Of a stretch of DNA of 64,000 nt, positions 1-64,000 are shown in pieces. The position numbers were made by a program, and so were the translations under genes. Position 1 is the stretch's first letter; each line of letters starts with the position of its first letter. This DNA is from Candidatus Wolfebacteria bacterium GW2011_GWB1_47_1. Its GTDB lineage: Bacteria; Patescibacteriota; Minisyncoccia; UBA6257; UBA9933. The stretch covers positions 157,352-221,351 of the forward strand of contig CP011209.1 of the NCBI GenBank assembly GCA_001029635.1, in the 5' to 3' direction. The notes under the pieces are model-generated. The model was not told where the DNA came from. It saw only the letters and a list, made by a program, of their open reading frames with translations, and did not search any database.

Positions 1-1245
1 CGAAAAGACTTTGCTTTTTCGCTCAGGTCCAAGCAGTACCTTCTCGATTGCTTCATACAGATCAACTTGAGGAATTTGCTTCTCGCTCTTGCGTGCCGCA
101 AGGATGGCCGCTTCGTTCATGATGTTTTCGAGATCAGCCCCAGAAAATCCCGGGGTTCGGACTGCGATCTGTTTCAGGTTGACATCTTTTGCCAGTGGTT
201 TTCCTCGTCCATGGATCTGTAAGATCGCTTCGCGATCTTCCATGTTCGGTAAATCAACCATTACGCGCCGATCGAAGCGTCCTGCGCGTAAAAGAGCGGC
301 ATCAAGGACGTCAGGGCGATTGGTCGCCGCAAGGACAATGACATTCGTATCCTTATCGAATCCATCCATCTCGACCAAGATCTGGTTTAATGTCTGCTCT
401 CGCTCATCATGTCCACCTCCGACACCCGCTCCCCGTTCGCGCCCGATGGCATCGATTTCGTCGATGAACAAAATGGAAGGAGCTGCGCGCTTTGCCGTCT
501 CGAACGCATCGCGCGTTCGAGAAGCCCCGACACCAACAAACATTTCTACAAACTCGGATGCTGAAATATGGAAGAATGGCACACCCGCCTGTCCGGCGAC
601 TGCGCGCGCAAGCAACGTCTTCCCGCAGCCCGGAGCGCCCAAAAGCAGTACGCCCCGCGGGATCTTCGCACCCATCTCGAGATACTTCTTCGGATTCTTC
701 AAAAAGTCTACAACCTCCATGAGTTCCTGCTTCGCTTCCTTTAGTCCCGCAACATCATCAAACGAAACGGTTCCCTTAAATGGCGTAAACATTTTCAATT
801 TCGCCTTGCCAAACATGAATGCCTGATTTGCTCCGCCTTTTGCCTGGCGAAACATAAAGAAGAAGATGGCTCCAATAATGAGGATCGGTAGTAAGATCGG
901 CAACAGCATAGCAGCCCAAAATTTAAACCCGGATTCCTCAGTAATTGTGAAGCTTACCTGCTGCATCGCCTCGGAAGAAACGCCGTAGTTGGTCAACGTT
1001 TCAGTCAGTCCAGCTTCGGCCTCCTTTTTGGAAATACCAATATCCCCATTCTTCAGCTCAAGATTGAGCGCATCGCCATTCACGGCGATCTTCGCGACTT
1101 CTCCCGCGTTGATTTTGATTGCAACTTGATCGAGTGTCAGCTGGATAGGTTCCTTGGTCTCTTTATACGCAAGCGAAAACAGGATCGCGATCACAAAAAA
1201 GATCCCGACCGCCCACAAAATGTTCTTGGTCAAAAATTTCATCAT
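1..1245 (-). CDS. ftsH: ATP-dependent zinc metalloprotease FtsH, N-terminal about 415 aa; C-terminus lies beyond the window start
   Basis: Reverse-strand translation starts [17 protein letters not shown] (TM region), then Walker [23 protein letters not shown], Walker [12 protein letters not shown] and the SRH region [18 protein letters not shown]. The + strand ORF 89..826 in the track is its antisense artefact. Confidence 0.85.
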
Positions 1246-1292
1246 AGTTGTTTTATTATAAACCGAGCGAACGTATTAATAAAGAAGGAATA

Positions 1293-1321
1293 TTGACACC
1301 TCTCCAGTATAGTCGTATAAA
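1293..1321 (+). promoter_or_regulatory. Sigma70-like promoter TTGACA-N17-TATAAA upstream of the small Cys-rich gene
   Basis: TTGACA at 1293-1298, 17-bp spacer, TATAAA at 1316-1321; the GGAGGAG RBS precedes the ATG at 1361. Confidence 0.45.
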
Positions 1322-1360
1322 AATACCAGTAGTTTAACTACGCGGAACACCGGAGGAGCT

Positions 1361-1555
1361 ATGGAAGAAGAAAGTAACAACGGACCAGTTACAGAAGAAG
1401 ATCTCATCAACTGCTTGAAATGCAGTCAAATCATCATCTCACCCACAACCGCACGAAAGTGTCCGAACGATGCACATCACCTCTGCGCAACCTGCGCCCT
1501 TTCCGAGCACGGCCAGTGCCCCCAGTGCAAAGCACAGCTCGAACCCGCAGAATAG
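1361..1555 (+). CDS. Small Cys-rich zinc-ribbon-like protein (64 aa)
   Basis: Good RBS. CxxC, CxxC and CPxC motifs; the C-terminus GQCPQCKAQLEP resembles the C-terminus of the next ORF; terminator follows. Confidence 0.55.
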   Translation: MEEESNNGPVTEEDLINCLKCSQIIISPTTARKCPNDAHHLCATCALSEHGQCPQCKAQLEPAE

Positions 1556-1563
1556 TTCACCCC

Positions 1564-1589
1564 AGCCGGCGCATGCGCCGGCTTTTTGT
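1564..1589 (+). terminator. Rho-independent terminator
   Basis: GC hairpin AGCCGGCGCATGCGCCGGCT followed by a T-run. Confidence 0.6.
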
Positions 1590-1670
1590 ATGGAAATAGT
1601 AGGAGTTGACAACAATAACAAAAGAGTATATAAAATATACAGTTCTATCTACTCTGTTCAAGGAGGCGCC

Positions 1671-2096
1671 ATGTCTGTCGCACAAGATAAAAAGGCAGTT
1701 CATCTGATCTGCGCAAAATGCGGAGACGCGATTACAGCAGGAGGAGCCGAATGTCGTGAGACAAGCAAAGAAGAGCTGTTCATACAGAGCAAATACCCGC
1801 ACTACGAAAGCGACAAGCGGCGCGACGAAGCAGTGCTGTTACTCCAAGAGGGCGGTATTGAGGCATGGCCACTCGGATGCGAAGCCCCGGGGACACCCAA
1901 GCCGCACTTCTTCGTGCTGTGGGAGATCCGCGAGGCCTGGAAGGCGAGGATTCGAAGTGGACTCGTCCCAGGGGTAATATGGCACTCCGCTGAATGTCTT
2001 TCACAGAAGCGTTTTTGCCTCTGCGACGCATGTGCGGTGACAACTATGCACAGGTGCCCACTGTGTGCCGCACAACTCACCCCGATCACGCAGTGA
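1671..2096 (+). CDS. Cys-rich hypothetical protein (141 aa), paralog-like to the 1361 gene
   Basis: RBS AAGGAGG 5 nt before the ATG at 1671. CAKC, CLCDAC and HRCPLCAAQLTP motifs; the C-terminal motif CP-x-C-x-AQL-x-P is shared with the upstream small protein. Confidence 0.5.
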   Translation: MSVAQDKKAVHLICAKCGDAITAGGAECRETSKEELFIQSKYPHYESDKRRDEAVLLLQEGGIEAWPLGCEAPGTPKPHFFVLWEIREAWKARIRSGLVPGVIWHSAECLSQKRFCLCDACAVTTMHRCPLCAAQLTPITQ

Positions 2097-2099
2097 TCC

Positions 2100-2128
2100 C
2101 AAGACCGGCTCCCGCCGGTCTTTTTTTA
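2100..2128 (+). terminator. Rho-independent terminator
   Basis: AAGACCGGCTCCCGCCGGTCTT hairpin followed by T7. Confidence 0.6.
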
Positions 2129-2196
2129 TTGACACAAAACGGATTCGGATATATAGAGTACATAGCACGACTCATTTTCTGAAAAGAGGAGCACAT

Positions 2197-2499
2197 ATGA
2201 GCATTCGAACCAAGGCGGTATTCTCAACGGGCCTACGAGCAAAGACGGCTATCTGGCCGGGAGACCTGGTGCGCTATGACGTGGGTGGCGTCTATATCTG
2301 GCGCCGAGGAGACACCACGCTAGAAAAACCGAACGGGGATAAATACCTCGTTAAAAATCCCGGCATACTGAGTGTCTCCCAGATGGGCGACATAGCCCAG
2401 GATACCGCGCATCTCCTCGCGCTTATATGCGAATTGCCCGTATTCACGGTGTTAGGCCCAGAGGATCGGACCGCATACCAGATCGGAGAACAGAAATAA
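2197..2499 (+). CDS. Hypothetical protein (100 aa)
   Basis: RBS AAAAGAGGAG upstream of the ATG at 2197; a terminator hairpin follows. Confidence 0.45.
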   Translation: MSIRTKAVFSTGLRAKTAIWPGDLVRYDVGGVYIWRRGDTTLEKPNGDKYLVKNPGILSVSQMGDIAQDTAHLLALICELPVFTVLGPEDRTAYQIGEQK

Positions 2500-2502
2500 C
2501 GG

Positions 2503-2531
2503 CAAAGCCGGCGTATGCGCCGGCCTTTTTA
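2503..2531. terminator. Bidirectional terminator between the 2197 gene (+) and trxB (-)
   Basis: AAAGCCGGCGTATGCGCCGGCCTTTTT hairpin with A/T runs on both sides. Confidence 0.55.
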
Positions 2532-2563
2532 TTTCTCACATCTCTTACCTCTATTCACTTACC

Positions 2564-3502
2564 TCACTTTTTCAGCCACATCTGTATGCTATTCGCAGCA
2601 ATAGCCCCCTCAGAAGCTGCCGTGATGATCTGCTTGAATTTATTCGAACCAGTAGTGATATCCCCAGCAGCCCACACACCCGCATACGAGGTTTTGCATT
2701 CCTTGTCGATTTCCACATAGCCATCAGCATCGATCGCGAGCTGTAGACCCTCAGTAAACCCGACCTGCGGGTCGGCTCCGATTTCCACAAACACTCCAGC
2801 AACCGCAAGCGTGGCGCTGCCCGCATGTTCTCTATCAAGTGCAACCTCCGTTACAGCAGCCTCCCCATTGATGGAGGTGATGTTCGTGTCGTAAACAACT
2901 TCTATATTGGAAGCCTCTTCAATGCGTTTCTTCCAGAACTCCTCGCAACGCAAAGCAGAGCCTCGATAGATCACATAAACCTTGCGCGCAATATCGGCAA
3001 GATACAGGGCTGAGATAGCTGCACTATCATTTCCCCCAATAACCGCAACATCCTTATCTTTAAAAAAGAACCCGTCGCACGTCGCACAGAACGAAACGCC
3101 TTGCCCTGAAAATTCCGCTTCACCGGGAATGTGCAAATGACGATGTTCGGTTCCGGTGGCGACCAGTACCGTCTTCGCGTGTACTATATTGCCATTGTCC
3201 AGCTCGAGCGCAAACACAAGACCTTCCTTTTCAATACCCTTTACTTTAGCAACCACAAAAGGCACTCCATAACTTTTTGCATGTGCAACAGCCTTTTGCG
3301 CAAAATCAAACCCTGTTATTTTTTCATCCCCAAGCCAATTGCCGATCTCATGTGACTTGGTTGCCGTCCCTCCGAACAAATCCCCGATCACAATACTCGT
3401 AAGCGCATACCGCGAAAGGTACACCGCCGCAGACAACCCCGCAGGACCTGCTCCGATGATCGCGGTATCGAACAATTGTATCTCTTGTTTCGTCGTTTCC
3501 AT
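2564..3502 (-). CDS. trxB: Thioredoxin-disulfide reductase
   Basis: FAD motif GAGPAGLSAAVY, redox-active CATC, NADPH motif VAVIGGNDSA, 312 aa. Ends in a TGA stop directly followed by the terminator. Confidence 0.9.
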   Translation of the reverse strand: METTKQEIQLFDTAIIGAGPAGLSAAVYLSRYALTSIVIGDLFGGTATKSHEIGNWLGDEKITGFDFAQKAVAHAKSYGVPFVVAKVKGIEKEGLVFALELDNGNIVHAKTVLVATGTEHRHLHIPGEAEFSGQGVSFCATCDGFFFKDKDVAVIGGNDSAAISALYLADIARKVYVIYRGSALRCEEFWKKRIEEASNIEVVYDTNITSINGEAAVTEVALDREHAGSATLAVAGVFVEIGADPQVGFTEGLQLAIDADGYVEIDKECKTSYAGVWAAGDITTGSNKFKQIITAASEGAIAANSIQMWLKK

Positions 3503-3539
3503 AGATAGATTGTATACTATTCTCTTTTTCCTGTCCCAA

Positions 3540-3881
3540 TTAGACGAGCTTGGTTAACGCTTCCCTCAACTCCTCCTCGATAACCTCCTTCGGACGGTAG
3601 CCTACAAAGCTTGCCACAACCTGCCCATTTTTAAACAACTGCATATTAGGAATACTTTGGATGTGATATTCCGCGGCGATCTCGTGCGAGGTCGGCTCAT
3701 CCACATTCAACTTTGCGACTTTCACCTGATCGCCCATATCATGCGCGATAGCATCGAGGATAGGACCCATCATAATGCACGGACCGCACCACGGCGCCCA
3801 AAAATCAACAAGTACCGGCAGTGTCGATTCCAACACCTCCTCCTTAAAATTTTCAAATGTTACTTCGATTGGTTTTTTCAT
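3540..3881 (-). CDS. trxA: Thioredoxin
   Basis: WAPWCGPC active site, 113 aa. Confidence 0.9.
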   Translation of the reverse strand: MKKPIEVTFENFKEEVLESTLPVLVDFWAPWCGPCIMMGPILDAIAHDMGDQVKVAKLNVDEPTSHEIAAEYHIQSIPNMQLFKNGQVVASFVGYRPKEVIEEELREALTKLV

Positions 3882-3893
3882 ACAAAAAAATGA

Positions 3894-4136
3894 TTAATTA
3901 AATTTGAACAACGCTTTGATATATGCTTCGCCTAGATGCTTGCAACGGTCATCATCTTTGAGTAGCTCAACCCCCAGCGAAGAGATTGATTGGCGGATAG
4001 CAGATATTTGAGTGATCACGTCAACGCAAGCGCGTTCTTCCTCGATCATCGAACGGATTCCGCGCAATTGTCCTTCGATGCGGGCAATACGATCAACGAC
4101 ATCCTTCTTTTTGGAGAGTTGTTCTTTATTTCCCAT
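3894..4136 (-). CDS. CsoR/RcnR/FrmR-family metal- or thiol-sensing transcriptional repressor (about 80 aa)
   Basis: Small all-helical protein with conserved Cys residues (RACVD, DRCKH). The start is set at MGNKEQ because the upstream in-frame ATG lies inside the -10 element; the mRNA is likely leaderless. Confidence 0.7.
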   Translation of the reverse strand: MGNKEQLSKKKDVVDRIARIEGQLRGIRSMIEEERACVDVITQISAIRQSISSLGVELLKDDDRCKHLGEAYIKALFKFN

Positions 4137-4147
4137 ATTGGTATAGT

Positions 4148-4168
4148 ACATACCCCCAGGGGGTATGT
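4148..4168. promoter_or_regulatory. Perfect 21-bp palindromic operator ACATACCCCC-A-GGGGGTATGT (CsoR-type) embedded in the promoter for the csoR-trxA-trxB operon (minus strand)
   Basis: The palindrome sits in the spacer between -35 TTGACA (reverse complement of 4166-4171) and -10 TACTAT (reverse complement of 4143-4148). The G/C-tract ATACCC...GGGTAT architecture is typical of CsoR-family operators. Confidence 0.6.
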
Positions 4169-4355
4169 CAAGACATGGGTATTTATTGACTAAGAGTCAT
4201 TATATCTATACAATAGTTTCACATTGCATTCTACATTCTTAGCCATCTGCATTTTTGTTGTCGGTTATAGATTGTAGGTTGTTAGTTGTATTCCGCATTC
4301 CTAATCCCTTTGCATTCCTGTTATCGGTCATAGGTTTTCGGTTATCAGTTATTTT

Positions 4356-4429
4356 GCACTCGTAGCTCAATTGGTTAGAGCACCCGCCTGTCACGCGGGA
4401 GGTTACCGGTTCGAGCCCGGCCGAGTGCG
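4356..4429 (+). tRNA. tRNA-Asp (GTC)
   Basis: Canonical cloverleaf; anticodon loop CTGTCAC; acceptor GCACTCG/CGAGTGC; discriminator G; CCA not encoded. Confidence 0.9.
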
Positions 4430-4446
4430 CATTGAATGTTACTAGC

Positions 4447-4477
4447 AAAAAAGACGAGTAAAAAGCTCGTCTTTTTT
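4447..4477 (+). terminator. Rho-independent terminator after tRNA-Asp
   Basis: AAAAAAGACGAG-TAAAAAG-CTCGTCTTTTTT. Confidence 0.65.
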
Positions 4478-4494
4478 GCTTCCCCTCTTTAATC

Positions 4495-4668
4495 TGCGAG
4501 CATGTAAAAATAGGGATCAGCTGGACGAAGAAAATCTCCTCAGAAACTAAGGGTCTAGGACCCGTCAGCCAGACGGGCGAGCCTTAGTTTTGCAAGAGAT
4601 TTTAGAGTCCGGCCCCTATTTTTATTCCGCGAGCGACTTTTTTGGTACTTTTTTCTAGAAAAAAGTAC
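4495..4668. repeat. Copy A of the roughly 143-bp TIR/hairpin element (4495-4637) plus the adjacent GTAC-N14-GTAC palindrome (4645-4668)
   Basis: Terminal inverted repeats tGCGAGCatGTAAAAATAGGG and CCCCTATTTTTAttccGCGAGCgac; internal long stem with apex CCCGTC-AGCCA-GACGGG. Three more copies lie at 12796, 21805 and 33837. Confidence 0.7.
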
Positions 4669-4713
4669 AGGGGAAACTTGAGGGACCCTCTTCATTTCCT
4701 ATATACTATTTGC

Positions 4714-5214
4714 ATGGAGCTACGAACCAATGAGGGTCATCGCATCACCTCGACCGCCATCATTCACAAGAACGGTAAGTTTTTAATTACCAAGCGGAGC
4801 CCACACAAAAAGGCATTCCCAAACAAATGGACTGTTCCGGGTGGCGGATTGGAAACCGAGGATTACACCAGCACCCCGAAGACGACTGCCGACCACTGGT
4901 ATTATGCGATTGAAAATTCCCTCCGTCGAGAAATTCTTGAAGAAGTAAATCTAGAGGTAGGCAAAGTGGACTACCTGCTCGATATGGCATTTATCCGACC
5001 CGATGGATGGCCTGTTATCGTATTAAGTTACTACTGCCCTTATAAATCAGGGTTGGTAAAGCTCGACGAAGACGCCGTAGATCATGCATGGGTCACCTAC
5101 GAAGAGGCACGAAATTACGATCTCATTGATGGGATTCTCGCCGAAATAGAAATGGTGGACAAAATTCTCAAAGGAGAAGACCCGAGGACCGTATCGTTTA
5201 ATCATATTGCATGA
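4714..5214 (+). CDS. NUDIX hydrolase
   Basis: Nudix box GGGLETED...LRREILEEVNLEV. The start is chosen at MELRTNEG because the ORF-track 5' extension overlaps repeat copy A. Confidence 0.75.
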   Translation: MELRTNEGHRITSTAIIHKNGKFLITKRSPHKKAFPNKWTVPGGGLETEDYTSTPKTTADHWYYAIENSLRREILEEVNLEVGKVDYLLDMAFIRPDGWPVIVLSYYCPYKSGLVKLDEDAVDHAWVTYEEARNYDLIDGILAEIEMVDKILKGEDPRTVSFNHIA

Positions 5215-5216
5215 CA

Positions 5217-5247
5217 AAAAAGCCGTGCGCCTAAGGCGCACGGCTTT
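5217..5247. terminator. Bidirectional terminator between the NUDIX gene (+) and the MazG gene (-)
   Basis: AAAGCCGTGCGCCTTAGGCGCACGGCTTT hairpin. Confidence 0.6.
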
Positions 5248-5250
5248 GTC

Positions 5251-5799
5251 TTAGGTCTCGATAAGAAATCGCTCCCTATCTCGGACACTGACCTTATGCA
5301 CGCTTGCATTGAATGCATCGTCCATCGTGCATTCAAGTCGTTCGCATAGCGATTCAAGTGCTCGAATCGCATTCCCGAGCTTTATCTCAACGGTCAGAAT
5401 GGAAAGAAGTTGAGACGTGTTATTCGCTCCATACCGAACATCCACCTCTTCGATAAGCTGTCCGGCGCAGGCGTGCAATCTGGCATGCAATGAAAGGGGT
5501 GAGTGATTACGGGACGCATGCGTCTGTAGTGTGCCAATCCAATAAGCGCGATCGAGATTATACCCGTTCGCGTTGGCAAAGCAAACCAGTGTATAGAGGA
5601 CGTCTCCGATTTCTTCAACGACATCACCTTCCGGCTCATTCCACCGCTTCCGCTTGTCCCCGTGCAGATGATTGATCTCACGGGCAACTTCGCCTATCTC
5701 CTCGGATAGACGAGCCATGATCGAAAGCGGCGTCCAGTAACCCCACTGGAGAGACTGAAACAGTTCCTCAATCTTGCGTTGATATGATTGGTATCTCAT
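5251..5799 (-). CDS. MazG-family nucleoside triphosphate pyrophosphohydrolase
   Basis: MazG EE/EExxD-like helices: LSEEIGEVAREI, EEIGDVLYTLV. Confidence 0.65.
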   Translation of the reverse strand: MRYQSYQRKIEELFQSLQWGYWTPLSIMARLSEEIGEVAREINHLHGDKRKRWNEPEGDVVEEIGDVLYTLVCFANANGYNLDRAYWIGTLQTHASRNHSPLSLHARLHACAGQLIEEVDVRYGANNTSQLLSILTVEIKLGNAIRALESLCERLECTMDDAFNASVHKVSVRDRERFLIET

Positions 5800-5948
5800 A
5801 TATCCCCCACCAATACCCTACGATAAAATTTCTACCCCCAGAATACACCCCCGGCAGAAAAATACAAGACAAAAGAAAAAGGACCGCACACCTAAGATGT
5901 CCAGTCCCCTTCATTCCCAAATTAGTTGATTATACGAGGTAAATCTCT

Positions 5949-6452
5949 TTACAGAACCTCCAGTTGCGCGCTCTGCATACCAAAGAGATATGCCTGGCGG
6001 CCATCTTCCATGAAGATGTCGACATGAGTTGTGCCATTGTACCGACTGTTCATTCGGTCTTCAACGACAAACACCTTATCTCCGAACAGTTTCGGGATGC
6101 GAAACTTCGTTCCCATTGGGAGGAAGTTGGCGGCCGCGATACCATCCCGTACATACGACCCGGAGGCCGTGATGAACGGAGTGTCGTCCGTCTGGTCGAC
6201 GCTACTAGTGTAGGCACTAACCTTGGCGCTGTAGAATCGCTTCTCAGCCTGGGTTGGTGCTACGATCGATTCTCGCTGGGGCATTGCTGCCTGCGCGACA
6301 ATTGTTCCTTCAAGCGCCTGGATCTCCTGGAAAGCCGTCATAGCTTCAGCAGGGTTAGCCGCTTGGGTAGCGAACGAAAGGTCCTTCATTGCAAAGAGTG
6401 CATTGATGCCCAGAAGGGCAAAGACGATTAAAAATCGTTTACTACTGCTCAT
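5949..6452 (-). CDS. Secreted 3D-domain (MltA/YuiC-like) protein
   Basis: Signal peptide, then the 3D-domain pattern YSAKVSAYTSSVDQTDDTPFITASG...DRMNSRY. The ATG is at 6452; the track ORF begins at a TTG codon at 6464. Confidence 0.6.
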   Translation of the reverse strand: MSSSKRFLIVFALLGINALFAMKDLSFATQAANPAEAMTAFQEIQALEGTIVAQAAMPQRESIVAPTQAEKRFYSAKVSAYTSSVDQTDDTPFITASGSYVRDGIAAANFLPMGTKFRIPKLFGDKVFVVEDRMNSRYNGTTHVDIFMEDGRQAYLFGMQSAQLEVL

Positions 6453-6559
6453 ATTGCAATACAAAATCCCCTTATCGAGGATCTTGATATAAGGCTAACA
6501 GGGGTTCCAAGTAGTGTCAAGCAAGGGCTTTCAGAAAAATAAATACTTGTCAAGTGAAG

Positions 6560-6588
6560 AAAAAAGGCGCCCGAAAGGCGCCATAGCA
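6560..6588. terminator. Hairpin terminator between convergent genes
   Basis: AAAAAAGGCGCCCGAAAGGCGCC. Confidence 0.5.
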
Positions 6589-7161
6589 TTAATTTACCCT
6601 CACTTGGAAATTCTGGTACACGCACATCCCCCGCTCCCGGATGATATTCTGGGTCTTTCGGCTCCCATAATCGAGTATTCGCAGCTTCCCATCCGAGATG
6701 CAGAAATTATTAATCGAGGTAAAATGATGTGCATCCGAATACAGCACTCGCTCCTCAATAAACTTCTGAAGTTGTCCCCTAAATTCCCACTGATCCATCA
6801 CAAGTGGCTCTCCGCGTAATTGGATGTTTACAAGCCCGAAGAACGAGAAGTATGTGGGCTGTGCGAACGAATGTCGCTCAACAAGACAAAACCAGTACTC
6901 ACGCCAATTATCCATAACTCCTTTGAACACGAGCCTCCTAAACCCCAGAAACCCCTCGCTCTCCATTGGGTAAGAGAACCAGCGGGAAAACGGGACGAAG
7001 GCGGTTCCTCGAACAAACCCCAGGACACTACGATACAGCGCGATAAGACGAATAATCGGAAATTTAAAAACGAGTCCAAGAGATATGATTTCAACAACAA
7101 CCCGATTGGTGCCAACATAAATAACACACCGTTCGGCAAGCCACTGCGGGATCGTTCGCAT
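6589..7161 (-). CDS. Hypothetical protein with a kinase-like motif (possibly LPS-kinase/RIO-like)
   Basis: HHFTSINNFCISDGKLRILDYG resembles a protein-kinase catalytic/DFG region; otherwise unrecognised. Confidence 0.35.
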   Translation of the reverse strand: MRTIPQWLAERCVIYVGTNRVVVEIISLGLVFKFPIIRLIALYRSVLGFVRGTAFVPFSRWFSYPMESEGFLGFRRLVFKGVMDNWREYWFCLVERHSFAQPTYFSFFGLVNIQLRGEPLVMDQWEFRGQLQKFIEERVLYSDAHHFTSINNFCISDGKLRILDYGSRKTQNIIRERGMCVYQNFQVRVN

Positions 7162-7231
7162 GAGACCTCCTTACTTAGAATATAAGTTTCTATCCCCATT
7201 CTATGTGCACCCCACTACTAAGGTCAATGAA

Positions 7232-7262
7232 CACAAAAATCGCCAGACTGGCGATTTTTGTG
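7232..7262 (-). terminator. Terminator downstream of the minus-strand tRNA pair
   Basis: AAAAATCGCCAGTCTGGCGATTTTT hairpin. Confidence 0.6.
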
Positions 7263-7269
7263 TTCAGGA

Positions 7270-7345
7270 GGTGGGCCTGTCCAGATTCGAACTGGAGACC
7301 TCTACAATGTCAATGTAGCGCTCTAACCAACTGAGCTACAGGCCC
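7270..7345 (-). tRNA. tRNA-Val (GAC)
   Basis: Reverse complement is GGGCCTGTAGCTCAGTTGGTTAGAGCGCTACATTGACATTGTAGAGGTCTCCAGTTCGAATCTGGACAGGCCCACC, a canonical cloverleaf. Confidence 0.88.
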
Positions 7346-7360
7346 ATGTACACAACTAAC

Positions 7361-7434
7361 GGTGGGCGTGGAAGGAATCGGACCTTCGACCTCTGTCTTA
7401 TCAGGACAGCGTTCTACCACTGAACTACACGCCC
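7361..7434 (-). tRNA. tRNA-Ile (GAT)
   Basis: Reverse complement is GGGCGTGTAGTTCAGTGGTAGAACGCTGTCCTGATAAGACAGAGGTCGAAGGTCCGATTCCTTCCACGCCCACC. The anticodon loop CTGATAA is canonical, but the T-loop reads TCCGATT (C at position 55), which is unusual. Confidence 0.8.
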
Positions 7435-7556
7435 AAGTAACAAAAAATATACACTGCTTTCATCAATAAATCAACCCTGTAGTAATTTTTAGCACTCCGT
7501 TAAAAGCAATTTTTATACATGTAATATGCCGAAATCTACTACAGGACAATCATTAT

Positions 7557-7766
7557 TCATTCTTCAATGACAATACCAAGGTCCTTAGCCTTCTGCAGAT
7601 CAAACATAACCACGCCTCCTTGTAGCCCATCGCCTCCACCTGCGGTGCCTTGTAAGGCCTTGCGTACGAACATAAGCGCATTAAAAACTCCTCCAACGAG
7701 GATAAACAAGAGAACTATCGCGATAGTGGGAAGTACTATTTTCTTTTTTGATAGCATTATCTTCAT
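7557..7766 (-). CDS. Small membrane protein (69 aa), hypothetical
   Basis: One TM helix IVLPTIAIVLLFILVGGVF; weak evidence. Confidence 0.3.
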   Translation of the reverse strand: MKIMLSKKKIVLPTIAIVLLFILVGGVFNALMFVRKALQGTAGGGDGLQGGVVMFDLQKAKDLGIVIEE

Positions 7767-7773
7767 AAAAATA

Positions 7774-8325
7774 TTAAAAAGAGATCACATATCCGCTCAT
7801 AACCGCTCTGAGAGCATTTTCGCCCCGGATAATATCGAGGCTGGCAAATTTGACGAAGTAATTACTCCGCTCGACAAGTGTGAAAAACTGAGCCAAGTCA
7901 TTTAGTGTGTGTGATCCTTCCAAGGAAAGCTCAAAACTTGTCTTTCGCAGATCTCCGGACTGTGGGCCCGTCTCCTCCTTGAATCGAGGTGAGCCATTAA
8001 ATCCGGCCTGCTCCGCAAGGAAATTTATATCAGTAGAAAACGCAAGAAGTTGCTCTTTTGAAGTAAGTTTGCGATCAATCTGAGGAAGGTACTGTTGCGC
8101 CTTTTCGGCATCGCCTTGCAGTAAGGCCAGAGCGCTTAACGCCTGCTCTTTTGATTGTATTTCCGTACGCGCACTTTGGATCGAAAGGAATTTTGTATCG
8201 ATGCGGGTCATTGTATACCAAATACCGCCGCACAAAACACCGATAATAGTACATGCAACGACAAGCGTACGAATAAAATTTCTCTTAGGTTCCATATAGA
8301 TAAGTATACCGTAAATAATATTCAA
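7774..8325 (-). CDS. Hypothetical membrane-anchored protein (PilO-like topology: N-terminal TM plus coiled coil)
   Basis: TM segment LVVACTIIGVLCGGIWY followed by a predicted coiled-coil. The start could be M11 (MEPKRNF, 8295). Confidence 0.4.
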   Translation of the reverse strand: MNIIYGILIYMEPKRNFIRTLVVACTIIGVLCGGIWYTMTRIDTKFLSIQSARTEIQSKEQALSALALLQGDAEKAQQYLPQIDRKLTSKEQLLAFSTDINFLAEQAGFNGSPRFKEETGPQSGDLRKTSFELSLEGSHTLNDLAQFFTLVERSNYFVKFASLDIIRGENALRAVMSGYVISF

Positions 8326-8419
8326 TTTAAAATTTAAAATTTAAAAGCGCCTTAAACACTTTTTGGTTTTTACATTTAGAATTTTAAATTTTAAATTATG
8401 CAGTATATACTTACTTGAT

Positions 8420-9295
8420 ATGGAGAAAAATTTTTCCTCAATTCGATTGGGTGATGAGTACTATCCACTACTCCTTAAGGAAATAGCGAAGCCGCCAAAA
8501 GAATTGCATTATATAGGAACACTTCCTCCGGCAGACATGATGGCAGTGGCAATAGTAGGAACACGCAAGGCAACGACGCAAGGCAAATTGTTTGCAAAAA
8601 AGATCGCGCATGATCTTGCGAAACAAGGGATCATCATTGTGAGCGGGCTCGCACTTGGAATCGACACCGTAGCTCACGAAGGAGCTATAGAGGCAAATGG
8701 AGTAACGATGGCAGTGCTTTCCGACGGTATAGAGACAGTGTATCCCTCTCGAAACGCGGCACTCGCAGATAAGGTTCTCTCACTGGGCGGAATCCTGCTT
8801 TCGGAATACCGAGCATCATCTCCCTATTACCCAGGTCAATTTATCCAACGAAATAGAATTATCAGCGGCCTATGCGTAGCAACCATTGTTGTAGAAGCCC
8901 CCGAACGATCGGGCACGTTAGCAACCGCACGCTTTGCCCTCGAGCAGGGACGCGAAGTATTTGTGATCCCGGGCCCGGTCGATCACCCGAACTATACTGG
9001 CTCACACCAACTAATACGGGATGGCGCACGTCTCGTAACCTCGGCAAAGGACGTATATGAAGACCTTGGAGTACGGATACCTGGGGAAGTATCTACGGGA
9101 CAAATGGCTCTAGGGGAGACACGCGATCCGAATGAAACTATGGTAGTCGAAGCCCTCACAAAGGCCGGCAAATCCCTATCGGTTGACAAAATCGCCGAAC
9201 TCACTACTATGGATGCACGCGCGATCAACACAACAATCGCATCGTTAGTAATGGAAGGGATAGTAAAAGAAACAGAACACGGATACACTATATAG
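8420..9295 (+). CDS. dprA: DNA processing protein DprA (Smf)
   Basis: Rossmann-like DprA motifs AVAIVGTRKAT, IVSGLALGIDTVAHEGAI, GTLATARFALEQGREVFVIPG. Confidence 0.85.
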   Translation: MEKNFSSIRLGDEYYPLLLKEIAKPPKELHYIGTLPPADMMAVAIVGTRKATTQGKLFAKKIAHDLAKQGIIIVSGLALGIDTVAHEGAIEANGVTMAVLSDGIETVYPSRNAALADKVLSLGGILLSEYRASSPYYPGQFIQRNRIISGLCVATIVVEAPERSGTLATARFALEQGREVFVIPGPVDHPNYTGSHQLIRDGARLVTSAKDVYEDLGVRIPGEVSTGQMALGETRDPNETMVVEALTKAGKSLSVDKIAELTTMDARAINTTIASLVMEGIVKETEHGYTI

Positions 9296-9299
9296 AATT

Positions 9300-11306
9300 A
9301 TGAAACTCGTTATCGTTGAGTCTCCAACAAAAGCAAAGACTATCTCAAAATTTTTAGGAAAGGGGTATCAGATCGAATCTTCCTTTGGCCACATTCGCGA
9401 CCTTCCGAAGAGCAAGCTTGCAATCGATATCGAGCATGACTTTGAACCGAGCTACATCATCCCGGTAAAGGCAAAAAAACGAGTTACGCAGCTAAAAAAG
9501 GACGCCGCAAAGGCAGACATCGTCATCCTCGCATCCGACGAAGACCGCGAAGGAGAGGCAATCGCGCATCACTTGACCGAAGCGCTTAAACTGACGGATC
9601 GCCCGGCAAGCCAAGTGCAAAGAATCACGTTTCATGAAATCACCAAGACTGCGATCGAAGAAGCGCTCAAGCATCCGCGCACGATCAACGAAGACCTCGT
9701 ATATGCACAGCAGGCACGACGCGTACTCGACCGCTTGGTTGGATATAAGCTCTCCCCCTTCCTTTGGGAAAAGGTTATGAAGCGCCTCTCTGCGGGCCGC
9801 GTGCAATCGGTAGCGCTCCGTCTTATTTGTGATCGCGAGGACGAGATTAAAAAATTTATTGCGGAAGAATATTGGACCATTTCTGCACTATTCAAAAAAG
9901 AACGTAGCGAAACGGCAATCGAAACTAATCTTGTCTCTATCGACAAAAAAACGCTAGCGAAATTTGACATCCCAGACAAGGAACTGGCCAACGCTCTCAA
10001 GAAGCAGTTAAACGAATCAATCTTCTCGGTCGCAAAGATCGAAGAAAAAGAATCACACAAGAATCCACTGGCACCGTTTACAACCAGCACGCTGCAACAG
10101 GAAGGCAGCAAGAAGCTGCGCTATTCCGCAAAGCAGACCATGGCGATCGCGCAAGGTCTGTATGAAAAGGGATTGATCACCTATATGCGTACCGACTCGG
10201 TAAACCTTTCAAAGGAATCCTTGGATGGCGCAAAAAGTTGGATCATTGAACACCTTGGAGTGCAATATGCGACAGATGCACCACGCACCTTTAAGACAAA
10301 ATCAAAGCTTGCCCAGGAAGCGCACGAGGCCATTCGCCCGACAAACCCATCGCTCACCCCTGAACTCTTCCAAGTAGACGACGATCCGAAGGCAAAGAAA
10401 TTGTACGAGTTGATTTGGCGGCGCTTTATCGCATCGCAGTTACCACAAGCGGTCTTCAAGACAACATCATTCGATATCGAAGGCACTAACGAAAAGGCAC
10501 ATAAAACATTTGGCCTCCGCACAAGCGTGACCATGACGACATTTGATGGCTTTCAAAAGATCATGCCATCTGGAGCGGAAGAAAAGGTAATGCCAAGGCT
10601 GATCGAAGGAGAAACGTTAGAAGCGGAAAAAATCATCCCGGTTCAACACTTCACCGAACCACCAGCACGCTACGACGAAGCAAGTCTCATTAAAATACTT
10701 GAAGAATACGGCATCGGCCGCCCTTCAACGTACGCGCCGACTATCTCAACCATCCAGGCGCGCAACTACGTCGAGAAGACCGACCAACGACGCTTCAAGC
10801 CGACCGAAATCGGCGAAGCGGTAAACGAGATGCTAGTCGCCCATTTTCCACAAATCGTAGATGTGCAGTTTACCGCAAAGATGGAAGATGAGTTCGACGA
10901 GGTCGCCGAAGGTCACAAAAAATGGTCGGATGTGATCAGAACCTTCTACGTCCCCTTCGAAAAAAACCTCGAACAAAAAATGAAGGAGGTTCCCAAGATC
11001 GAACGCGCGTTAGAAGTCTCGGATGAGCTCTGCGAAAAATGTGGCAAACAAATGCTCATCAAATACAGCCGCTTTGGAAAATTTCTCGCCTGTTCGGGAT
11101 TCCCCGAATGCAGGAACACAAAAAAGATCCTAACCGAGGAAGAAAGGCTGCTCGGCAAATGCCCCACATGCAAAGAAGGGGACATCATCAAGCGAAAATC
11201 AAAACGCGGTCGCGCATTCTACGGATGCTCACGCTACCCAGATTGTGATTACGCCTCCTGGAAGAAGCCAGGCGAAAAAGAAGAGGGTGACGACACTATT
11301 GAGTAA
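9300..11306 (+). CDS. topA: DNA topoisomerase I (compact, 668 aa, C-terminal zinc ribbons)
   Basis: TOPRIM MKLVIVESPTKAKTI...EGEAIAHH; catalytic Tyr region GLITYMRTDS; C-terminal C4 ribbons CEKCGK...CSGFPEC and CPTCKEG...CSRYPDC. Confidence 0.9.
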   Translation: MKLVIVESPTKAKTISKFLGKGYQIESSFGHIRDLPKSKLAIDIEHDFEPSYIIPVKAKKRVTQLKKDAAKADIVILASDEDREGEAIAHHLTEALKLTDRPASQVQRITFHEITKTAIEEALKHPRTINEDLVYAQQARRVLDRLVGYKLSPFLWEKVMKRLSAGRVQSVALRLICDREDEIKKFIAEEYWTISALFKKERSETAIETNLVSIDKKTLAKFDIPDKELANALKKQLNESIFSVAKIEEKESHKNPLAPFTTSTLQQEGSKKLRYSAKQTMAIAQGLYEKGLITYMRTDSVNLSKESLDGAKSWIIEHLGVQYATDAPRTFKTKSKLAQEAHEAIRPTNPSLTPELFQVDDDPKAKKLYELIWRRFIASQLPQAVFKTTSFDIEGTNEKAHKTFGLRTSVTMTTFDGFQKIMPSGAEEKVMPRLIEGETLEAEKIIPVQHFTEPPARYDEASLIKILEEYGIGRPSTYAPTISTIQARNYVEKTDQRRFKPTEIGEAVNEMLVAHFPQIVDVQFTAKMEDEFDEVAEGHKKWSDVIRTFYVPFEKNLEQKMKEVPKIERALEVSDELCEKCGKQMLIKYSRFGKFLACSGFPECRNTKKILTEEERLLGKCPTCKEGDIIKRKSKRGRAFYGCSRYPDCDYASWKKPGEKEEGDDTIE

Positions 11307-11307
11307 T

Positions 11308-11340
11308 AAAAAGGCGACCCGATGGGGTCGCTTTTGTTTC
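11308..11340 (+). terminator. Terminator after topA
   Basis: AAAAAGGCGACCCGATGGGGTCGCTTTTGTTT. Confidence 0.6.
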
Positions 11341-11367
11341 TGCTCCAGACTGGAGCCTATTGGATCA

Positions 11368-11643
11368 TCAGCAAAGATCATAGCAGTCGCAGTCGATCAT
11401 GGAGCTCCAAGGTTTCTTGGGGCACAGCTTCTCGTGATACTCGAACATTGCTTGGGTGGTGACGAACCAGTCGCCACAATGCGGGCATTTGCGCTGCTTG
11501 CGCTCGGTCGCCCCAGGACGCTGCGAACATTCGGCATGTTCGTGTCGCTGCATGGCGGCGGTGAAGCATATCGCTCGGAAAATCTTGCACCACGAACAGG
11601 TGCGGCCAAGTACGCTAAGCCGAACATCTTTAAGACTCCTCAT
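11368..11643 (-). CDS. Small protein with two C2HC/C2H2-like zinc-finger motifs (91 aa)
   Basis: MRSLKDV...CSWC-x14-HEHAEC...CPHC-x13-HEKLC. Strong RBS AGGAGG 6 nt upstream. Its ATG overlaps the last codons of the upstream gene. Confidence 0.5.
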   Translation of the reverse strand: MRSLKDVRLSVLGRTCSWCKIFRAICFTAAMQRHEHAECSQRPGATERKQRKCPHCGDWFVTTQAMFEYHEKLCPKKPWSSMIDCDCYDLC

Positions 11644-12007
11644 CGCCTTCCTCCTTCTCGGGCAGATGGCCGACCAGATGTTCTTCGGTAGTCTGTATTG
11701 AGCGATCGATATGCTCGGCAAAGGCACGCAACTGGGCCGAAATGACCCCGCCTGACTGCTTGATGGAATCGATCTTTGTTGCAAGATCAGCTCCTAATAT
11801 GACGCCGGCAGCAGCCATCGTGTGTGCGCGAATAGTTTCACCATAGAAGCGATCTATCCGTTTGTCGAGAAGTTTTAACTCCTCCATCGCGACACGCTCT
11901 TCTGCCATCGTGTCCTGTTGAAAAACGCTTCCTTTGGCGGTTACCATGGGGCTTTTTTGGCCACGATAGTGCCCAACCCCCTTGCAACTATCCGGACATC
12001 CTGGCAT
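11630..12007 (-). CDS. Hypothetical protein (125 aa)
   Basis: RBS GGGAGG 6 nt before the ATG at 12007; no recognisable domain. The overlapping + strand ORF 11245..11691 is rejected. Confidence 0.5.
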   Translation of the reverse strand: MPGCPDSCKGVGHYRGQKSPMVTAKGSVFQQDTMAEERVAMEELKLLDKRIDRFYGETIRAHTMAAAGVILGADLATKIDSIKQSGGVISAQLRAFAEHIDRSIQTTEEHLVGHLPEKEEGDEES

Positions 12008-12249
12008 ACGATACCTCCCTATATTATTGTGAAATGGACTGCTAATATAGTAGTACCACTGAAGGGTATATTTGTCAAAAAAACAGCCCGAAGGCTGCTT
12101 GGTTTAGGCTGCGCATCCGGGAGGGCCCGGTCATTAGAGGGGACCTTGTCGCCCTCCATCCCTATGTTTCCTCCTGCCGCGGACAGGAAAAACGGAAACG
12201 GTCTAGGCGCCCCCGGATGCACATTTGTTGTGTTTCCAAAAAGATCTGG

Positions 12250-12333
12250 TGTACCCCGACAGGGCTTGAACCTGCACGAGACTGCTCTCACTCGATGGTA
12301 ATCGAGCGCGTCTACCAATTCCGCCACGGGGAC
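12250..12333 (-). tRNA. tRNA-like gene, type II (Leu-type D-arm, long variable arm); anticodon arm non-canonical, so possible pseudogene or variant
   Basis: Reverse complement ...TGGCGGAATTGGTAGACGCG...GGTTCAAGCCCTG..ACCA. The anticodon region CTCGA-TTACCA-TCGAG gives a 6-nt loop, and the acceptor stem has mismatches. Confidence 0.45.
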
Positions 12334-12345
12334 AGAAAATCTTTT

Positions 12346-12426
12346 TGGTCGGAGTGAGTGGGTTCGAACCACCGACCTTCGCTGGGATCATCCATACGAT
12401 GCGCTACCGGGCTGCGCTACACTCCG
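12346..12426 (-). tRNA. tRNA-like gene (Pro-type D-arm, GGTGGTTCGAACCCACT T-arm, CCA encoded); no canonical anticodon stem-loop could be drawn
   Basis: Reverse complement CGGAGTGTAGCGCAGCCCGGTAGCGCA-TCGTATGGATGATCCCAGCGA-AGGTCGGTGGTTCGAACCCACTCACTCCGACCA. The region between the D- and T-arms is 4 nt too long and fits no 5-bp/7-nt anticodon arm. Confidence 0.4.
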
Positions 12427-12463
12427 ACACAATCGTTAAATCTAAAAAGTTTTGTTCCGAAAC

Positions 12464-12540
12464 TGGCGCGCGAGGCAGGACTCGAACCCGCGACCTCAAT
12501 CCGTGAAGGATTGCGCTCTACTCGACTGAGCTACTCGCAC
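12464..12540 (-). tRNA. tRNA with a canonical cloverleaf whose anticodon loop CTTCACG places TCA (UCA) at positions 34-36; discriminator G, CCA encoded
   Basis: Reverse complement GTGCGAG-TA-GCTC-AGTCGAGTA-GAGC-G-CAATC-CTTCACG-GATTG-AGGTC-GCGGG-TTCGAGT-CCTGC-CTCGCGC-G-CCA. Position 37 would be C, which is atypical. Confidence 0.5.
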
Positions 12541-12795
12541 GCAAATTTGGTGAAGGTGTGAGGAATTGCACCTCCAGCGAACCCAATAAAGGCCCGTCCA
12601 ATAATTTGCACCCTCAAACTTTGAGTTTATACAAAGAGCTACTACCCGCAACATGAAGGGGATGTGCTTTTAAGCTACAATCCCGAAGGTTATGGTCCTA
12701 CTGGGCACACCCATCTCCTCCATGTCTTGGAAAGTAATACCATACTCCATTACGGATCCTTTGTCAACGGAATATTCTAGAATAGTTTCGTTCTA

Positions 12796-12940
12796 TGCGA
12801 GCCCGTAAAAATGGTGGCCAAGATGGGTGTAGGGAATTTCCCCAGAAACCGAAGGTCGGGGTCCCGTCAGCAAGACGGGCAATCCTTCGGTTTTGTGAGA
12901 AATTTTCAAATCCATCCGCCATTTTTACTTCGGCTCGCGA
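12796..12940. repeat. Copy B of the roughly 143-bp TIR/hairpin element (associated GTAC palindrome at 13104-13123)
   Basis: TIRs tGCGAGCccGTAAAAATGGtGG and CCgCCATTTTTACttcgGCTCGCga; apex CCCGTC-AGCAA-GACGGG; the long stem shows compensatory changes relative to copy A. Confidence 0.7.
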
Positions 12941-13154
12941 TTTGAGCCTTGGCGTTGTGACTGGGGTCGTTGCTAGCGAGTACCCGAGCGTGCAACGCGA
13001 CGGAATGCAGGGCGCGCATCATTCTTTCGCGCGCGCTGCCTAGTGATCCTGCAACGTGCCGGCATGTCGGCGTAGTATATGTTTTTACACAAAGCCGACG
13101 GCCGTACTTTATTAAAAAAGTACGAAAAGATGAGCCCCGCATCCGCAGGAATGA

Positions 13155-15293
<2,139 letters not shown>

Positions 15294-15299
15294 CAAAAG

Positions 15300-15330
15300 A
15301 ACACCCAGGCTTACGCCTGGGTGTTTTATT
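15300..15330. terminator. Bidirectional terminator after ligA
   Basis: ACACCCAGGCTTACGCCTGGGTGTTTTATT. Confidence 0.6.
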
Positions 15331-15343
15331 ATTCTCGTAAAGA

Positions 15344-16021
15344 TTATTTAATGAGCAGGAAGGAAACTTCACACTGCGGAACAACGTGATAGGGAATAAT
15401 CCCGTACCGGGCAAACTCTCCCCCTAGGTAGTGACTTGCATCCGCCCACGTTTCTTCAAAAACGTAGACTCCAACACCCCCACGCCCATAAAGCTCGATA
15501 ATACGAGGGCGACTTTGCTGCAGAAACGTGGCGATGCACGCGGCCATCACCGAATGAGGTTGCGGTGACTCCTTCTCTCTGACCTTCAGAAATGCGTCAT
15601 AAAACCGCTGAGTATCGTTGATCACAGCCTCACACAGCAGTGTGTACGAAATGATCTTCCCGTCGACCGGAAAATGCATAGTAATGGACGCCAGCAATTG
15701 GGGCCTGACCGGAATTAATCTCGATCCGCCTACGCTCTTCTTGTCGTAGAAAAACGGGGTTTTGTGATAACAACAGACCGTATCTCCACTGACCTCAAAA
15801 ACGTCCCCGGGGCAATACGTACTCCGAGAAAGTGCCTTTGCGTGAAAAAGCGCGTGCGCCATAGCCACGACAATCACAACCGGACCGCCAATCATAAGCA
15901 GGTCGCTTTTAATCACCACCCCCAGTATTTCCAAGCCGAGCGCCAAGGGAATGCCGATAAAAGAGGTATAGAGCCTCTTCCGCTTCATGCTCAAAAACTC
16001 ATCCGCATAAATCTCGATCAT
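15344..16021 (-). CDS. Hypothetical membrane-associated protein (225 aa)
   Basis: TM segments near the N-terminus (IGIPLALGLEILGVVI, GGPVVIVVAMAHALF); no recognised domain. Confidence 0.45.
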   Translation of the reverse strand: MIEIYADEFLSMKRKRLYTSFIGIPLALGLEILGVVIKSDLLMIGGPVVIVVAMAHALFHAKALSRSTYCPGDVFEVSGDTVCCYHKTPFFYDKKSVGGSRLIPVRPQLLASITMHFPVDGKIISYTLLCEAVINDTQRFYDAFLKVREKESPQPHSVMAACIATFLQQSRPRIIELYGRGGVGVYVFEETWADASHYLGGEFARYGIIPYHVVPQCEVSFLLIK

Positions 16022-16148
16022 GTAATAACCTCCGCTAAAGAATTAAGCTGCTGGATATATATAACAATATTTACATAAATTTGTCAATTATTATTTAGCG
16101 GGCGATTAATTAGTACAAAAAGCGCGTCTCTCGACGCGCATAGTTAAC

Positions 16149-16559
16149 TTACAGAAAAATTCCCCGCTTGCGCAGCTGGGTATTAAATACCTCCCAGACT
16201 ATCCTGTGGCGACTAACCCTGTCTTTTGCCCAAAGTTGGCGATACAAGGAGTACAGGAGAGGATCTCTTTTTTGGGGGCGATATTCAGACTCATCTGTAA
16301 AGACCGTAATAAGGACGCCCCGATGACACAACTGTGCTTGGAGCTCCTTCCACTCTTCTTCGTCATGATTTTCCTGCACCATATTCAGCTCCCGGAGATG
16401 TTGAAATAGTACATTTATCTCCCCGTCGGAAAATCGCCCTTCGTAATAATCACCGAGGGCGATCAACTCTTTTACAGACCGCGCAATAGGAGTATTATTA
16501 GCCTTCTCCTGTGTCATACCCGCCATAATTCCCGACGGTCTTGGAAATCCTTTTTGCAT
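16149..16559 (-). CDS. Hypothetical protein (136 aa)
   Basis: ORF with a plausible start; no recognised motifs. Confidence 0.4.
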   Translation of the reverse strand: MQKGFPRPSGIMAGMTQEKANNTPIARSVKELIALGDYYEGRFSDGEINVLFQHLRELNMVQENHDEEEWKELQAQLCHRGVLITVFTDESEYRPQKRDPLLYSLYRQLWAKDRVSRHRIVWEVFNTQLRKRGIFL

Positions 16560-16716
16560 GGTTATCCCCCCGTTAATTGTGAAATGCGCGAAGCCCCGCC
16601 TTATATACTATATGGTTCATACCATAAAATATATTTTTATGTCAACCAACTACCAATTCCCTCTTTCATTTTTGGCGGATTGATGATGTAATAAAGAAAT
16701 CATCTTATTTGTTATC

Positions 16717-18498
16717 ATGAATAAGACCCATAGTATGCACGATTTTAAAAAAGCCACGTTTGAAAATCTAATCAAGACGATCGAATATCGTCGCAAGCTT
16801 CCCGATATCGAAATAGAACTTTTGCAAAAGGCTTTTTTGACCGCACAAAAAGCACACGAGCCCCAAAAACGCAGCTCGGGGGAACCATACTTTAATCACG
16901 TATTTCAGACTGCAATCAAGCTTGCAGAATGGGGACTCGACACATCCACCATCTCGGCAGGATTACTGCACGACACGGTGGAAGATACATCATACAAACT
17001 GGAAGCGCTCAAGAAAGACTTCGGCGACGAGATCGCCTTTTTGGTCAACGGAGTTACCAAGTTGGGACACCTTAAATACCGGACTTCTCCTCAGACAGAA
17101 AAGGAACGCATGGAGCAAGCTGCAGAAAACTTGCGTAAGATGATTCTGGCAATCAGCGAAGACCTTCGCGTGGTCTTTATTAAACTCGCAGACCGTCTCC
17201 ATAATATGAAGACGCTCGGAGCTGTACCCCCCCAAAAACAAAAGCGTATCGCTTTGGAAACTCTCGAAATCTATGCTCCGCTTGCATACCGCCTCGGCAT
17301 GCAAGGACTGTCAGGAGAGCTCGAAGATATTACCTTTATGTATCTGCATCCCGAAGAATATAGATGGATGACGGAGCACGTGAAGGAGCAGTACGATGAG
17401 CGAGTTCAGTATCTCGAAGCAGTTGAGATACTTCTCCGCGAAGCGCTCAAGAAGGCTGGTATCACCCCGGTGAAGATAGATTACCGGGCGAAGCGCATCT
17501 CAAGTTTATATAAGAAATTATTGCGGGCAAACATGAGCCTTGAGCAAATCTACGATCTCGTCGCCCTGCGTGTTATTGTAAACACGATCGAAGATTGTTA
17601 TACCGCACTCGGGATCGTGCACCAAATATGGCCGCCACTACCGGGCCGCATTAAGGACTATATCGCATTACCAAAACCGAACGGGTATAAGAGCCTGCAT
17701 ACGACAGTATTTTGTGAGGACAAAAAAATAACCGAAATCCAAATCCGCACATTACAAATGCACGAAGAAGCAGAAAACGGAATTGCGGCACACTGGGCAT
17801 ATAGCCAAGCAAAGACCTCCAAGAATTTCATGGAGGGTAATAAAAACGTGACAGCAAACCAAGCAGACATTGCCTGGGTACAGCAACTGCGTAATTGGCA
17901 AAAGGATTTCACCGACCCGGAAGAATTTCTGCATTCGCTAAAAATTGATTTCTTCAAACATCGCGTATTCGCGATCACTCCAAAAGGAGAAGTGATCGAT
18001 CTCCCTGCCGGATCGACGCCGATCGATTTCGCATACCAGATTCATAGCGAGATAGGAGATCATTGTGTCGGCGCGAAAGTAAACGACAAGATGGTTTCTT
18101 TGGATTATCAGATCCAGTCAGGAGACCTTGTTGATATATTAGTACAAAAGAACAAAAAGCCTTCCGAGTCATGGCTGCAATTCGCAAAAACAGCGAGCGC
18201 AAAGTCAAAGATTCGCACCAATCTTAAAAAAGAAACTTCGTTTATGCGCAAAGCTCGCCAGCTCGAGCTACGCATCACTGCAGCCGATCGCGTAGGACTA
18301 ATCAAAGATCTATCTGCCGTCATATCTCGAGCGCGCGTCAACATTCTTAACCTTACCCATATCAGCCCCGCGCAAAAGACATCATTCCCTATTATCAAAA
18401 TAATTTGTGATATTGATAATAGGGAAAAGACCGAGAAGCTTATTCTAAAATTAAAGGGGGTAACGGGGGTTAAAGAAATCCATCATCAGATGATCTGA
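16717..18498 (+). CDS. rsh: Bifunctional (p)ppGpp synthetase/hydrolase RelA/SpoT homolog (RSH)
   Basis: HD domain HD motif LLHDTVEDT, synthetase domain (RIKDYIALPKPNGYKSLHTTV), TGS and C-terminal ACT-like region. TGA stop immediately followed by a terminator. Confidence 0.9.
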   Translation: MNKTHSMHDFKKATFENLIKTIEYRRKLPDIEIELLQKAFLTAQKAHEPQKRSSGEPYFNHVFQTAIKLAEWGLDTSTISAGLLHDTVEDTSYKLEALKKDFGDEIAFLVNGVTKLGHLKYRTSPQTEKERMEQAAENLRKMILAISEDLRVVFIKLADRLHNMKTLGAVPPQKQKRIALETLEIYAPLAYRLGMQGLSGELEDITFMYLHPEEYRWMTEHVKEQYDERVQYLEAVEILLREALKKAGITPVKIDYRAKRISSLYKKLLRANMSLEQIYDLVALRVIVNTIEDCYTALGIVHQIWPPLPGRIKDYIALPKPNGYKSLHTTVFCEDKKITEIQIRTLQMHEEAENGIAAHWAYSQAKTSKNFMEGNKNVTANQADIAWVQQLRNWQKDFTDPEEFLHSLKIDFFKHRVFAITPKGEVIDLPAGSTPIDFAYQIHSEIGDHCVGAKVNDKMVSLDYQIQSGDLVDILVQKNKKPSESWLQFAKTASAKSKIRTNLKKETSFMRKARQLELRITAADRVGLIKDLSAVISRARVNILNLTHISPAQKTSFPIIKIICDIDNREKTEKLILKLKGVTGVKEIHHQMI

Positions 18499-18499
18499 C

Positions 18500-18530
18500 A
18501 AAGAGAAGCGTTATGCGCTTCTCTTTGTCA
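18500..18530 (+). terminator. Terminator after the RSH gene
   Basis: AAAGAGAAGCGTTATGCGCTTCTCTTTGTC. Confidence 0.65.
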
Positions 18531-18629
18531 TTTTAAAAAGGTATGCTCTAGGTGCGTGATCAATCCAATTATGTTCGCATAGTAAGAAAAATTATGTACA
18601 ATATATGAAAACACTTCGCATATAAATGA

Positions 18630-18807
18630 GTTACGCAAAATGTCGTTCGGCTTCACTCCATTTTTCGTAACGTGGAGCTTTGCGAGGGTTGGGCTTCCTC
18701 TCTTCCCTATCGGGACAAGTAAACAAGCCTCGCACCACATCGCCTAACAACCGCTTGGCGGCGTCCGCCCAAATCCCGCTCCGCGGGACTTCGCAAAGCT
18801 CCACGTT
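18630..18807. repeat. Cassette-associated repeat copy 1: hairpin module, left IR AACGTGGAGCTTTGCGAGG (18669-18687), 40-bp core in orientation A (18688-18727), right IR interrupted by a 57-bp insertion
   Basis: Shares more than 60 bp with copies 2 and 3. The core is the exact reverse complement of the core in copy 2. Confidence 0.75.
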
Positions 18808-18841
18808 ATACGCAATTCTTTAAAACCTTAGCGCCATTAAG

Positions 18842-19465
18842 ATGAAAATATTCAAAAATGGATTAATAACAGGTCTGCTTCTTCAGTTGGCGGTAGGGCC
18901 TGTCTTTTTCTTTATTGTAAATTTAACGTTGCAAAAAACAATTCTCGACGGTTTTGTTGCGGTTTTTGCGGTGACATTGGTCGATTATTTGTACATCACG
19001 CTTGCAATTTTAGGGATTGGAAAATTGTTCGAAAAAAAGAAAGTTAAAAGAATTTTCAGTATAGTCAGTTCTATAGTCCTTATGATATTTGGCGTTATTT
19101 TAATTAAAGGAATTTTGGGAAGTAATATTTCAATAAACGTAGCTACTGATTCAAAAAATCTTCTAACAAGTTTTACCTCTGTTTTTTTTCTCACAATTTC
19201 CAGCCCCATGACAATAGTTTTCTTTACTAGTCTTTTCACCGCAAAAACCGTTCAATATAACTATGCAAAACGAGAATTGGTTATTTTTGGTTTTGCAACT
19301 GGCCTGGCAACATTTATATTCCTGGGGTTAACTGTCTTTTTATCCTCTTTAATCAAAGGAAATATTCCTATGTTATTAATCCAATTTTTGAATGCATTAG
19401 TTGGATGCTTACTAATTGGTTATGGAGCGGTAAGACTGAGAACGGTTTTAAAGAACAGCGTATAA
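18842..19465 (+). CDS. LysE/RhtB-family amino-acid exporter (AT-rich cassette gene)
   Basis: N-terminal LITGLLLQLAVGPVFF matches the LysE family signature; about 6 TM segments; codon usage is AT-rich compared with its neighbours. Confidence 0.7.
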   Translation: MKIFKNGLITGLLLQLAVGPVFFFIVNLTLQKTILDGFVAVFAVTLVDYLYITLAILGIGKLFEKKKVKRIFSIVSSIVLMIFGVILIKGILGSNISINVATDSKNLLTSFTSVFFLTISSPMTIVFFTSLFTAKTVQYNYAKRELVIFGFATGLATFIFLGLTVFLSSLIKGNIPMLLIQFLNALVGCLLIGYGAVRLRTVLKNSV

Positions 19466-19696
19466 CAAAGAATATCTGGTTCAAAATTTTCATATCAAGT
19501 ATAATAAAAAAGGAGTGTGAAAATTTCTCGACCCAAATTTTTCTTTCGCTGCTACAGAAAAACTTCAGATATTCTTAACGTTACGCAAAATGTCGTTCGG
19601 CTTCACTCCATTTTTCGTAACGTGGAGCTTTGCGAGGCTTGTTTACTTGTCCCGATAGGGAAGAGAGGAAGCCCAACCCTCGCAAAGCTCCACGTT
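19466..19696. repeat. Cassette-associated repeat copy 2 (full length): upstream module ACAAAGAATATCTGG..., hairpin module, perfect 19-bp IRs (19619-19637 and 19678-19696) flanking the 40-bp core in orientation B (19638-19677)
   Basis: AACGTGGAGCTTTGCGAGG-[CTTGTTTACTTGTCCCGATAGGGAAGAGAGGAAGCCCAAC]-CCTCGCAAAGCTCCACGTT. Confidence 0.8.
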
Positions 19697-19761
19697 AGCT
19701 GAAATAATCAAAATTTTTATCTTTATTAATAATAATTATCTGGGGCTTTTTTATTTTTTCT

Positions 19762-20301
19762 ATGCATGATTTAGCACTTCCATTTATACTTTCACAAGTT
19801 GCGATGTTCATCGCAATGGGCTTTGATTTTCTGAGTCTGCAATATAAAAAACGTGAGCATACATTTTTATGCCTAATTGTTTCGGCTAGTTTGATAAGCG
19901 CCCATTATTTTTTATTGAATAAAACAGCGGCTGGTGTTATTGTTTCGATTTCGGTTCTTCGATTTATTACTTGCTATTTTACAACGAATAAAAAATACTT
20001 GTTTATATTTATTGCGCTAAACACGATTTCATTATTTTTCACATATAAAGATCCTACCGATTTAATTATCTATATTGGCTTGATTATATTTATTATCGGT
20101 AATTTTCAGGAAGATAATCGGCTGATGAGAAAATTGATGATGGGTGGAACATCCTTGATTGTGGTGTATAATGCAGTTATCTTCTCACCGATGGGAGTTA
20201 TCGCTGAGGGCGTATTTTTGATTAGTGGTTTCATCGGCTATTATCGTCATTATGTGAAAAATAATGAAAAAATAAAAAAGCCCCAGATAATTATAGAATA
20301 A
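19762..20301 (+). CDS. YgjV-like inner-membrane protein (AT-rich cassette gene)
   Basis: Several TM helices in 179 aa; a weak resemblance to the YgjV family; very AT-rich. Confidence 0.45.
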   Translation: MHDLALPFILSQVAMFIAMGFDFLSLQYKKREHTFLCLIVSASLISAHYFLLNKTAAGVIVSISVLRFITCYFTTNKKYLFIFIALNTISLFFTYKDPTDLIIYIGLIIFIIGNFQEDNRLMRKLMMGGTSLIVVYNAVIFSPMGVIAEGVFLISGFIGYYRHYVKNNEKIKKPQIIIE

Positions 20302-20317
20302 GGAATATAAAAATTTA

Positions 20318-20496
20318 GATTACATCAGCTAACAAAGAATATCTGGCTCAAAAATTTTTCACTTTTACATTTTCAGATGAAAGAAAAATTTTCTCGACCC
20401 AAATTCATTTCCGCTACGCTTCAATGAACTTCAGATATTCTTAACGTTACGCAAAATGTCGTTCGGCTTCACTCCATTTTTCGTAACGTGGAGCTT
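20318..20496. repeat. Cassette-associated repeat copy 3 (truncated after the left IR)
   Basis: ACAAAGAATATCTGGCTCAAAAA...CTTCAGATATTCTTAACGTTACGCAAAATGTCGTTCGGCTTCACTCCATTTTTCGTAACGTGGAGCTTTT, then diverges. Confidence 0.7.
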
Positions 20497-20673
20497 TTTT
20501 GAAATTTTTTAGAACAAGAATGACGTCCTCCCCGCACTCCCATCCTCTACTCTTTCCACGACGGAATGGATCGTGCGGGGTTTCCTGGTAAGGTAGTAAA
20601 AAAAGGCGGCAAAATTTTGTCGTCCCGGGACTTAAAACTCTCTAAAATGATTGCGTATGTTTAGCTCGTGTGA

Positions 20674-20946
20674 TTAATCAGCCAACAAATCAACACGGAA
20701 AACTATATTGCAATCGCAACTACCGCCATTCTCATCGAAGTACTTAAGAGTGGCTTCGATATCGACGTTTCCCATTTTTTCGAGTATCTCTTTTGCTAGA
20801 GATCTTTCCTTGAAATGATCACAACTCCAGGTGGCATCATCGGAGTCTGCTCTTTTTCTAAAGTGGCAACCATCTGGTCCTGACAGCTGACTTACAAATT
20901 CATCCCAACGAGGATTGTCAATGTTCATAATTTCCATGTCTAGCAC
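20674..20946 (-). CDS. Hypothetical small Cys-containing protein (90 aa)
   Basis: ORF with Cys/His residues (CHF, CDH, CDC); no confident family assignment. Confidence 0.4.
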   Translation of the reverse strand: MLDMEIMNIDNPRWDEFVSQLSGPDGCHFRKRADSDDATWSCDHFKERSLAKEILEKMGNVDIEATLKYFDENGGSCDCNIVFRVDLLAD

Positions 20947-21099
20947 CTCCCTTTGCCGAAATTTGACATATGTTGTAGAAATATTAATTTTTTAGTTAAA
21001 CACCAAAAAAGATATAAATCAAGTCAAACATATACAAAAATAGAAGAAATTTCAAAAGGGTTTGGAAATAAGGGGGGGGTTAGGTACCTTTAAATTTAA

Positions 21100-21140
21100 A
21101 AAACGCACGGTCTTATGAATAAGACTGTGCGTTTTTATTT
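21100..21140. terminator. Hairpin terminator downstream of rnpA
   Basis: AAAACGCACGGTCTTATGAATAAGACTGTGCGTTTT. Confidence 0.55.
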
Positions 21141-21458
21141 CGCAAACTCAAATTCCTTTATTATTTGCTTAATATCTCCCTTAGTAAACTGTTTAGTCTC
21201 TGGATAAATAAGGATCATCACGTCTTGCCCTTCACTGTTTTGTAGATTTCGCCCCCGAATACCTTCATAAAACATTCTCTTGATTTTATTTCGCTCCGTT
21301 GCCCGCTTATCTACCTTCTTCCCCACTACAACACCAAAACGGCTATATGAAAGCCCATTTGGTACATATTTTACCGCAAAAAAAGGGCCTTTCTTTACAA
21401 AAGTAGGCCTTTTTTTGATAAATTCAGCAATATTAAGCTTGAATTTCTTTGCAAGCAT
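21135..21458 (-). CDS. rnpA: Ribonuclease P protein component
   Basis: Basic 107-aa protein; conserved RNR motif region KRATERNKIKRMFYEGIRG; sits next to rpmH. Confidence 0.8.
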   Translation of the reverse strand: MLAKKFKLNIAEFIKKRPTFVKKGPFFAVKYVPNGLSYSRFGVVVGKKVDKRATERNKIKRMFYEGIRGRNLQNSEGQDVMILIYPETKQFTKGDIKQIIKEFEFAK

Positions 21459-21465
21459 TAGATCT

Positions 21466-21600
21466 AATCAGCGAAGAACGCATTTAGTTAAGTGAAGTGC
21501 TAGGCGCGGGAAGGTTAGCGCGAAAGCCGTATTATTTATACGGCGACCAAGCTGACAGGGGCCCGCAACACCGCAATTCGCCAACTAAATGCGTTCTTTT
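21466..21600. repeat. Copy Y of a conserved roughly 85-nt structured element (core 21489-21576) enclosed by an 18-bp inverted repeat, in the rpmH-rnpA spacer
   Basis: Core GCTAGGCGCGGGAAGG...GAAAGCCGTATTATTTATACGGCGACCAAGCTGACAGGGGCCCGCAACACCGCAATTCGC matches the element at 34538-34620. Flanks GAAGAACGCATTTAGTT and AACTAAATGCGTTCTT. Confidence 0.6.
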
Positions 21601-21746
21601 TAAGAAGCTTTTTTGACCGTAAGCTGCTTCCGTCCCTTTCGGCGACGTGCCAAAAGTACGCGTCGTCCACCCGGGGTCGAAGTACGCTCCAAAAACCCGT
21701 GGGTTCGCGCTCTTTTTCGCTTGTTTGGTTGGTATGTGACTGACAT
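21600..21746 (-). CDS. rpmH: 50S ribosomal protein L34
   Basis: Translation [48 protein letters not shown]. It is not in the ORF track because it is under 60 aa. Confidence 0.85.
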
Positions 21747-21804
21747 AATGGTCTACTATATCGGAATTAGTTAGAAAATGCAAGGGGGTATTCTCTTTCT
21801 GAAT

Positions 21805-21975
21805 CCTGCAGCAAGCTATAAAAAGTGGGCAAAAATGATTGAAGAAAATTTCTCTTAAAATCGAGAATTTGGGACCCGTTTATTAACGGGTAATTCTCGA
21901 TTTTTTAGAAATTTTAAAGATCATTCCACTTTTTATCCCGCTTGCAGGCTTTTGCGTACTTTTCTAGAAAAGTAC
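21805..21975. repeat. Copy D of the roughly 143-bp TIR/hairpin element (21805-21948) plus the GTAC palindrome (21956-21975), inside the oriC region
   Basis: TIRs CCTGCAGCAAGCtATAAAAAGTGG and CCACTTTTTATcCCGCTTGCAGG; apex CCCGTT-TATT-AACGGG (compensatory relative to A and B). Confidence 0.7.
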
Positions 21976-22034
21976 ATAAAAACTCTTTTTGAATATGTTC
22001 TCGACGAGTATTGCATCTGCCCGATGAGACAATT

Positions 22035-22150
22035 TGTGGATATGTGGATAATTCTCGGTATAACTCTTTTTACTTTCACTTTTAGCCTATTTTTAATAAA
22101 ACCAAGTTCAAAAAACCCTTTATTTATGCGGGTCATATGAGTTATCCACA
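22035..22150. promoter_or_regulatory. oriC part 1: DnaA boxes upstream of dnaA (TGTGGATA-TGTGGATAA at 22035-22051; TTATCCACA at 22142-22150) with an AT-rich stretch between them
   Basis: Perfect consensus TTATCCACA boxes in the rpmH-dnaA intergenic region; the gene order rnpA-rpmH-dnaA-dnaN is the classical origin context. Confidence 0.7.
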
Positions 22151-22259
22151 CCTATTCCCCATTTTTTTACTTTTCCACACTATTCGCTATAATTTTATAA
22201 ATCTGTATAATGATTTTTAGTAACACATAGAGAAGTGTGTTGTCGTTATTTCTTACACC

Positions 22260-23627
22260 ATGGAACTCGATCAACTCTGGAAATCCGCTCTTGCTGAGCT
22301 TGAAATACAAATGACCCAGCCGAACTTTTTAACCTGGTTTAAAAACAGTCGACTTATCGATCGATCCGCCGAAGGAGAACTTGTAGTATCCCTTTCAAAT
22401 AATTTTGCAAAAGAATGGGTTGAAAATAAATACCATAAATCAATTCTTGAAATTCTTATCTCTTTGGATGACTCCGTGAGGCGCGTTCGGTATACGGTTG
22501 CCATTCTCCCAACGGAACCTCAAAAACCCCTCACAGATAGCAAAAAAGAGCGTTCCGGGGCTCCTCAGCAGGCTACGTTTGATGAATTCAAAATCGATCC
22601 AGAGACAAATCTCCACCCAAAATACACGTTTAAGTCATATATAGTGGGTTCTTCAAACGAATTAGCATATGCTGCTTCCCTCGCCGTTATTAAGGATATG
22701 GGGAAAAAGTACAATCCACTGTTTATTTATGGAGGATCGGGTCTTGGAAAGACCCATTTAATGCAATCTATTGGTAATCAAATTCGCCAGACCCATGGAA
22801 ATACCACAAAAGTAAAATATATTCCTTCCGAAAAATTCGTAAATGACATTGTATTTTCCATTAAAAACAAAAGAATGGAGGATATGAAGCGCATCTACCG
22901 CTCGGTAGATGTACTCATTATTGACGATATCCAATTTATCGCCGGAAAGGCAGCGAGTGAAGAAGAATTTTTTCACACGTTTAATGCCCTGTATGATAAT
23001 GATAAACAAATAATACTTTCATCCGATCGCCCTCCTCATGAAACTGCCATACTTGAAGAGCGCCTTCGTTCCCGCTTTAGTAGCGGAATGATCGTGGATA
23101 TTTCTTATCCGGACTATGAAATGCGCCTTGCTATCATTAAAAAGAAGCTTGAGCAGGAAAATATATCCATTCCTGATTCGGTTACCGAATTTATTGCCGA
23201 AAAGATGCAGCGTAATATTCGTGAGATAGAAGGAGTCTTGAAAAAGATCATGTTTTATCAGGATGTGAAAGGAGTTGAGGTGACTCGGGGAATAGTGGAG
23301 GAAATCATTGATAAAACGACGAAGCATTCCTTTAAAAATGTAACACCAAATCAGGTTATGCAAGTCGTTGCCAATTTCTTCGAACTTGCCGAAAAGGACC
23401 TAACCGACCAAGGAAGAAGAAAGGAGGTTGTTGAGCCGCGCCAGATCGCAATGTATTTAATGAAAGATCTCCTGGGGATGTCCTACTCGGATATCGGGTA
23501 TAAGATGGGGAAAAGAGATCATTCAACCGTTATGCACGCATGTGATAAAATCTCGACATTACTCACAACCGACCAGAAGTTGGGTAATAAACTTACTTCG
23601 ATTAAGGAAGTTATCAACAGTAAATAA
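22260..23627 (+). CDS. dnaA: Chromosomal replication initiator DnaA
   Basis: AAA+ Walker A GGSGLGKTHLMQ, Walker B LIIDDIQF, sensor and C-terminal DNA-binding domain (DIGYKMGKRDHSTVMHA). Confidence 0.92.
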   Translation: MELDQLWKSALAELEIQMTQPNFLTWFKNSRLIDRSAEGELVVSLSNNFAKEWVENKYHKSILEILISLDDSVRRVRYTVAILPTEPQKPLTDSKKERSGAPQQATFDEFKIDPETNLHPKYTFKSYIVGSSNELAYAASLAVIKDMGKKYNPLFIYGGSGLGKTHLMQSIGNQIRQTHGNTTKVKYIPSEKFVNDIVFSIKNKRMEDMKRIYRSVDVLIIDDIQFIAGKAASEEEFFHTFNALYDNDKQIILSSDRPPHETAILEERLRSRFSSGMIVDISYPDYEMRLAIIKKKLEQENISIPDSVTEFIAEKMQRNIREIEGVLKKIMFYQDVKGVEVTRGIVEEIIDKTTKHSFKNVTPNQVMQVVANFFELAEKDLTDQGRRKEVVEPRQIAMYLMKDLLGMSYSDIGYKMGKRDHSTVMHACDKISTLLTTDQKLGNKLTSIKEVINSK

Positions 23628-23641
23628 TATTCATCCCGTTG

Positions 23642-23771
23642 TTATCCGCAAAAATAAATTCTAAAAAAGCGCTTGCCTAAAAGCAATTTACCACTTATCC
23701 ACACTATCCACACCCCTATAACTACTTCTACTATTTTTATTAATACTATAGAAGAACAGGGATGCGGATAA
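23642..23771. promoter_or_regulatory. oriC part 2: DnaA-box cluster between dnaA and dnaN (TTATCCGCA 23642-23650, TTATCCACA 23696-23704, TATCCACA 23705-23712, TGCGGATAA 23763-23771)
   Basis: At least four boxes within 130 bp, suggesting a bipartite origin flanking dnaA. Confidence 0.65.
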
Positions 23772-23793
23772 CATCCTAAACAGAAATTTACCT

Positions 23794-24912
23794 ATGGAAC
23801 TCATTGTACTGAAAACGAACCTCAAGGAAGGGATTGCTGCACTCGGAAAGATCGGATCTGAAAATGCATCATTGCCGATCCTTAAAAATTGCCTAATTGA
23901 AACGCAAGAGAATAAGATAAAGTTTTCAGTAACTAATTTGGAAGTGGCAATATCGAGTGTTATTCCGGCGAAGGTAGTAAAAGATGGTAGTATCACAGTT
24001 CCACTAAGTATCCTCTCCTCTATTATTAATAACCTTGAGAGTGAGCGGGTAAGTTTGGAAACAAAGGTAAATAATCTGGTAATAAAGACGGAAAACTATC
24101 AGGCGAAAATACAAGGAACAAAAAAGGAGGAATTTCCGATCATTCCAAAGATCGGAAACGAAAGTGAATATCTAGAGATAGAAAGCGGATTATTAAAAGA
24201 CGGCCTTCTCTCGATAATCAATGCGAGTCAAGGTTCGGCAATTCGACCGGAACTGGGAGGTATCTTGTTTGACTATCAAGTGAATATTATAAAGTTTGCC
24301 GCAACGGACAGCTTTAGACTTGCTGAAAAGACTATTGATGAGAATCAATATAAGACAAACATCGAACAGAAATTAAAAACGATCATACCGCTAAAAACTA
24401 TTCAGGAGTTGGTGCGGGTGATGTCTGAGAAAGATGACGAAAAGATACAAATTTACTTTGATCAGAGCCAGGTATTATTCCGAACCGATAAATTTGAGCT
24501 GGTATCAAGAGTGATCAACGGAGAATTTCCTGATTATCAACCGATTATCCCGAAAGAGACTGTTATCGAAGTGGTGGTAAACCGGGAGCAGCTAGTGAGT
24601 GCGCTAAAATTAACAGGTTCGTTTTCTGATAAGATGAATGAGGTTAGGATGATCATTAAAGATGGAGTAAAAAATATCGAATTATTCTCATCAAACCCAA
24701 TATTGGGAGAAAACCAATACTTAATACCGGCGAAGATCAAAGGTGATTCGATCGAGATTGTCTTTAACTGGAAGTTTCTCTTTGATGGAATGAAAAGTAT
24801 CACAACAGAAAATATTACCATCGGATTAAATGGGGATAATAAGCCCGCAATTATTAGACCAATGAACGCAAAGGATTATTTTTATATAATCATGCCGATT
24901 AATAATACATAA
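23794..24912 (+). CDS. dnaN: DNA polymerase III beta sliding clamp
   Basis: 372 aa with a three-domain clamp pattern; N-terminal MELIVLKTNLKEGI. Confidence 0.88.
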   Translation: MELIVLKTNLKEGIAALGKIGSENASLPILKNCLIETQENKIKFSVTNLEVAISSVIPAKVVKDGSITVPLSILSSIINNLESERVSLETKVNNLVIKTENYQAKIQGTKKEEFPIIPKIGNESEYLEIESGLLKDGLLSIINASQGSAIRPELGGILFDYQVNIIKFAATDSFRLAEKTIDENQYKTNIEQKLKTIIPLKTIQELVRVMSEKDDEKIQIYFDQSQVLFRTDKFELVSRVINGEFPDYQPIIPKETVIEVVVNREQLVSALKLTGSFSDKMNEVRMIIKDGVKNIELFSSNPILGENQYLIPAKIKGDSIEIVFNWKFLFDGMKSITTENITIGLNGDNKPAIIRPMNAKDYFYIIMPINNT

Positions 24913-25044
24913 GAGCTATGAGGTTAGAGGTCGGAGATTGGAGTTATGAGATATAAGAGGTATGAAAAGTATTTATACCCCTTATCTCTAATTTCTAACC
25001 TCCGATCTCATATCTCCATCCTCATATCACACAACAAAAAAACA

Positions 25045-25075
25045 ACTCTGTAAAAAATCTCCCGCTAAGGGAGAT
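25045..25075. terminator. Bidirectional terminator between dnaN and the PBP gene
   Basis: AAAAATCTCCCGCTAAGGGAGATTTTTTG, a perfect hairpin. Confidence 0.65.
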
Positions 25076-25094
25076 TTTTTGTGTAAACGATATT

Positions 25095-27194
25095 CTATCT
25101 GTTCTGTATAGCCCATGCGCGTACAGGAGCCTCCCAGAGTCCATATTGTGGATCCTGTGAAGGATTCCCTGGGATAGGGCCTGATGAGTCTGATCGATCG
25201 GCATAATGGAGAATAGAATGAATTTCACCATTCGATAGATAATTACCATCAAACATCGGTTTAGCGACGGAGATTGATTCCGGTTTATTAAATGTTTCAA
25301 TAGGGAATTTAGTAAGGGCCTCGTTCATAAATGTGCTCCAAATAGGAACTGCTGCAAGAATACTACCACCACTGCGTTGCATAGGAGTATTATCGTTATT
25401 TCCCGCCCATACGCCAACGACAAGCGAAGGAGTATAGCCGAGAACCCATGCGTCTCGATAATCATTGGTAGTTCCGGTTTTGAGAGCGACATCCCTATCC
25501 GGAAAGACGGTAAGGTTGAAACTACTTTCAAAGAGCGGGCGACGGGCATCCTGGTCAGAAAGAATATCATTAATCAAGCGTGGATATTGAGGCTCGATAA
25601 CTTGTGATGAGCGATCGAGATATTTTTCGAGGATACTCCCTTGGTCGTCTTCTACACTAAGAACAAAAGATTGCTGATGTTTAATTCCGTCTTGTGCAAA
25701 AACGGAATATCCTCCAACCATATCGATTAGTCGAACTTCCCCTCCCCCAAGAACAAAGGAGAGTCCATAGCGTTTTGGGTCGGTGAGTGTAGTGAGCCCA
25801 AAATTATATGCATTCGTTATGGTATCGTCGATACCAGCGAGATAAAGAGTCTTTACGGCAGTCACGTTAATCGATTGGGCAAGGGAATTACGCAATGATA
25901 TTGGGCCGCGATAGGTGTGATCATAATTTTCAGGGCGATAACTATTAGTTCCACTCGTATCAAACTCCGTAGAAACATCGAAAAGGATCGTTTCAGGGGT
26001 ATATCCCTTCTGGAACGCCGTCATATATGCAAACGGTTTAATAGATGATCCTGGTTGACGAAGTCCCTGAACGGCGACATTGAAGTTTCCATCGATTGTT
26101 GTGTCGAAATAGTCGGCAGAACCTACAAGTGCGAGTATTTGTCCAGTCTTGGGGTCTTCTGCGACGAGGGATGCGTTGTGTCCCTTATATAATTCTGTGT
26201 TGCGGGCAGCCCCTTCCATTACCGCACGCTCGGCTACTTGCTGAAGATCATAATCAAGTGTGGTAATAACCCGTAATCCCCCCTTATTAATGACATCTTC
26301 CCCATATTTATCAATGAGATAATCACGGACCGTCATAGAAAAATGAGGAGCCTTAATGGATCCGATAGTCTGTTCAAGAAAACGAGGCGAAATTTTGAGA
26401 TTATCATCCCGTTGTTTTTTAGTAATATGTCCAGCGGAATACATTTCCTCCAATACACGGTCTTTTCTCTTAAGTAATTCATCCTTATGAGAACCCCAAG
26501 GAGAATAATAACTGGGAATCTGTACGATAGCAGCAAGAGTTGCCGACTCAAGAAGTGTAATGTCCTTCGCCTGTTTGCCGAAGTATGTCTGCGCTCCAGC
26601 CTCGATACCGTTAGCACCTGCTCCGTATGGGATTTGGTTAAGATAAAGGTTGAGAATTTGGTCTTTGTCGTAGTAACGTTCAATCCAAAAAGCAAGAATG
26701 ATCTCCTTCACTTTACGGGTATAGGTACGTTCCGGGGTAAGAAACGCATTTTTAGCTAACTGTTGTGTAATAGTAGAGGCCCCCTGTGAAATACCGCCAC
26801 GGATGATATTTACGAAAAAAGCACGAAAGATACCCTTGATATCAATGGCGGAATGCTCATAAAATCCGCTATCTTCGATGGCAACAGTCGCCTGCTTTGC
26901 ATACGTAGGGATTTGTTCATAAGGAATAACCGTGCGCTTTCCCTGGGCGTTTACTTCGTAAAGAAGAATTTTTCCTGTTCTATCATATAGCTTCGTAGAT
27001 TCAGTCATTTGCCAACTCCCTGATTGTTGAGGATCAGGTAGACTCTTGGCGATCCGAGCGACTTGAATAACACTAATAATGCCGATAAGAAAAAAAAGAA
27101 CAAACGCGATAGATGTGATCTTTATAATAAGCGCACGTTTGGTATGTACTTTTGTGTCCCTGCGGGGTTGTTTATAGTGGGTGGAGGGTGTCAT
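25095..27194 (-). CDS. Class A penicillin-binding protein (transglycosylase/transpeptidase, PBP1A-type)
   Basis: N-terminal TM anchor; GT51 motifs AIEDSGFYEHSAID and RGGISQGASTITQQ; transpeptidase SxxK (GSSIKPF), SxN and KTG (LKTGTTND). Confidence 0.88.
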   Translation of the reverse strand: MTPSTHYKQPRRDTKVHTKRALIIKITSIAFVLFFLIGIISVIQVARIAKSLPDPQQSGSWQMTESTKLYDRTGKILLYEVNAQGKRTVIPYEQIPTYAKQATVAIEDSGFYEHSAIDIKGIFRAFFVNIIRGGISQGASTITQQLAKNAFLTPERTYTRKVKEIILAFWIERYYDKDQILNLYLNQIPYGAGANGIEAGAQTYFGKQAKDITLLESATLAAIVQIPSYYSPWGSHKDELLKRKDRVLEEMYSAGHITKKQRDDNLKISPRFLEQTIGSIKAPHFSMTVRDYLIDKYGEDVINKGGLRVITTLDYDLQQVAERAVMEGAARNTELYKGHNASLVAEDPKTGQILALVGSADYFDTTIDGNFNVAVQGLRQPGSSIKPFAYMTAFQKGYTPETILFDVSTEFDTSGTNSYRPENYDHTYRGPISLRNSLAQSINVTAVKTLYLAGIDDTITNAYNFGLTTLTDPKRYGLSFVLGGGEVRLIDMVGGYSVFAQDGIKHQQSFVLSVEDDQGSILEKYLDRSSQVIEPQYPRLINDILSDQDARRPLFESSFNLTVFPDRDVALKTGTTNDYRDAWVLGYTPSLVVGVWAGNNDNTPMQRSGGSILAAVPIWSTFMNEALTKFPIETFNKPESISVAKPMFDGNYLSNGEIHSILHYADRSDSSGPIPGNPSQDPQYGLWEAPVRAWAIQNR

Positions 27195-27415
27195 AAGAGA
27201 AAGAGGATCAGATGGATATTACACAATAAAAAATTTATAAAGTCAATAATAATAAAGAGGAGGAAAAGAAGGATTGTCTAAGGTTAATTGTACCTGAAAT
27301 AAACAAACAAAAAAACCGACGTATATCCTGTAGTGGTTTTCAACTTAATTAAATTTGCCATAGGCAAACCGTTGAAAATCTACTACAGGACAAGGCGGTT
27401 TTTCTATATACTCTA

Positions 27416-27646
27416 TTAGAGATCCCCTTCTTCTTCGTCTCCCCATTCGAAATCTGCAAATTCGTCGATCTCATCCTCGCTTCCGACGACATCATCTTCT
27501 TCCGGCTCGGCCTCAAAACCATAGCCGACATGATCATCGGCAACCTTCTTCTTCGGGGTTTCGATATCCTCATCCCCTATCTCAAAGATAAGATCTTCAC
27601 TCTCAACATAATTCTGAACAGGTGTGGCAACACGTTGGTGTGTCAT
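27416..27646 (-). CDS. Small highly acidic protein (76 aa), hypothetical
   Basis: More than 35% D/E residues; ORF upstream of the PBP gene on the same strand. Confidence 0.35.
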   Translation of the reverse strand: MTHQRVATPVQNYVESEDLIFEIGDEDIETPKKKVADDHVGYGFEAEPEEDDVVGSEDEIDEFADFEWGDEEEGDL

Positions 27647-27902
27647 TTAAAATTGCTGGTTGTGTAAAAGTAATAAAATATGACCTTTATTTGAGATACA
27701 TAGTAATGGATTTTAAATAACTGTCAACTGTTTTAAAAGTAAGGTAGTAAAGGATTAAAAAATAAGCAATTAATTAGCAAAAGCGTAAAGTTGTCACAAA
27801 GAGGAGAATAGGTATAATGTGGGTAAAGAAGAAATGTGGGGCTGTATATATACACGGTGCACATTTGTATATTTGTTCGATTTGTATGTTTGTGATTACC
27901 CT

Positions 27903-30900
27903 ATGAAATTTGTCCACCTCCACACGCACTCCCACTATTCATTACTTGATGGTTTGGCAAAGATAGATGATCTCATTGATCGAGCAAAGGAACTTGGGAT
28001 GGAAGCACTCGCACTTACTGACCACGGGAATCTCTATGGGGCAGTTGAATTTTATGTAAAAGCAAAGAAGGCGGGTATTAAGCCGCTCCTTGGATTGGAG
28101 GCATATGTGGCAAAAGGAAGTAGACTAGATCGGCAATTAGTAAAGGATGAAAGCACGGGAACCGGCAAGAAGGCAAAAGAAAATTACAACCATCTTACGC
28201 TTATTTGTGAGAATGAGACGGGATGGAAAAATCTTTTAAAATTGTCATCAAGCTCCCATTTAGAAGGGTTTTATTATAAGCCACGTATCGATCGAGAGAT
28301 ATTAAATCAATGGCACGAAGGGCTTATTGCCCTATCGGGATGTCTTGGAGGAGAGATAGCACAATTTTGTGTACAAGGAAGAATGGAAGAGGCAGAAGCA
28401 ACGGCAAGGGAATATCTAAGCATATTCGGCAAAGATAATTTCTTTATAGAAATTTGGCATTTGCCACACATTCCTGATGCGGCAATCGCGGTAAAGGGAT
28501 TAAAAGAGATAGCAAAAAAGTTGAATATTCCCATGGTTGCAACAAAGGATATTCATTATGCGCGACCGGAAGACGCGCAATATCAAGATATTCTACTTGC
28601 GGTGCAGACAGGAAATACGGTGAATGACGCAAATCGTATGTCGATGATGGATGAGAATTATGCCATGAATTCGGCAGAAGAAATGGCAAGCTGGTTTCCT
28701 GATGTGCCTGAGGTGATAGAAAATACGAATAAGATTGCAGAGCGCTGTAATGTGACGCTTGAACTTGATGTGGTACGGTTGCCGAAGTTTGAAACACCGG
28801 GAGGGATGGATAGTATGGATTATCTCGAAAAACTTATTCGAGAGGGACTGTCGAGTCGGTACAAAGAAATAACACAGGAGGTGACCGATCGCATGGAATA
28901 TGAGATTGGAGTCATCCGTAATACGGGATATGCGGATTACTTTTTAATTGTGCAGGACTACATCAAATGGTCGCGTGATCACGGTGTAGTTGTCGGACCG
29001 GGTCGCGGATCGGCGGCAGGAAGTCTAGTTGCCTACGTGCTTACGATTACTGACGTCGATCCGATAAAATATGACCTACTTTTTGAGCGATTTCTTAATC
29101 CGGATCGCATTCAGATGCCCGATATCGACATTGACTTTGCGGATACCCGACGCGATGAAGTGGTAAATTATGTAAGGGAAAAGTATGGAGCCGATCGCGT
29201 TGCACAGATTATCACCTTTGGGACGATGGCGGCGCGCGCGGCTATCCGTGACGCGGGGCGCGCACTTGGATTGTCGTATGGGTTCTGTGATCAGGTTGCA
29301 AAACTTGTTCCCGCCCCCCCGACGCCGGTAAAAAGTCTTAAACAAGCTATGGAAGTAGTGGAGGAGTTGCGCACGATGTATGTGACCAATCCGGACGCAA
29401 AGAAATTACTCGACGCGGCACAAAAATTGGAAGGAGTTGCTCGACATGCATCGGTGCATGCCTGCGGAATTATCATTTCGGCAGAACCGTTGACCGACGT
29501 GGTCGCCTTGCAGCGGTCGCCGCAAAATGAAAATTCGGTCATCACGCAATTCGAACAAGGGATTATTGAAAAGTTGGGGCTGCTCAAAATGGACTTCTTG
29601 GGGTTGCGCAACCTGACAATCATCGAAGAAGCACTTCGATTGGTAAAAGAAAGTACGGGAGAACTGCTGAATATTTCGGATATTTCACTGGAAGATCCAA
29701 AAACATTCGAGGTATTACAGAATGGAGATACGGTCGGAGTGTTTCAATTTGAATCATCCGGTATGCGACGCTATCTCAAAGAATTACGTCCGACGGAATT
29801 TGAAGATGTCGTCGCTATGGTCGCATTGTACCGACCGGGGCCGATGGAACTTATTCCCGATTATATCAATCGAAAATACGGACGCGAAGAAGTAAAATTA
29901 TTGCATCCGATGCTCAAGCCAATCCTTGGTAAGACCTATGGTATCGGAATCTACCAGGAACAGATGATGCGCATCGCGCGCGACCTCGCGGGATATACGC
30001 TTGCAGAGGCAGACACATTACGTAAGGCGATCGGGAAAAAGATACAATCACTACTCGACGAACAAGAGGGGAAGCTGATCAACGGTATGATCGCCAATGG
30101 TATTAATGAGAAGGTTGCAAGAAAGATCTGGGAATTATTCCCACCGTTCGCAAAATATGGGTTTAATCGATCACACAGTGTCTGCTACGGGTTGATAGGC
30201 TATCAGACGGCATATCTCAAGGCGCACTACCCCATCGAATTTATGACTGCATTGTTCAATTCGGAGAGTGATGACGTGGAACGTATCGCATTTCTTATTG
30301 ACGAAGCAAAAAAACATTCCATTACGGTATCTCCTCCTGATATTAACGAGAGTGCTGTGAATTTCGCCCCGCAAGGAAAGATGATTAGATTTGGACTCGC
30401 CGCAATCAAAAATGTCGGGACGGCAGTGGTCGAGGCGATCATTGCGGAGCGGAAGGAGAACGGACCGTATGAAGGATTAGAGGACTTTTTGGCGCGGGTT
30501 AAGCACAAGGATGTGAATAAAAAATCCATAGAAAGTTTAACCAAGGCGGGGGTGTTCGACTCGTTTAAGATCGAGAGGGGTCAGGTGCTCGCGAACATGG
30601 ACGAGATTCTGCGCTATTCGCAGACGATGAAAAAAAACGAAACGTCCAATCAAACAAATCTATTTGGCACCGTGTATTCCAAGAGTGTGTTAAACCTACG
30701 AGAAGCCCCGCCTATTGCAAAGAAGGACAAACTGAATTGGGAAAAGGAATTACTTGGATTGTATATTTCCGACCATCCTCTTTCCGAGCATAAGGCGCAA
30801 TTGATGCAATATAAGGTCAAGGGGATCAAGGAGTTGCTTGCGCTTGACCAAAAAGATCAGAACAAGCATCGTATCGCAGGGGTTGTAACGAGTATTAAAA

Positions 30901-31106
30901 AGATTACGACAAAAAGTGGAAAGCCGATGGCATTTGCCCGCATCGAAGACGCGAATGAGAGCATTGAAGCGATCGTGTTTACGGAAACACTCGCCCGAAC
31001 TCAAAATCTTTGGTGTGAAAACAAATTAATTGTTGCCGAAGGGAAGCTTTCGGCAAAGGATTCGGATATGAAGTTTATCTGTGAAGGCGCAGTAGAGCTT
31101 GTTTAA
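27903..31106 (+). CDS. dnaE: DNA polymerase III alpha subunit
   Basis: PHP domain MKFVHLHTHSHYSLLDG, polymerase core motifs (GPGRGSAAGSLVAYVL, DIDIDF) and OB fold; about 1068 aa from the MKFVH start. Confidence 0.92.
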   Translation: MKFVHLHTHSHYSLLDGLAKIDDLIDRAKELGMEALALTDHGNLYGAVEFYVKAKKAGIKPLLGLEAYVAKGSRLDRQLVKDESTGTGKKAKENYNHLTLICENETGWKNLLKLSSSSHLEGFYYKPRIDREILNQWHEGLIALSGCLGGEIAQFCVQGRMEEAEATAREYLSIFGKDNFFIEIWHLPHIPDAAIAVKGLKEIAKKLNIPMVATKDIHYARPEDAQYQDILLAVQTGNTVNDANRMSMMDENYAMNSAEEMASWFPDVPEVIENTNKIAERCNVTLELDVVRLPKFETPGGMDSMDYLEKLIREGLSSRYKEITQEVTDRMEYEIGVIRNTGYADYFLIVQDYIKWSRDHGVVVGPGRGSAAGSLVAYVLTITDVDPIKYDLLFERFLNPDRIQMPDIDIDFADTRRDEVVNYVREKYGADRVAQIITFGTMAARAAIRDAGRALGLSYGFCDQVAKLVPAPPTPVKSLKQAMEVVEELRTMYVTNPDAKKLLDAAQKLEGVARHASVHACGIIISAEPLTDVVALQRSPQNENSVITQFEQGIIEKLGLLKMDFLGLRNLTIIEEALRLVKESTGELLNISDISLEDPKTFEVLQNGDTVGVFQFESSGMRRYLKELRPTEFEDVVAMVALYRPGPMELIPDYINRKYGREEVKLLHPMLKPILGKTYGIGIYQEQMMRIARDLAGYTLAEADTLRKAIGKKIQSLLDEQEGKLINGMIANGINEKVARKIWELFPPFAKYGFNRSHSVCYGLIGYQTAYLKAHYPIEFMTALFNSESDDVERIAFLIDEAKKHSITVSPPDINESAVNFAPQGKMIRFGLAAIKNVGTAVVEAIIAERKENGPYEGLEDFLARVKHKDVNKKSIESLTKAGVFDSFKIERGQVLANMDEILRYSQTMKKNETSNQTNLFGTVYSKSVLNLREAPPIAKKDKLNWEKELLGLYISDHPLSEHKAQLMQYKVKGIKELLALDQKDQNKHRIAGVVTSIKKITTKSGKPMAFARIEDANESIEAIVFTETLARTQNLWCENKLIVAEGKLSAKDSDMKFICEGAVELV

Positions 31107-31139
31107 CCGAAAAACCCATAACTCACAACCAATAACAAA

Positions 31140-31170
31140 AAAAGCCGGCGCGAGCGCCGGCTTTTTTGCA
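31140..31170 (+). terminator. Terminator after dnaE
   Basis: AAAAAGCCGGCGCGAGCGCCGGCTTTTTTG. Confidence 0.65.
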
Positions 31171-31268
31171 ATTTAGTTCATTTTGGCGTTTAATAAAAGC
31201 AAATATCACTTATATTTCCCGGCGTGGGCGCTATTCTTGCGGAGGCGGGAATCCAGTATGTAAAAACT

Positions 31269-33086
31269 ATGGAGCTGATTAAAAAAGAACAAAACAATAT
31301 CGAAAAAGTAAGGCATTCCCTCTCTCATTTATTGGCGGAGGCAGTTTTGAAGCAGTTTCCGGGGGCAAAGCTCGGCATCGGTCCGGTGATTGAAAACGGA
31401 TTCTATTATGATATCGATCTCGGAGATTCGAAGTTGGCCGAGAAGAATTTGCAGGTTCTGGAAAACCGCATAAAAGGCCTCGTAAAAAAAGGACTAGCCT
31501 TTACGAAAGAAGTGATAACCCATAAAGAAGCAAAGGAATTATTTAAAGATCAGCCCTATAAACTTGAGCTTATCGAGGATCTCGAAAGGGAGGGCAAAGA
31601 GCCAACCATCTACATAACCAAAGATAAGGACGCGACTATTTTTACGGATCTATGTGTGGGGCCGCACGTGGATTCGACCACTGAAATAGACCCGGAATCC
31701 TTTAAATTGCAGAAAATCGCAGGGGCATATTGGAGAGGCTCAGAAAAGAATCAAATGCTTACCCGTATTTATGGTGTGGCGTTTGAGAATAAGGAAGCTT
31801 TGGATCAATACCTCTTGATGATGGAAGAAGCAGAGAAGCGAGATCATCGAAAGCTTGGGAAGGAGCTTGATTTATTCCATATTGACGACATTGTAGGGCT
31901 TGGGTTGCCACTATGGCACCCTAAGGGAGCGCTATTGTGGCGTATCATCGAAGATTTCTGGTACGAGAAGCATTTGCAAGGAGGGTATGATCTCGTGAGA
32001 AGCCCGCATATTGGGAACCGATCCCTTTGGGAAACGTCAGGACATTGGGGGTTCTATAATAAATCGATGTATCCCCCGCTCGAGGTAGGGCAAACACTCG
32101 AAGATCGTCAGCACGAAGAAAAGGCGAAGACATCGGAGGAATATCTCTTAAAGCCGATGAATTGTCCATTCCATGTGCAGATCTACAAAAACGACATTCG
32201 TTCCTATCGAAGTTTACCATTCCGCTGGGCTGAATGCGGCACAGTTTATCGCTTTGAGAAAAAAGGAGAACTTTCTGGGTTGACCCGGGTTCGCGGGTTT
32301 ACTCAGGATGATGCACATATCATCTGCCGAAAAGATCAAGTAGAATACGAGCTAAAGCGCGTAATCGACTTTATACTCTTTATGTATAAGTCGTTCGGGT
32401 TTAATATCGAAGATGTGCATGTCTACCTTTCCCTAAGGGATCCGAAGGATAAGAGCAATTACGCGGGAAGCGATGAGGGATGGGAGTTCTCGGAGGGCGT
32501 ATTGAGAAAGGTGGCGCAAGAGAAAGGGCTCAATTTCGAAGAAGAAGAAGGAGAAGCCGCATTTTATGGGCCAAAGCTGGACTTCAAGATCCGAGACGCT
32601 ATTGGAAGGGAGTGGCAGTGTTCAACGCTGCAGTTCGACTTCAACCTTCCGGAGCGTTTTGATATGTCGTTTATTAACAATAAAGGAGAGCAGGAGCGTC
32701 CATATATGCTGCATCGAGCATTATTCGGCTCATACGAGCGGTTTATCGGTTTATTAATAGAACATTATGCTGGGGCGTTTCCTTTGTGGCTCTCCCCAAC
32801 TCAAGTAACGATCCTTAATGTAGGAGAAGATCACCTCGAATATGCAAAGGAGGTGGCTGACAAGCTAAGAGAAGGAGGGGTTCGGGTAGAAGTGGCAGAT
32901 GAAAATACGAGTGTGGGAAAGAAGATCCGATCCGCAGAGATGAAAAAGACACCATATGTGCTTGTTGTAGGAGACAAAGAGGTCGAGGCAAGGTCAGTTG
33001 CCGTCCGCAAGCGCGGAGAAGGAGATCTCGGAGTAAAAGAGTTGGATGTATTTATAGAAGAAATTAAAGGTGAAATAAAGAAATAA
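31269..33086 (+). CDS. thrS: Threonine--tRNA ligase (compact form lacking the N-terminal TGS domain)
   Basis: Class II motifs (FRWAECGTVYRFE, GFTQDDAHIIC, HRALFGSYERFIGLLIEHYAGAFPLWLSP) and a C-terminal anticodon-binding domain; the start could also be 31224. Confidence 0.85.
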   Translation: MELIKKEQNNIEKVRHSLSHLLAEAVLKQFPGAKLGIGPVIENGFYYDIDLGDSKLAEKNLQVLENRIKGLVKKGLAFTKEVITHKEAKELFKDQPYKLELIEDLEREGKEPTIYITKDKDATIFTDLCVGPHVDSTTEIDPESFKLQKIAGAYWRGSEKNQMLTRIYGVAFENKEALDQYLLMMEEAEKRDHRKLGKELDLFHIDDIVGLGLPLWHPKGALLWRIIEDFWYEKHLQGGYDLVRSPHIGNRSLWETSGHWGFYNKSMYPPLEVGQTLEDRQHEEKAKTSEEYLLKPMNCPFHVQIYKNDIRSYRSLPFRWAECGTVYRFEKKGELSGLTRVRGFTQDDAHIICRKDQVEYELKRVIDFILFMYKSFGFNIEDVHVYLSLRDPKDKSNYAGSDEGWEFSEGVLRKVAQEKGLNFEEEEGEAAFYGPKLDFKIRDAIGREWQCSTLQFDFNLPERFDMSFINNKGEQERPYMLHRALFGSYERFIGLLIEHYAGAFPLWLSPTQVTILNVGEDHLEYAKEVADKLREGGVRVEVADENTSVGKKIRSAEMKKTPYVLVVGDKEVEARSVAVRKRGEGDLGVKELDVFIEEIKGEIKK

Positions 33087-33087
33087 C

Positions 33088-33118
33088 AAAAAACCAGGCA
33101 TAGCCTGGTTTTTTTGTG
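33088..33118 (+). terminator. Terminator after thrS
   Basis: AAAAAACCAGGCATAGCCTGGTTTTTTTG. Confidence 0.65.
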
Positions 33119-33169
33119 CGATTCTGTAAACTTTTTACTATGGATGGTATACTCCTATGATAAAGAGAT

Positions 33170-33772
33170 ATGATGGAATTATTACTGACAAACTTCACGG
33201 AAATAGGGATTTTTGCGACATACACAATCATCTTTTTCGGCATGTTTGTCGAAGGGGAAGCTTTTTTAATACTGGCAGGCATTTTAGTGCGCGGGAAGGT
33301 GATCGATTACACAGATACAATACTTATCGCGCTTTTTGCGGTCGTTTTGCACGATGTTGGGTACTGGGCGATTGGGAAAAAGCTCGGAATGAGTAGAAAA
33401 ACGCAATTTTGGTTCATAAATACGGAGAAAATGGGGAAAATATTTAAAAAACTCCAAAAAAGAGAGGGTTTATATATTTTTATGTCAAAATTCGCTTGGG
33501 GGATGAACCGATTTACGCTTCTTTCGAGTGGATATTTTAGTACACCACTGCAAAAATTTCTAAAGTACAGTGTCCCCGCGGCATTTATCTGGACGACGAC
33601 CTTTGTTTCAGTGGGATATATGTTTGCCGATAGGGCTGGATTATGGAAAAAGGATGTAAAGAATGTAGCTCTGCTCGCGGCTGTATTTTTTGTCGGAATG
33701 ATCGTTTTTGAGTATCAGGTTGGGAAGTCAATCAAAGAAGACGCCAATCTTCCTAACGGGGAAGACTGCTAA
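33170..33772 (+). CDS. DedA/TVP38-family membrane protein
   Basis: DedA signature region FFGMFVEGEAFLILAGILV... plus multiple TM segments. Confidence 0.65.
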   Translation: MMELLLTNFTEIGIFATYTIIFFGMFVEGEAFLILAGILVRGKVIDYTDTILIALFAVVLHDVGYWAIGKKLGMSRKTQFWFINTEKMGKIFKKLQKREGLYIFMSKFAWGMNRFTLLSSGYFSTPLQKFLKYSVPAAFIWTTTFVSVGYMFADRAGLWKKDVKNVALLAAVFFVGMIVFEYQVGKSIKEDANLPNGEDC

Positions 33773-33836
33773 AGCAGTATAATAGACCTGCAATTACCTA
33801 AAACAAAAGAACAAGAGGAAGGGTCGAATTCTCGTT

Positions 33837-34005
33837 GCGAGCTGTGAAAATAGGGATAAAATAGGCGCAAAAAATCTCCTCAAAAATAGAGGAGCTGGGT
33901 CCCGTATAAAGGATGGGAGATTTTCGATTTTGTCAGAGATTTTTAAGCCTATTACCTATTTTTAGTCCGTTCGCGCTTTTTGCCGTACTTTTATTAAAAA
34001 AGTAC
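33837..34005. repeat. Copy C of the roughly 143-bp TIR/hairpin element (33837-33976) plus the GTAC palindrome (33985-34005)
   Basis: TIRs GCGAGCtGTGAAAATAGGgataaaATAGG and CCTATtaCCTATTTTTAgtccGTTCGCGC; apex CCCGT-ATAAAGG-ATGGG. The downstream 35 nt GAAAGAGTGAATTCCCGCCTCCGCGGGAATGAAGC parallels the region downstream of copy B. Confidence 0.7.
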
Positions 34006-34057
34006 GAAAGAGTGAATTCCCGCCTCCGCGGGAATGAAGCAGCTATGACAAAAAACA

Positions 34058-34086
34058 TTGACTAATTAAAGAACTGCAGGTATTAT
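34058..34086 (+). promoter_or_regulatory. Sigma70-like promoter TTGACT-N17-TATTAT for the tRNA-Val / S12 operon region
   Basis: TTGACT at 34058-34063, 17-bp spacer, TATTAT at 34081-34086, about 37 nt upstream of tRNA-Val. Confidence 0.5.
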
Positions 34087-34122
34087 ATATGCACTTGAGA
34101 AGTGGAGATTTTATCTACAAAA

Positions 34123-34196
34123 GGGTGATTAGCTCAGTTGGTTAGAGCACCTCGTTTACACCGAGGGGGTCGGGGGTTCGAATCCCTCATCACCCA
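34123..34196 (+). tRNA. tRNA-Val (TAC)
   Basis: GGGTGATTAGCTCAGTTGGTTAGAGCACCTCGTTTACACCGAGGGGGTCGGGGGTTCGAATCCCTCATCACCCA, canonical. Confidence 0.9.
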
Positions 34197-34506
34197 CCCT
34201 TTTCGAAGCATTGCTTCGATTTGGAATAGCCACCGAAATGGAAAATACGTACGGAGCTGATACGGACGTACTAATCATCACGGAGCGGCAAACTACATCG
34301 GGAAACACACGACGACACGAGTAAAAAGAAGTGTCGGAGCAGGTACTGGTGTAGCTGTTTGAAACCCTTTTGGATCATTGCATTCATGGCGAAAGAATCA
34401 CTCCCTTGATTCGATATCATGCGCAAAAATCCGATAAAAGGGATTGTATTCGTGTGTCTAATAATAAAAACCGAATGCGTAATAAATATACGTGTTCGAA
34501 AAATAA

Positions 34507-34637
34507 AGAGAACTTAGTGATTTTAGATGAAATGCGAGGCGCGGGAACGGCTCGAGGAAGCCGTACTTACCGGTACGGCGACCGAAGAGAGGGGGACCCG
34601 CAACGAAGCAGTTCGCTAAAAACATAAGTTCTCAGAG
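34507..34637. repeat. Copy X of the conserved roughly 85-nt structured element (core 34538-34620) with a flanking imperfect inverted repeat, in the long leader upstream of rpsL
   Basis: Core GCGAGGCGCGGGAACGG...GAAGCCGTACTTACCGGTACGGCGACCGAAGAGAGGGGGACCCGCAACGAAGCAGTTCGC; flanks AGAGAACTTAG and CATAAGTTCTC. Confidence 0.6.
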
Positions 34638-34641
34638 AAGG

Positions 34642-35058
34642 ATGCCAACTATAAGACAACTAATAAAGACAGGACGACAGAGTAAATCTGTTAAGTCGAA
34701 GTCTCCGGCAATGGGTCTGTATTTCAACACGATCCACAACAAGCCGGTGAGCTCGACGTCTCCGTTTAAGCGCGGAGTATGTTTGAAGGTGTTTACCACC
34801 ACTCCGAAGAAGCCGAACTCGGCGCTTCGAAAGGTCGCGCGTATTCGTTTGACCAACGGTATGGAAGTTACCGCATACATCCCGGGAATGGGACATAACT
34901 TGCAGGAACACTCGGTCGTCATGATTCGTGGCGGACGCGTTAAGGACTTGCCAGGTGTGCGATATCACATCGTTCGCGGCGTACTCGATACGACCGGATG
35001 TGTGAAGATGAACCAGAGCCGCAGCAAGTATGGGGCTAAGAAGGCGAAAAAAGCGTAA
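34642..35058 (+). CDS. rpsL: 30S ribosomal protein S12
   Basis: [12 protein letters not shown]...[19 protein letters not shown]... Confidence 0.93.
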
Positions 35059-35077
35059 AGCGTAATAAAAAAAAGAT

Positions 35078-35545
35078 ATGCGAAGAAATAGAAAATTCAA
35101 AAAGTATCATACGCCGGACGTAAAGCACGGATCCATCGCCTTGAGCCGATTCATCAATTACATGATGTTTGACGGAGAAAAGACGGTTGCGGAACGGGTT
35201 GTATACGGAGCGTTCAATATTATAGAAAAAGAAATGCAGATGAACCCGATGGAAGTGTTCGAGAAGGCGCTAGAAAACGCCTCTCCCCTCCTCGAAGTAG
35301 TCAGTAAGCGCGTTGGTGGTGCGAACTATCAGGTTCCCCGCGAAGTACGCGCAGAACGAAAGTTTTTCTTGGGTTGCAAGTGGATGATCGATGCGGCACG
35401 AGCTAAAAAAGGCAAGGCCATGTCAGAGCGTCTCGCTGAAGAACTCATCGCTTCCTATAAGGGCGAAGGAACTGCGATCAAGAAGAAGCAGAACGTGCAC
35501 AAGATGGCCGAAGCAAACCGCGCCTTTGCACACTTTGCAAGATAA
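35078..35545 (+). CDS. rpsG: 30S ribosomal protein S7
   Basis: 155 aa, S7 pattern (DGEKTVAERVVYGAF...), positioned between rpsL and fusA. Confidence 0.9.
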   Translation: MRRNRKFKKYHTPDVKHGSIALSRFINYMMFDGEKTVAERVVYGAFNIIEKEMQMNPMEVFEKALENASPLLEVVSKRVGGANYQVPREVRAERKFFLGCKWMIDAARAKKGKAMSERLAEELIASYKGEGTAIKKKQNVHKMAEANRAFAHFAR

Positions 35546-35655
35546 CTAAAAAGGAAAACGGAATATGAAAAATGGAAAAGGGAACGATGGAATAGTGCTT
35601 AATTAAAGGCAAAGACCACCCTATTCCGAAATCCCTATTCCGAAACCCATTATTT

Positions 35656-37803
35656 ATGAGACAATATCCAATAGAAAGATATCGCGACATTGGAATTATT
35701 GCCCACATTGATGCGGGCAAGACAACAATCAGCGAACGTATTTTGTTCTATACTGGCATCTCACATCGCATCGGCGAAGTGCATGAAGGAGAAGCCATCA
35801 TGGACTGGATGGAACAGGAGCGAGAGCGTGGCATCACTATTACGTCTGCCGCGACAAACTGCTTTTGGACATCGAGCAGAAAAACGCGCCATTTGAAGAC
35901 AAATGAGGAGCGTCAAGAGGCAAAGAGAGGGAACGAACATCGCATCAACATTATCGATACGCCGGGCCACGTAGACTTTACCGTTGAAGTGGAGCGCTCA
36001 TTACGCGTACTCGACGGAGCGGTGTGTGCATTCGATGGCGTTGCGGGAGTTGAGCCACAATCGGAAACGGTGTGGCACCAGGCGGACAAGTACAAGGTTC
36101 CGCGCATGTGCTTCATCAACAAGTTGGATCGCACTGGAGCAAGCTTTGACTATTCGTTTAAGACAATCCACGAGCGATTAACCACCAACGCGGTGGCCAT
36201 CCAGTATCCGATCGGTTCAGAAGCTGCGTTCGAAGGAGTCGTTGACCTGATGACCATGAAGGCGATCCGCTTCCAGGGTGATCATGGCGAAAACATCATC
36301 GAAGGAGAAATCCCGGCAGACTTGAAGGAAAAGGCGGAAAAGATGCATGCGGAACTAGTCGAAAAGATCGTCGAGACCGATGAGGCATTAATGGAAAAGT
36401 ATCTCGCAGGAGAAGAGCTTTCAGAAGAGGAATTGCGCGGTGGATTGCGACGGGCAACCATCGACAATAAGATCGTGCCGGTATTGACCGGTTCGGCCTT
36501 GAAGAACAAAGGCGTGCAGCTTTTGCTCGACGCAGTGCTCGATTATCTGCCGTCACCGGTAGATGTCGACGAACTGAAGCCGGCAAAGGGTACCGACATC
36601 AAGGACGAGACGATCGAATTGTTCCGTAAGCCGAACGACGAAGAGCCATTCACGGCGCTTGCGTTCAAGATCGCGACTGACCCGTTTGTCGGATCACTTA
36701 CCTACTTCCGCGTATACTCGGGTGTGCTTAAGAAGGGTAGCTACGTATTGAACTCCACAAAGGGAGATCAGGAGCGTATTAGCCGCATCGTGCGCATGCA
36801 CTCGAACAAGCGTGAAGAAGTTGACGAAATGTATGCGGGAGACCTTGGCGCTATCGTCGGGTTGAAGAATACATCGACCGGAGACACCTTATGCGATCCG
36901 GAAAAGCCGATCATTCTTGAGAGAATTACCTTCCCTGAGCCGGTTATCTCGGTTCGTATCGAGCCAAAGACGAAGGCTGACCAGGAGAAGATGGGTATCG
37001 CAATGCGACGCCTTGCAGAAGAAGATCCGACCTTCCGAATCGAATCCGACCAGGAAACGGGAGAAACGATTATCAAGGGAATGGGGGAACTGCACCTTGA
37101 AATTCTTATCGACCGTATGAAGCGTGAGTTTAATGTTGAAGCAAACACGGGACGACCGCAGGTAGCGTATCGCGAAGCCATCAAGGGCGAAGCGGATGCT
37201 GAAGGAAAGTATGTGAAGCAATCTGGCGGTAAGGGCCAATATGGTCACGTAAAGATCAAGATGAAGCCGTCAGAACAAGGCAAGGGATTTGTCTTTAATA
37301 ACCAGATCAAAGGAGGAGCGATTCCGCAGGAATTTATCTCCCCTGTTGAAAAGGGATTGCGCGAATCAATGGATAAGGGTGTCATCGCAGGATTTCCGTT
37401 GTCTGATGTCGAAGTGACATTGTACGATGGATCATTCCACGAAGTAGACTCATCCGAAATCGCGTTCAAACTCGCCGCAGGCATGGCATTCGCCGAGGCA
37501 GCGAAGAAGGCAAAGCCGGTATTGACCGAACCGTTCATGCAGGTGCAGGTGCTCGTGCCGACCGAGTTCATGGGTGATATCACCGGTGACATCAACTCGA
37601 AGCGCGGACGCATTGAAGCGATGAATGATCGCTCAAACATTAAGGTTATCGACGCACAGGTACCGTTGTCCGAAATGTTCGGATACGCGACTAAGCTGCG
37701 CTCCATGACGCAAGGTCGAGGAAGCTTCTCTATGGTCTTTGACCACTATGAAGAAGTGCCGAACAACATCACCCAACAGATCGTTGAAGGCAAAAAACAG
37801 TAA
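35656..37803 (+). CDS. fusA: Elongation factor G
   Basis: G domain [21 protein letters not shown]; five-domain EF-G architecture with an insertion in the G domain. Confidence 0.92.
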
Positions 37804-37863
37804 TTTGACTTAAACTACTTATTTCGGTACAACAAGAAATAAGCGGAATAAGACTGAAAAGAT

Positions 37864-38205
37864 ATGGATTATACAATTGACGCAAAAAATCAAAATATGG
37901 GGCGACTTGCAACGGAGATCGCAACGATCTTGCAGGGCAAGAAGAACCCGAACTATGAGCCGCGTCTCGCCGGAGAAGATCGGGTGATCGTAAAGAACAT
38001 CGACGGTATGACGGTCAGCGGAAAGAAGGAAACCGACAAGGTCTACTACCACCACACTGGATACATGGGCGGACTCAAAGAAGAAACCTATGAGGAGGTC
38101 GTGGCAAAGAAAGGAAAGCAGGAGGTGTTGCGACGTGCGGTTATGCGCATGTTGCCGAAGAACCGATTGCAAGTTCCCCGCATGAAGCGGTTGATCATCG
38201 AATAA
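37864..38205 (+). CDS. rplM: 50S ribosomal protein L13 (short form)
   Basis: IDAKNQNMGRLATEIATILQGKKNP... is typical of the L13 N-terminus; followed by rpsI as in the conserved rplM-rpsI operon. Confidence 0.8.
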   Translation: MDYTIDAKNQNMGRLATEIATILQGKKNPNYEPRLAGEDRVIVKNIDGMTVSGKKETDKVYYHHTGYMGGLKEETYEEVVAKKGKQEVLRRAVMRMLPKNRLQVPRMKRLIIE

Positions 38206-38212
38206 TAAAACT

Positions 38213-38767
38213 ATGACGGAAACAACTAAAAAAATAAAACACGAAGAAGCCGATGAGGTTCTCGAAGTGACCGAAGACGTGCTGACGCACGAGGAGGAAG
38301 CTGATGAAGACCTGGCAATCGAGGAAGTAGCTGTCGCCGATGACACCGCCGAGGGAAAGCCGAAGCGCGGAGCCAAGAAGGAGAAATACTTCGAAGCCGT
38401 CGGACGCCGAAAGACCGCCGTTGCTCGCGTCCGCCTCTTCACTAAAATGGAAGGCATCAAGATCAACGATAAGACTTTGAAGGGATACTTCGGAGTTGAG
38501 CGTTTTGAAAAGGATGTTGAGAGTCCGCTGGATAAGATGAAGATTGCCGACAAGCTCGGAGCGATCATCAAGGTAAAGGGCGGAGGACCGATGGCGCAGG
38601 CACAGGCCGCGCGTCTCGGAATCGCACGGGCATTGATCAAGTTCAACCCGGTATTCCAGAAGCGCTTGCGCAGACTCGATCTGTTGACTCGCGATCCGCG
38701 AGCAGTAGAACGAAAGAAGCCGGGCCTCAAAAAGGCACGACGCGCACCGCAGTGGAAGAAGCGCTAA
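38213..38767 (+). CDS. rpsI: 30S ribosomal protein S9 with an acidic N-terminal extension
   Basis: Core YFEAVGRRKTAVARVRL...GGGPMAQAQAARLGIARAL...KKPGLKKARRAPQWKKR. Confidence 0.88.
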   Translation: MTETTKKIKHEEADEVLEVTEDVLTHEEEADEDLAIEEVAVADDTAEGKPKRGAKKEKYFEAVGRRKTAVARVRLFTKMEGIKINDKTLKGYFGVERFEKDVESPLDKMKIADKLGAIIKVKGGGPMAQAQAARLGIARALIKFNPVFQKRLRRLDLLTRDPRAVERKKPGLKKARRAPQWKKR

Positions 38768-38854
38768 GAATTTTCATAATTCTTTACTTGCCGTCTCTCT
38801 GCCGAGCATAAACCCGTGTACTCTTGTATCTTGCGATAAGAGACACACAACAAA

Positions 38855-38882
38855 AAAACAACCCCGAAGGGTTGTTTTTTTG
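38855..38882 (+). terminator. Terminator after rpsI
   Basis: AACAACCCCGAAGGGTTGTTTTTTT. Confidence 0.6.
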
Positions 38883-38985
38883 TTGTGTGTCGGCACTCTC
38901 GCACGCCGCCAAGGGTTATGACCGGCGGAGTGCGGAGACTGGTATCCAGTTGCATTTCCCTATACTTTTTTGCATCATAAAATCA

Positions 38986-39456
38986 ATGCAGTATAAAACA
39001 ACCTCATCTACTGAAACAAAAAAGATTGCAAAACTTTTTGCGGAAGAATTAATAAAGACGAAGCCTGGCAAAAAGGCATTCGTGGTTATTTTTAAAGGCG
39101 ACCTTGGTGCAGGAAAGACCACGTTCATCCAGGGTCTGATGAAGGAGTTGGGGGTAAAAGGAAAAGTGATGAGCCCGACTTTTACCCTGCTCCGTTCGTA
39201 TTCTTTGGTATCCCGATCAAAGAGGAGTATCGTCGCGGGAGCTGAGTTCGCAAAAGTACACCACTTTGATTGCTACCGCATTGGCGATGTGAGCGAAATG
39301 AAAGAACTCGGGTTTGGGGAGTTGCTCGCCGATCCGCAAAATATCATCTTAGTGGAGTGGCCCGAGCGCATTACAAAGGTGCTTCCCCACGAAAAGATTT
39401 CAGTAGTGCTATCCTATGGCGAGACCATCAACGAACGCACGATTGAAGTAATATAA
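38986..39456 (+). CDS. tsaE: tRNA threonylcarbamoyladenosine biosynthesis ATPase TsaE (YjeE)
   Basis: P-loop FKGDLGAGKTTFIQGL, conserved SPTFTL and HFDCYR motifs. Confidence 0.8.
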   Translation: MQYKTTSSTETKKIAKLFAEELIKTKPGKKAFVVIFKGDLGAGKTTFIQGLMKELGVKGKVMSPTFTLLRSYSLVSRSKRSIVAGAEFAKVHHFDCYRIGDVSEMKELGFGELLADPQNIILVEWPERITKVLPHEKISVVLSYGETINERTIEVI

Positions 39457-39469
39457 AATGAATGACACA

Positions 39470-39500
39470 AAAAAGACGCACAGTATTGTGCGTCTTTTTT
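39470..39500. terminator. Terminator after tsaE
   Basis: AAAAGACGCACAGTATTGTGCGTCTTTTTT. Confidence 0.65.
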
Positions 39501-39624
39501 GTATTCCTCGCAGTGCGACGAGATATACATTTCTGTGGGCCTCCGCAGCGCGGTAGCGCGAGGACGAGTAAAATATTCAGCAGAATATTTTACGTGCGCA
39601 CAGAAACGTCATACCGAGAAGCTG

Positions 39625-42600
39625 TTATTGCCCCGCACCTCGCAAGAACTTGAAGGTGTCTTCGAAATTCTTAAAGATGACGTCGAAAATCGACTCACCC
39701 TTTTGTGGCGTGATGACTGTACGAGGACCGAATGTCGTCTTGTTGCCTGCCGAGTCGGTTGATTCGATCTTCATCTGATAGATCGTACCTGGCTTGAGGC
39801 TCGAAAGAATGATCGCATGATTATTGGTATATGTATCGAGCTGTTCTTCCTTGTTGGCAAATCCGTCCTTTACCTGTCCTGCTCCTTCCTGATAATAGAT
39901 GACGGAATTGGACAATTCATCCGTTACCCAAGTAATAACGGTCTGTACTCGGTCGTTTCGACCGGGGACAAGCGCTCCGTCTACTTTAAAGTTGGAGATC
40001 TTTGGAGCGGTGATATCGCGTACCGTCGAAACGGTCAGGGGAGCTCCGCCTTCAATCAAGTTGCCCTTTTCGTTGTATCCGAATACCGTTACTTCATATG
40101 CAGTTGCCGGGACAAGCTTATCGATGAGAATCTCGTGCTCCTTAACAAGCGTATTTTCTATCTTGCGCTGAATTTCTCCGGTTCTTACATTTTTGTATTC
40201 CACAATGGTTGATGCGGTATCTTCCGTGCTCCAAACAACATTGAAGGAAGTATTCTTTATGTTTATTACGCGTGCCGAGATTCTTGAGGCCTTTGTTGTG
40301 AAGGTTGTGTCTTGGCTACTACCCACAACTTGAGGTAGGGAGAACGATCTCACCATAAAGTGATATTTGGTATTTGGTTCCAATCCTACCAGGGTAAGCT
40401 GATGATCCGTTTCCTTTGATTCTGTGCGGGATATTTCTCCTACATACGGGTTTGGCCGCGTTGCGTCAAACTCGCTTTCTTTTGCGTAGAGAATGACTGC
40501 ATACGATTTGATGTTCGTCTTCCAGCTTATATCAGCCGTATTTTCGGTTATGGCCGTAATGCGGGGTTCTTCCACAAACGGCGGCAATACTCCCGGCAAA
40601 ATAGATTCGATGGTTTGCTCAACCTCTTCCTCATACTGTTTTACATCCTCCACAGTTCTGAGGCCAGGGCTTGCCTGGGTGAGATATTTAGTTTTGAAGG
40701 TCTGGCTTTCGGAGATCATCCGATTTGCCGACTTGTCGATCGCCTCGGCTTCAAACTTGTATTCCGTACCCATTTTCAACCCCGTTATTGTGAATTTATG
40801 ATGAGTCGTCCAATCGCGATGGCTGATGGTATCGGTAAAGGCATCTTTCCCATAATGCAAGAATCCAAGTGAAGGTTCGCTTGCATCAAACTCGATTATG
40901 GCTCCAAACGCAGTTGTGGTCGCTATTGTTATGTTCGAGATCGTCGGCGCGGTAGTGTCTTTTACCTCTGGCGGTGTAGACTGGCTCGCTCCTCCACCGA
41001 TAGTTACCACGCGCACTTCACCCTCCTGGGTTGTGGCAAACGTTGTAGACGTTGATACGGCCGCATTTCCCGATCCATCTCGGGATTCCACTGAAAACGC
41101 ATACGTCGTATTTGGAGTCAATGCGGTTCCCGCGTCCAATCCAATATTGACTGAGTGATACACGGAGAGGGTGGCGTCTGCCGGCGTATAGGTATTCATC
41201 GTAGAAGAACTTGCCCCATACCGCACTTGTGACGTTGCGGGCTCGCTTGTCTTCCAAAATACACTCACGCTGTTTGGTGTGCGGATTGGCGTAGAAACCT
41301 GAGAGATCGCCGGAGGGAAGGTATCGTTGGTCGTGCGGAAGGTGCGGTATGTACCACCGTTATCATCCATTGTGGTATTGCCCTGTACATCGGTCGATTG
41401 TACCGAGTAATAGTAGGTAGTCCCTGCGGCGAGGCCGGTGACGGGAACGGTATGGATAAAGTCTTCGGTTGTTGATGCATCTCCCACGGGGAGTGACGTT
41501 CCCCATACTTCCTTATATCCATTAAAGGACTGACTTACCGCATAGCGCACTAAGGTATCAGCAGTCTTATTGGTATGCCAGCTGACGAGCGCATTGGCAT
41601 CGGTAATGCCTTCGCCCGTGATCTGGGTGATATAGGGACCCGCAGTTGTATGGAAGGTATAACCCGCTCCGCTATTGTCATCGATTCCTTCATTAAGATT
41701 GGAATCCTTTGATGCAACCTTGAACACATAATCACTATCCGGGACAAGGGCCGAGAGTGTTACGCTGTGTGTTTGTCCGGCTCCCTGTTCTGTTGCGGTC
41801 ATGCCATAGGCGGCATCGCCTACTTTATTGTAGGACACGATTCCATCCGCGTCTTCATCGGTCTCCCACGTAATAGTCGCCCAGGTTGAGTGGACTACCG
41901 GTGCGGAAGGAGCGACGGTAAAGAGTGGTGCGTTAGAGTCGGAGCTACCGCGGCCGTCCGGGACATCGGTGAGTACTGGCGAGTACGCAGAAGTATCGTC
42001 GTCCGTATCGACGACAGCGATGCGATATGTGTACTCGGTCGATGATGCAACTTCGTTGTCGAGATAATAGGCCTGGAGCAATGTGGTCTGCGTGGCAAGT
42101 AAATCAAAGGTTATGCCATCAGCTGCCCGTTCCACGAGATAGTGCTTGAAGGTAGAGTTGGCAACATTGCCATGTACCGGCCATGAAATAAATTCCTTAT
42201 AGAGTTGGAGATCCGCCTTTGAGATATCAGTGAAGTCGATTCTGCTTGGCGCGCTCGGCGCAACGATAGATTGCTGACTTATGTTGCCCGAGCCATCGCG
42301 CACCTGTACGTAAATGGTCGGATAGCTCGAAGTCGCCACAGTCCATGTAAGCGATGATGCAGCTGTTGCGTTGGCATCAATCCACTGACCATCGGTCGCA
42401 TTGGTTGCCGACGATGACGAGGCGGTGAAGTTGGCAAATTCAGAGAAACGATATTGGAACGCCCCCTCGTCAGAGAATGCGAAGGTTAGTGCATTGGTGC
42501 GTGCGTCAAAGCGTGCCGTGGTGATCGTCGGGTCGGTAGTATCAATGACGAACGCGGAAGTTGTCGCGGTTGCGGTGCTGAAGATTGCCTCTTGGTCGTT

Positions 42601-45600
42601 GATCGTGATCCTGATCATCGCGGTGTTGGAGTAGACGCCATCAATATCTGCCTTGGCATCCCAATAGGCGCCGAGTACTGTAGCGGTCGCGCCGATCGGC
42701 TGTAAGCCGTTGGTGCCGCTTTCGAGCACGAGAGATGGAGAGGATGTCGCAATATCGGTCCAGGTGGAGCCATTGTCGGTTGAATACGCGAAGGACGGCT
42801 CGATGCGTCCCGGGATAGTTACGCCTTCCGCGGTATCCTCATCAAGAATGGTGTAGTTGACATGAACCTGTCCGTAGCGGGCATCGGTGGAGTCCGATAT
42901 GACACTTGCTGACTGCGATGAAAACGCCGGTCGGATATTGTACCCCGCACTGTTTGTATCGGTTGCTTCGTCTATATTGCCAAAGACATCGCGGATACGC
43001 ACGGTGATTGTTTCGCTGCGCGAGTCCACATGCCAAGGGAAGGTTGTTGTCGCAAGGGTAACACCATCGGATGCGAAGGCATCCCCCCAACTGTCTTCGG
43101 TTGCGACTCCTCCAACATAACCGTACCAGGTGGTACCGCCATTGCGGGAGAACTGCGCCTGAATCTGCTCATTGATCGGATGACCCGATAGTGAGACGAG
43201 GCGTAAGGTGACGTCTTTGGAGTCGGTGACTACAATTTCACTGGAATCGTTGATCAGTAAGGAACCGCCTGATAAGGTCGGTGGGGTGATGTCGAGAATA
43301 AACGAAGTCGATGTCGCGATACCGAGGTTATTGAGTTGCTCGGCATCATTTGCCGTTACGCGGATTCGAACATCGTCTTGTGAGACGTTATTAAGCTCCG
43401 TTTTTGCGTCCCAGTGTGCGGTGAACGATGCTGGGGTTGCCGATACCGTAGTGGACGCAATGTCCCCCGTTACGAGACTGGCCGGAATCCAAGTCGATTC
43501 CCCATCAAGTGAATAGGCAAAGGATGGTGTCGCTGCTATGTTATCAAGATCGGCGATCGTGTATTCGATGGTAACATCGGCATTGTTTGGATCAGGTGTC
43601 TGTGCCGCAGTAACCGTTACGATCGGTGCGCTGTTATATGACACGGTATTGGAATCAGTTGCGGGGCCATGGCCAAGAGTATCCATGATACGCACAGAGA
43701 TAGTTTCGGTCTTTTCGCCTAAGACAATATCCCACGCAACGGTTGACGTTGATGAGAACGACGTGCCATAGGCATCCTGTGCACCGATGGTGCCGTCGGC
43801 ATTTGCCGCATACCAAGTTACGCCGTCATGGGAAAGCTGTGCAATAATCAGCTCGCCTACCGGGGATCCGGTGACATCGGCCAACGTCACGGTGACGTTG
43901 GCGGAGGCTGCTTGTACGGTAGCGGAAGATCCGTTGATTACCACTGATGATTCGGTGAGTGCCGGCGCGGAAGTATCAAGATATAATGACGCATCAATCG
44001 ATGCGGAGAGGTTTCCCGCGATATCAATGTAGCGAACAGAGACGGTTTTGGTTGCGTCTCCCGCCGTAAGGGCATATGCCTTCGTGGTTGCGTATGATTC
44101 CGCGGAGGTCCAGGTGGTGCCATCTCCGGAGAATTGCATCTGAGTCACCGAATTATTGTCGGTTGCAGATAGATGCAAGACGACGTCGGTCGAGGTAGCA
44201 TAGGCGGATCCATCATTGATAACAAGGGTTCCGGTTGGTTCCTGGGTATCAAGCGTAATCGTATCGCTCGCGGTTTCGGAAATAAGGCCGGATCCATCGA
44301 TGACCTGCGCGGAAACACCTTGTATTCCATCGACACTCGGAATGGTCACGGATGATGTTGTCGCAAACGCAGACCAAGTAGACCAGGTAGCTCCTTCATC
44401 GGTTGAGGTCCGCATCTGGCTAGCCCCTGACCCTGCATCGGTTGCGGTGACCGTGAGGGTAACGGTTATGCTATTGGCAAACGCATTGTTGTCGTTAATA
44501 ACTAGTGAGATGACAGGCGCAATGGTGTCGATAAGAATATTGGCATTAGCCGATACGGACATATTATTACGTGCGTCACGGAACTGTGAGTAGACAGTCT
44601 TTAATCCCTCTCCCGTCGCAAGGGTATATGCTTTGGATGTCGCATATGATTCCCATGCAGACCAGTCGGTGTCGTTGTCGGAAAAGCGCATTGAGGCAAC
44701 TGATGATCCGGTATCAGTCGCAGAGAGATTTAATGTAACTGCCGTGGATGATGCATAGCTTGCGCCGCTATTAATGGCAATGGTTCCTGATGGAGCAATG
44801 GTATCGATCGCGAAATTTGCACTCGTTAATGATGCGGTATTACTGAATGTATCTGCATCGTCGGCGGTAAACCGAATGGCAAACGCGGAGCCACTCACGG
44901 CGCCTGCATACTGCGTCGCATCCCAGTAGGCGGAATATGAGGTATCAGTACCTGTCCCCACGGCAATCGGGGAACCAAATGCAACGCCAGCCGCATCGGT
45001 GAGTTGATTGATAGGAAGCGTTGCCCATAGCGAACCATCATACCATTCAAATGACGGTATCACCTGGTTTGTTGTGGAGTCGGTATCTCGGAGCGCGAAG
45101 TCGATCTTTATCTTGCCGAAGTTTGCGTCGGTAGAAGAAGCAAGTTGTGCGGCAGTAATAGACGCAATGGTTGGCGGTACGTTGTATGTATAGGTAGGGG
45201 TTACATCGTCAACCCTCGGCGTATATATTCCGTCAGAGGTGAGATCTACCTTGTATTGGAAATATTGATCTCCCGATCCATCCTGCATGGACGCGGGAAT
45301 TGAGGAAGAACCGCAGGTTACGGTGTCTGTAATCTTTCCACAGGCATTGGTGAAGGCTGTCCATATGCCAAGCGTATCGGTAGATGCGCCGGTACGGAGC
45401 GACACGGTAACGGAGGTATTAGCCGGAAGAGTCGTATCTTCTTTCCAGCTCAATCCGGTCATTATATTGGTCGCACTCGTGGAATTGTATAGGGAGGAAA
45501 GAAGCGAGCTTGTGGAAGCGTATCGTGCATATGTAATGGAAACGTCATCCAGTGACGGTGACTGCGAAGTATTTGCCGTCGAGAGCGTTGCCTTGTACTG

Positions 45601-48600
45601 AATGTATCGATGGCCCACCACTGCACCCAACGTGCTCAAGGAGATGCCGGTGTTAGTGGAAGCAGTGCCAAAGGATGCCGCATCAGAAAGATCAGCGGCA
45701 TTGCTGGTGCGCACCTGCATCGAAACAGTCTGTCCGCCCGAATTTGTCCACGAGAGATTGCCCCAGTTTGCCACTGCACTGCCCGCGTCCAAGACGCCGG
45801 AGGTGAAGGAGCCGGATGGATGGTAGCTGCCCGGGAAGGTAACAGACCCGGTCACGCTGTCGAGTGAGGGGGTAACTGCAGTATTTCCCCCGTTTGCCAA
45901 GGTAGCCTGATACCAGAGGTAGCGGCTATTAGATGGAGCGCAAGTCGTGTTAAGGGTGATTGACCCATTGGCGGAAACAGTCCCGGAATCGCAGGTGCCC
46001 GAAGCAAAGCTTGGCGCGCTCGCCGAGGTAGTTCCTTTAACCTTGATGCTGAAAGTTGTTCCCGAAGGATACTGTCCTGCGTACGCAAACGAGTTCCAGG
46101 TGTATGCGGCTGCGGAACCGGCGTCAAAGTAGGAAGTGTAGGTCCCGGAAGTGGCATACGATACGAGTATTCCAGGTACAAAAACAGTGTCTACAGTAGC
46201 AGTTGGCTGGATTGGAGCAGTAACACTGCCGGTCGTCGCCCCGTTGCCGACTTGGCCGGCGCCGTCATCTCCCCAGCACCATAAGCTTCCGTCGATGTAG
46301 GAGCAGGTGTGATTGTACCCCGTAGCAACCTGCGTCACGCCACTTGCAACGACCGTGGCAGGGGAATGTATGGCACCGGTAGTAGCCCCGTTGCCGATTT
46401 GGCCTAGACTGTCATCTCCCCAGCACTGCAGACTCCCGTCCGTCTTAACGGCGCAGGTGTGATTTTTCCCCGTAGCAACCTTCGTCACGCCACTTGCAAC
46501 GACCGTGGCAGGGGAAGTTATATTACCGGTGGTTCCCCCGTTACCGACTTGTCCCCAGCCATCATATCCCCAGCACTGCAGACTCCCTGATACGACGGCG
46601 CAGGTGTGATTGTCCCCCGCAGCAACCTGCGTCACACCGCTTGCGATAGCCGTGACAGGGGCAATCATGTCGTAGTTGGTCGCCGGCCCGTTGCCGACCT
46701 GGCCGGCGCCGTCACTCCCCCAACACTGCAGACTCCCGTCAGTCTTGACGGCACAGGTGTGTTTGGTCCCCGCGGCAACCTGTGCCACTCCACTTGCGAT
46801 GACCGTGACAGGGGAAGTTATGGCGCCGGTGGTCCCTCCGTTGCCAAGCTGCCCGTAGTTGTCATACCCCCAACACTGCAGACTCCCCGATACGACGGCG
46901 CAGGTGTGTTCGTACCCCGCAGCAACCTGCGTCACGCCACTTGCAATGACCTGGAACGGAGAAACGACATTGCCAGTCGTCGCCCCGTTGCCGACTTGGC
47001 CGTAGCTGTCATATCCCCAACATTGCAGACTCCCCGATACGACGGCGCAGGTGTGTGCGTACCCCGTAGCAACCTGCGTCACGCCACTCGCGATGACCTG
47101 GAACGGAGAAACGACATTGCCAGTCGTCGCCCCGTTGCCGATTTGGCCGTAGGTGTCGGATCCCCAGCACCACAGACTTCCGTCCGAGCTCTTAATGGCG
47201 CAGGTGTGAGTGCCTCCCCCGGCAACCTGGGATCCTAAAAGGGGTCCAGGCCCTTGGATGGATGGCTGGACTGGAGAAGTAATGTTACCGGTGGTTGCTC
47301 CGTTGCCGACTTGGCCTAGACTGTCATCCCCCCAACACCACAAACTCCCGTCCGTCTTGAAGGCGCAGGTGTAGTAGGTTCCCCCGGCAACCTGACTCAC
47401 TCCGGAAATTCCCGCGACTTGCACCGGCGAGAGCTGATCTTGCTCTAGGGCGTTGCCTAATTGGCCATATAGAATACTAGAATACGCATCGCTATAGCCA
47501 TTAGATCCCCAACACCACAAACTCCCGTCTGTCTTGACGGCGCAGGTGTGGTAATATCCCGTAGTTACCTGACTCACTCCGCTGGCAATGGTCTGGACTG
47601 GAGAGGTGACACTACCACTAGTTGTTCCGTTGCCGATCTGTCCGTTGCTGTTATATCCCCAGCACCACAGACTCCCGTCTGTCTTGACGGCGCAGGTGTG
47701 TAAGAAGCCCGCAGTTACCTGGCTCACTCCGCTGGCAATAATAGGGGCTGGAAGCATGACATAACCAGTGGTTGGTCCGTTACCAATCTGCCCGGCAGAG
47801 TCATTTCCCCAGCACCACAGACTCCCGTCTGTCTTGACGGCGCAGGTGTGGTAGACTCCCGTAGTTACCTGACTCACTCCGCTGGCAATGATCTGGTTCG
47901 GAGACGTGGTAAGGCCCCCGATCGATCCGATGCCGACCTGTCCATCGCTGTTATATCCCCAACACCACAAACTCCCGTCTGTCTTGACGGCGCAGGTTTG
48001 ACTCTTTCCTGCGGAAACCTGGACCACTCCGGAAATTCCTGCGACTTGCACTGGAGAGGGCTGATCTGACGGTATAGTATTGCCGAGTTGGCCAGTTAGA
48101 TCATAGCCATATCCTGACTCATAACCGTTAATTCCCCAGCACCACAGACTCCCGTCCGTCTTGACGGCGCAGGTATGACTGCTCCCCGCAGAAACCTGCG
48201 TCACTCCGCTGGCAATGATCTGGACTGGAGATGTAATAGCTCCTCCGATCACTCCGTTGCCAATCTGTCCATGATCGTTATATCCCCAGCACCACAGACT
48301 CCCGTCCGTCTTAACGGCGCAGGTGTGGTAATCCCCTACGGAAATTTGTGAAGACGTATCACGTAACGTTACGCTCGAATTAGAGCCGCTTACCCCGTTT
48401 AGGTTTGTGTCCGCATTTGCACCATATGCCCACCCTCCTTGCTGAGAGGGAGTTGCGACGGTGGATGTGTCATCGGTCGTTGTAATGCTTCCGGTCACGG
48501 ATTGCGTTGTGAGTGTAATCGAAGTTCCTGTCCCGCTTCCGGTAAGCGTGGTCGTTGCGGTGGTATACGCGCCATACGCAAACCCGCTTGCGGTTGTAGT

Positions 48601-48864
48601 TGCATCGCTTGTCTGGGTTATGGTCGTCGTCGCAAGCGGAAGGGTTAGCGCAGTCGAGGTCGCCAAGGTTGCCGAATTAAACTGTGTCCATCCCGTGCGG
48701 TTTGCCGATTCTGTTGCGATAGTGGCGGTTGCCCCGCCCGTCCACGCGTTTTGTGAAAAGCTCGCCGTAGTAGCCGCCTGCACAAAGTCTCCTTGTCCGA
48801 CTACAACGGATAGCAACGTAACCGCAACGGTTGCGACGGTAAGGGCTGATTTGAATATCTTCAT
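39625..48864 (-). CDS. Giant secreted surface protein (about 3080 aa from the MKIFKSALTV start): signal peptide, Ser/Thr-rich region, about 15 RCC1-like beta-propeller repeats, then multiple FN3/Ig-like domains
   Basis: Signal peptide MKIFKSALTVATVAVTLLSVVVGQGDFVQA. The motif HTCAVKTDGSLWCWGYNxxGQxGNG repeats about 15 times (RCC1/ATS1-type blades); FN3-like segments (TWATITWETDEDADGIVSYN, KHYLVERAADG...YTYRIAVVD). The internal track ORFs on both strands are artefacts. Confidence 0.85.
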   Translation of the reverse strand: MKIFKSALTVATVAVTLLSVVVGQGDFVQAATTASFSQNAWTGGATATIATESANRTGWTQFNSATLATSTALTLPLATTTITQTSDATTTASGFAYGAYTTATTTLTGSGTGTSITLTTQSVTGSITTTDDTSTVATPSQQGGWAYGANADTNLNGVSGSNSSVTLRDTSSQISVGDYHTCAVKTDGSLWCWGYNDHGQIGNGVIGGAITSPVQIIASGVTQVSAGSSHTCAVKTDGSLWCWGINGYESGYGYDLTGQLGNTIPSDQPSPVQVAGISGVVQVSAGKSQTCAVKTDGSLWCWGYNSDGQVGIGSIGGLTTSPNQIIASGVSQVTTGVYHTCAVKTDGSLWCWGNDSAGQIGNGPTTGYVMLPAPIIASGVSQVTAGFLHTCAVKTDGSLWCWGYNSNGQIGNGTTSGSVTSPVQTIASGVSQVTTGYYHTCAVKTDGSLWCWGSNGYSDAYSSILYGQLGNALEQDQLSPVQVAGISGVSQVAGGTYYTCAFKTDGSLWCWGDDSLGQVGNGATTGNITSPVQPSIQGPGPLLGSQVAGGGTHTCAIKSSDGSLWCWGSDTYGQIGNGATTGNVVSPFQVIASGVTQVATGYAHTCAVVSGSLQCWGYDSYGQVGNGATTGNVVSPFQVIASGVTQVAAGYEHTCAVVSGSLQCWGYDNYGQLGNGGTTGAITSPVTVIASGVAQVAAGTKHTCAVKTDGSLQCWGSDGAGQVGNGPATNYDMIAPVTAIASGVTQVAAGDNHTCAVVSGSLQCWGYDGWGQVGNGGTTGNITSPATVVASGVTKVATGKNHTCAVKTDGSLQCWGDDSLGQIGNGATTGAIHSPATVVASGVTQVATGYNHTCSYIDGSLWCWGDDGAGQVGNGATTGSVTAPIQPTATVDTVFVPGILVSYATSGTYTSYFDAGSAAAYTWNSFAYAGQYPSGTTFSIKVKGTTSASAPSFASGTCDSGTVSANGSITLNTTCAPSNSRYLWYQATLANGGNTAVTPSLDSVTGSVTFPGSYHPSGSFTSGVLDAGSAVANWGNLSWTNSGGQTVSMQVRTSNAADLSDAASFGTASTNTGISLSTLGAVVGHRYIQYKATLSTANTSQSPSLDDVSITYARYASTSSLLSSLYNSTSATNIMTGLSWKEDTTLPANTSVTVSLRTGASTDTLGIWTAFTNACGKITDTVTCGSSSIPASMQDGSGDQYFQYKVDLTSDGIYTPRVDDVTPTYTYNVPPTIASITAAQLASSTDANFGKIKIDFALRDTDSTTNQVIPSFEWYDGSLWATLPINQLTDAAGVAFGSPIAVGTGTDTSYSAYWDATQYAGAVSGSAFAIRFTADDADTFSNTASLTSANFAIDTIAPSGTIAINSGASYASSTAVTLNLSATDTGSSVASMRFSDNDTDWSAWESYATSKAYTLATGEGLKTVYSQFRDARNNMSVSANANILIDTIAPVISLVINDNNAFANSITVTLTVTATDAGSGASQMRTSTDEGATWSTWSAFATTSSVTIPSVDGIQGVSAQVIDGSGLISETASDTITLDTQEPTGTLVINDGSAYATSTDVVLHLSATDNNSVTQMQFSGDGTTWTSAESYATTKAYALTAGDATKTVSVRYIDIAGNLSASIDASLYLDTSAPALTESSVVINGSSATVQAASANVTVTLADVTGSPVGELIIAQLSHDGVTWYAANADGTIGAQDAYGTSFSSTSTVAWDIVLGEKTETISVRIMDTLGHGPATDSNTVSYNSAPIVTVTAAQTPDPNNADVTIEYTIADLDNIAATPSFAYSLDGESTWIPASLVTGDIASTTVSATPASFTAHWDAKTELNNVSQDDVRIRVTANDAEQLNNLGIATSTSFILDITPPTLSGGSLLINDSSEIVVTDSKDVTLRLVSLSGHPINEQIQAQFSRNGGTTWYGYVGGVATEDSWGDAFASDGVTLATTTFPWHVDSRSETITVRIRDVFGNIDEATDTNSAGYNIRPAFSSQSASVISDSTDARYGQVHVNYTILDEDTAEGVTIPGRIEPSFAYSTDNGSTWTDIATSSPSLVLESGTNGLQPIGATATVLGAYWDAKADIDGVYSNTAMIRITINDQEAIFSTATATTSAFVIDTTDPTITTARFDARTNALTFAFSDEGAFQYRFSEFANFTASSSSATNATDGQWIDANATAASSLTWTVATSSYPTIYVQVRDGSGNISQQSIVAPSAPSRIDFTDISKADLQLYKEFISWPVHGNVANSTFKHYLVERAADGITFDLLATQTTLLQAYYLDNEVASSTEYTYRIAVVDTDDDTSAYSPVLTDVPDGRGSSDSNAPLFTVAPSAPVVHSTWATITWETDEDADGIVSYNKVGDAAYGMTATEQGAGQTHSVTLSALVPDSDYVFKVASKDSNLNEGIDDNSGAGYTFHTTAGPYITQITGEGITDANALVSWHTNKTADTLVRYAVSQSFNGYKEVWGTSLPVGDASTTEDFIHTVPVTGLAAGTTYYYSVQSTDVQGNTTMDDNGGTYRTFRTTNDTFPPAISQVSTPIRTPNSVSVFWKTSEPATSQVRYGASSSTMNTYTPADATLSVYHSVNIGLDAGTALTPNTTYAFSVESRDGSGNAAVSTSTTFATTQEGEVRVVTIGGGASQSTPPEVKDTTAPTISNITIATTTAFGAIIEFDASEPSLGFLHYGKDAFTDTISHRDWTTHHKFTITGLKMGTEYKFEAEAIDKSANRMISESQTFKTKYLTQASPGLRTVEDVKQYEEEVEQTIESILPGVLPPFVEEPRITAITENTADISWKTNIKSYAVILYAKESEFDATRPNPYVGEISRTESKETDHQLTLVGLEPNTKYHFMVRSFSLPQVVGSSQDTTFTTKASRISARVINIKNTSFNVVWSTEDTASTIVEYKNVRTGEIQRKIENTLVKEHEILIDKLVPATAYEVTVFGYNEKGNLIEGGAPLTVSTVRDITAPKISNFKVDGALVPGRNDRVQTVITWVTDELSNSVIYYQEGAGQVKDGFANKEEQLDTYTNNHAIILSSLKPGTIYQMKIESTDSAGNKTTFGPRTVITPQKGESIFDVIFKNFEDTFKFLRGAGQ

Positions 48865-49075
48865 TCTATTGTAGCGTTTAGAGAATTGCATTGTATGTAT
48901 AAGTGTGTGTTTGTTTGAATAGGTTCTTCGTGTGGTATCACTTCGTAGTGGGGCTGGCTGTATATAAATCCCTTGGGGTGACTCCGGGGGTCGACTTCCA
49001 CCGGGGTCCCGATATCGTTTTTTAAAATGCAAAAATTCACTTTTTTGAAAAGTGTTCCGCAGTTCACGTATACGC

Positions 49076-49146
49076 AATGACGCACGCAAGAGTGTCATGT
49101 GTGTTCGTAGAGAATTCGTTTTTCATTTCCACGCAAATAGAAATGA
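49076..49146. promoter_or_regulatory. Conserved upstream region of giant gene 1 (AATGACGCACGCAAGAGTGTCAT ... TTCCACGCAAATAGAAATGA), repeated in inverted orientation upstream of giant gene 2 (58831-58892)
   Basis: 23-bp and 20-bp blocks are identical at both loci in the same orientation relative to each gene, 200-250 bp upstream of the start codons. Confidence 0.55.
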
Positions 49147-49253
49147 TTAACCAATGTTCAGTTATATCTACCCCATGTAGATTATTATCATTATACTATA
49201 TGCAAATATTTTTGCATAGTGCATAACAATGGTTCTTCCCGTATACTAAATGG

Positions 49254-50681
49254 ATGAAACGAATTTTATTTTTTATTGTTCCGATTATCGTTCTGGTAGT
49301 CGGTGTATATTTTTTTGCGCCATCAAAAAATCATAGCAAGGTGCTCGTCATCGGCATTGATGGAGCAACCTGGGATATTGCTCAGCCGATGATTGACCGA
49401 GGGGAACTCCCCACACTTAAAATGCTCATCGATTCGGGCATCTCGGGACATCTAGCCTCAATTGATCAGCCCGTCGTACCGGCCGCCTGGGTATCTTTTG
49501 CGACCGGGCAAGAATCCGGCAGTACGGGGGTCTTTGATTTCTTAACCCCCATATCCAACTCCTATGATTTTCGCATTATTGCCCCGGGAGAGCTCAAAAC
49601 CCCTGCCCTTTGGGAGCTTATCGGCAATGCAGGGAAAAAAGTTGGCCTAATTAACTTTTTATTTTATCCTGCCCCTGTGGTTAACGGGTTTTCGATATCC
49701 GGAGAACTTACGCCTGCCGATCTCCTTAGTGAGCTTGCCGATTCCACATACCCAAAGTCTCTTAATCAAGAGCTTTCCGCCGTTGGTCCCTACCATATTG
49801 ACGCAAAAAAGTTTGAAGATCCTGAAGGTTTTCTTAAAAGCATCAATACTTCCCTTGTTGAGCGTACAAATAGTGCCGAATATCTGGTACGAACCAAAAA
49901 AGTGGATGCTTCCTTCGTTATTTTTAATGAGACGAATCGCTTGCAGCATTTTTTCTGGAAATACCAAGATCCCCGTAATTCAGCCTACATTCCGGGCAAC
50001 CCGTATGAACGCGCGATCAGCGATCACTATAAGGCGCTTGATAATGCCATAAAAAGGCTTATTGCGGCTGCCGACGAAGATACTCGAGTTCTCGTCTTCT
50101 CGAATCATGGGTTTGGAGGTCTCTATAAGATCGTTTCCATCAATACATGGCTTCAACAGCAGCATTTGATCTCGTTTTCCCCTGATTTGGGGCAAAAATA
50201 TGCAGATATCGTTAACTGGCATGAGACGCAGGCATTTTTCCCAAGTCAATTTCAAGGTATCTTTATCAATGCGACCGGTCGCTATCCACAGGGTATTGTC
50301 ACTGAGACACAATATGAGACACTTCGCTCTCATATCATCGATCGCATACTCACGCTCCGCGATCCGCAGACGAATGCACTGATCGTGACCAAGGCGGAAC
50401 GAAGAGAGGATGCCTATCCAGGAGCGAACAATGCCTCACTTCCTGATATTATTCTTACCTTCGCACCAGGCTATCATGCATCCAATGAGGTTGGTGGGGC
50501 GCTCGTCAGACCCTCTACCTATTGGTCGGGCATCCACAATCAAGATGGTATGTATATCTTGTCGCATCCTGAACAGAAACCCACCAAGCGCGATGCACAC
50601 ATCCTTGATCTTGCTCCGACGATATTGCAAATGCTCGATATTCCTATACCAAAGAATCTAACAGGAACGCCTATTATCTAG
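49254..50681 (+). CDS. Alkaline-phosphatase-superfamily protein (type I phosphodiesterase / nucleotide pyrophosphatase-like), membrane-anchored
   Basis: N-terminal TM segment; VLVIGIDGATWD metal-site motif typical of the AlkP/NPP family; HGFGG and further family hallmarks. Confidence 0.65.
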   Translation: MKRILFFIVPIIVLVVGVYFFAPSKNHSKVLVIGIDGATWDIAQPMIDRGELPTLKMLIDSGISGHLASIDQPVVPAAWVSFATGQESGSTGVFDFLTPISNSYDFRIIAPGELKTPALWELIGNAGKKVGLINFLFYPAPVVNGFSISGELTPADLLSELADSTYPKSLNQELSAVGPYHIDAKKFEDPEGFLKSINTSLVERTNSAEYLVRTKKVDASFVIFNETNRLQHFFWKYQDPRNSAYIPGNPYERAISDHYKALDNAIKRLIAAADEDTRVLVFSNHGFGGLYKIVSINTWLQQQHLISFSPDLGQKYADIVNWHETQAFFPSQFQGIFINATGRYPQGIVTETQYETLRSHIIDRILTLRDPQTNALIVTKAERREDAYPGANNASLPDIILTFAPGYHASNEVGGALVRPSTYWSGIHNQDGMYILSHPEQKPTKRDAHILDLAPTILQMLDIPIPKNLTGTPII

Positions 50682-50766
50682 AACCGATCCGGCTTTGCCC
50701 CGCCATCGCGCAGACCCCTTCTAGCGGACCCGATCATTTGACTCGTGCTCAGTATGGATACACATA

Positions 50767-50796
50767 AAAAACACTCAGCCGTATGGCTGAGTGTTT
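50767..50796. terminator. Bidirectional terminator between convergent genes
   Basis: AAAACACTCAGCCGTATGGCTGAGTGTTTT. Confidence 0.65.
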
Positions 50797-50802
50797 TTCA
50801 TG

Positions 50803-52092
50803 TCAGAGTTCTCCTGCGGTCATTGCCCAGAAGGTTCCCTTGTCGATAGTATTCTTTTTCCAGGTATCGCCTTCTTTATAATATTGCATGAGGTGCCCCT
50901 CGCTGATATTATTCAGTCCGACCGGTTTGCTATCCTTTGGCCGAATGATGGACAGTGAATTTACATATACCTCGTAGTTCGCATCCTTGTCGATATCATA
51001 GGCGAATGCGTCATATCCTCCGCTATTTTTGCCCACAAACTCAGGCAGCTTGGATAGATTATCTATCTCCGTCTTTACGAAATCGCTCCCCGTAAAGTCA
51101 TACATAAATACGTATCCATCCGGGTCGGTTGAAACGAATAGCTCTTCACGTCCGTCGTTGTCAAAATCCTTCGCGGTGATTGCCTTGTTGTTATCTTGTT
51201 TTACGTTGTCATCAATCACGCGCTTTTCCCATACGCCATCCTTTTTTGCGTATGCGACTAATATGCTGTTTGGCCATGTACCCGCCACAATTACATTGCG
51301 CCCATCGCCATAGAGGTTATGCGCAATTGATAATCTGCGATGTTGTCGTCCCTCAAGGTGTCCGGCAATTTCCCGTACCCATTTGCCGCCTTCGTAATGA
51401 TATACGCCAACCCAACTTTCCGGTTCGCCCTTATACATGTTTCCGGTACCGTGTGCGGCGATGAGCTCATTTTTCCCGTCTCCATCTACGTCAGCGATTT
51501 CTACCGTATGGATCGCGGTTTGATATGTTTTTCCACTTGGCGTTATCACAGTGCGGCCATCATCCCCGTCCATTTCCCGCGTGATATTTTGCATTACCAC
51601 ATCTTTTTTCCACTGCTGGTCGCCTTCATTCCATGTGTATACGATAACCATCCCCTCTCCATGTGTTGCGATGACAATCGAGTTCGTGCCATTGTTGTAC
51701 GCATCGCCTATTTCAATATCTCGGCAGAATGGCTCGCCCATCGAATCCACGACGGATGACCTGAACCCATCATTTGTTTTTTCGTAGATTTTTATCGCGC
51801 AATGATCGCTGTCATATGTCCGTTTGTTGATTGTTGCGACAACCATGGCAACACCGTTATTTTTCACGTCGCCAACTTTAATGTCAAAGATCGATTCTTC
51901 CCCCACTTCATCAATCACCTGCTTTATAAATGTGCCATCCTCGAGCTTATATGCGATAAGTTGTCCTGGAACAAGCGTTCCCCCGAATACATACTGCTCC
52001 TTTTTAGGTATGCCATATTGCTGAATAAGCACAAATGCGATAATAATAACTGCCACTGCGATACCCGTTCTGTATTTTTTTATAAATTCCAT
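50803..52092 (-). CDS. Membrane-anchored FG-GAP/VCBS-repeat beta-propeller protein
   Basis: TM anchor IAVAVIIIAFVLI; repeated D-x-D/N-x-D-G-xxE-L motifs (DVDGDGKNELIA, DFDNDGREELFV, DKDANYEVYV). The start is chosen at MEFIKKY, 5 nt after the upstream stop. Confidence 0.6.
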   Translation of the reverse strand: MEFIKKYRTGIAVAVIIIAFVLIQQYGIPKKEQYVFGGTLVPGQLIAYKLEDGTFIKQVIDEVGEESIFDIKVGDVKNNGVAMVVATINKRTYDSDHCAIKIYEKTNDGFRSSVVDSMGEPFCRDIEIGDAYNNGTNSIVIATHGEGMVIVYTWNEGDQQWKKDVVMQNITREMDGDDGRTVITPSGKTYQTAIHTVEIADVDGDGKNELIAAHGTGNMYKGEPESWVGVYHYEGGKWVREIAGHLEGRQHRRLSIAHNLYGDGRNVIVAGTWPNSILVAYAKKDGVWEKRVIDDNVKQDNNKAITAKDFDNDGREELFVSTDPDGYVFMYDFTGSDFVKTEIDNLSKLPEFVGKNSGGYDAFAYDIDKDANYEVYVNSLSIIRPKDSKPVGLNNISEGHLMQYYKEGDTWKKNTIDKGTFWAMTAGEL

Positions 52093-52096
52093 AATG

Positions 52097-52705
52097 TTAG
52101 TTACACGTAAAACTTTCCAGTTGTTTTTTTGCTCGGTCGACACCGAATGTATGTTTAGACGAAAGTATTTCTATATTAACAAGTTTTTGTGCTTCGGGAC
52201 AATATACCAATGTTAGCATTCCCTTGTAGATCGCCTGGTCTTCAGTCATCACCATATAGGAGAAATAGCGATCTGCGAATGCCAGGAAGGAGGGTGTTTC
52301 CCTCCCTTGTATTTCTACCGTTTCTTTTTGGGGTTTAAGCTGGTCTGGCACCTGTGCTACGGCTGCGATGAGGTCCGCGTAAATTCCAAGAATCTCCTCT
52401 GGTGCAAAGTGCGCATCCATTGTTTGAAAAATACCCTCCGTCCTTTTTATCGCCTCCTCCTCAGTGACGCGGTCTATTATTTTTATGCGAATGATATCCT
52501 CGTTGCTTTTCGCAGTCAGCTCGATATTTTTATTTCCGCCATAAAAGAATTCATCATACGCGCTCACGCGAAACCCGTCATCGTATATCGCGATCCCCTG
52601 TGTCCAGAGGTGCCACCGGAGTGTATACGAGCCATACCAGAGTATCCCCGATATTGCCGCGAGCAACGCGACACCTCCCGCAACTCTATAAGTATTTTTT
52701 TTCAT
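52097..52705 (-). CDS. Hypothetical membrane-anchored protein (202 aa), operon member
   Basis: N-terminal TM VAGGVALLAAISGILWY; its start overlaps the permease stop (ATGA). Confidence 0.5.
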   Translation of the reverse strand: MKKNTYRVAGGVALLAAISGILWYGSYTLRWHLWTQGIAIYDDGFRVSAYDEFFYGGNKNIELTAKSNEDIIRIKIIDRVTEEEAIKRTEGIFQTMDAHFAPEEILGIYADLIAAVAQVPDQLKPQKETVEIQGRETPSFLAFADRYFSYMVMTEDQAIYKGMLTLVYCPEAQKLVNIEILSSKHTFGVDRAKKQLESFTCN

Positions 52706-53397
52706 CGTATTATGCGCTTACTTATGAGTTCGACCCCCGCCAGTATGACCAGTGTTGGAAATATGCTGAGTAATAGTATTTCTCCGGTAGAAACGATCGA
52801 TTCCTTTCCGAAAAGCAGCATCGTTCCTTGGTACAGATAGGTTGCTGGTATCCATTTCGCGATCGCTAGTTGTGTTGCCGACCGCAAGGGGACAAGAACC
52901 CCAGAAGCCGTAAGTATTGCGAACATGCTTGACGCAAACAATAGCGTCCTCATTTCCGCGACAAACGGCACAAGTAATACGCCGACCGTACTTGCAAAGA
53001 GCGCTGTAGAAAGGAATGCGAATGAATGCGCTCCAATTGCCTCTCCCGCTCCGCTCGGCGATAGTAGCCAAATCCCTGCGAGTAGCGGCAAAAACTGCAC
53101 TGTCATTATGAGGGTGTTGGCAATAATTTCACCCCACACAACATATACCGGACGTATCGGCGCAACCGCAATCGTTTGTAATGCTCCCTTTGCCCTGTCT
53201 TCTCCCAGCGCTTGCCCCACGCCAAATATTCCGAAGATGAGCGTAAGTATGGTTATTACCGAAGCGACAAAAAATACATTGGTCGGCAATGCCATAAGCG
53301 GTATGACTGCGATTGCGGGAATGACCATGCGCAATATAAATAACCCTCGCCGCTTTGCTATCGTTTGCATTCTTTTTTTTATAATAGACTGTATCAT
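52702..53397 (-). CDS. ABC-2-type transporter permease
   Basis: Six TM segments in 231 aa; translationally coupled (4-nt overlap) to the ATPase gene. Confidence 0.7.
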   Translation of the reverse strand: MIQSIIKKRMQTIAKRRGLFILRMVIPAIAVIPLMALPTNVFFVASVITILTLIFGIFGVGQALGEDRAKGALQTIAVAPIRPVYVVWGEIIANTLIMTVQFLPLLAGIWLLSPSGAGEAIGAHSFAFLSTALFASTVGVLLVPFVAEMRTLLFASSMFAILTASGVLVPLRSATQLAIAKWIPATYLYQGTMLLFGKESIVSTGEILLLSIFPTLVILAGVELISKRIIR

Positions 53398-54308
53398 TGC
53401 AAGTGTATTCCTGTCTTTTGCAAAAAGACATCCGCTAAGGTTGCCCGATTGATCCGAATATCACAGATATCCCCCCCTGCATCCACGATGCCTCGTATGA
53501 TTTCCGCAAGTGCTCCACGCTCCGCGCTCATGCGAACGCGCCCATCTTTTACCGCTACCGATTTGACGCCATTTATTTCTCCGATTTTTTGTATGGCAAT
53601 AAAATTCTTAAGGTGGAGATCTATCTCTTGCAGATCGACAATATCCGCAAGGAGTGCAGTCACCGTTTCTTTATTGATAATAGTCCCCTGATGTACGAAT
53701 GCCACCGTATCACATATAGATTCAGCTTCCGTGATCTCGTTTGTAGTGAGCAGTATCGCAGATCCTTCGCGCGCCAGTCTCTGTAGCCGTTCTTGCACCA
53801 CATATTTCGACGCGTAATCAAGCCCCGTAAAAGGCTCATCGAGTATAAGCACCTTTGGTTTTCGCAGTATTGCCTCCGCAAGGTCGACTTTTCTCCGCAT
53901 TCCAAACGAATAATTTTTCATGGGAATGTCGAGTGCGTCGCTCAGGAATAATTCCTTTACGATTTCTTCATCAAACGCTTTCTGCTTATATAATTTATTT
54001 ACGAAGGCAATATTTTCCCTCCCCGTCAGATCCTCGAAGTAGGAACTTGTCTCGAATACAATCCCCGCTTCGTTTCCAACTGCAGCTTCTGCGATTCTTG
54101 AATCGTAACCCCCTATCGTATACCAACCCGCTGTAGGATTCTGATACCCTGCAAGCGTTCGTATGAGCGTAGACTTCCCTGATCCATTCGACCCCAAAAT
54201 CCCCATAATCTCGCCGGGTTCCACTAAAAAGGTAGCTTCTTTGATTCCTCTACCTGATGTTTTGTATACCGATGCAAGCTGCTGCACCACAATGCCGTGC
54301 TTGTTCAT
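53394..54308 (-). CDS. ABC transporter ATP-binding protein
   Basis: Walker A GSNGSGKSTLIRTL, signature region and Walker B VLILDEPFTGLD. Confidence 0.85.
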   Translation of the reverse strand: MNKHGIVVQQLASVYKTSGRGIKEATFLVEPGEIMGILGSNGSGKSTLIRTLAGYQNPTAGWYTIGGYDSRIAEAAVGNEAGIVFETSSYFEDLTGRENIAFVNKLYKQKAFDEEIVKELFLSDALDIPMKNYSFGMRRKVDLAEAILRKPKVLILDEPFTGLDYASKYVVQERLQRLAREGSAILLTTNEITEAESICDTVAFVHQGTIINKETVTALLADIVDLQEIDLHLKNFIAIQKIGEINGVKSVAVKDGRVRMSAERGALAEIIRGIVDAGGDICDIRINRATLADVFLQKTGIHLQ

Positions 54309-54357
54309 ATGACTTCTTTGCGTATAATGAAGAGTATATCATATTTTTTTATTACCC

Positions 54358-55788
54358 ATGCAGCGCACATCATTTATCGGACTTCTCGCTACTGCCGCCA
54401 TTGCCGGGGTTGGTGGTGTTTTCTACGTTACTCCCACGCTTCGATCGCAAATTGCATCCCGCTCAACGCACTCCGCGCCAACGGCAAGCATTGACACGCT
54501 TGCGTCACGGGTCGAAGAGCGTCTTATTGAAATGGGCTATTTGGAGAGTGGGGATGCCCCACCTTCTCAATCGGTTGCAGAAACCCTTGTCACGCCAAAG
54601 CCGCTCCAGTCACTTCCCCCCTCCCTTACAAAAAAACCGATCCGCCCATCCGGCGAAAAGGTTATTGTGATTGGCGCGGCAACGAACGGAGCACAGGAAA
54701 GTAAAGGGGTAATCGTTGTCGTGCACCCATCGCGTAATTTTGCGCACGAAATCATCCCATTTTCTACGCTCATCAGCCATGCAACATTTTTTGATACGGA
54801 CGGAGATGGGCATGATGAGTTGTTATCCGCAACGATGGGATCGCTCCATACGCTTACTCCCCGTCAGGATTGGAAATCAGCCATCTTTGCTACCACGCCC
54901 GAATTTCGTTTACGTAAGCTGGCAAAAGGAGATATTGATGGCGATGGTCAACGGGAGCTTGCCGTGAGCACGCATAAAAATGGACAGACGATTCTTCTCC
55001 GGCACGTGCAGGGCATATGGAAGCAGACTATTCTTGGACAGCGGATGTACGGGGAGGGCGCTACCGAAAATCACGATGTATTGATGGCCGACCTCGATCG
55101 TGATGGCAAGGATGAGGTCATCGCAACCCCGACCACGGCAAAGGTGATGGGTCAAATAGATGCATGGGGGGGGAAGTTACAAGTGTTTGACTATGAAAAT
55201 AACGCCTGGTCAAACAAAATCATCGACTCCTTTTCCGGTGGATCGTTCGCTCGACGAGTACTCTATGCCGATGCTGACAATGACGGGTCAAAGGAACTCG
55301 TAGCGCTCATCGAGGGTGATCTACGTAACAGCCGCGTTTCTCAGTATGCTTCGTGCAATAATTGTGAGGATCGCCCGCTCACGCTTGTTTCATATATATA
55401 CGAAAAAGGTTTATACACACGGAAAGTTCTTCTCACGCCGAAACAACTCGTGGTTCATAGTCGAATAGCATTCTCGCCTTCCTTCGCAATTGCCGATGTA
55501 ACCGGCTCGGGGGAAAATTCGATTATCGTAACGACCCCTACCGGAATCATAGTATTTACTGATGGAACCATGTCTTCGGTCGATACATTTGGGGATGTTT
55601 CGCTCTTTACCCTCATTACGGACATCGACGAAGATGGTGTTAATGACATTGTCGTATATTCACACCAGCAAGAGAGCCTGCTTGCCTACTCATTACGCGA
55701 TGGCATTTGGGATAAAAAGGTACTTGCACACATACCGCTTAATGACACGAAGCTATTCGTTTGGTCAATCGAATTGGGAACCATCTGA
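54358..55788 (+). CDS. Secreted FG-GAP/VCBS-repeat beta-propeller protein
   Basis: Signal peptide [20 protein letters not shown]; repeats [63 protein letters not shown]. Confidence 0.6.
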
Positions 55789-56236
55789 GCGCAGCGAAAA
55801 TACCCCAAATAAAATGACCCCCATAAAGTGGACACGAAATAAAAACATCGTGTCTATTTTTTTGTATCACCATTCATCCCCGGGAGTAAAACTATCGGCT
55901 TTGGTCGATCGTTTAAAATTATCACGCTTCAGCCCATCGATCATCTCTGAAGAGGCGGGAGTTTTCATCTCAATAGATTTTAGCTCAAGGCTAAAATGAC
56001 ACACCAAGCGCATGGTCATCCTGGACTTGTCTCGCACTGAGCTTGCCGAAGTGATCCGGAATCTCGTGTACTTGCCACAAGATCCTGAATCCGTTGACTG
56101 ACGGATCAGAATGACAGATCGCTCTGGTGCTAATTTTCGTCCGAAATACGTATTAGATATATAGGCGTTGACCGGTCGGATAAAAATGGATATAAGAAAG
56201 GTAGTACGAGTAAGAATGAAAAAGGAGGAGGCGGAC

Positions 56237-56686
56237 ATGCAAAAAGTATTGGTTGTGATGCAGGATGATGTGGCGAGTTTGCGGGACGAGCGGATCAGCT
56301 ACGAAGGAGGCATCGTACCAAAGAGGAGTGGGGCAGGAGCGCAGTGTACGCGGGAGATACTCTCGGAGATTATTGCCCTGGCGGGCATACATGTTGTTGA
56401 GGCGAAAGACGAGGCGGTTCTCTCCCGGGCAATAGATGAACAAGGGGCCGAGATTGGAGTTGCGTTAGTAGTCCAACAAGGGGCAGGCAACTACGAGAGC
56501 CTTAAGTATCTGGAAAAGATACGGAGCACCTGCGGGGAACGAATTGTCGTTATTGGCATAGCAGAGAGCGTTCAGTGCATGGAGGCAATGGTTACACTTC
56601 GGGTGGATAAGTTGCTTGGAGCTCCCTTGGGAAACATAAACCTGGACGAGTTACTTAAGGTAGTTCAGGGGTATGTAATGAAATAA
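56237..56686 (+). CDS. Hypothetical protein with a receiver-like (CheY-fold-like) pattern but no phospho-acceptor Asp
   Basis: Strong RBS AAGGAGGAGG; an alternating beta/alpha pattern (KVLVVMQDD...IGVALVV...IVVIGIA); weak call. Confidence 0.35.
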   Translation: MQKVLVVMQDDVASLRDERISYEGGIVPKRSGAGAQCTREILSEIIALAGIHVVEAKDEAVLSRAIDEQGAEIGVALVVQQGAGNYESLKYLEKIRSTCGERIVVIGIAESVQCMEAMVTLRVDKLLGAPLGNINLDELLKVVQGYVMK

Positions 56687-56687
56687 A

Positions 56688-56722
56688 AAATGGCGAGCCT
56701 CCGGGCTCGCCATTATTGTTAT
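56688..56722. terminator. Bidirectional terminator
   Basis: AAAAATGGCGAGCCTCCGGGCTCGCCATTATTG. Confidence 0.6.
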
Positions 56723-57120
56723 AAAAAAATATTACTGTAATGTACTACGTCAAAATAATTTTTGCCGAATTTATACGAGGAAGGTGAGGGAGAAGATAAA
56801 AGGATGATGGAGATAAGATCGATGCGCCAGCCCTTCGAGGGTGGAACAAGATTGGGATGTTTATTTGCGTAATAGGTAGCCATTCGGGAAAGTTTGAAGA
56901 ACTTTGAACGGGTAAGATTATCTTCGGGGGTTAGGGAGGCAGGAGAAGAAAGCGTCTTCACTTCAACCAGGACAAGAGTGCCGTCGGGATCACGCGTGAC
57001 GATATCGAGTTCTCCGAAGGAGGTTCGGACATTGGTTTCGATAATGGAATAGGAAATGTCACGGAGATAAGATGCTGCGCAAGCTTCGCCAAGTGAGCCA
57101 ACAGAAAGGTGAGTGATCAT
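56719..57120 (-). CDS. YraN/UPF0102-family endonuclease
   Basis: GEACAASYLRDISYSIIETNVRTSFGELDIVTRDPDGTLVLVEVKT matches the UPF0102 signature (GE...A..YL...GY...N.R...GEIDI...LVFVEVK). Confidence 0.7.
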   Translation of the reverse strand: MITHLSVGSLGEACAASYLRDISYSIIETNVRTSFGELDIVTRDPDGTLVLVEVKTLSSPASLTPEDNLTRSKFFKLSRMATYYANKHPNLVPPSKGWRIDLISIILLSSPSPSSYKFGKNYFDVVHYSNIFL

Positions 57121-57180
57121 AAGAGTAGTATATATAGGAAGGCGATATTTTGGAAATAAAGAGCTCGGAAGTTATTGCCA

Positions 57181-57206
57181 GGTTATCCACAAAGTTATGT
57201 GGATAA
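57181..57206. promoter_or_regulatory. Palindromic pair of DnaA-box consensus sequences TTATCCACA-AAGTTA-TGTGGATAA
   Basis: Perfect 9-mers in inverted orientation 6 bp apart, immediately upstream of the parS array. Confidence 0.6.
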
Positions 57207-57229
57207 CTATGGGGCAATTCTGCCGATAT

Positions 57230-57600
57230 TTGTTTCACGTGAAACATTTAGGAGACAAGGAGGTGGAAAAATGGTTAATATTTGTTTCACGTGAAACAAA
57301 AGAACCATAAAAAGAGGGAATTAGGTGCGGAGATTTGAGAAAGTGTTTCACGTGAAACAAAAGATATAAAAAAAAGGGGGCGAGATAGCTAAAAATGTTT
57401 CACGTGAAACAAAGTGCTCTAAGGACTGTGAAACAAAAATGTTTCACAGTGAGAAAAGGGAGATAAATTGTTTCACGTGAAACAATTTATTAAAAGATAG
57501 GGGTGGAATATGAGATAAAATGTTTCACGTGAAACAAATATCGGCAATTTGCCAAATGTGAAACAAAAGTGTGAAACAATATTAAAAACTGTCAAACAAA
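57230..57600. repeat. Tandem array of six perfect 16-bp parS consensus palindromes TGTTTCACGTGAAACA (57230, 57282, 57343, 57395, 57468, 57520), one everted variant (57428-57447), and three half-sites (57556, 57568, 57589)
   Basis: Each copy is identical to the ParB/Spo0J binding-site consensus TGTTNCACGTGAAACA; spacing is roughly 50-75 bp; located between the YraN gene and the recombinase gene. Confidence 0.75.
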
Positions 57601-57810
57601 ATATGTCAACTGGTGATAAAGCGATGAAGATGAGTTGTATCCCCTCCGGCGCCCGCTTCTTGCGGGCGGGCGCCGGAAAAATAGCAGAAAATGCGAGGAG
57701 GAAATAGAGCCTTCCACTTAGAAATTGTCATTAGTAATTAAAAATTTTAAATTACAAATTAAAAATTACCCCATATGTCCTGTCGTAAAATATTTGCTAT
57801 ACTATCTGTA

Positions 57811-58719
57811 ATGGATATTAATATCTTACTAAAGGAATATTTGGATTACCTCGAGATCGAGAAGAACAGATCAAAAAAGACGGGAGAGAATTATGGAAGG
57901 TATCTGCAGAAATTTATCGATACCGAAGGTATTAGGACTGAGGAGGATATAACGATAGGGCGAGTAAGAGACTTTCGTCTTCACTTGGCGCGTTCCTCGA
58001 ACGGGAGAGGCGATCAATATAACAAGTCAACACAAAGCTACTATATAATAGCATTGAGAAACTTCCTGAAATATTTGGCAAAAAACGATCATAAGGTTCT
58101 TTCTCCTGATAAGATAGAATTGCCGAAGGTTCCGATGCGACAGATTGAAGTAATTGAGTATGACGAGCTGGAGCGGTTATTAGGCGCAGTAAACGGGGGC
58201 GACACAAAAGCACTTCGCGACAGGGCGATATTGGAGGTACTCTTTTCAACCGGGCTACGTATCTCAGAGTTATGTAGCTTGAACCGATATATGGATTTTG
58301 ACCGTGGTGAAGTGACAGTAAGAGGGAAGGGAAATAAATTACGGGTAGTGTTCTTGGACACGAAGGCCGTGGCGGCGATCAAACAATATCTCGATAGGCG
58401 GGGTGACGCCGAGGAGGCAATGTTTGTAAGTTACACCAAGGCGGCAAGCCCGAAGGTGATTGGACGGATCATCCCACGGGCGGTGCAGCGCTTAGTTGAT
58501 CATTACTCGCGCAAGGCAGGAATAGCAAAGCACGTGCATCCACACATGCTACGTCATTCTTTTGCTACCGATCTTTTGATCAATGGAGCCGACCTGCGGT
58601 CTGTCCAAGAGATGCTCGGACACGCCAATATTGCCACAACACAGATCTACACCCATATTACAAATAAGGAACTTAAAGAGGTTCATCAGGCGTTCCATGG
58701 AAAAAGAAGAAAACAGTAA
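57811..58719 (+). CDS. Tyrosine site-specific recombinase (XerC/XerD-like)
   Basis: Catalytic R...HxxR...Y pattern: RDRAILEVLFSTGLRISEL, HPHMLRHSFATDLL, IATTQIYTHI. Confidence 0.85.
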   Translation: MDINILLKEYLDYLEIEKNRSKKTGENYGRYLQKFIDTEGIRTEEDITIGRVRDFRLHLARSSNGRGDQYNKSTQSYYIIALRNFLKYLAKNDHKVLSPDKIELPKVPMRQIEVIEYDELERLLGAVNGGDTKALRDRAILEVLFSTGLRISELCSLNRYMDFDRGEVTVRGKGNKLRVVFLDTKAVAAIKQYLDRRGDAEEAMFVSYTKAASPKVIGRIIPRAVQRLVDHYSRKAGIAKHVHPHMLRHSFATDLLINGADLRSVQEMLGHANIATTQIYTHITNKELKEVHQAFHGKRRKQ

Positions 58720-58721
58720 AA

Positions 58722-58756
58722 CAAAAAACACCTTCGGGGTGTTTTTTGTTGCGCGC
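58722..58756 (+). terminator. Terminator after the recombinase gene
   Basis: AAACAAAAAACACCTTCGGGGTGTTTTTTGTTG. Confidence 0.65.
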
Positions 58757-58983
58757 GCTATACAGTAAAAAATAAAAAGCGTATAATAATAATAATCTAC
58801 ATGGGGTAGATATAACTGAATATTGGTTGATCATTTCTATTTGCGTGGAAGTGAAAGACAAATAAAAATGTGACACTCTTGCGTGCGTCATTTTACATAG
58901 TTGATATAGTGAACACTTGCGTAAAAAGTGTGCTTTTATGTTTAAAGATAAAAAGCACCGAGGATCTCTGCTTACGGAGGCGA

Positions 58984-61900
58984 ATGGAAAAGAAGAAGGG
59001 AGGCGGAGGCGGGTGTTACGGGAATAATGAGATTCGGGAGGCTCATGTAATAAGACGAAAAGTAAAGGCTATAAAAATATATTTCAAAACCGTGCAAACT
59101 ATTGTAAACAATAATCGAATAAGGAGCGGCTTAGGGAGGGTAACCGTAATTGCGTTCATGCTATCGATAATCATGGCGCAGGCAAATATTACAAAAGGGG
59201 CAACTTATACGTTCGTCCAGACCGATTGGAGCGGTGGGGCTTCTGCAGAAATGGCGGCACATCTAACTGACCGAGCAGGGTGGAACAGATATAATACCGC
59301 ATCGAGTTCAATAACAATATCGACCGTAGGAGAGATCACGCTTGCACAAACCAGTACATCTTCAACGCAAACCAGTGAAGTTGACTTTGCCGCGGGGACG
59401 TTGGCGAGTACTACAATCGTAGGGGCTGGGATGACGGCGAATGTGCAACTATCCTCAAATTATATTTCGATTGCCGGAGGTGGTTATCATTCGGTTGCAC
59501 TTAAGAGCGATGGTACGGTCTGGGCATGGGGGCGTAATAACTACGGAGAGTTGGGAGAGGGGAGTGGAATAAGTAAGTCTACCCCAGTGCAAGTTTCTGG
59601 TCTGAGCGATGTAATCGCAGTTTCTGCGGGGGGGGATCATGCGCTTGCCCTTAAGAGCGATGGTACGGTCTGGGCATGGGGATATAATGCAAACGGGCAG
59701 TTAGGGGATGGGACGACGATTAACAAAACCACCCCAATCCAAATAGCAGGCTTGAGCGGAGTTCGTACTGTTTTGGCTGGGAGTCTACACTCGCTCGTTC
59801 TTAAAGATGATGGCACTGTTTGGGCATGGGGCGAGAATGGCCAGGGGCAGTTAGGGGACGGGACGACAACTGACAAAACCACTCCGGTGCAGGTAGTGGG
59901 TTTGACTGGAGTTGAATCGATCGGTGGAGGGAATGATAGTAGCCATTCGTTTGCGCTTAAAGATGATGGCACTGTTTGGGCATGGGGCGATAATTACAGT
60001 GGACAATTAGGGGACGGGACGACAACTGACAAAACCACTCCGGTGCAGGTAGTGGGTTTGACTGGAGTTGAATCGATCGGTGGCGGCTTTTACTTCTCAG
60101 TTGCGCTTAAAAACGACGGGACGATCTGGACATGGGGAGCAAATACTTACGGGCAGCTAGGTAATGGCAGTACGACTGGTAGTAGGTCTATTCCTGCGCA
60201 GGTAGTAGGGTTAGCTGATGTCAGCGCGATCTCTGCCGGTTTTGGCCATACCATTGCGCTTAAAAACGACGGGACGATCTGGACATGGGGGTATAATACG
60301 AGTGGACAGATCGGGGATGGAACAATCGTAAATAGATTGACTCCCGCGCAGATAGCGGGTTTGACCGGAGTCGGAATTATTGGCACAGGTAATAATCATT
60401 CCCTTGTTGTAAAAACCGACGGCTCGGTTTGGACATGGGGTAAAAATGATATAGGGCAGTTGGGAGATAATACCGCAACAAATAGACTAACACCGACGCA
60501 GGTATGGTCTTCTGTCCCCTCGGGATATTTTTCTGGAGGGAAGATACCTACTTCCGCAACGACCACTACGATCGCAGCGGGAGATAATTTTTCCCTTGCC
60601 CTTAAAACCGACGGCACTGCTTGGGCGTGGGGGCATAATTACTACAAACAACTAGGGGATGGGAGTACGATTCAAAAATCAGCGCCATCGCAAGCGCTAA
60701 CCTCGGGAGAGATTAGCTCGGTTGACGGTGGACAATATCATACGATCTTCCTTAAAACCGATGGAACAGTTTGGGCATCGGGAGCTAATAATTATGGACA
60801 ACTAGGAGATGGAACAACGAGTGGTAAGGCTACACCCGTGCAAGTTTCTGGTCTTGTTGGAGTTAGCGCAATAAGTGGGGGGAGTAATCACACTATTTCA
60901 GCAAAAGCAGACGGCACTGTATGGGTATGGGGTTACAATAATTATGGGCAATTGGGGAATGGGACGACGACGGATAGTCTGATCCCAATTCAAGTTCCTG
61001 GCTTGACCGGGATTAGTGGTGTCGCAGGCGGTGAAAGTCATTCGCTCGCCCTTAAAACCGACGGCACCGTCTGGGCATGGGGATATAATACAAACGGACA
61101 GCTAGGCAACGGGACAACAACGAACAGTCTGATCCCGATTCAAGTTTCCAACTTAACAGGGGTCAACGCAATTGCCGCCGGGCGATTCTTTTCGCTCGCC
61201 CTTAAAACCGACGGCACCGTCTGGGCATGGGGAGCTAATAGTAGCGGGCAACTAGGAGATGGAACAACGGTAAACAAACTAATCCCGACGCAGGTGTTGG
61301 GGGTTTCCGGAGCGAGCGCCATTGCCGCCGGCTTCTCGCATTCACTCGTACTTAAAACCGACGGCACCGTCTGGGCATCGGGATTTAATAATTATGGACA
61401 ACTAGGAGATGGAACAACGGTTAATAAGTCTATGCCAATCCAAATCCCCAGCTTGACCGGAGTAAGCGCTGTGGCAACTGGTGCGTATCACTCGCTCGCG
61501 CTCAAGAATGACGGCACTGTTCAATCATGGGGGTATAATGCTGTTGAGCAACTGGGAGATACGACGGTTACCAGTCGGTCTACTCCAGGAGTAGTTAAGG
61601 GATGGATTACTGCGATGGATAATATATCAGTGGGCACGATCTATCGAACAGTCGGATTACTTACATCACAGGTTATAGACACCGGACAAAAAAGTGCATA
61701 CGGTACAATGACATTCACCTCGACGATTCCGGCCGACGCCGGAATGAGTGTCGACATACATTCAGGCAATAGTGCCACGCCGGATGGTTCGTGGACGGAG
61801 TGGCAAACAAATATTATAAGCGGAGACGCTATTGCGTCTCAAAATGGAAATCGGTATGTGCAATACCGAGTGAACTTCACTTCGAACGGGGTTGTTACGG

Positions 61901-64000
61901 CGCAATTGAGTGATGTTACAATTAATTATTCCTCGTACCCGACGTTGCAAACACTCACATCTTCCATATATGACACTGGTGTGGCGGAAAACCTATTAAA
62001 TAAAATTATGTGGAGTGCGTCAACCACGGTGGTAAGCACGATCACGTTTCAACTGAGAACTTCCGCAAACGGAGAGACATGGACGGATTGGTATGGTGTG
62101 GATGGAGTAGGGTCATACTTTACTGCGTCTGATGGCACGCAAACGATGCCCGCACTATTTTCTGACGGCTTAGGAGATAGGTATATACAGTACCGGGTCT
62201 TTATTACGTCTGACGGTTCCGCAACGCCTGTGTTGATTGATACGGCTATAACATACGTGGTAAATGCACCGCCTGAGTTCGACTCGGTAGCAAGCACCAC
62301 AGCCACGCAGGTTTCTGACTCAGCAAACGAAAATTGGGGGAAGGTGGTGGTTAATTATTCAGTACGCGATAGTGATGCGGATACGGGGACTGCTCAACCT
62401 GGATATGTGACTCCTATATTTGAATATAATATCGGTAGCGGATGGCAGCCGATCTCATCAAGCACACTTGCAACGGGCGATAAAGAAAATAAGGAGGTGC
62501 AAACTTCGCTATACACGGCATATAGCGCGACCTGGGATGCGAAAGTTGAAATACCGGAACAGTATTCCGCAACTGCGCAGATTCGTGTTTCGGTGAGCGA
62601 TCGTGAAGCAGCTAATGCGACCACAACCGTCACCACGGCGAATTTTGTACTCGACACTAAGAAGCCCACATTTGCGACGGTAGCTTCTGATGGTGCTAAT
62701 GGCATCCTTGCCTATGCCGCATCGGACGATACGAATATAGCATATCGATTGTCCAATAATGCTGACTTGTCTCCGGATAATACAAATGCAACTGCGGGGA
62801 TTTGGGTTGATGCCGGGGCGACCAGCGTAAGCGCATCAACGACATGGATATTTACTGGGGATCCGCTTGCGCAATTGGCGTACTGCAATGTACATGATCT
62901 GTATGGCAATACTGCGACCAATACGATTGTACTTCCCGCAAGGCCGGAGAATTTTGATCTTAAGGATGTTTCAAACAATGTAACTCAGGAATTTCGCGAG
63001 TTTCTTTCCTGGAAAACATATACTGCAACGACCTCCGCGAATTTCTCGCGGTACGAAGTGTGGCGCAATGCCGACGGAGGAGCGTACTCTCTCTACCATA
63101 CTATTGGGGCCGCGCAAGGTGGACCTGATCTTAACTATTATATGGATGCGGTAGTTGCGTCTTCGACGATGTATGGATATAAGATTCGGGTTATTGATAC
63201 TGATGGCGACGGCTCTCTATGGGCAATCACTCCATCCGATCAACCTGATGGACAAGGGGGTACGGATGTTACTTCTCCTGATATTTCTGCCGTGACCACT
63301 GCGGAGCGACAATCGAATTGGGCGAAAATAACCTTCACTACGGATGAACCCACGTTCGCTTCGGTGACCTATAAAAAAGTGGATGGATCTGGGGAGACAA
63401 TCGCATCATCAACCTCACTTGGAACGAGCCACATAGTTGCGCTTCCGAATCTTGATCAGAATACGGTATATAGCTATAAGATATTTGCGGTGGATATATA
63501 CGGAAACGGTGCAACGGTAGACAATGGGGGCGAGTGGTATACGTTCACTACGCGACGCGGAACAAGGATATCCGATGTGACCGCTACGATCGTTGACGAT
63601 AAAAACGCGGTCATTGTATGGAATACAGACACGGATGCAAATTCCGCCGTTACGTATGCTACCAATGTGGCGAGTCTGAACAATGCGACCAACACAATTA
63701 CCGTGCAGAGTGCATCGCTAGTGGGAGGACCTCCGTATCAGCACAGCGTGACACTGACCGACCTGGCGGCACGCACTACCTATTGGTATTCCGTTTCATC
63801 TACTGACGAGGCGGGCGACGTTGCAACGGACAAAAACAATCTCGCATATTATTCTTTTACCACATCGTATGATCAAAAACCGCCGGTGATCTCGGATGTT
63901 TCCGTGCCGGTCACCGCACAGAATAGTATTGTGGCATACTGGAAGACAAATGAGCTTGCCGATGCGCGTCTTTCTATCGGAACGGCATCCTCTACGTACT
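58984..64000 (+). CDS. Second giant secreted RCC1-repeat/FN3 surface protein (paralog of 39625..48864), 5' partial; continues beyond the window end
   Basis: Continuous + strand frame from the ATG at 58984 (RBS GGAGG) to the window end with no stop; the track omits it because it is unterminated. Hydrophobic signal-like segment VTVIAFMLSIIMAQA; at least 18 RCC1-like repeats (GGYHSVALKSDGTVWAWGRNNYGELG...), then domains collinear with gene 1 (e.g. YIQYRVFITSDG, APPEFDSVAST). The start may instead be the ATG at 59158. Confidence 0.8.
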   Translation, partial: MEKKKGGGGGCYGNNEIREAHVIRRKVKAIKIYFKTVQTIVNNNRIRSGLGRVTVIAFMLSIIMAQANITKGATYTFVQTDWSGGASAEMAAHLTDRAGWNRYNTASSSITISTVGEITLAQTSTSSTQTSEVDFAAGTLASTTIVGAGMTANVQLSSNYISIAGGGYHSVALKSDGTVWAWGRNNYGELGEGSGISKSTPVQVSGLSDVIAVSAGGDHALALKSDGTVWAWGYNANGQLGDGTTINKTTPIQIAGLSGVRTVLAGSLHSLVLKDDGTVWAWGENGQGQLGDGTTTDKTTPVQVVGLTGVESIGGGNDSSHSFALKDDGTVWAWGDNYSGQLGDGTTTDKTTPVQVVGLTGVESIGGGFYFSVALKNDGTIWTWGANTYGQLGNGSTTGSRSIPAQVVGLADVSAISAGFGHTIALKNDGTIWTWGYNTSGQIGDGTIVNRLTPAQIAGLTGVGIIGTGNNHSLVVKTDGSVWTWGKNDIGQLGDNTATNRLTPTQVWSSVPSGYFSGGKIPTSATTTTIAAGDNFSLALKTDGTAWAWGHNYYKQLGDGSTIQKSAPSQALTSGEISSVDGGQYHTIFLKTDGTVWASGANNYGQLGDGTTSGKATPVQVSGLVGVSAISGGSNHTISAKADGTVWVWGYNNYGQLGNGTTTDSLIPIQVPGLTGISGVAGGESHSLALKTDGTVWAWGYNTNGQLGNGTTTNSLIPIQVSNLTGVNAIAAGRFFSLALKTDGTVWAWGANSSGQLGDGTTVNKLIPTQVLGVSGASAIAAGFSHSLVLKTDGTVWASGFNNYGQLGDGTTVNKSMPIQIPSLTGVSAVATGAYHSLALKNDGTVQSWGYNAVEQLGDTTVTSRSTPGVVKGWITAMDNISVGTIYRTVGLLTSQVIDTGQKSAYGTMTFTSTIPADAGMSVDIHSGNSATPDGSWTEWQTNIISGDAIASQNGNRYVQYRVNFTSNGVVTAQLSDVTINYSSYPTLQTLTSSIYDTGVAENLLNKIMWSASTTVVSTITFQLRTSANGETWTDWYGVDGVGSYFTASDGTQTMPALFSDGLGDRYIQYRVFITSDGSATPVLIDTAITYVVNAPPEFDSVASTTATQVSDSANENWGKVVVNYSVRDSDADTGTAQPGYVTPIFEYNIGSGWQPISSSTLATGDKENKEVQTSLYTAYSATWDAKVEIPEQYSATAQIRVSVSDREAANATTTVTTANFVLDTKKPTFATVASDGANGILAYAASDDTNIAYRLSNNADLSPDNTNATAGIWVDAGATSVSASTTWIFTGDPLAQLAYCNVHDLYGNTATNTIVLPARPENFDLKDVSNNVTQEFREFLSWKTYTATTSANFSRYEVWRNADGGAYSLYHTIGAAQGGPDLNYYMDAVVASSTMYGYKIRVIDTDGDGSLWAITPSDQPDGQGGTDVTSPDISAVTTAERQSNWAKITFTTDEPTFASVTYKKVDGSGETIASSTSLGTSHIVALPNLDQNTVYSYKIFAVDIYGNGATVDNGGEWYTFTTRRGTRISDVTATIVDDKNAVIVWNTDTDANSAVTYATNVASLNNATNTITVQSASLVGGPPYQHSVTLTDLAARTTYWYSVSSTDEAGDVATDKNNLAYYSFTTSYDQKPPVISDVSVPVTAQNSIVAYWKTNELADARLSIGTASSTY

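Follow-up and report, generated by a model that had tools for sequence, protein, structure and literature searches.

The intergenic palindromes known as ERIC, REP and Correia elements are co-transcribed and change the stability of mRNA; ERICs can also affect its cleavage (PMC3184786). Comparison of these and a few other structured elements with one found twice in a 64-kb stretch of Wolfebacteria DNA (hereafter the window, meaning the whole stretch that was analysed) shows parallels as well as differences. The element and ERIC are both imperfect palindromes of ~125 nt, present in few to many copies per genome, located in transcribed spacers in either orientation and able to form long hairpins in the transcript. 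The multi-copy, intergenic and imperfectly palindromic character by which ERICs and MITEs are recognised is thus present here, but conserved terminal inverted repeats are not: the outer stems of two copies (B and X2, described below) differ though their cores are 82% identical. There is no sequence relation to ERIC. Whereas ERIC has conserved terminal inverted repeats and TA flanks, our element has copy-specific termini and no duplication, its conservation resides in asymmetric purine-rich loops, and its hosts are Wolfebacteria (CPR).

Like REP, BIME and REPIN sequences, the element is an extragenic hairpin palindrome located between operon genes, with no target-site duplication and with long persistence; a REP is able to stabilise the upstream mRNA. 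However, REP sequences are 20-40 nt long with a 5' GTAG and conserved arms, whereas the core of the element measures 91 nt, comprises five helices and lacks GTAG at its foot, and its loops are conserved as well as its stems. A Pfam scan of 20 window ORFs revealed no RAYT (Y1/HUH) gene. Correia (NEMIS) and other MITE-type elements are similar in length (~100-150 nt), in being co-transcribed, in having long duplexes suited to RNase III and in presence/absence polymorphism between close strains. In contrast to the element, MITEs have conserved terminal repeats, target-site duplications and usually near-identical copies. A classical MITE was rejected because the termini are not conserved and there is no target-site duplication.

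Integron attC sites (for example, the VCRs of Vibrio) are also imperfect palindromes, of 60-140 nt, that act as folded single strands with unpaired bases and form homogeneous families in some species; the position of two copies, X2 and X1, on either side of one small gene is an attC-like trait. However, the element lacks RYYYAAC/GTTRRRY core sites, forms no array, has no intI next to it and sits between housekeeping genes. The sole tyrosine recombinase in the window, an XerC/D-like protein encoded at 57775-58719, is 23 kb away. Finally, small ribozymes (twister, twister-sister, hammerhead and hairpin) are likewise found in scattered contexts and, as here, have a closing helix that varies, loop nucleotides that are conserved and a structure that is permuted between subtypes, but the element has no covariance-model match, no junction and no pseudoknot. 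Twister-sister itself, which ACCCGCAA may resemble, was rejected, because covariance models give the likeness no support.

The genomes of CPR bacteria (Patescibacteria) are tiny and contain hardly any non-coding DNA, and to our knowledge almost nothing has been learned about the RNA biology and mobile elements of these bacteria. A search of the literature on structured RNAs and repeats in CPR bacteria found nothing on this element. With Rfam 15, tRNAs alone reach the gathering threshold in the window, and even at E<=10 nothing relevant was returned for copies A and B, for a type-2 copy or for the hairpin termed "type 3"; the sequence-only reading was right that no known riboswitch or leader is involved. 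A phage or viral origin was also rejected: pattern scans of viral contigs gave random matches in GC-rich phages or none, and blastn against phages gave chance 40-nt matches. The element belongs to a new, narrowly distributed family of structured palindromic elements in Wolfebacteria, without match to any known family.

Two copies in the window and their common fold

The two structured copies reported by the sequence-only reading are real and lie where it placed them, although each is larger than it supposed. Copy A spans 21473-21598 and copy B 34508-34633, both on the forward strand, and in each a 91-nt conserved core lies inside a copy-specific outer stem (P0), together forming an unbranched rod of ~125 nt. 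The pattern GGCGCGGGAA..GCCGTA..TACGGCGACC has exactly two matches in the 64 kb (21503-21548 and 34538-34583, both +) and none in 100 shuffles, and looser three-block searches of the window found no third copy. The covariance model delimits the cores at 21492-21582 and 34527-34617 (E ~1e-22); both are of the type termed type 1, with match scores of 96 bits (E ~1e-23) for A and 92 bits (E ~1e-21) for B. The flanking inverted repeats noticed earlier are present at 21474-21489/21583-21598 in A and at 34508-34526/34616-34633 in B, and the central hairpin is GCCGTAC/GTACGGC in B and GCCGTA/TACGGC in A, as described. The shared blocks also hold. The boundaries do not, since conservation starts 5' of the position given and P1 is TGAA.TGC/GCA.TTCG, not GCGA/TCGC.

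In copy A, the 5' arm of P0, GAAGAACGCATTTAGTT (21473-21489, +), has a copy-specific sequence and forms a 16-bp perfect inverted repeat with 21583-21598 (16/16 positions of 21474-21489 are complementary). The 3' arm, AACTAAATGCGTTCTT (21583-21598, +), ends 1 nt short of the stop codon of rpmH on the opposite strand. The core consists of helices P1a, P1b, P2 and P3, a 2-bp GG/CC helix and the P4 hairpin, with purine-rich internal loops between them. In copy B, the 5' arm GAGAACTTAGTGATTTTAG (34508-34526, +) pairs with 34616-34633 in the minimum-free-energy fold, and the 3' arm CTAAAAACATAAGTTCTC (34616-34633, +) ends 8 nt 5' of the rpsL ATG (34642). The fold of copy B (+) places P1a at 34528-31/34612-15, P1b at 34533-35/34608-10, P2 at 34541-45/34597-601, P3 at 34551-53/34587-89, the GG/CC helix at 34556-57/34582-83 and P4 at 34560-66/34573-79. 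Folded whole, A and B each give a single unbranched hairpin with dG of -57.3 and -59.5 kcal/mol and z of -8.2 and -7.3 against shuffles, respectively. Copy B is found unchanged (100% identity) in four other assemblies of the species, as is copy A in other assemblies. Immediately 5' of copy B lies a small "empty" hairpin, CGAATGCGTA-ATAAATA-TACGTGTTCG (34472-34498, +), which by manual sequence comparison appears homologous to the outer stem around a type-2 core in L083.

The same rod is predicted for all copies of the family (z of -3 to -11), which share one architecture. From the outside inwards, this consists of the copy-specific P0; P1a, UGAA/UUCG with a U.G pair; one mismatch; P1b, UGC/GCA; a loop GAGGC/AAC-NNN; P2, which is GCGGG/CCCGC in type 1; a loop AA-N/AGGGG; a variable P3; a loop holding the 2-bp GG/CC helix flanked by GA/AA and GA/GA; and the P4 hairpin with a variable loop. 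P0 is 9-19 bp long, and its sequence is wholly different between copies yet pairs in every copy. Types 1 and 2 share the outer module AUGAARUGCGAGGCGC...GCAACRAAGCARUUCGC and the overall length, while the inner two thirds differ: the GG/CC mini-helix and its flanking loop strands change sides between the types, and the mini-helix is reversed to CC/GG in every type-2 copy. The purine-rich internal loops are conserved and the terminal loop is not. Kink-turn, loop E and sarcin-ricin motifs were considered by comparing the loops by eye with the consensus motifs, and none fits all copies.

The helices are supported by covariation. In the 13-copy alignment (A6), 92.4% of the cells are standard pairs and 19 of the 27 pairs change on both sides (62 cells), counts that do not represent independent events because the 13 sequences are related. 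These measures were reached by none of 500 shuffles, and pairing falls to ~30% when the 3' partners are slid; the alignment was fitted to the model, yet single-sequence folds independently predict the same helices. Compensatory changes are well illustrated by L073, in which P2 is GUGGG/CCCAC and P4 is GGUGUGC/GUACACC.

The strand on which the element acts is less clear. In 9 of 10 copies, the strand with the purine-rich loops gives the better fold of the two, and the U.G pair of P1a is present in 11 of 13. Assignment of the strand from wobble pairs in general was rejected, with only the P1a pair being informative: besides it, there are 7 G.U pairs and 8 A.C mismatches, and copies at antisense sites are the richer in A.C (6 vs 2). 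The strand assignment, and with it the choice of RNA over single-stranded DNA, is thus suggestive.

No conserved ORF was found by manual translation of the copies: the frame from the ATG is open for 30 codons in B and W but is stopped in A at codon 4 (TAG) and in X1 at codon 10 (TGA). Indels between copies shift the frame, and the substitutions in helices are compensatory. In B (34528-34618, +) and W (L039 2154-2244, -) the ATG is at the start of the core and the 30-codon frame ends exactly at its 3' edge. Because the frame is broken in other copies, we take this frame as incidental. A small coding ORF was accordingly rejected, the frame being broken in A and X1 and shifting between copies.

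Genomic sites and turnover among relatives

To find further copies, public genomes and metagenomes were scanned with sequence patterns, and two covariance models were then applied. The search, which the sequence-only reading had proposed, yielded 13 distinct copies (8 of type 1 and 5 of type 2) in at least five Wolfebacteria genomes or contigs and one contig without assignment. Divergent family members will have been missed, because the scans took exact patterns only; the metagenome collection is also incomplete for the window genome, because its scan did not return the window's own copies. Besides A and B, the type-1 copies are X1 and X2 (L057 516-606 and 1066-1156), 460 nt apart on either side of a 131-aa gene and antisense to it; W (L039 2155-2245), sense, between DksA/TraR-type and ComM/YifB-like genes; Z (L053 343-435), sense, between mraZ and rsmH, with the rsmH ATG within the 3' strand of P1; and positional orthologs of A in L073 and L088. 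The type-2 copies are in L071, L083 and L090, with two more in L091.

The window genome (0.98 Mb) holds at least four copies, A, B, X1 and X2, given that the proteins beside X1 and X2 come from the same four assemblies as the window S12. Its paralogs are 63-82% identical. W, L071 and L090 belong to one organism (genome 2, the ACD_81/GW2011_GWE2_44_13 population). Since genome 2 carries type 2 at rpmH-rnpA and rpsL and type 1 at dksA-comM, the subtypes coexist in one genome. The possibility that the subtype is fixed per lineage by co-evolution with a partner was therefore rejected, genome 2 holding both type 1 (L039) and type 2 (L071, L090); its nearby copies may have been homogenised. Other comparisons gave little. 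An L34 look-up returned matches from the same species only, the sequence of L089 ends at the spacer and so adds little, and no similarity was found that would link L071 with L083 or L073 with L081 via a neighbouring gene.

All copies lie in short spacers between co-directional genes, and the rods take up almost the entire spacer. The genes around different copies have nothing in common. Orientation relative to the genes is fixed per site and varies among sites, four of which are sense and three antisense. The antisense sites are rpmH-rnpA (four lineages), X1 and X2; the sense sites include tRNA-rpsL (three lineages), dksA-comM and mraZ-rsmH. Antisense copies start 0-4 nt past the upstream stop codon, which is that of rpmH in the window, L073, L071 and L088 and that of the preceding genes for X1 and X2. 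The 3' end of sense copies lies 7-10 nt before the downstream ATG, as at rpsL (window, L083, L090) and comM (L039), or the ATG is included.

In the window, copy A occupies the 141-nt spacer between rpmH (21600-21746, -) and rnpA (21135-21458, -) and is antisense to both, with dnaA starting beyond rpmH at 22260 (+). The T-run 3' of copy A is the complement of the terminal Lys codons and the stop codon of rpmH. Copy B is in the sense orientation in the 5' region of rpsL, 3' of the tRNA at 34123-34196. The earlier observation that A and B share one DNA orientation is correct (both +, with rpmH and rnpA on - and rpsL on +), and it follows, as was argued then, that the element cannot be a sense leader at both loci. 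A consensus scan in the orientation of the element found no consistent promoter- or terminator-like signals flanking the copies, a result to be read in the light that CPR promoter rules may differ.

The occupancy of these sites differs among relatives. First, the site 5' of rpsL holds type 1 in the window and type 2 in L083, L090 and L091, while L081, whose S12 is 97% identical, has 45 nt from the conserved upstream block to the ATG and no element. The outer stem at this site is homologous in the window and L090 despite the different type of inner core. Second, L091 has one more complete type-2 copy, enclosed by an outer stem of its own and located within the conserved tRNA-rpsL block; its close relative L090 (S12 identical to that of L091) has no extra copy at that position and reads straight through. 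Manual reading of the junctions found no target-site duplication, neither between the filled L091 and empty L090 sites nor between the window and L090 on one side and L081 on the other. Third, the rpmH-rnpA spacer holds type 1 in the window, L073 and L088, type 2 in L071 and an unrelated long hairpin in L069 and L087. A long hairpin is thus kept at rpmH-rnpA even without the core element. The data establish that the family is gained, lost and replaced among close relatives and is tolerated only in operon spacers.

Insertion solely into the loops of pre-existing hairpins was also considered. The idea is favoured by the empty hairpin at 34472-34498, the L083 counterpart of which surrounds a core; it was nevertheless rejected, since the extra copy of L091 brought its own outer stem and there is no hairpin at the site in L090.

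Two other structures were observed at the same sites. The hairpin of L069 (9900-9970, -) and L087 (9900-9975, -) combines a near-perfect stem of 19 bp with a tip of the form AAGGAGG...CCUCCU; a second, smaller hairpin that resembles a terminator lies before it and overlaps the stop codon of rpmH. Between the tRNA and copy B, a block of ~270 nt is conserved (window 34197-34470, +; L081 4052-4310; L083 4137-4400; L090 9640-9868). Of the 66 pairs predicted in its consensus fold, 25 show compensatory changes, and no Rfam family matches it at E<=10; the block may represent another structured RNA, unrelated to the element, or a leader of the str operon. In L091, the extra copy is inserted in a linker of this block.

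Possible nature of the element

The explanation that we rank first, tentatively, is an evolutionarily mobile, structured palindromic element of the ERIC/REP kind that acts as a single-stranded hairpin. The element is an autonomous folding unit, in which P0 (9-19 bp, copy-specific) clamps a 91-nt core of five stacked helices with purine-rich internal loops between them and rejoins the flanking host sequences. Such elements would spread to, and be lost from, short co-directional spacers in either orientation, with long persistence at some sites, and this mobility would be the cause of the turnover described above. The active form would be a single-stranded hairpin, most likely RNA within operon transcripts, and its conserved loops may be read by a putative trans-acting factor mediating propagation or processing. 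By analogy with ERIC, REP and Correia elements, an intercistronic hairpin could also affect host mRNAs by punctuating operon transcripts, as a processing or stability signal or as a barrier beside start and stop codons. The age of the copies and the constraint on their structure indicate that selection acts on a single-stranded fold for a function, be it selfish or of use to the host.

The sequence-only reading had offered either an independent sRNA gene or a mobile structured element. The second option is supported by differences in presence and subtype at the same site among relatives, but several observations do not fit a mobile hairpin easily. Unlike in classical MITEs, the P0 termini differ between copies and target sites are not duplicated, and no transposase was found among the 20 ORFs of the 64-kb window that were scanned. 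The copies within a genome are old (63-82% identity), not near-identical as in an active repeat family. The long retention at rpmH-rnpA with compensatory changes suggests host selection and not selfish spread, while a pure host function at the mRNA level leaves it unexplained why loops of the same strand are conserved at both sense and antisense sites. Moreover, recombination between strains could also give rise to the insertion/deletion differences.

At least four copies of a ~125-nt element are kept in a 0.98-Mb genome, within core operons (rpmH-rnpA, the str operon leader, mraZ-rsmH). Being kept in core operons and turning over among relatives, the element is either a rare successful selfish element in streamlined genomes or a new operon-punctuating RNA module. 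The covariance model provides a handle for a survey of Patescibacteria and for a search of protein partners by co-occurrence.

Another possibility, which we regard as unlikely, is a new CPR-specific class of autonomous functional RNA, a "plug-in" rod serving as a protein-binding module or ribozyme that can be inserted in operon spacers and even in structured RNAs. The outer stem would then insulate the host RNA, and the outer module shared by the two types would be the active part.

It is improbable, in our estimate, that the copies are sibling small RNAs of ~90-125 nt, each being a gene in its own right or cut out of a longer transcript at the outer stem. Their conserved purine-rich loops would have as target either a protein or a pyrimidine-rich sequence, for instance the anti-Shine-Dalgarno region. 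Sequence and structure of the same strand are kept whatever the direction of the neighbouring gene, its fold surpasses that of the complement in 9 of 10 copies, and the P1a U.G is conserved in 11 of 13; several diverged paralogs per genome, as found here, are also usual for sibling sRNAs, and the long P0+P1 duplex resembles a stem processed by RNase III, as far as its predicted form may suggest. However, an independent sRNA gene is not supported, because the rods nearly fill the operon spacers, leaving no room for signals of their own, and no consistent promoter- or terminator-like signals were seen; a hand-picked TTGAAT-N18-TCTAAT 5' of A fails the scan criteria, and an sRNA gene with its own signals seems unlikely on these grounds. 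A copy at an antisense site would moreover be represented in the operon transcript by the complement of the conserved strand. The terminal loop, in which a seed would usually lie, varies between copies, G.U (7) and A.C (8) are equally frequent beyond the one conserved U.G, and presence or absence differs among close relatives.

Slightly less probable still is a cis-acting regulatory RNA module that would be bound by an RNA-binding protein or nuclease of global action, or would sense a ligand, and would control translation or processing of the next gene, with the antisense copies being inactive passengers or having a different working mode. The ends of sense copies 7-10 nt before the rpsL and comM ATGs, together with the rsmH ATG contained in P1 of the L053 element, would suit such a module, and conserved internal loops between covarying helices are seen in riboswitches and ribosomal-protein leaders. 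On the other hand, the downstream genes (rpsL, comM-like, rsmH) are mutually unrelated, about half of the sites are antisense and equally conserved, and no expression platform is evident. The element also appears dispensable 5' of rpsL, since it is absent there from L081, the relative with 97% identical S12. A riboswitch or ribosomal-protein leader proper was rejected on the antisense copies at rpmH-rnpA, X1 and X2, the unrelated downstream genes and the absence from L081.

Quite improbable is a site acting at the DNA level, that is, a hairpin or cruciform in single-stranded DNA recognised by a recombinase or HUH-type transposase, as with REP/RAYT, the ends of IS200/IS605 or attC. Independence of transcription in orientation, lack of target-site duplication, an imperfect palindrome with conserved unpaired bases, the cassette-like arrangement of X2 and X1 in the same orientation around one small gene and the rough balance of G.U and A.C outside the one conserved pair are all consistent with it. 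However, the cumulative GC-skew minimum lies at ~20-24 kb in the window, and because A and B have the same DNA orientation on opposite sides of it (~22 kb), they are on different replication-template strands, which argues against a function tied to the replication strand. Motifs of the GTAG/REP or R''/R' attC core kind are missing, and the termini vary between copies; the scanned ORFs of the window include no Y1/RAYT or IntI-type gene, the sole recombinase, XerC/D-like, being 23 kb off; and rpmH, rnpA and rpsL are housekeeping genes, not cassettes.

A new class of self-cleaving ribozyme is the least probable reading; its fit with multiple copies in either orientation and scattered, unrelated contexts, with conserved nucleotides confined to internal loops between covarying helices, with a closing stem of variable length and with subtypes in which the GG/CC mini-helix and flanking internal-loop strands swap sides (type 1 vs type 2) is opposed by the lack of a match to any Rfam ribozyme model at E<=10, by an unbranched rod with no conserved terminal loop and no evident pseudoknot, and by the lack of covariance-model support for a twister-sister likeness of ACCCGCAA.

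Other features of the window

Several further features were observed in the window. A three-copy direct repeat, CTTCAGATATTCTTAACGTTACGCAAAATGTCGTTCGGCTTCACTCCATTTTTCGTAACGTGGAGCTTT, lies at ~18628-18808, 19562-19697 and 20428-20500. Two of the copies run on into segments flanked by the inverted repeat TAACGTGGAGCTTTGCGAGG/CCTCGCAAAGCTCCACGTTA, and an inner segment of 44 nt looks inverted from one copy to the other, 19640-19683 being the reverse complement of 18686-18729. A borderline tRNA match at 12254-12331 (-), with 29.4 bits against a gathering threshold of 29, adjoins a normal tRNA (12467-12540) and is bracketed by a 21-nt inverted repeat (12236-12256/12328-12348); it could be an unusual or interrupted tRNA gene. 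An ORF at 39625-49098 (-) encodes 3157 aa and takes up ~15% of the window. Finally, the perfect palindrome TTTGTTTCACGTGAAACAAA is present in at least six copies at 57229-57565, spaced by ~50-60 nt, just 5' of the gene at 57775-58719 for the XerC/D-like tyrosine recombinase (Pfam Phage_integrase, E 1.5e-44), and this array may be an operator or a recombination-site array.

Follow-up and report, generated by a model that had tools for sequence, protein, structure and literature searches.

ABC-2-type transporters are generally exporters and are common as pumps, and some of them act together with proteins on the outside of the cytoplasmic membrane. The TarGH, Wzm-Wzt and ABCA-type exporters feed extracytoplasmic transferases, while the lipid exporters of mycobacteria (MmpL proteins, which are RND transporters) are served by lipoprotein adaptors of the LpqN/LprG type. 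In the copper maturation system NosDFY(L), NosFY is an ABC-2 pair that acts with periplasmic partners, and DrrAB is an ABC-2 transporter family for daunorubicin resistance. Seven-bladed FG-GAP propellers with calcium-type DxDxDG loops are found in integrin alpha, ITFG2 (part of KICSTOR) and aldos-2-ulose dehydratase. Here, we describe a locus in Candidatus Wolfebacteria, an ultra-small bacterium from groundwater, in which an ABC-2 pair is encoded together with an FG-GAP propeller, a PsbP-like ectodomain protein and a protein of the alkaline phosphatase (AlkP) superfamily. A literature search found no published description of such a set, in agreement with the original prediction that it had not been described as a defined system.

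The analysis covered a 64 kb stretch of the genome, referred to as the window. All six open reading frames of the locus were verified, and the features are listed in Table 1.

Table 1. Features of the Candidatus Wolfebacteria locus, in window coordinates.
Feature	Coordinates	Strand	Description
AlkP-superfamily protein, COG3379-type, TM-anchored	49254..50681	+	475 aa; Phosphodiest
Bidirectional intrinsic terminator hairpin	50765..50798		Between the convergent propeller and AlkP genes
TM-anchored seven-bladed FG-GAP propeller	50803..52092	-	429 aa; FG-GAP_3 and AF2
Gene 3, membrane-anchored ectodomain protein	52097..52705	-	202 aa; probable PsbP/Mog1-like fold
ABC-2-type permease	52702..53397	-	231 aa; six predicted TM helices
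ABC ATPase	53394..54308	-	304 aa; Pfam ABC_tran
Divergent AT-rich intergenic region, 49 bp	54309..54357		Separates the ATPase gene from the FG-GAP paralog
FG-GAP paralog, divergent	54358..55788	+	476 aa; FG-GAP_3, FG-GAP

The four minus-strand genes had been predicted to be coupled throughout by 4-nt overlaps. This is the case where the ATPase stop overlaps the permease start (53394-53397) and where the permease stop overlaps the gene 3 start (52702-52705), both through ATGA, but at the third junction gene 3 and the propeller gene are separated by a 4-nt spacer if translation of the propeller begins at the ATG at 52092. This start is backed by the N-termini of every homolog; were the GTG at 52143 used instead, the propeller gene would overlap gene 3 by 47 nt. 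Downstream, the operon and the convergent AlkP gene share one terminator, which by direct reading of the sequence has an A-run before and a T-run after the hairpin, and which folds with -23.2 kcal/mol on the plus strand and -27.5 kcal/mol on the minus strand (z about -9). Upstream, the divergent layout stands, and a TATAAT is present at 54323-54328, but the proposed shared promoter region fared less well, as a promoter scan of the intergenic region found no excess over shuffled sequences. The label of "island" was not supported: the GC content (0.46-0.48) is similar to that of the neighboring sequence, no flanking tRNA was found around the region, and the surroundings are core genes close to dnaA/dnaN. 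The flanking giant gene that runs from 58879 to the end of the window does encode an RCC1 protein, as claimed. PADLOC returned only generic P-loop matches for the ATPase and none for the other six proteins, and thus no defense-specific match.

Relatives at 53-55% identity were found at only two loci, L007 and L023, and in both the ABC-permease-gene 3-propeller block is intact; a third locus, L024, contains part of it. The block is conserved at 40-55% identity in L007 and L023, while the flanking genes are entirely different. In L023, the four genes and an AlkP gene with a Thr nucleophile follow each other on one strand, in the order ABC-permease-gene 3-propeller-AlkP. The genes thus stay together rather than being scattered, as expected of a linked cell-surface module. 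The anticipated co-occurrence with giant RCC1 proteins was not seen, since the giant protein of L007 is of the WD40/PD40 type and L023 has no giant.

The ATPase is a member of the ABC_tran family (PF00005; 96.9 bits, cut-off 25) with both a Walker A (GSNGSGKST) and a Walker B (VLILDEP) motif. Overall it resembles DrrA and ABCA proteins, its C-terminal part is DrrA1-3_C-like, and its nearest solved relatives are the nucleotide-binding domains (NBDs) of ABCA3/4/7/1 (E 1e-43). The best named family was drrA (TIGR01188), which aligned along the entire ATPase, C-terminal domain included, but the score of 192.2 bits is below the NCBIfam cut-off of 312.45, and membership of the DrrA subfamily was rejected, as was that of GldA (TIGR03522; 134.5 bits, cut-off 402.6). 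Alignment with the ABCA3 NBDs showed that the catalytic motifs are non-canonical: the Q-loop Gln is replaced by Glu86 and the H-loop His by Asn190, and the signature reads YSFGM. These substitutions are kept in the L007 and L023 orthologs, so that all three proteins lack the Q-loop Gln, the second signature Gly and the H-loop His, making vigorous ATP-driven export doubtful. An ordinary efflux or immunity pump of the DrrAB type that happens to be cotranscribed with unrelated surface proteins would fit the best named match and the general abundance of ABC-2 pumps. We consider such a pump very improbable, given the drrA score (192 vs 312), the 4-nt overlaps or spacers at the operon junctions, and the fact that the four-gene block stays together in three lineages while all of its flanks change. 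The altered Q-loop, signature and H-loop and the addition of two ectodomain genes to the operon are further differences from DrrAB.

The probable permease itself scored below the cut-off for ABC2_membrane_3 (PF12698; 22.6 vs 31.6 bits), and its two orthologs (39-43% identity) matched ABC2_membrane (PF01061; 2.1e-11) and ABC2_membrane_3 (1.2e-9). Hydropathy analysis gave six hydrophobic helices and no large outside loop, and a sequence search for solved permease relatives found none. Gene 3 represents an unnamed protein family with linkage to AlkP-superfamily genes, and its product has a conserved Cys169-Cys201 pair. The fold of this protein matches those of LpqN, DcrB and TplEi, which bind lipids or proteins in the envelope. 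There is no sequence similarity to these proteins, including the LpqN/LprG adaptors, DcrB and the TplEi/Tli immunity proteins, and the transporter here is of the ABC-2 class, unlike the RND transporters of the LpqN/LprG systems.

The last gene of the operon had been described as an FG-GAP propeller with a TM anchor, and both FG-GAP proteins pass the HMM thresholds, the operon copy with 38.9 bits against FG-GAP_3 (PF13517; cut-off 26.9). The AF2 model (pLDDT 90.5, pTM 0.89) places a TM helix at residues 2-27 ahead of 28 strands, which make up seven blades. The propeller domain begins at residue 33, only 5 residues past the TM helix and with no stalk, and in the model the propeller is tethered flush to the membrane. 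Residues C98, C123, T143-H144-G-E-G147 and H195 are invariant in the alignments (A1 and A6), as is a calcium-type DxDGxNE loop at residues 201-209 (DVDGDGKNE). Foldseek matched the propeller to those of aldos-2-ulose dehydratase (AUDH), integrin alpha and KICSTOR, a likeness confined to the fold (TM about 0.5, 11-14% identity), and the protein here differs from these in being a bacterial TM-anchored ectodomain. Membership of the ITFG2 family (PF15907) was rejected, with 22.6 bits against a cut-off of 27 and a KICSTOR similarity of only TM about 0.52.

The paralog scored 57.0 bits against FG-GAP_3 and 40.3 bits against FG-GAP (PF01839). It shares 21-27% identity with the operon propeller (E 2e-10), and an HMM of the propeller subfamily gave 73 bits for the paralog and 592 bits for the operon copy. 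It is divergent and of the FG-GAP type, as predicted, and its propeller is preceded by a hydrophobic segment at the N-terminus and a linker of low complexity that spans about 100 aa; with a single N-terminal hydrophobic segment, a secreted protein looks the same as a membrane-anchored one. The gene stands alone as a monocistronic unit, with a T-run and a hairpin located at about 55830-55864, and is conserved in neither L007 nor L023.

The block had been predicted to be a cell-surface export or adhesion module. In the adhesion or host-attachment version, the FG-GAP propellers would bind host surface ligands beside the flanking giant RCC1 proteins. A surface module is consistent with the results above, and the integrin-alpha-like fold, the position between two giant RCC1 surface proteins and the paralog linker, which could reach outward, are all compatible with adhesion. 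However, the operon propeller lies on the membrane, where it starts straight after its helix, and the conserved partners are enzymes rather than adhesins. Furthermore, an RCC1 giant adjoins the block in neither L007 nor L023, and the paralog does not share in its conservation there. Adhesion or host attachment is therefore hardly probable.

The AlkP protein matched Phosphodiest (PF01663) with 113.3 bits (cut-off 23) and is a clear sequence member of the NPP/COG3379 branch ("predicted AlkP superfamily phosphohydrolase/phosphomutase"), for which no characterized member was found in the literature. It aligns over its full length to homologs from Brocadia, Chloroflexi and haloarchaea. However, its nucleophile Ser/Thr is replaced by Val75, and two metal-binding Asp residues by Asn228 and Asn284. 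In an alignment of the window protein and its 120 best homologs, 118 of the 121 sequences had the Ser/Thr nucleophile and Asp at both sites; the only deviants were the window protein, a twin at 97% and an ortholog at 51%. In the ortholog P0126, these sites are occupied by Phe, Asn and Asn-Ser. Judging from these residues, the window protein is probably a pseudoenzyme that is catalytically dead. Of the predicted "AlkP-family ectoenzyme", the family assignment held, but an active enzyme is improbable. No Thr-type AlkP gene was found within the window.

The wider family was surveyed in 27 non-redundant propeller loci, which belong to CPR bacteria, DPANN archaea or other archaea, and is confined to genomes of the CPR and DPANN type. 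An AlkP-superfamily gene lies within one gene of the propeller at 20 of the 27 loci, and of the seven exceptions, six are contigs that are truncated. Many of the metagenome loci stem from a single sediment project, and the counts are not fully independent. The arrangement varies between co-directional, convergent and divergent. Similarly, AlkP genes adjoin gene 3 homologs in all six informative loci outside the ABC clade. ABC genes were found near the propeller only in a Wolfebacteria-like clade (3 loci), and no ABC ATPase was present within about 8 kb of the propeller in 22 other loci. The conserved partner of the propeller is the AlkP enzyme, not the transporter. The pairing of ABC genes and propeller is thus not the conserved core, and the AlkP gene belongs with the module more firmly than had been supposed. 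Since most propeller loci lack ABC genes, transport is not intrinsic to the job of the propeller.

The AlkP partners in the relatives include distinct sulfatase-fold proteins (150-176 bits against PF00884). In all 24, a Thr occupies the nucleophile position, and the Arg at +4 of the CxPxR motif is missing throughout. Identity as formylglycine (S1) sulfatases was rejected, because the Cys/Ser-x-Pro-x-Arg motif is absent, and the combination of a Thr nucleophile with the lack of this Arg points to phosphoryl-transfer chemistry. Recurrent neighbors in the relatives include a Tes/TrsS-like radical SAM enzyme and a UbiA prenyltransferase, as well as GT2/GT1, Wzy_C, PMT_2 and nucleotide-sugar enzymes. 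These lipid and glycan genes are absent from the window.

We considered the possibility that the module scavenges: surface AlkP-type phosphodiesterases, helped by the propeller and the PsbP-like protein, would harvest phosphate, head groups or lipids from a host or the environment for a cell unable to make them, with the ABC-2 pair handling a lipidic product. The restriction of the family to CPR/DPANN-type genomes with reduced biosynthesis, the Thr-nucleophile, phosphodiesterase-type active sites of the partners, the ABCA-like NBD and the presence of lipid head-group hydrolases in the NPP family would all be in keeping with this. It is nevertheless an unlikely explanation, as ABC-2 systems export as a rule, the recurrent neighbors (glycosyltransferases, UbiA, radical SAM and nucleotide-sugar enzymes) are biosynthetic, and the window AlkP protein is inactive by sequence.

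A mechanotransmission or maturation device, similar to NosDFY or FtsEX, was also considered. In such a device the ABC-2 pair would move no solute; instead, ATP binding would reshape the tethered PsbP-like protein and the propeller, which could, for instance, serve to load metal into an AlkP metalloenzyme outside the cytoplasm, to activate it or to regulate it. AlkP enzymes require metal loading outside the cell, PsbP-fold proteins stabilize the metal cluster of photosystem II, and NosFY provides a precedent for the pair itself. The ATPase motifs, non-canonical yet conserved, suggest slow hydrolysis or switch behavior, the permease is minimal and has no outside loop, and the ectodomain partners are translationally coupled. 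As in NosDFY(L), an ABC-2 ATPase and a six-helix permease are encoded with extracytoplasmic accessory proteins, and the likely output is action on an outside partner, not bulk solute transport. However, the accessory roles here fall to an FG-GAP propeller and a protein with a PsbP-like fold, and no copper link is evident. The locus and its relatives contain no NosD (beta-helix), NosL or NosZ domains, and membership of the NosDFY system was rejected. Furthermore, neither a metallochaperone nor a metal-binding motif was found, two metal ligands are gone from the local AlkP protein, and most propeller/AlkP loci manage without ABC genes. We regard this explanation, too, as rather unlikely.

The reading we favor, at a probability of roughly 40%, is that the proteins form a membrane-surface complex on the outer face of the cytoplasmic membrane that would assemble or remodel a phosphate-containing envelope lipid or lipid-linked glycoconjugate, coupled in this clade to an ABC-2 exporter. 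It draws on the operon anatomy (two 4-nt overlaps, one 4-nt spacer and a terminator shared with the AlkP gene), the conservation of the block despite changed flanks, the adjacency of AlkP genes to both the propeller and gene 3, the one-strand arrangement of L023, the Thr nucleophiles of the partners and the lipid/glycan genes beside them, the similarity of the ATPase to ABCA lipid-transporter NBDs and of the gene 3 fold to LpqN, DcrB and TplEi, and the propeller that follows directly on its TM helix. In such a complex, the propeller and the PsbP-like protein could be non-catalytic partners of an AlkP-type enzyme, serving in substrate binding or as a scaffold, and the ABC-2 pair might hand a lipidic substrate from the membrane to them, or couple ATP binding to them. 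The window AlkP protein may act as a binding subunit, and the catalytic partner, if any, would be encoded elsewhere. The ABC-2 architecture is shared with TarGH and Wzm-Wzt, and in L023 the likeness extends to a Thr-nucleophile AlkP-fold ectoenzyme, as in the LtaS- and EptA-type transferases, with glycosyltransferase or prenyl-lipid genes at the locus. However, the partner enzymes have one TM helix, compared to the five-helix lipid-binding domain of LtaS/EptA, and the carbohydrate-binding domain of Wzt is absent. Against this reading stand the lack of a Thr-type AlkP gene in the window, where the sole AlkP protein is degenerate, the missing lipid/glycan genes and the ATPase motif losses in all three orthologs.

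Taken together, the AlkP-adjacent relatives in tiny bacteria and archaea suggest a so far undescribed module that processes the cell envelope, and not an adhesin. For annotation, the ABC link should be treated as specific to one clade, the "AlkP ectoenzyme" of the window should not be presumed active, and the "sulfatase" partners in relatives are not sulfatases. CPR bacteria and DPANN archaea have tiny genomes, and many lack lipid and envelope-precursor synthesis. A bolder and distinctly speculative proposal, to which we assign a low probability, is a surface enzyme complex common to these ultra-small episymbiont lineages of both domains, in which an AlkP-fold ectoenzyme with a Thr nucleophile would be joined by a PsbP-fold protein and an FG-GAP propeller that hugs the membrane. 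The complex would be tied genetically to Tes/TrsS-like radical SAM and UbiA prenyl-lipid genes and would serve to make, reshape or take up lipids of the membrane or surface polymers linked to lipids; in Wolfebacteria it would have been wired to a non-canonical ABC-2 transporter and have evolved a pseudo-phosphodiesterase subunit. The conserved AlkP pseudoenzyme and the ABC ATPase lacking three catalytic-motif residues are Wolfebacteria oddities that are directly testable. The tethered propeller, the PsbP-fold protein and the Thr-type AlkP ectoenzymes make up a recurrent, unnamed gene set in both domains, which in several relatives lies beside prenyl-lipid, Tes-like radical SAM and glycosyltransferase genes, and, should the proteins form a complex, that complex would give concrete access to the way in which CPR and DPANN cells make their envelope or handle lipids.

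All of the reading frames in the original prediction are present, and both of its FG-GAP calls lie above the Pfam cut-off. The 4-nt overlaps that it described are found at two of the operon junctions, but the third gene (gene 3, encoding a membrane-anchored ectodomain protein of 202 aa) and the propeller gene are separated by a 4-nt spacer if the latter starts at ATG 52092, a start that is backed by the N-termini of all homologs. One hydrophobic segment, at the N-terminus, is present in the gene 3 protein, the AlkP protein and each of the two propellers. A strong bidirectional terminator hairpin (−23 and −27 kcal/mol, z ≈ −9) lies between the convergent propeller and AlkP genes, and a hairpin and T-run of its own follow the divergent paralog. 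No regulatory RNA or riboswitch was detected near the operon with Rfam at gathering thresholds, where tRNAs alone matched, all elsewhere in the window. A promoter consensus scan, with matches not above those in shuffles, was uninformative about the 49-bp divergent region. Separately, downstream of a 172-aa ORF, for which gene callers differ on the start (149 or 166 aa), lies a perfect GC-rich hairpin of 11 bp that the ORF shares with a convergent UPF0102 (YraN-like) gene.

Coordinates of features in the window and in homolog loci (L numbers).
Sequence	Feature	Position	Strand	Match or remark
Window	ATPase	53394-54308	-	ABC_tran 96.9 bits (cut-off 25)
Window	Permease	52702-53397	-	ABC2_membrane_3 22.6 bits (cut-off 31.6)
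Window	Gene 3	52097-52705	-	Pfam: no match
Window	Propeller	50803-52092	-	FG-GAP_3 38.9 bits (cut-off 26.9)
Window	Divergent paralog	54358-55788	+	FG-GAP_3 57.0 bits, FG-GAP 40.3 bits
Window	AlkP gene	49254-50681	+	Phosphodiest 113 bits
Window	Terminator hairpin	50765-50798		Bidirectional
Window	172-aa ORF	56168-56686	+	Pfam, NCBIfam, PADLOC: no match
Window	GC-rich hairpin	56689-56714
Window	UPF0102 gene	56719-57120		YraN-like
Window	RCC1/fn3 giant	39625-49098	-	3157 aa
Window	dnaA	22260-23627
Window	dnaN	23794-24912
Window	tRNA-like cluster	12251-12540	-	Within gene-free stretch 11306-13191
L007	COG3379 paralog	4140-5711	+	Directly upstream of ATPase gene
L007	ATPase ortholog	5717-6625
L023	ATPase ortholog	5672-6586
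L023	Recurring gene set	10845-17106		After the conserved block
L009	Recurring gene set	4995-6383, 10671-13450
L038	Tandem propeller genes	2325-4011		Short metagenome contig

The proteins of the region are 96–100% identical to those of Rifle aquifer MAGs assigned to Candidatus Wolfebacteria, and near-unchanged copies of the locus occur in GCA_003453235.1, GCA_001000945.1, GCA_001002795.1 and several metagenomes. The operon had been called an island, a status that the data do not support: the GC content is unremarkable with no compositional break, no tRNA flanks it, and core genes surround it. The window belongs to the core chromosome close to dnaA/dnaN, and carries topA, ligA, relA, dnaE, thrS, fusA and a class A PBP; the adjacent tyrosine recombinase, present in all strains, looks like a chromosomal Xer-type gene. 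The cumulative GC skew minimum (≈20000–24000) adjoins both dnaA and dnaN, so that the replication origin is probably ≈27 kb from the operon, placing the module in the origin-proximal core chromosome.

Three odd tRNA-like genes are clustered elsewhere in the window: one with a 2-nt “anticodon”, one a tRNA-Ile(gat) of 81 nt, and one a 77-nt tRNA whose anticodon, TCA, would read UGA; ARAGORN labels the last as SeC. The Rfam tRNA model matches 12467-12540 at 51.7 bits, and 12254-12331 scores 29.4 bits, just at threshold. They could be suppressor tRNAs or tRNAs that contain introns. The second giant gene flanking the operon encodes an RCC1 protein. The other giant gene, the RCC1/fn3 gene at 39625-49098, is also found in L001–L006, and in near-identical strains its size and splitting differ (3079, 529+2485, 1022+1945, 3157 and 652+2436 aa), which points either to a giant surface protein that varies between strains or to difficulty in assembling the gene.

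The ATPase is nearest to the NBDs of ABCA-type lipid transporters (E 1e-43). When aligned to ABCA3, its Q-loop Gln is replaced by Glu, LSGGM by YSFGM, and the H-loop His by Asn. Changes of this kind usually cripple ATP hydrolysis by ABC proteins. The orthologs in L007 and L023, the relatives that keep the ABC–permease–gene 3–propeller block, have the same Q-loop Glu, YS[FY]GM signature and H-loop Asn, and that of L023 additionally has Walker B Glu changed to Asp. This conservation suggests that the ATPase is slow or switch-like and has not decayed; in a homodimer, all sites would be degenerate. The permease has six hydrophobic helices, and its orthologs match ABC2_membrane at 2e-11 while the window protein by itself is sub-threshold; neither single-sequence nor profile searches found a relative of solved structure. 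A NosDFY/FtsEX-like mechanotransmission or maturation device, for which a switch-like ATPase might be considered, appears unlikely overall. Less likely by some way is an ordinary DrrAB-like pump that merely shares its transcript with unrelated genes: drrA is the nearest named family to the ATPase, yet the match is below cut-off. Anti-phage defence was discarded, PADLOC having given generic ATPase matches alone.

The AF2 model of the operon propeller (pLDDT 90.5, pTM 0.89) has a TM helix at residues 2–27 and, beginning at residue 33, 28 strands that form seven blades sitting directly on the membrane. Foldseek returned fold-level relatives alone (TM ≈0.5), namely aldos-2-ulose dehydratase, integrin alpha and KICSTOR propellers. 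The close subfamily (E < 1e-33; 420–460 aa) has invariant C98, C123, T143-H-G-E-G147, H195 and a DxDGxNE loop, and the TH..G, H195 and loop residues are retained when the comparison is widened to 36 sequences. A polysaccharide-lyase/carrageenase identity was dismissed, as Pfam Beta-prop_CGLA was sub-threshold (18–20 bits) and covered single repeats. In one locus, L038, two close-subfamily propeller genes lie in tandem, the sole such duplication.

Propeller contexts were gathered through exact-protein look-ups, GTDB genomes and JGI metagenomes, and scored with HMMs built in this analysis. Genome matches came from one MAG each of Patescibacteria, Levybacteria and Aenigmatarchaeota and from one MAG labelled Gammaproteobacteria, and other propeller contigs carried archaeal markers (S19e, Rpr2 and aEF1A-like genes). 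An AlkP-superfamily gene lies within one gene of the propeller in 20 of 27 non-redundant loci, counting the window; in some it is directly upstream in the same orientation, and in others it converges on the propeller gene or diverges from it. Of the seven exceptions, six are contigs that break off beside the propeller; L035 alone has full flanks and no AlkP gene. An ABC ATPase accompanies the propeller only in the window, L007 and L023. Broader VCBS homologs (e.g., P0019 in L014, E ≈1e-16) have no AlkP neighbour, and L014 no ABC neighbour either; the AlkP association is thus limited to the close subfamily. Adhesion, a function suggested originally along with a link to RCC1 giants, is disfavoured and seems quite improbable, because the operon propeller lacks a stalk and has enzymes as its conserved partners, and because the RCC1 link fails in relatives: the giant of L007 is of WD40/PD40 type, and L023 has none.

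The usual partner is a single-TM protein of ≈450–520 aa that scores 150–176 bits against Pfam Sulfatase. The nucleophile position, Cys or Ser in formylglycine sulfatases, is Thr in all 24 distinct partners, none of which has the CxPxR Arg, while the metal-binding Asp and Asp-His are retained. By these residues, the partners are AlkP enzymes of the phosphoryl-transfer type with a Thr nucleophile, not sulfatases, and a true sulfatase with an anaerobic maturase in the archaeal loci was rejected on the same grounds. Such enzymes could also form a scavenging phosphodiesterase complex, an explanation that we regard as rather doubtful.

HMM scoring found no Thr-type AlkP gene in the 64-kb window. In the window and in L007, the convergent neighbour is a member of PF01663 from the COG3379 branch; in L023, a Thr-type gene lies directly downstream of the propeller on the same strand. 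The window AlkP protein, for which sequence searches found no relative of solved structure, was aligned with its 120 best homologs. In 118 of these, the nucleophile is Ser (79) or Thr (39), and the first metal-site Asp and second metal-site Asp-His are present, whereas the window protein has Val75, Asn228 and Asn284-His. P0126, a 51% ortholog, has Phe, Asn and Asn-Ser, and P0125, a 97% twin, shares the Val and first Asn and is gapped at the second metal site. The predicted AlkP-family ectoenzyme belongs to the family, but its catalytic residues are replaced; given full-length conservation at 50% identity, it looks like a maintained pseudoenzyme. L007 (a 53% relative) has, on the ATPase-gene side held in the window by the divergent FG-GAP paralog, a COG3379 paralog with a Ser nucleophile and SDHG motif that is apparently intact and active.

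Homologs of gene 3 numbered four in a word-indexed search and 25 representatives (≈200 aa) in an exhaustive HMMER search. The family has an N-terminal anchor and conserved cysteines, C169 and C201 being invariant, and matches no named family. Comparison values were 10.9 for PsbP, 9.9 for TplEi, 8.9 for LpqN, 8.8 for DcrB and 8.2 for the PknH sensor domain. Outside the ABC-bearing clade, AlkP-superfamily genes adjoin gene 3 in all informative contexts: two Thr-type genes and a COG3379 gene in L019; a convergent Phosphodiest gene (655–665 aa) in L020 and L022, the latter also with an upstream Sulfatase gene; a COG3379 gene immediately downstream in L021; the order gene 3, Thr-AlkP, propeller, Thr-AlkP in L029; and a Sulfatase gene 4 nt downstream in L048. 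Both accessory proteins of the operon are thus independently AlkP-linked.

In L023, the block is followed by genes for a radical SAM enzyme related to the tetraether synthase Tes and to TrsS (≈143 bits, well below cut-offs), a UbiA prenyltransferase, an LA_3751-like putative glycosyltransferase of 543 aa, a GT2 and a GT1. In archaeal loci, the propeller/AlkP pair is repeatedly surrounded by homologs of the radical SAM, UbiA and 543-aa proteins and of a 302-aa unknown protein. This set, with GT2, is shared by the CPR-like contig L023 and archaeal contigs (L009, L011, L034, L044 and L026), and resembles a cluster for envelope lipids or glycans that spans both domains. In other propeller loci, Wzy_C, PMT_2, GT2 and nucleotide-sugar enzymes are encoded. 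None of these envelope lipid and glycan genes is found within the window.

The association was originally proposed to be undescribed, and full-text literature searches covering FG-GAP proteins, COG3379 and Tes indeed found no published description of it. The fold or superfamily of every component is already known, as are ABC-2 pairs with ectodomain partners; the novelty lies in the gene combination, in its spread across domains and in the pseudoenzyme. Our preferred reading, to which we give a probability of about 40%, is a membrane-surface module that handles a phosphate-containing envelope lipid or lipid-linked glycoconjugate. We infer a physical complex from gene adjacency and the substrate class from gene context. 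The propeller and the PsbP-fold protein encoded by gene 3 would be partners of AlkP-type ectoenzymes, without catalytic activity of their own; the Wolfebacteria-like clade would couple the module to an ABC-2 pair, and the version in this Wolfebacteria genome would include a pseudo-AlkP subunit.

Follow-up and report, generated by a model that had tools for sequence, protein, structure and literature searches.

Bacteria of the CPR/Patescibacteria account for a large share of bacterial diversity and combine genomes of about 1 Mb with very small cells. The searchable literature yielded nothing relevant on parS, ParB, or the segregation of chromosomes in this group. The centromere sopC of plasmid F is composed of twelve 43-bp tandem repeats, each carrying a SopB-binding inverted repeat, and is located directly downstream of sopAB. 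The Spo0J-parS system of the Bacillus subtilis chromosome has 10 sites distributed across hundreds of kb, eight of them within the ori domain (PMC7022226, Table 1). Several sites likewise form one centromere near oriC in Myxococcus (22 sites near parAB), C. glutamicum (10 in 35 kb), Caulobacter (about seven in about 10 kb), and P. aeruginosa (parS1-4). According to the account of Mera 2014 given in PMC6399470, DnaA also binds the DnaA boxes of the Caulobacter centromere and is itself required for partitioning. [quoted passage not shown] Here, we describe a compact group of parS sites in a 64-kb stretch of DNA (the window) from a Wolfebacteria-like CPR bacterium of groundwater.

The parS array, its half-sites, and the DnaA boxes

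The window contains six perfect copies of the parS palindrome TGTTTCACGTGAAACA at 57231-57536, that is, within 306 bp, where 0.01 copies would be expected by chance in 64 kb. All six match the B. subtilis-type consensus TGTTNCACGTGAAACA at 16 of 16 positions. The first-pass annotation had proposed a dense array of six perfect sites within about 300 bp and had recognized the 16-mer as the canonical ParB/Spo0J consensus, and both statements hold. No further parS-like 16-mer with up to two mismatches occurs in the 64-kb window, and a scan allowing three mismatches returned just two matches outside the array, which corresponds to the chance level.

The six sites, to which no strand is assigned, are arranged in three doublets with start-to-start spacings of 52, 61, 52, 73, and 52 bp. 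Site 1 (57231-57246), whose left flank is GCCGATATT, and site 2 (57283-57298) form doublet 1; sites 3 (57344-57359) and 4 (57396-57411) form doublet 2 (repeat family D4); and sites 5 (57469-57484) and 6 (57521-57536), the latter with the right flank AATATCGGC, form doublet 3. The outermost sites together with their flanks constitute a 29-nt perfect inverted repeat, with arms at 57221-57249 (site 1 and GCCGATATT) and 57518-57546 (site 6 and AATATCGGC). When the three doublet units are compared, the 16-mers are 100% identical and the surrounding 76 positions are 30-42% identical. The 654-bp gap between the flanking genes yraN and xer, in which the array lies, is identical across 15 independently assembled contigs (NCBI, JGI, and ENA), and the array is thus no assembly artefact. 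Important to note here is that the DNA flanking the gap in these contigs is likewise identical; because the strains are near-clonal, the identity of the gap is uninformative on selection.

The array is accompanied by half-sites. All 16 copies of GTGAAACA in the window lie inside 57231-57578 (about 350 bp; 2.1 expected). An everted pair, GTGAAACA-AAAA-TGTTTCAC (57428-57447, no strand), is located between doublets 2 and 3, and three direct half-sites follow on the plus strand at 57558-57598, with GTGAAACA at 57558 and 57571 and a degenerate GTCAAACA at 57591. An everted variant and three half-sites had also been listed in the first-pass annotation. Between this cluster and the candidate xer promoter, a GC-rich hairpin with a 12-bp stem was found at 57645-57677 (no strand; -18.6 kcal/mol, z = -3.5). 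The hairpin is only a possible part of the centromere; L307 and L185, two of the related lineages described below, have a hairpin of different sequence at the equivalent place. An intrinsic terminator was rejected, as neither strand has a T-run after the hairpin and the flanking genes are both directed away from it.

At the yraN-proximal edge of the array, two perfect DnaA boxes form an inverted pair, TTATCCACA-AAGTTA-TGTGGATAA (57183-57206, no strand), in agreement with the earlier description of two such boxes directly upstream. In general form, the palindrome type is GTTATCCACA-N6-TGTGGATAAC, which here spans 57182-57207.

Genomic setting and conservation

The array occupies the divergent gap between yraN, encoding a UPF0102 PD-(D/E)xK endonuclease (56719-57120, minus strand; Pfam PF02021, 2e-18; NCBIfam YraN), and a gene for a Xer-type tyrosine recombinase (57775-58719, plus strand; Pfam Phage_integrase and a SAM-like domain), both of which are transcribed away from it. 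A promoter scan yielded TTTCCA-18-TATACT (57156-57127) as the candidate yraN promoter, 6 nt separating its -10 hexamer from the ATG, and a candidate xer promoter is located at 57725-57753. The yraN product is a transformation D-loop nuclease and a partner of ComM. A tyrosine recombinase downstream of the array had been correctly predicted, but the gene is no sign of mobility: the protein gives full-length matches to the XerC, XerD, and XerA models (XerA above cutoff), and we take the yraN-xer adjacency to be a remnant of the widespread yraN-comM-dprA-xerC neighbourhood (Terrabacteria gene order).

The dnaA gene (22260-23627) has a DnaA-box cluster on either side, at 22035-22179 and 23611-23771, and coincides with the minimum of the cumulative GC skew. 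The array consequently lies 33.6 kb from dnaA, close to the roughly 34 kb from dnaA/oriC first estimated. Core genes in the window include dnaN, dnaE, topA, ligA, fusA, and rpsG, and the largest contig with this yraN measures 984 kb. Besides yraN and xer, the array has an ABC transporter, FG-GAP proteins, and RCC1-repeat giants as neighbours. The conserved backbone reads fusA-rplM-rpsI-tsaE-//-yraN-array-xer.

Three further Wolfebacteria-like lineages (L185/L186, L307, and L308), whose YraN proteins are 57-61% identical to that of the window, carry four, four, and at least two perfect parS sites, respectively, together with the DnaA palindrome. The GCCGATATT-parS junction and the half-site clusters also persist in these relatives; the spacers diverge, and units have been gained or lost. 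The TTGCCGATATT-parS junction at the flank of site 6 is kept in L185 and L307, as is an equivalent cluster of three half-sites, and L307 has the same everted pair at the same position. The block CCCCATAG-palindrome-CCTGGCAATAACTT around the DnaA boxes is also kept in L185, L307, and L308, with a variable 6-nt spacer. In this clade, the parS spacings are near whole numbers of helical turns. In L185 and L307, the array is flanked by xer orthologues that are 87-90% identical to that of the window. L307 is without the window's variable 39.5-56.7 kb segment, yet it retains tsaE-yraN-array-xer.

Four Kaiserbacteria-like lineages, with a YraN that is 34% identical to the window's, have arrays of 7-10 sites directly upstream of yraN, built in part from higher-order tandem units of 182 bp (L310) and 115 bp (L311); the DnaA palindrome is absent from these arrays. 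A parS array upstream of yraN was thus found in eight lineages belonging to two CPR clades. A further locus (L119) suggests that parS clusters are present in Saccharibacteria as well. No parS was found near yraN in the more distant Parcubacteria loci L179-L184, which means that the locus is not universal and that the linkage to yraN is clade-restricted.

As already stated in the first-pass annotation for the window, no parAB genes accompany the array: ParA and ParB genes were found neither in the window, nor past its two ends (about 7 kb on one side and 5 kb on the other), nor within 10 kb of any of the related arrays. A six-frame hmmsearch of the window and the CPR loci compared here with a profile from nine diverse ParBs gave no ParB-like ORF, and a ParB profile search of a large database was swamped by Lachnospiraceae-type ParBs and returned nothing else. 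A cultivated CPR bacterium has canonical parA and parB genes as a pair, classed by Tn-seq as essential or growth-defective (PMC10633639, supplement). We infer that the organism studied here has a cognate ParB.

Probable centromere function and alternative readings

We consider it likely that the array is the chromosomal centromere of this Wolfebacteria-like CPR bacterium, a compact platform with multiple sites at which a canonical Spo0J-type ParB is loaded. A chromosomal (super-)centromere was one of three candidate roles put forward at first, and it is the one that the evidence supports. The palindrome corresponds to the consensus at all six sites, the locus is origin-proximal and lies among core genes, and the sites are conserved across relatives while the surrounding non-coding DNA diverges. 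As the related lineages share this layout, the array is most likely the chromosome-segregation site of the group.

Following the established ParABS mechanism, each 16-bp palindrome would bind one ParB dimer, which in its CTP-bound state would close into a clamp and then slide off into the flanking DNA. Six loaders in 306 bp would multiply the ParB loading flux, so that one dense partition complex would form about 34 kb from oriC, a distance corresponding to roughly 3% of the approximately 1-Mb genome. ParA would segregate this complex, SMC may load from it, and more ParB may sit on the extra half-sites. The array probably evolves by tandem duplication and unit decay, with selection keeping the 16-mers perfect. 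The conserved DnaA-box palindrome is predicted to be a second protein-binding site, probably bound by DnaA, and would when bound either couple DnaA to the centromere or regulate yraN. Because a single parS site is enough for segregation in model organisms, the selective benefit of six sites is deduced from in-vitro work only.

A tentative extension of lower probability, which would add to the centromere role and corresponds to the ParB/DnaA-coupled site among the roles first suggested, is that the locus couples replication to segregation, with DnaA at the box pair interacting with array-loaded ParB directly or via ParA; DnaA status might gate the release of the centromere, or the centromere might titrate or regulate DnaA. 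The conservation of the DnaA palindrome and its flanks in four Wolfebacteria-like lineages, despite a variable spacer, is consistent with such coupling, as is a separate Parcubacteria contig (L077) in which three perfect DnaA boxes are interleaved with the parS array. Precedents are provided by the DnaA boxes of the Caulobacter centromere, by Soj-DnaA in B. subtilis, and by direct ParB-DnaA contacts in Deinococcus and Vibrio, and in some gut Firmicute loci the same palindrome type lies about 1.1 kb from three parS sites followed by parA-parB. However, the window has two boxes only, and the Kaiserbacteria-like arrays are without DnaA boxes. Relative to the predicted -35 hexamer of yraN, the palindrome sits 30-50 bp upstream and could therefore be a mere promoter-proximal operator. 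Furthermore, its type is abundant in unrelated metagenomes: among the listed matches of a metagenome scan for GTTATCCACA-N6-TGTGGATAAC, the contigs were unrelated and mostly gut-bacterial, and none came from a Wolfebacteria relative.

More speculative, and in our view rather unlikely, is a conserved composite point centromere in part of the CPR class Paceibacteria, in which helically phased parS sites and positioned half-sites, bracketed by the 29-nt inverted repeat and, in the Wolfebacteria-like clade, joined by the DnaA-box palindrome, would link the loading of ParB to the status of DnaA, to the control of yraN and xer, or to both. If true, a single site of 650 bp would couple replication, segregation, and either recombination or competence in these ultra-small cells.

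It is improbable that the palindromes mainly act as a transcriptional operator array that represses or times the divergent yraN and xer promoters, with ParB or another dimeric HTH protein as the repressor and segregation secondary or absent. The position directly upstream of yraN in eight lineages of two clades goes beyond chance synteny, both candidate promoters lie 100-250 bp or less from parS sites, and ParB complexes silence nearby genes in some species (PMC7022226). On the other hand, 6-10 perfect copies of a pan-bacterial centromere consensus far exceed the needs of an operator, and similar Firmicute arrays adjoin unrelated genes (gyrA/dnaX, mnmG/rsmG, and parA). The yraN genes of other Parcubacteria also have no parS nearby, and Spo0J binding in B. 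subtilis remains without effect on adjacent genes (PMC7022226).

The array could further be an element-borne centromere, with the tyrosine recombinase delimiting an integrated plasmid, phage, or genomic island whose partition site it would be; the module of an integrated element had also been among the roles first suggested. This reading is largely refuted and now very improbable. A recombinase gene does adjoin the array, the adjacent 39.5-56.7 kb segment varies between relatives, and tandem canonical parS arrays do exist on contigs classed as viral. Yet L307, where that segment is missing, keeps yraN-array-xer beside tsaE, rpsI, rplM, and fusA, so that the proposed check for absence of an island in relatives points to no island or mobile element; the same locus is occupied in eight lineages, and the recombinase is a full-length XerC/D/A-type protein that is 87-90% identical in relatives at this locus. 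Within 10 kb, there are no genes for Rep, ParA, ParB, phage functions, or conjugation. The array thus has neither its own parAB nor an adjacent replication or phage module, and it shows no similarity to mobile elements, with blastn giving no match in 72,556 plasmid or 50,697 phage records.

Another repeat element, either an RNA-producing interspaced array (TIGR/CRISPR-like) or a plasmid-type iteron or secondary replication origin, is scarcely credible despite the interspaced repeat architecture, the TIGR arrays of CPR genomes (PMC12045711), and the adjacent DnaA boxes, as no Rep gene is present and no Rfam family matched (the palindromes gave sub-threshold microRNA-hairpin noise only). TIGR arrays consist of units of about 36 nt with alternating 10-nt edge and loop repeats beside a Nop-domain tas gene (PMC12045711); the TIGR/CRISPR-like candidate was rejected because the repeat here is a palindrome of 16 bp that recurs every 52-73 bp and because tas and cas genes are missing from its surroundings. 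A second oriC was likewise rejected, the skew minimum and the DnaA-box clusters being located at dnaA and the array having only two boxes.

The centromere reading offers a concrete and testable candidate for two CPR clades. It would mean that tightly packed tandem parS arrays, previously seen mainly in engineered substrates and plasmid centromeres, can also be put to use by natural chromosomes. Three questions could be addressed at such a natural locus: do the copy number and helical phasing of parS sites tune the loading of ParB clamps, what roles do conserved half-sites play, and are DnaA boxes at centromeres, so far a peculiarity of Caulobacter, spread more widely? In practical terms, the array is an easily recognized origin-proximal marker in hard-to-assemble genomes, and its fragment is ready-made for ParB-based DNA labelling or heterologous ChIP-seq.

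Comparison with known partition sites

The first-pass annotation had contrasted the array with chromosomal parS sites that are normally dispersed singly, which was overstated. A scan for two perfect parS sites 30-60 bp apart retrieved at least 120 loci from many phyla, and about half of those listed have parB within about 1 kb. Arrays of 5-10 sites also occur in ordinary origin-proximal chromosomal contexts of Firmicute MAGs, among them gyrA-[10 parS]-dnaX-recR, mnmG-[6 parS]-rsmG, and [7 parS]-parA-parB. Dense Firmicute arrays and common close pairs thus make the design unusual but not unique.

The Firmicute ParABS system, represented by Spo0J-parS of B. subtilis, uses the same 16-bp palindrome at multiple origin-proximal sites per origin domain, and the mechanism is presumed to be alike, in that ParB clamps load in a CTP-dependent manner, ParA drives segregation, and SMC is loaded. 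Whereas the B. subtilis sites are widely distributed, those of the Wolfebacteria array are confined to one gap, and they have no adjacent parAB. The centromeres of Myxococcus, C. glutamicum, Caulobacter, and P. aeruginosa are clusters of 10-35 kb with sites kilobases apart and often inside genes; the Wolfebacteria array is roughly 30-100 times denser, and it differs from them in its tandem doublet structure and near-helical-turn spacings.

As described in the source cited above, the Caulobacter centromere likewise has DnaA boxes in or beside the parS region and outside oriC. The Wolfebacteria boxes, at which DnaA probably binds, are arranged as a perfect inverted pair, 6 nt apart, at the array edge and 33.6 kb from dnaA. 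GTTTCAC-type half-sites accompany full sites both here and in P. aeruginosa, where ParB binds half-parS (PMC7022226); the Pseudomonas half-sites are scattered genome-wide, whereas those of Wolfebacteria lie inside or at the edge of the array at positions conserved among relatives.

With F sopC, the locus shares tandem palindromic binding sites for a ParB-family protein in one compact centromere. sopC is plasmid-borne and has a fixed 43-bp period and a plasmid-specific motif, in contrast to the chromosomal Wolfebacteria array with its spacings of 52, 61, and 73 bp, unconserved spacers, and pan-bacterial consensus. Constant-length head-to-tail units conserved over their whole length, as in sopC-type iterons, are not seen in the array, in which only the 16-mers are conserved. 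Closely spaced tandem copies are likewise the hallmark of the engineered substrates with 7 to 39 parS sites (Balaguer et al. 2021), on which ParB loading and condensation in vitro scale with copy number; unlike these constructs, the Wolfebacteria array is natural and evolutionarily maintained.

Structure and setting of the parS array

The 16-mer TGTTTCACGTGAAACA, whose identity to the Spo0J/ParB site parS is established, occurs in six exact copies (starts at 57231, 57283, 57344, 57396, 57469, and 57521). No further match with two or fewer mismatches is found in the rest of the 64 kb (0.01 expected from dinucleotide-preserving shuffles), and the two matches with three mismatches outside the array are both at chance level. 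The half-site GTGAAACA has 16 copies in the window, every one of them within 57231-57578 (2.1 expected): 12 are the halves of the six parS sites, and the remaining four are two in everted orientation (57428-57447) and two direct ones (57558 and 57571), which are followed by a degenerate half-site (GTCAAACA) at 57591. The six-fold cluster, its assignment to parS, and the everted and half-site variants described in the first-pass annotation are thereby confirmed.

The sites are arranged as three doublets with 52 bp within each (start-to-start distances of 52, 61, 52, 73, and 52 bp), and the two outermost sites, each together with its outer flank (left of site 1, right of site 6), make up a 29-nt perfect inverted repeat bracketing the array. 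When the three doublets are compared, the 16-mers are 100% identical and the other 76 positions 30-42% identical, which argues that selection, and not a recent duplication, keeps the sites perfect. The inter-site spacers (57247-57520) are 74% purine on the plus strand, with only 5.7% C (A98 G57 T43 C12), and have the strongest GC skew of the window; a matching strand bias is seen in the related Wolfebacteria-like locus L185. GGCAA/TTGCC motifs (GGCAAATTGCC, GGCAGAATTGCC in minus-strand reading, and GGCAATAACTT(TGCC)) are repeated at both array edges (57170-57225 and 57541-57555; 7205-7265 in L185) and may be bound by a second protein that flanks the putative centromere on both sides.

The array lies in a 654-bp divergent gap between yraN (56719-57120, minus strand; UPF0102, Pfam 2e-18) and a tyrosine recombinase gene (xer, 57775-58719), which had been correctly recognized downstream and aligns along the entire XerC, XerD, and XerA models, with XerA above the cutoff. 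The gap is identical in 15 independently assembled contigs (up to 984 kb) of the same Rifle aquifer organism and is therefore no assembly artefact; since the flanks of these contigs are equally identical, its identity carries no information on selection. The window also encodes dnaA (22260-23627), with one DnaA-box cluster preceding dnaA and dnaN, a second one between both genes, and the cumulative GC-skew minimum located there, as well as the core genes dnaE, thrS, rpsG, fusA, topA, dprA, ligA, and relA. Neither Pfam nor a local six-frame search with a ParB profile revealed ParA or ParB genes in the window, in agreement with the first reading.

In both the window (57120-57132) and L185 (7270-7282), a -10-like hexamer, TATACT, is situated 6 nt 5' of the yraN ATG, a distance that suggests a leaderless or near-leaderless mRNA. 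Elsewhere, ARAGORN delivered odd tRNA calls (12251-12540). One of them, at 12464-12540, is labeled 'tRNA-SeC' and has the anticodon TCA (51.7 bits with the Rfam tRNA model), another is an 81-nt tRNA-Ile, and a third (12251-12333) is of undetermined type and scores at the Rfam threshold with 29.4 bits; they may be intron-containing or unusual tRNAs. A 303-aa ORF (37819-38730, minus strand) is spurious, as tblastx against the close relative L307 places rplM (about 37834-38208) and rpsI (about 38357-38767) there on the plus strand.

Conservation in related lineages

One architecture is common to four Wolfebacteria-like lineages, namely the window, L185/L186, L307, and L308 (YraN of the latter three is 57-61% identical to that of the window). 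From xer to yraN, it consists of a GC hairpin, three half-sites, and TTGCCGATATT fused to the first parS; then perfect parS sites (six in the window and four, four, or at least two in the others) with half-sites interspersed; and finally CCCCATAG-TTATCCACA-N6-TGTGGATAA-CCTGGCAATAACTT, TATACT, 6 nt, and the yraN ATG. In the alignment of the four lineages, conservation covers the 16-mers, the TTGCCGATATT-parS junction, the clusters of half-sites, and the palindrome including its flanks, the spacers have diverged, and whole units have been gained or lost; in L307, one parS has decayed to a half-site and a GC-rich insertion is present. The GC-rich hairpin, found between the half-site cluster and the xer promoter (57645-57677; L307 929-950; L185 6766-6786), has the same relative position in three lineages and a different sequence in each. 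It is no obvious terminator, as neither strand has a T-run after it and both neighboring genes face away.

In the Kaiserbacteria-like clade (L076, L310, L311, and L312), YraN is 34% identical to that of the window. Here, all four loci carry 7-10 sites directly upstream of yraN, in the ogt/yraN interval, which are perfect or are the one-mismatch variants ...AAACG and ...TTTCAT.... These arrays lend independent support to the comparative evidence of function, and the putative centromere array is conserved at yraN in both CPR clades. In two of the Kaiserbacteria-like arrays, four units of 115 bp and three units of 182 bp, respectively, form a regular higher-order tandem repeat, which shows that they grew by tandem duplication. 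Most sites of L310 (9318-9851) and L311 (9361-9877) share the same single mismatch (TGTTTCACGTGAAACG) through these 182-bp/115-bp repeats, which suggests either that an imperfect unit was recently amplified in tandem or that position 16 tolerates a change. No parS was found near yraN in more distant Parcubacteria loci, and the linkage to yraN is therefore clade-restricted.

On another Parcubacteria contig (L077, 4440-4920), a parS array with a period of ~52 bp, in which TGTTTCACGTGAAACA alternates with TGTTTCGCGTGAAACA, is broken three times by TGTTTCAC-N7-GTGAAACA, each time immediately followed by a perfect DnaA box (CTTTATCCACAGG). On a Saccharibacteria contig (L119, 118-1278), several parS or parS-like sites translate as the repeated peptide VSRET (GTT TCA CGT GAA ACA) within a 386-aa ORF, which is either spurious or a real membrane-protein gene hosting the sites. 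The literature searched holds no description of parS arrays, or of any parS/ParB biology, in Patescibacteria.

Probable centromere function and alternative readings

With its Spo0J/ParB-site identity, selection, origin-proximal core location, and recurrence established here, the array is most likely a chromosomal centromere near the origin that carries the canonical motif in an unusually compact tandem arrangement. By analogy with established ParABS (ParA-ParB-parS segregation) biology, each palindrome would load CTP-bound ParB clamps, which slide into the flanking DNA. Because the number of parS copies determines, in vitro, how fast clamps load and against what force ParB can condense DNA (PMC8299390), six loaders within 306 bp would build a robust single partition complex. 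Half-parS binding is known for some ParBs (PMC7022226) and could explain the conserved half-sites. A cognate ParB in the window's organism is plausible, since a canonical parA-parB pair is present in a cultivated CPR bacterium, where it was classed as growth-defective or essential (PMC10633639). The center-to-center spacings of the Wolfebacteria-like lineages (52, 61, 73; 84, 62, 82; 52, 73, 40; and 83) all fall ~0.2 turn or less short of an integral number of 10.5-bp helical turns, which is suggestive of sites on roughly one helix face (about five independent values, p roughly 0.01); Kaiserbacteria-like and Firmicute spacings are free of such phasing.

The two inverted perfect DnaA boxes reported beside the array are indeed present (TTATCCACA-AAGTTA-TGTGGATAA, 57183-57206), and the conservation of arms and flanks in four Wolfebacteria-like lineages while the 6-nt spacer varies argues for a functional site. 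DnaA might thus be coupled to the centromere as an add-on, for which the L077 array, interleaved with three perfect DnaA boxes each beside a split half-site palindrome, the action of DnaA at centromeric DnaA boxes in Caulobacter (PMC6399470), and ParA/ParB-DnaA crosstalk in several species (PMC7022226) can be cited. We nevertheless consider this coupling unlikely, as Kaiserbacteria-like arrays carry no DnaA boxes, the palindrome is located just upstream of the predicted yraN promoter, and palindromes of this type are common among the matches listed from unrelated bacteria. As a by-product of ParB loading, the array could serve as an operator for yraN/xer, yet this is unlikely to be its main function in view of the copy number and of arrays of this design beside unrelated genes elsewhere.

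The earlier proposal of a partition/replication module of an integrated element is largely refuted. The window and L307 are collinear (fusA-rplM-rpsI-tsaE, then yraN-array-xer), with 96% identity for FusA, 90% for Xer, and 60% for YraN. The segment at 39.5-56.7 kb is missing from L307, yet yraN-array-xer is kept there; variable DNA therefore adjoins the array, and the array itself is backbone. Rep, Par, phage, and conjugation genes are absent within 10 kb of the array, and blastn of the array region against 72,556 plasmid and 50,697 phage records gave no similarity. A secreted-looking giant of 3157 aa encoded in the variable segment (39500-56700) carries RCC1/WD40-like repeats (39625-49098, minus strand); the segment further encodes a type I phosphodiesterase, two proteins with FG-GAP repeats, and an ABC transporter pair, besides small unknown ORFs. 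Another giant gene with RCC1 repeats, 2137-2238 aa or split depending on the strain, begins past xer. The yraN/xer adjacency is ancestral synteny and not an integrase scar, because a yraN-comM-dprA-xerC neighborhood is widespread in Terrabacteria. Consistent with this, yraN of other Parcubacteria is found beside comM (Mg-chelatase-like) and nusA; YraN is a ComM-partner endonuclease resolving the transformation D-loop (bioRxiv 10.1101/2024.02.06.579203). Finally, a second replication origin is rejected by the DnaA-box clusters and skew minimum at dnaA, and a TIGR- or CRISPR-like RNA array by the wrong unit structure, missing effector genes, and absent Rfam signal.

Dense parS clusters in other genomes

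When one genome of each GTDB species was scanned for pairs of perfect parS at a distance of 30-60 bp, at least 120 loci from many phyla were obtained. Roughly half of the 120 loci listed have parB ~0.8-1 kb away, which is the classical parS-parA-parB layout, and their maximum number of perfect parS per 400 bp is two in 92, three in 17, four in 6, five in 1, six in 1, and seven in 3. Close pairs are also present in 43 viral contigs, one of which has six sites. Four perfect parS of the bacterial type and a gene for a canonical ParB are found on a contig binned as the archaeon Nitrosopumilus sp. (L036), which probably reflects mis-binned bacterial DNA or a mobile element. In gut-metagenome Firmicute contigs (L200, L210, L235, L263, L298, and similar ones), three perfect parS precede parA and parB, and AGAGTTATCCACA-N6-TGTGGATAACTCT lies ~1.1 kb from these sites, a DnaA-palindrome/parS neighborhood as in the window from a different phylum.

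Firmicute MAGs contain arrays in origin-proximal chromosomal gaps, with 10 sites at a 55-bp period between gyrA and dnaX-recR, 6 sites between mnmE-mnmG and rsmG, and 7 sites preceding parA-parB. As close pairs are common and arrays of at least five sites (5-10) form a minority but recurrent chromosomal design among the matches listed, the initial premise that chromosomal parS sites are normally dispersed singly is too strong.
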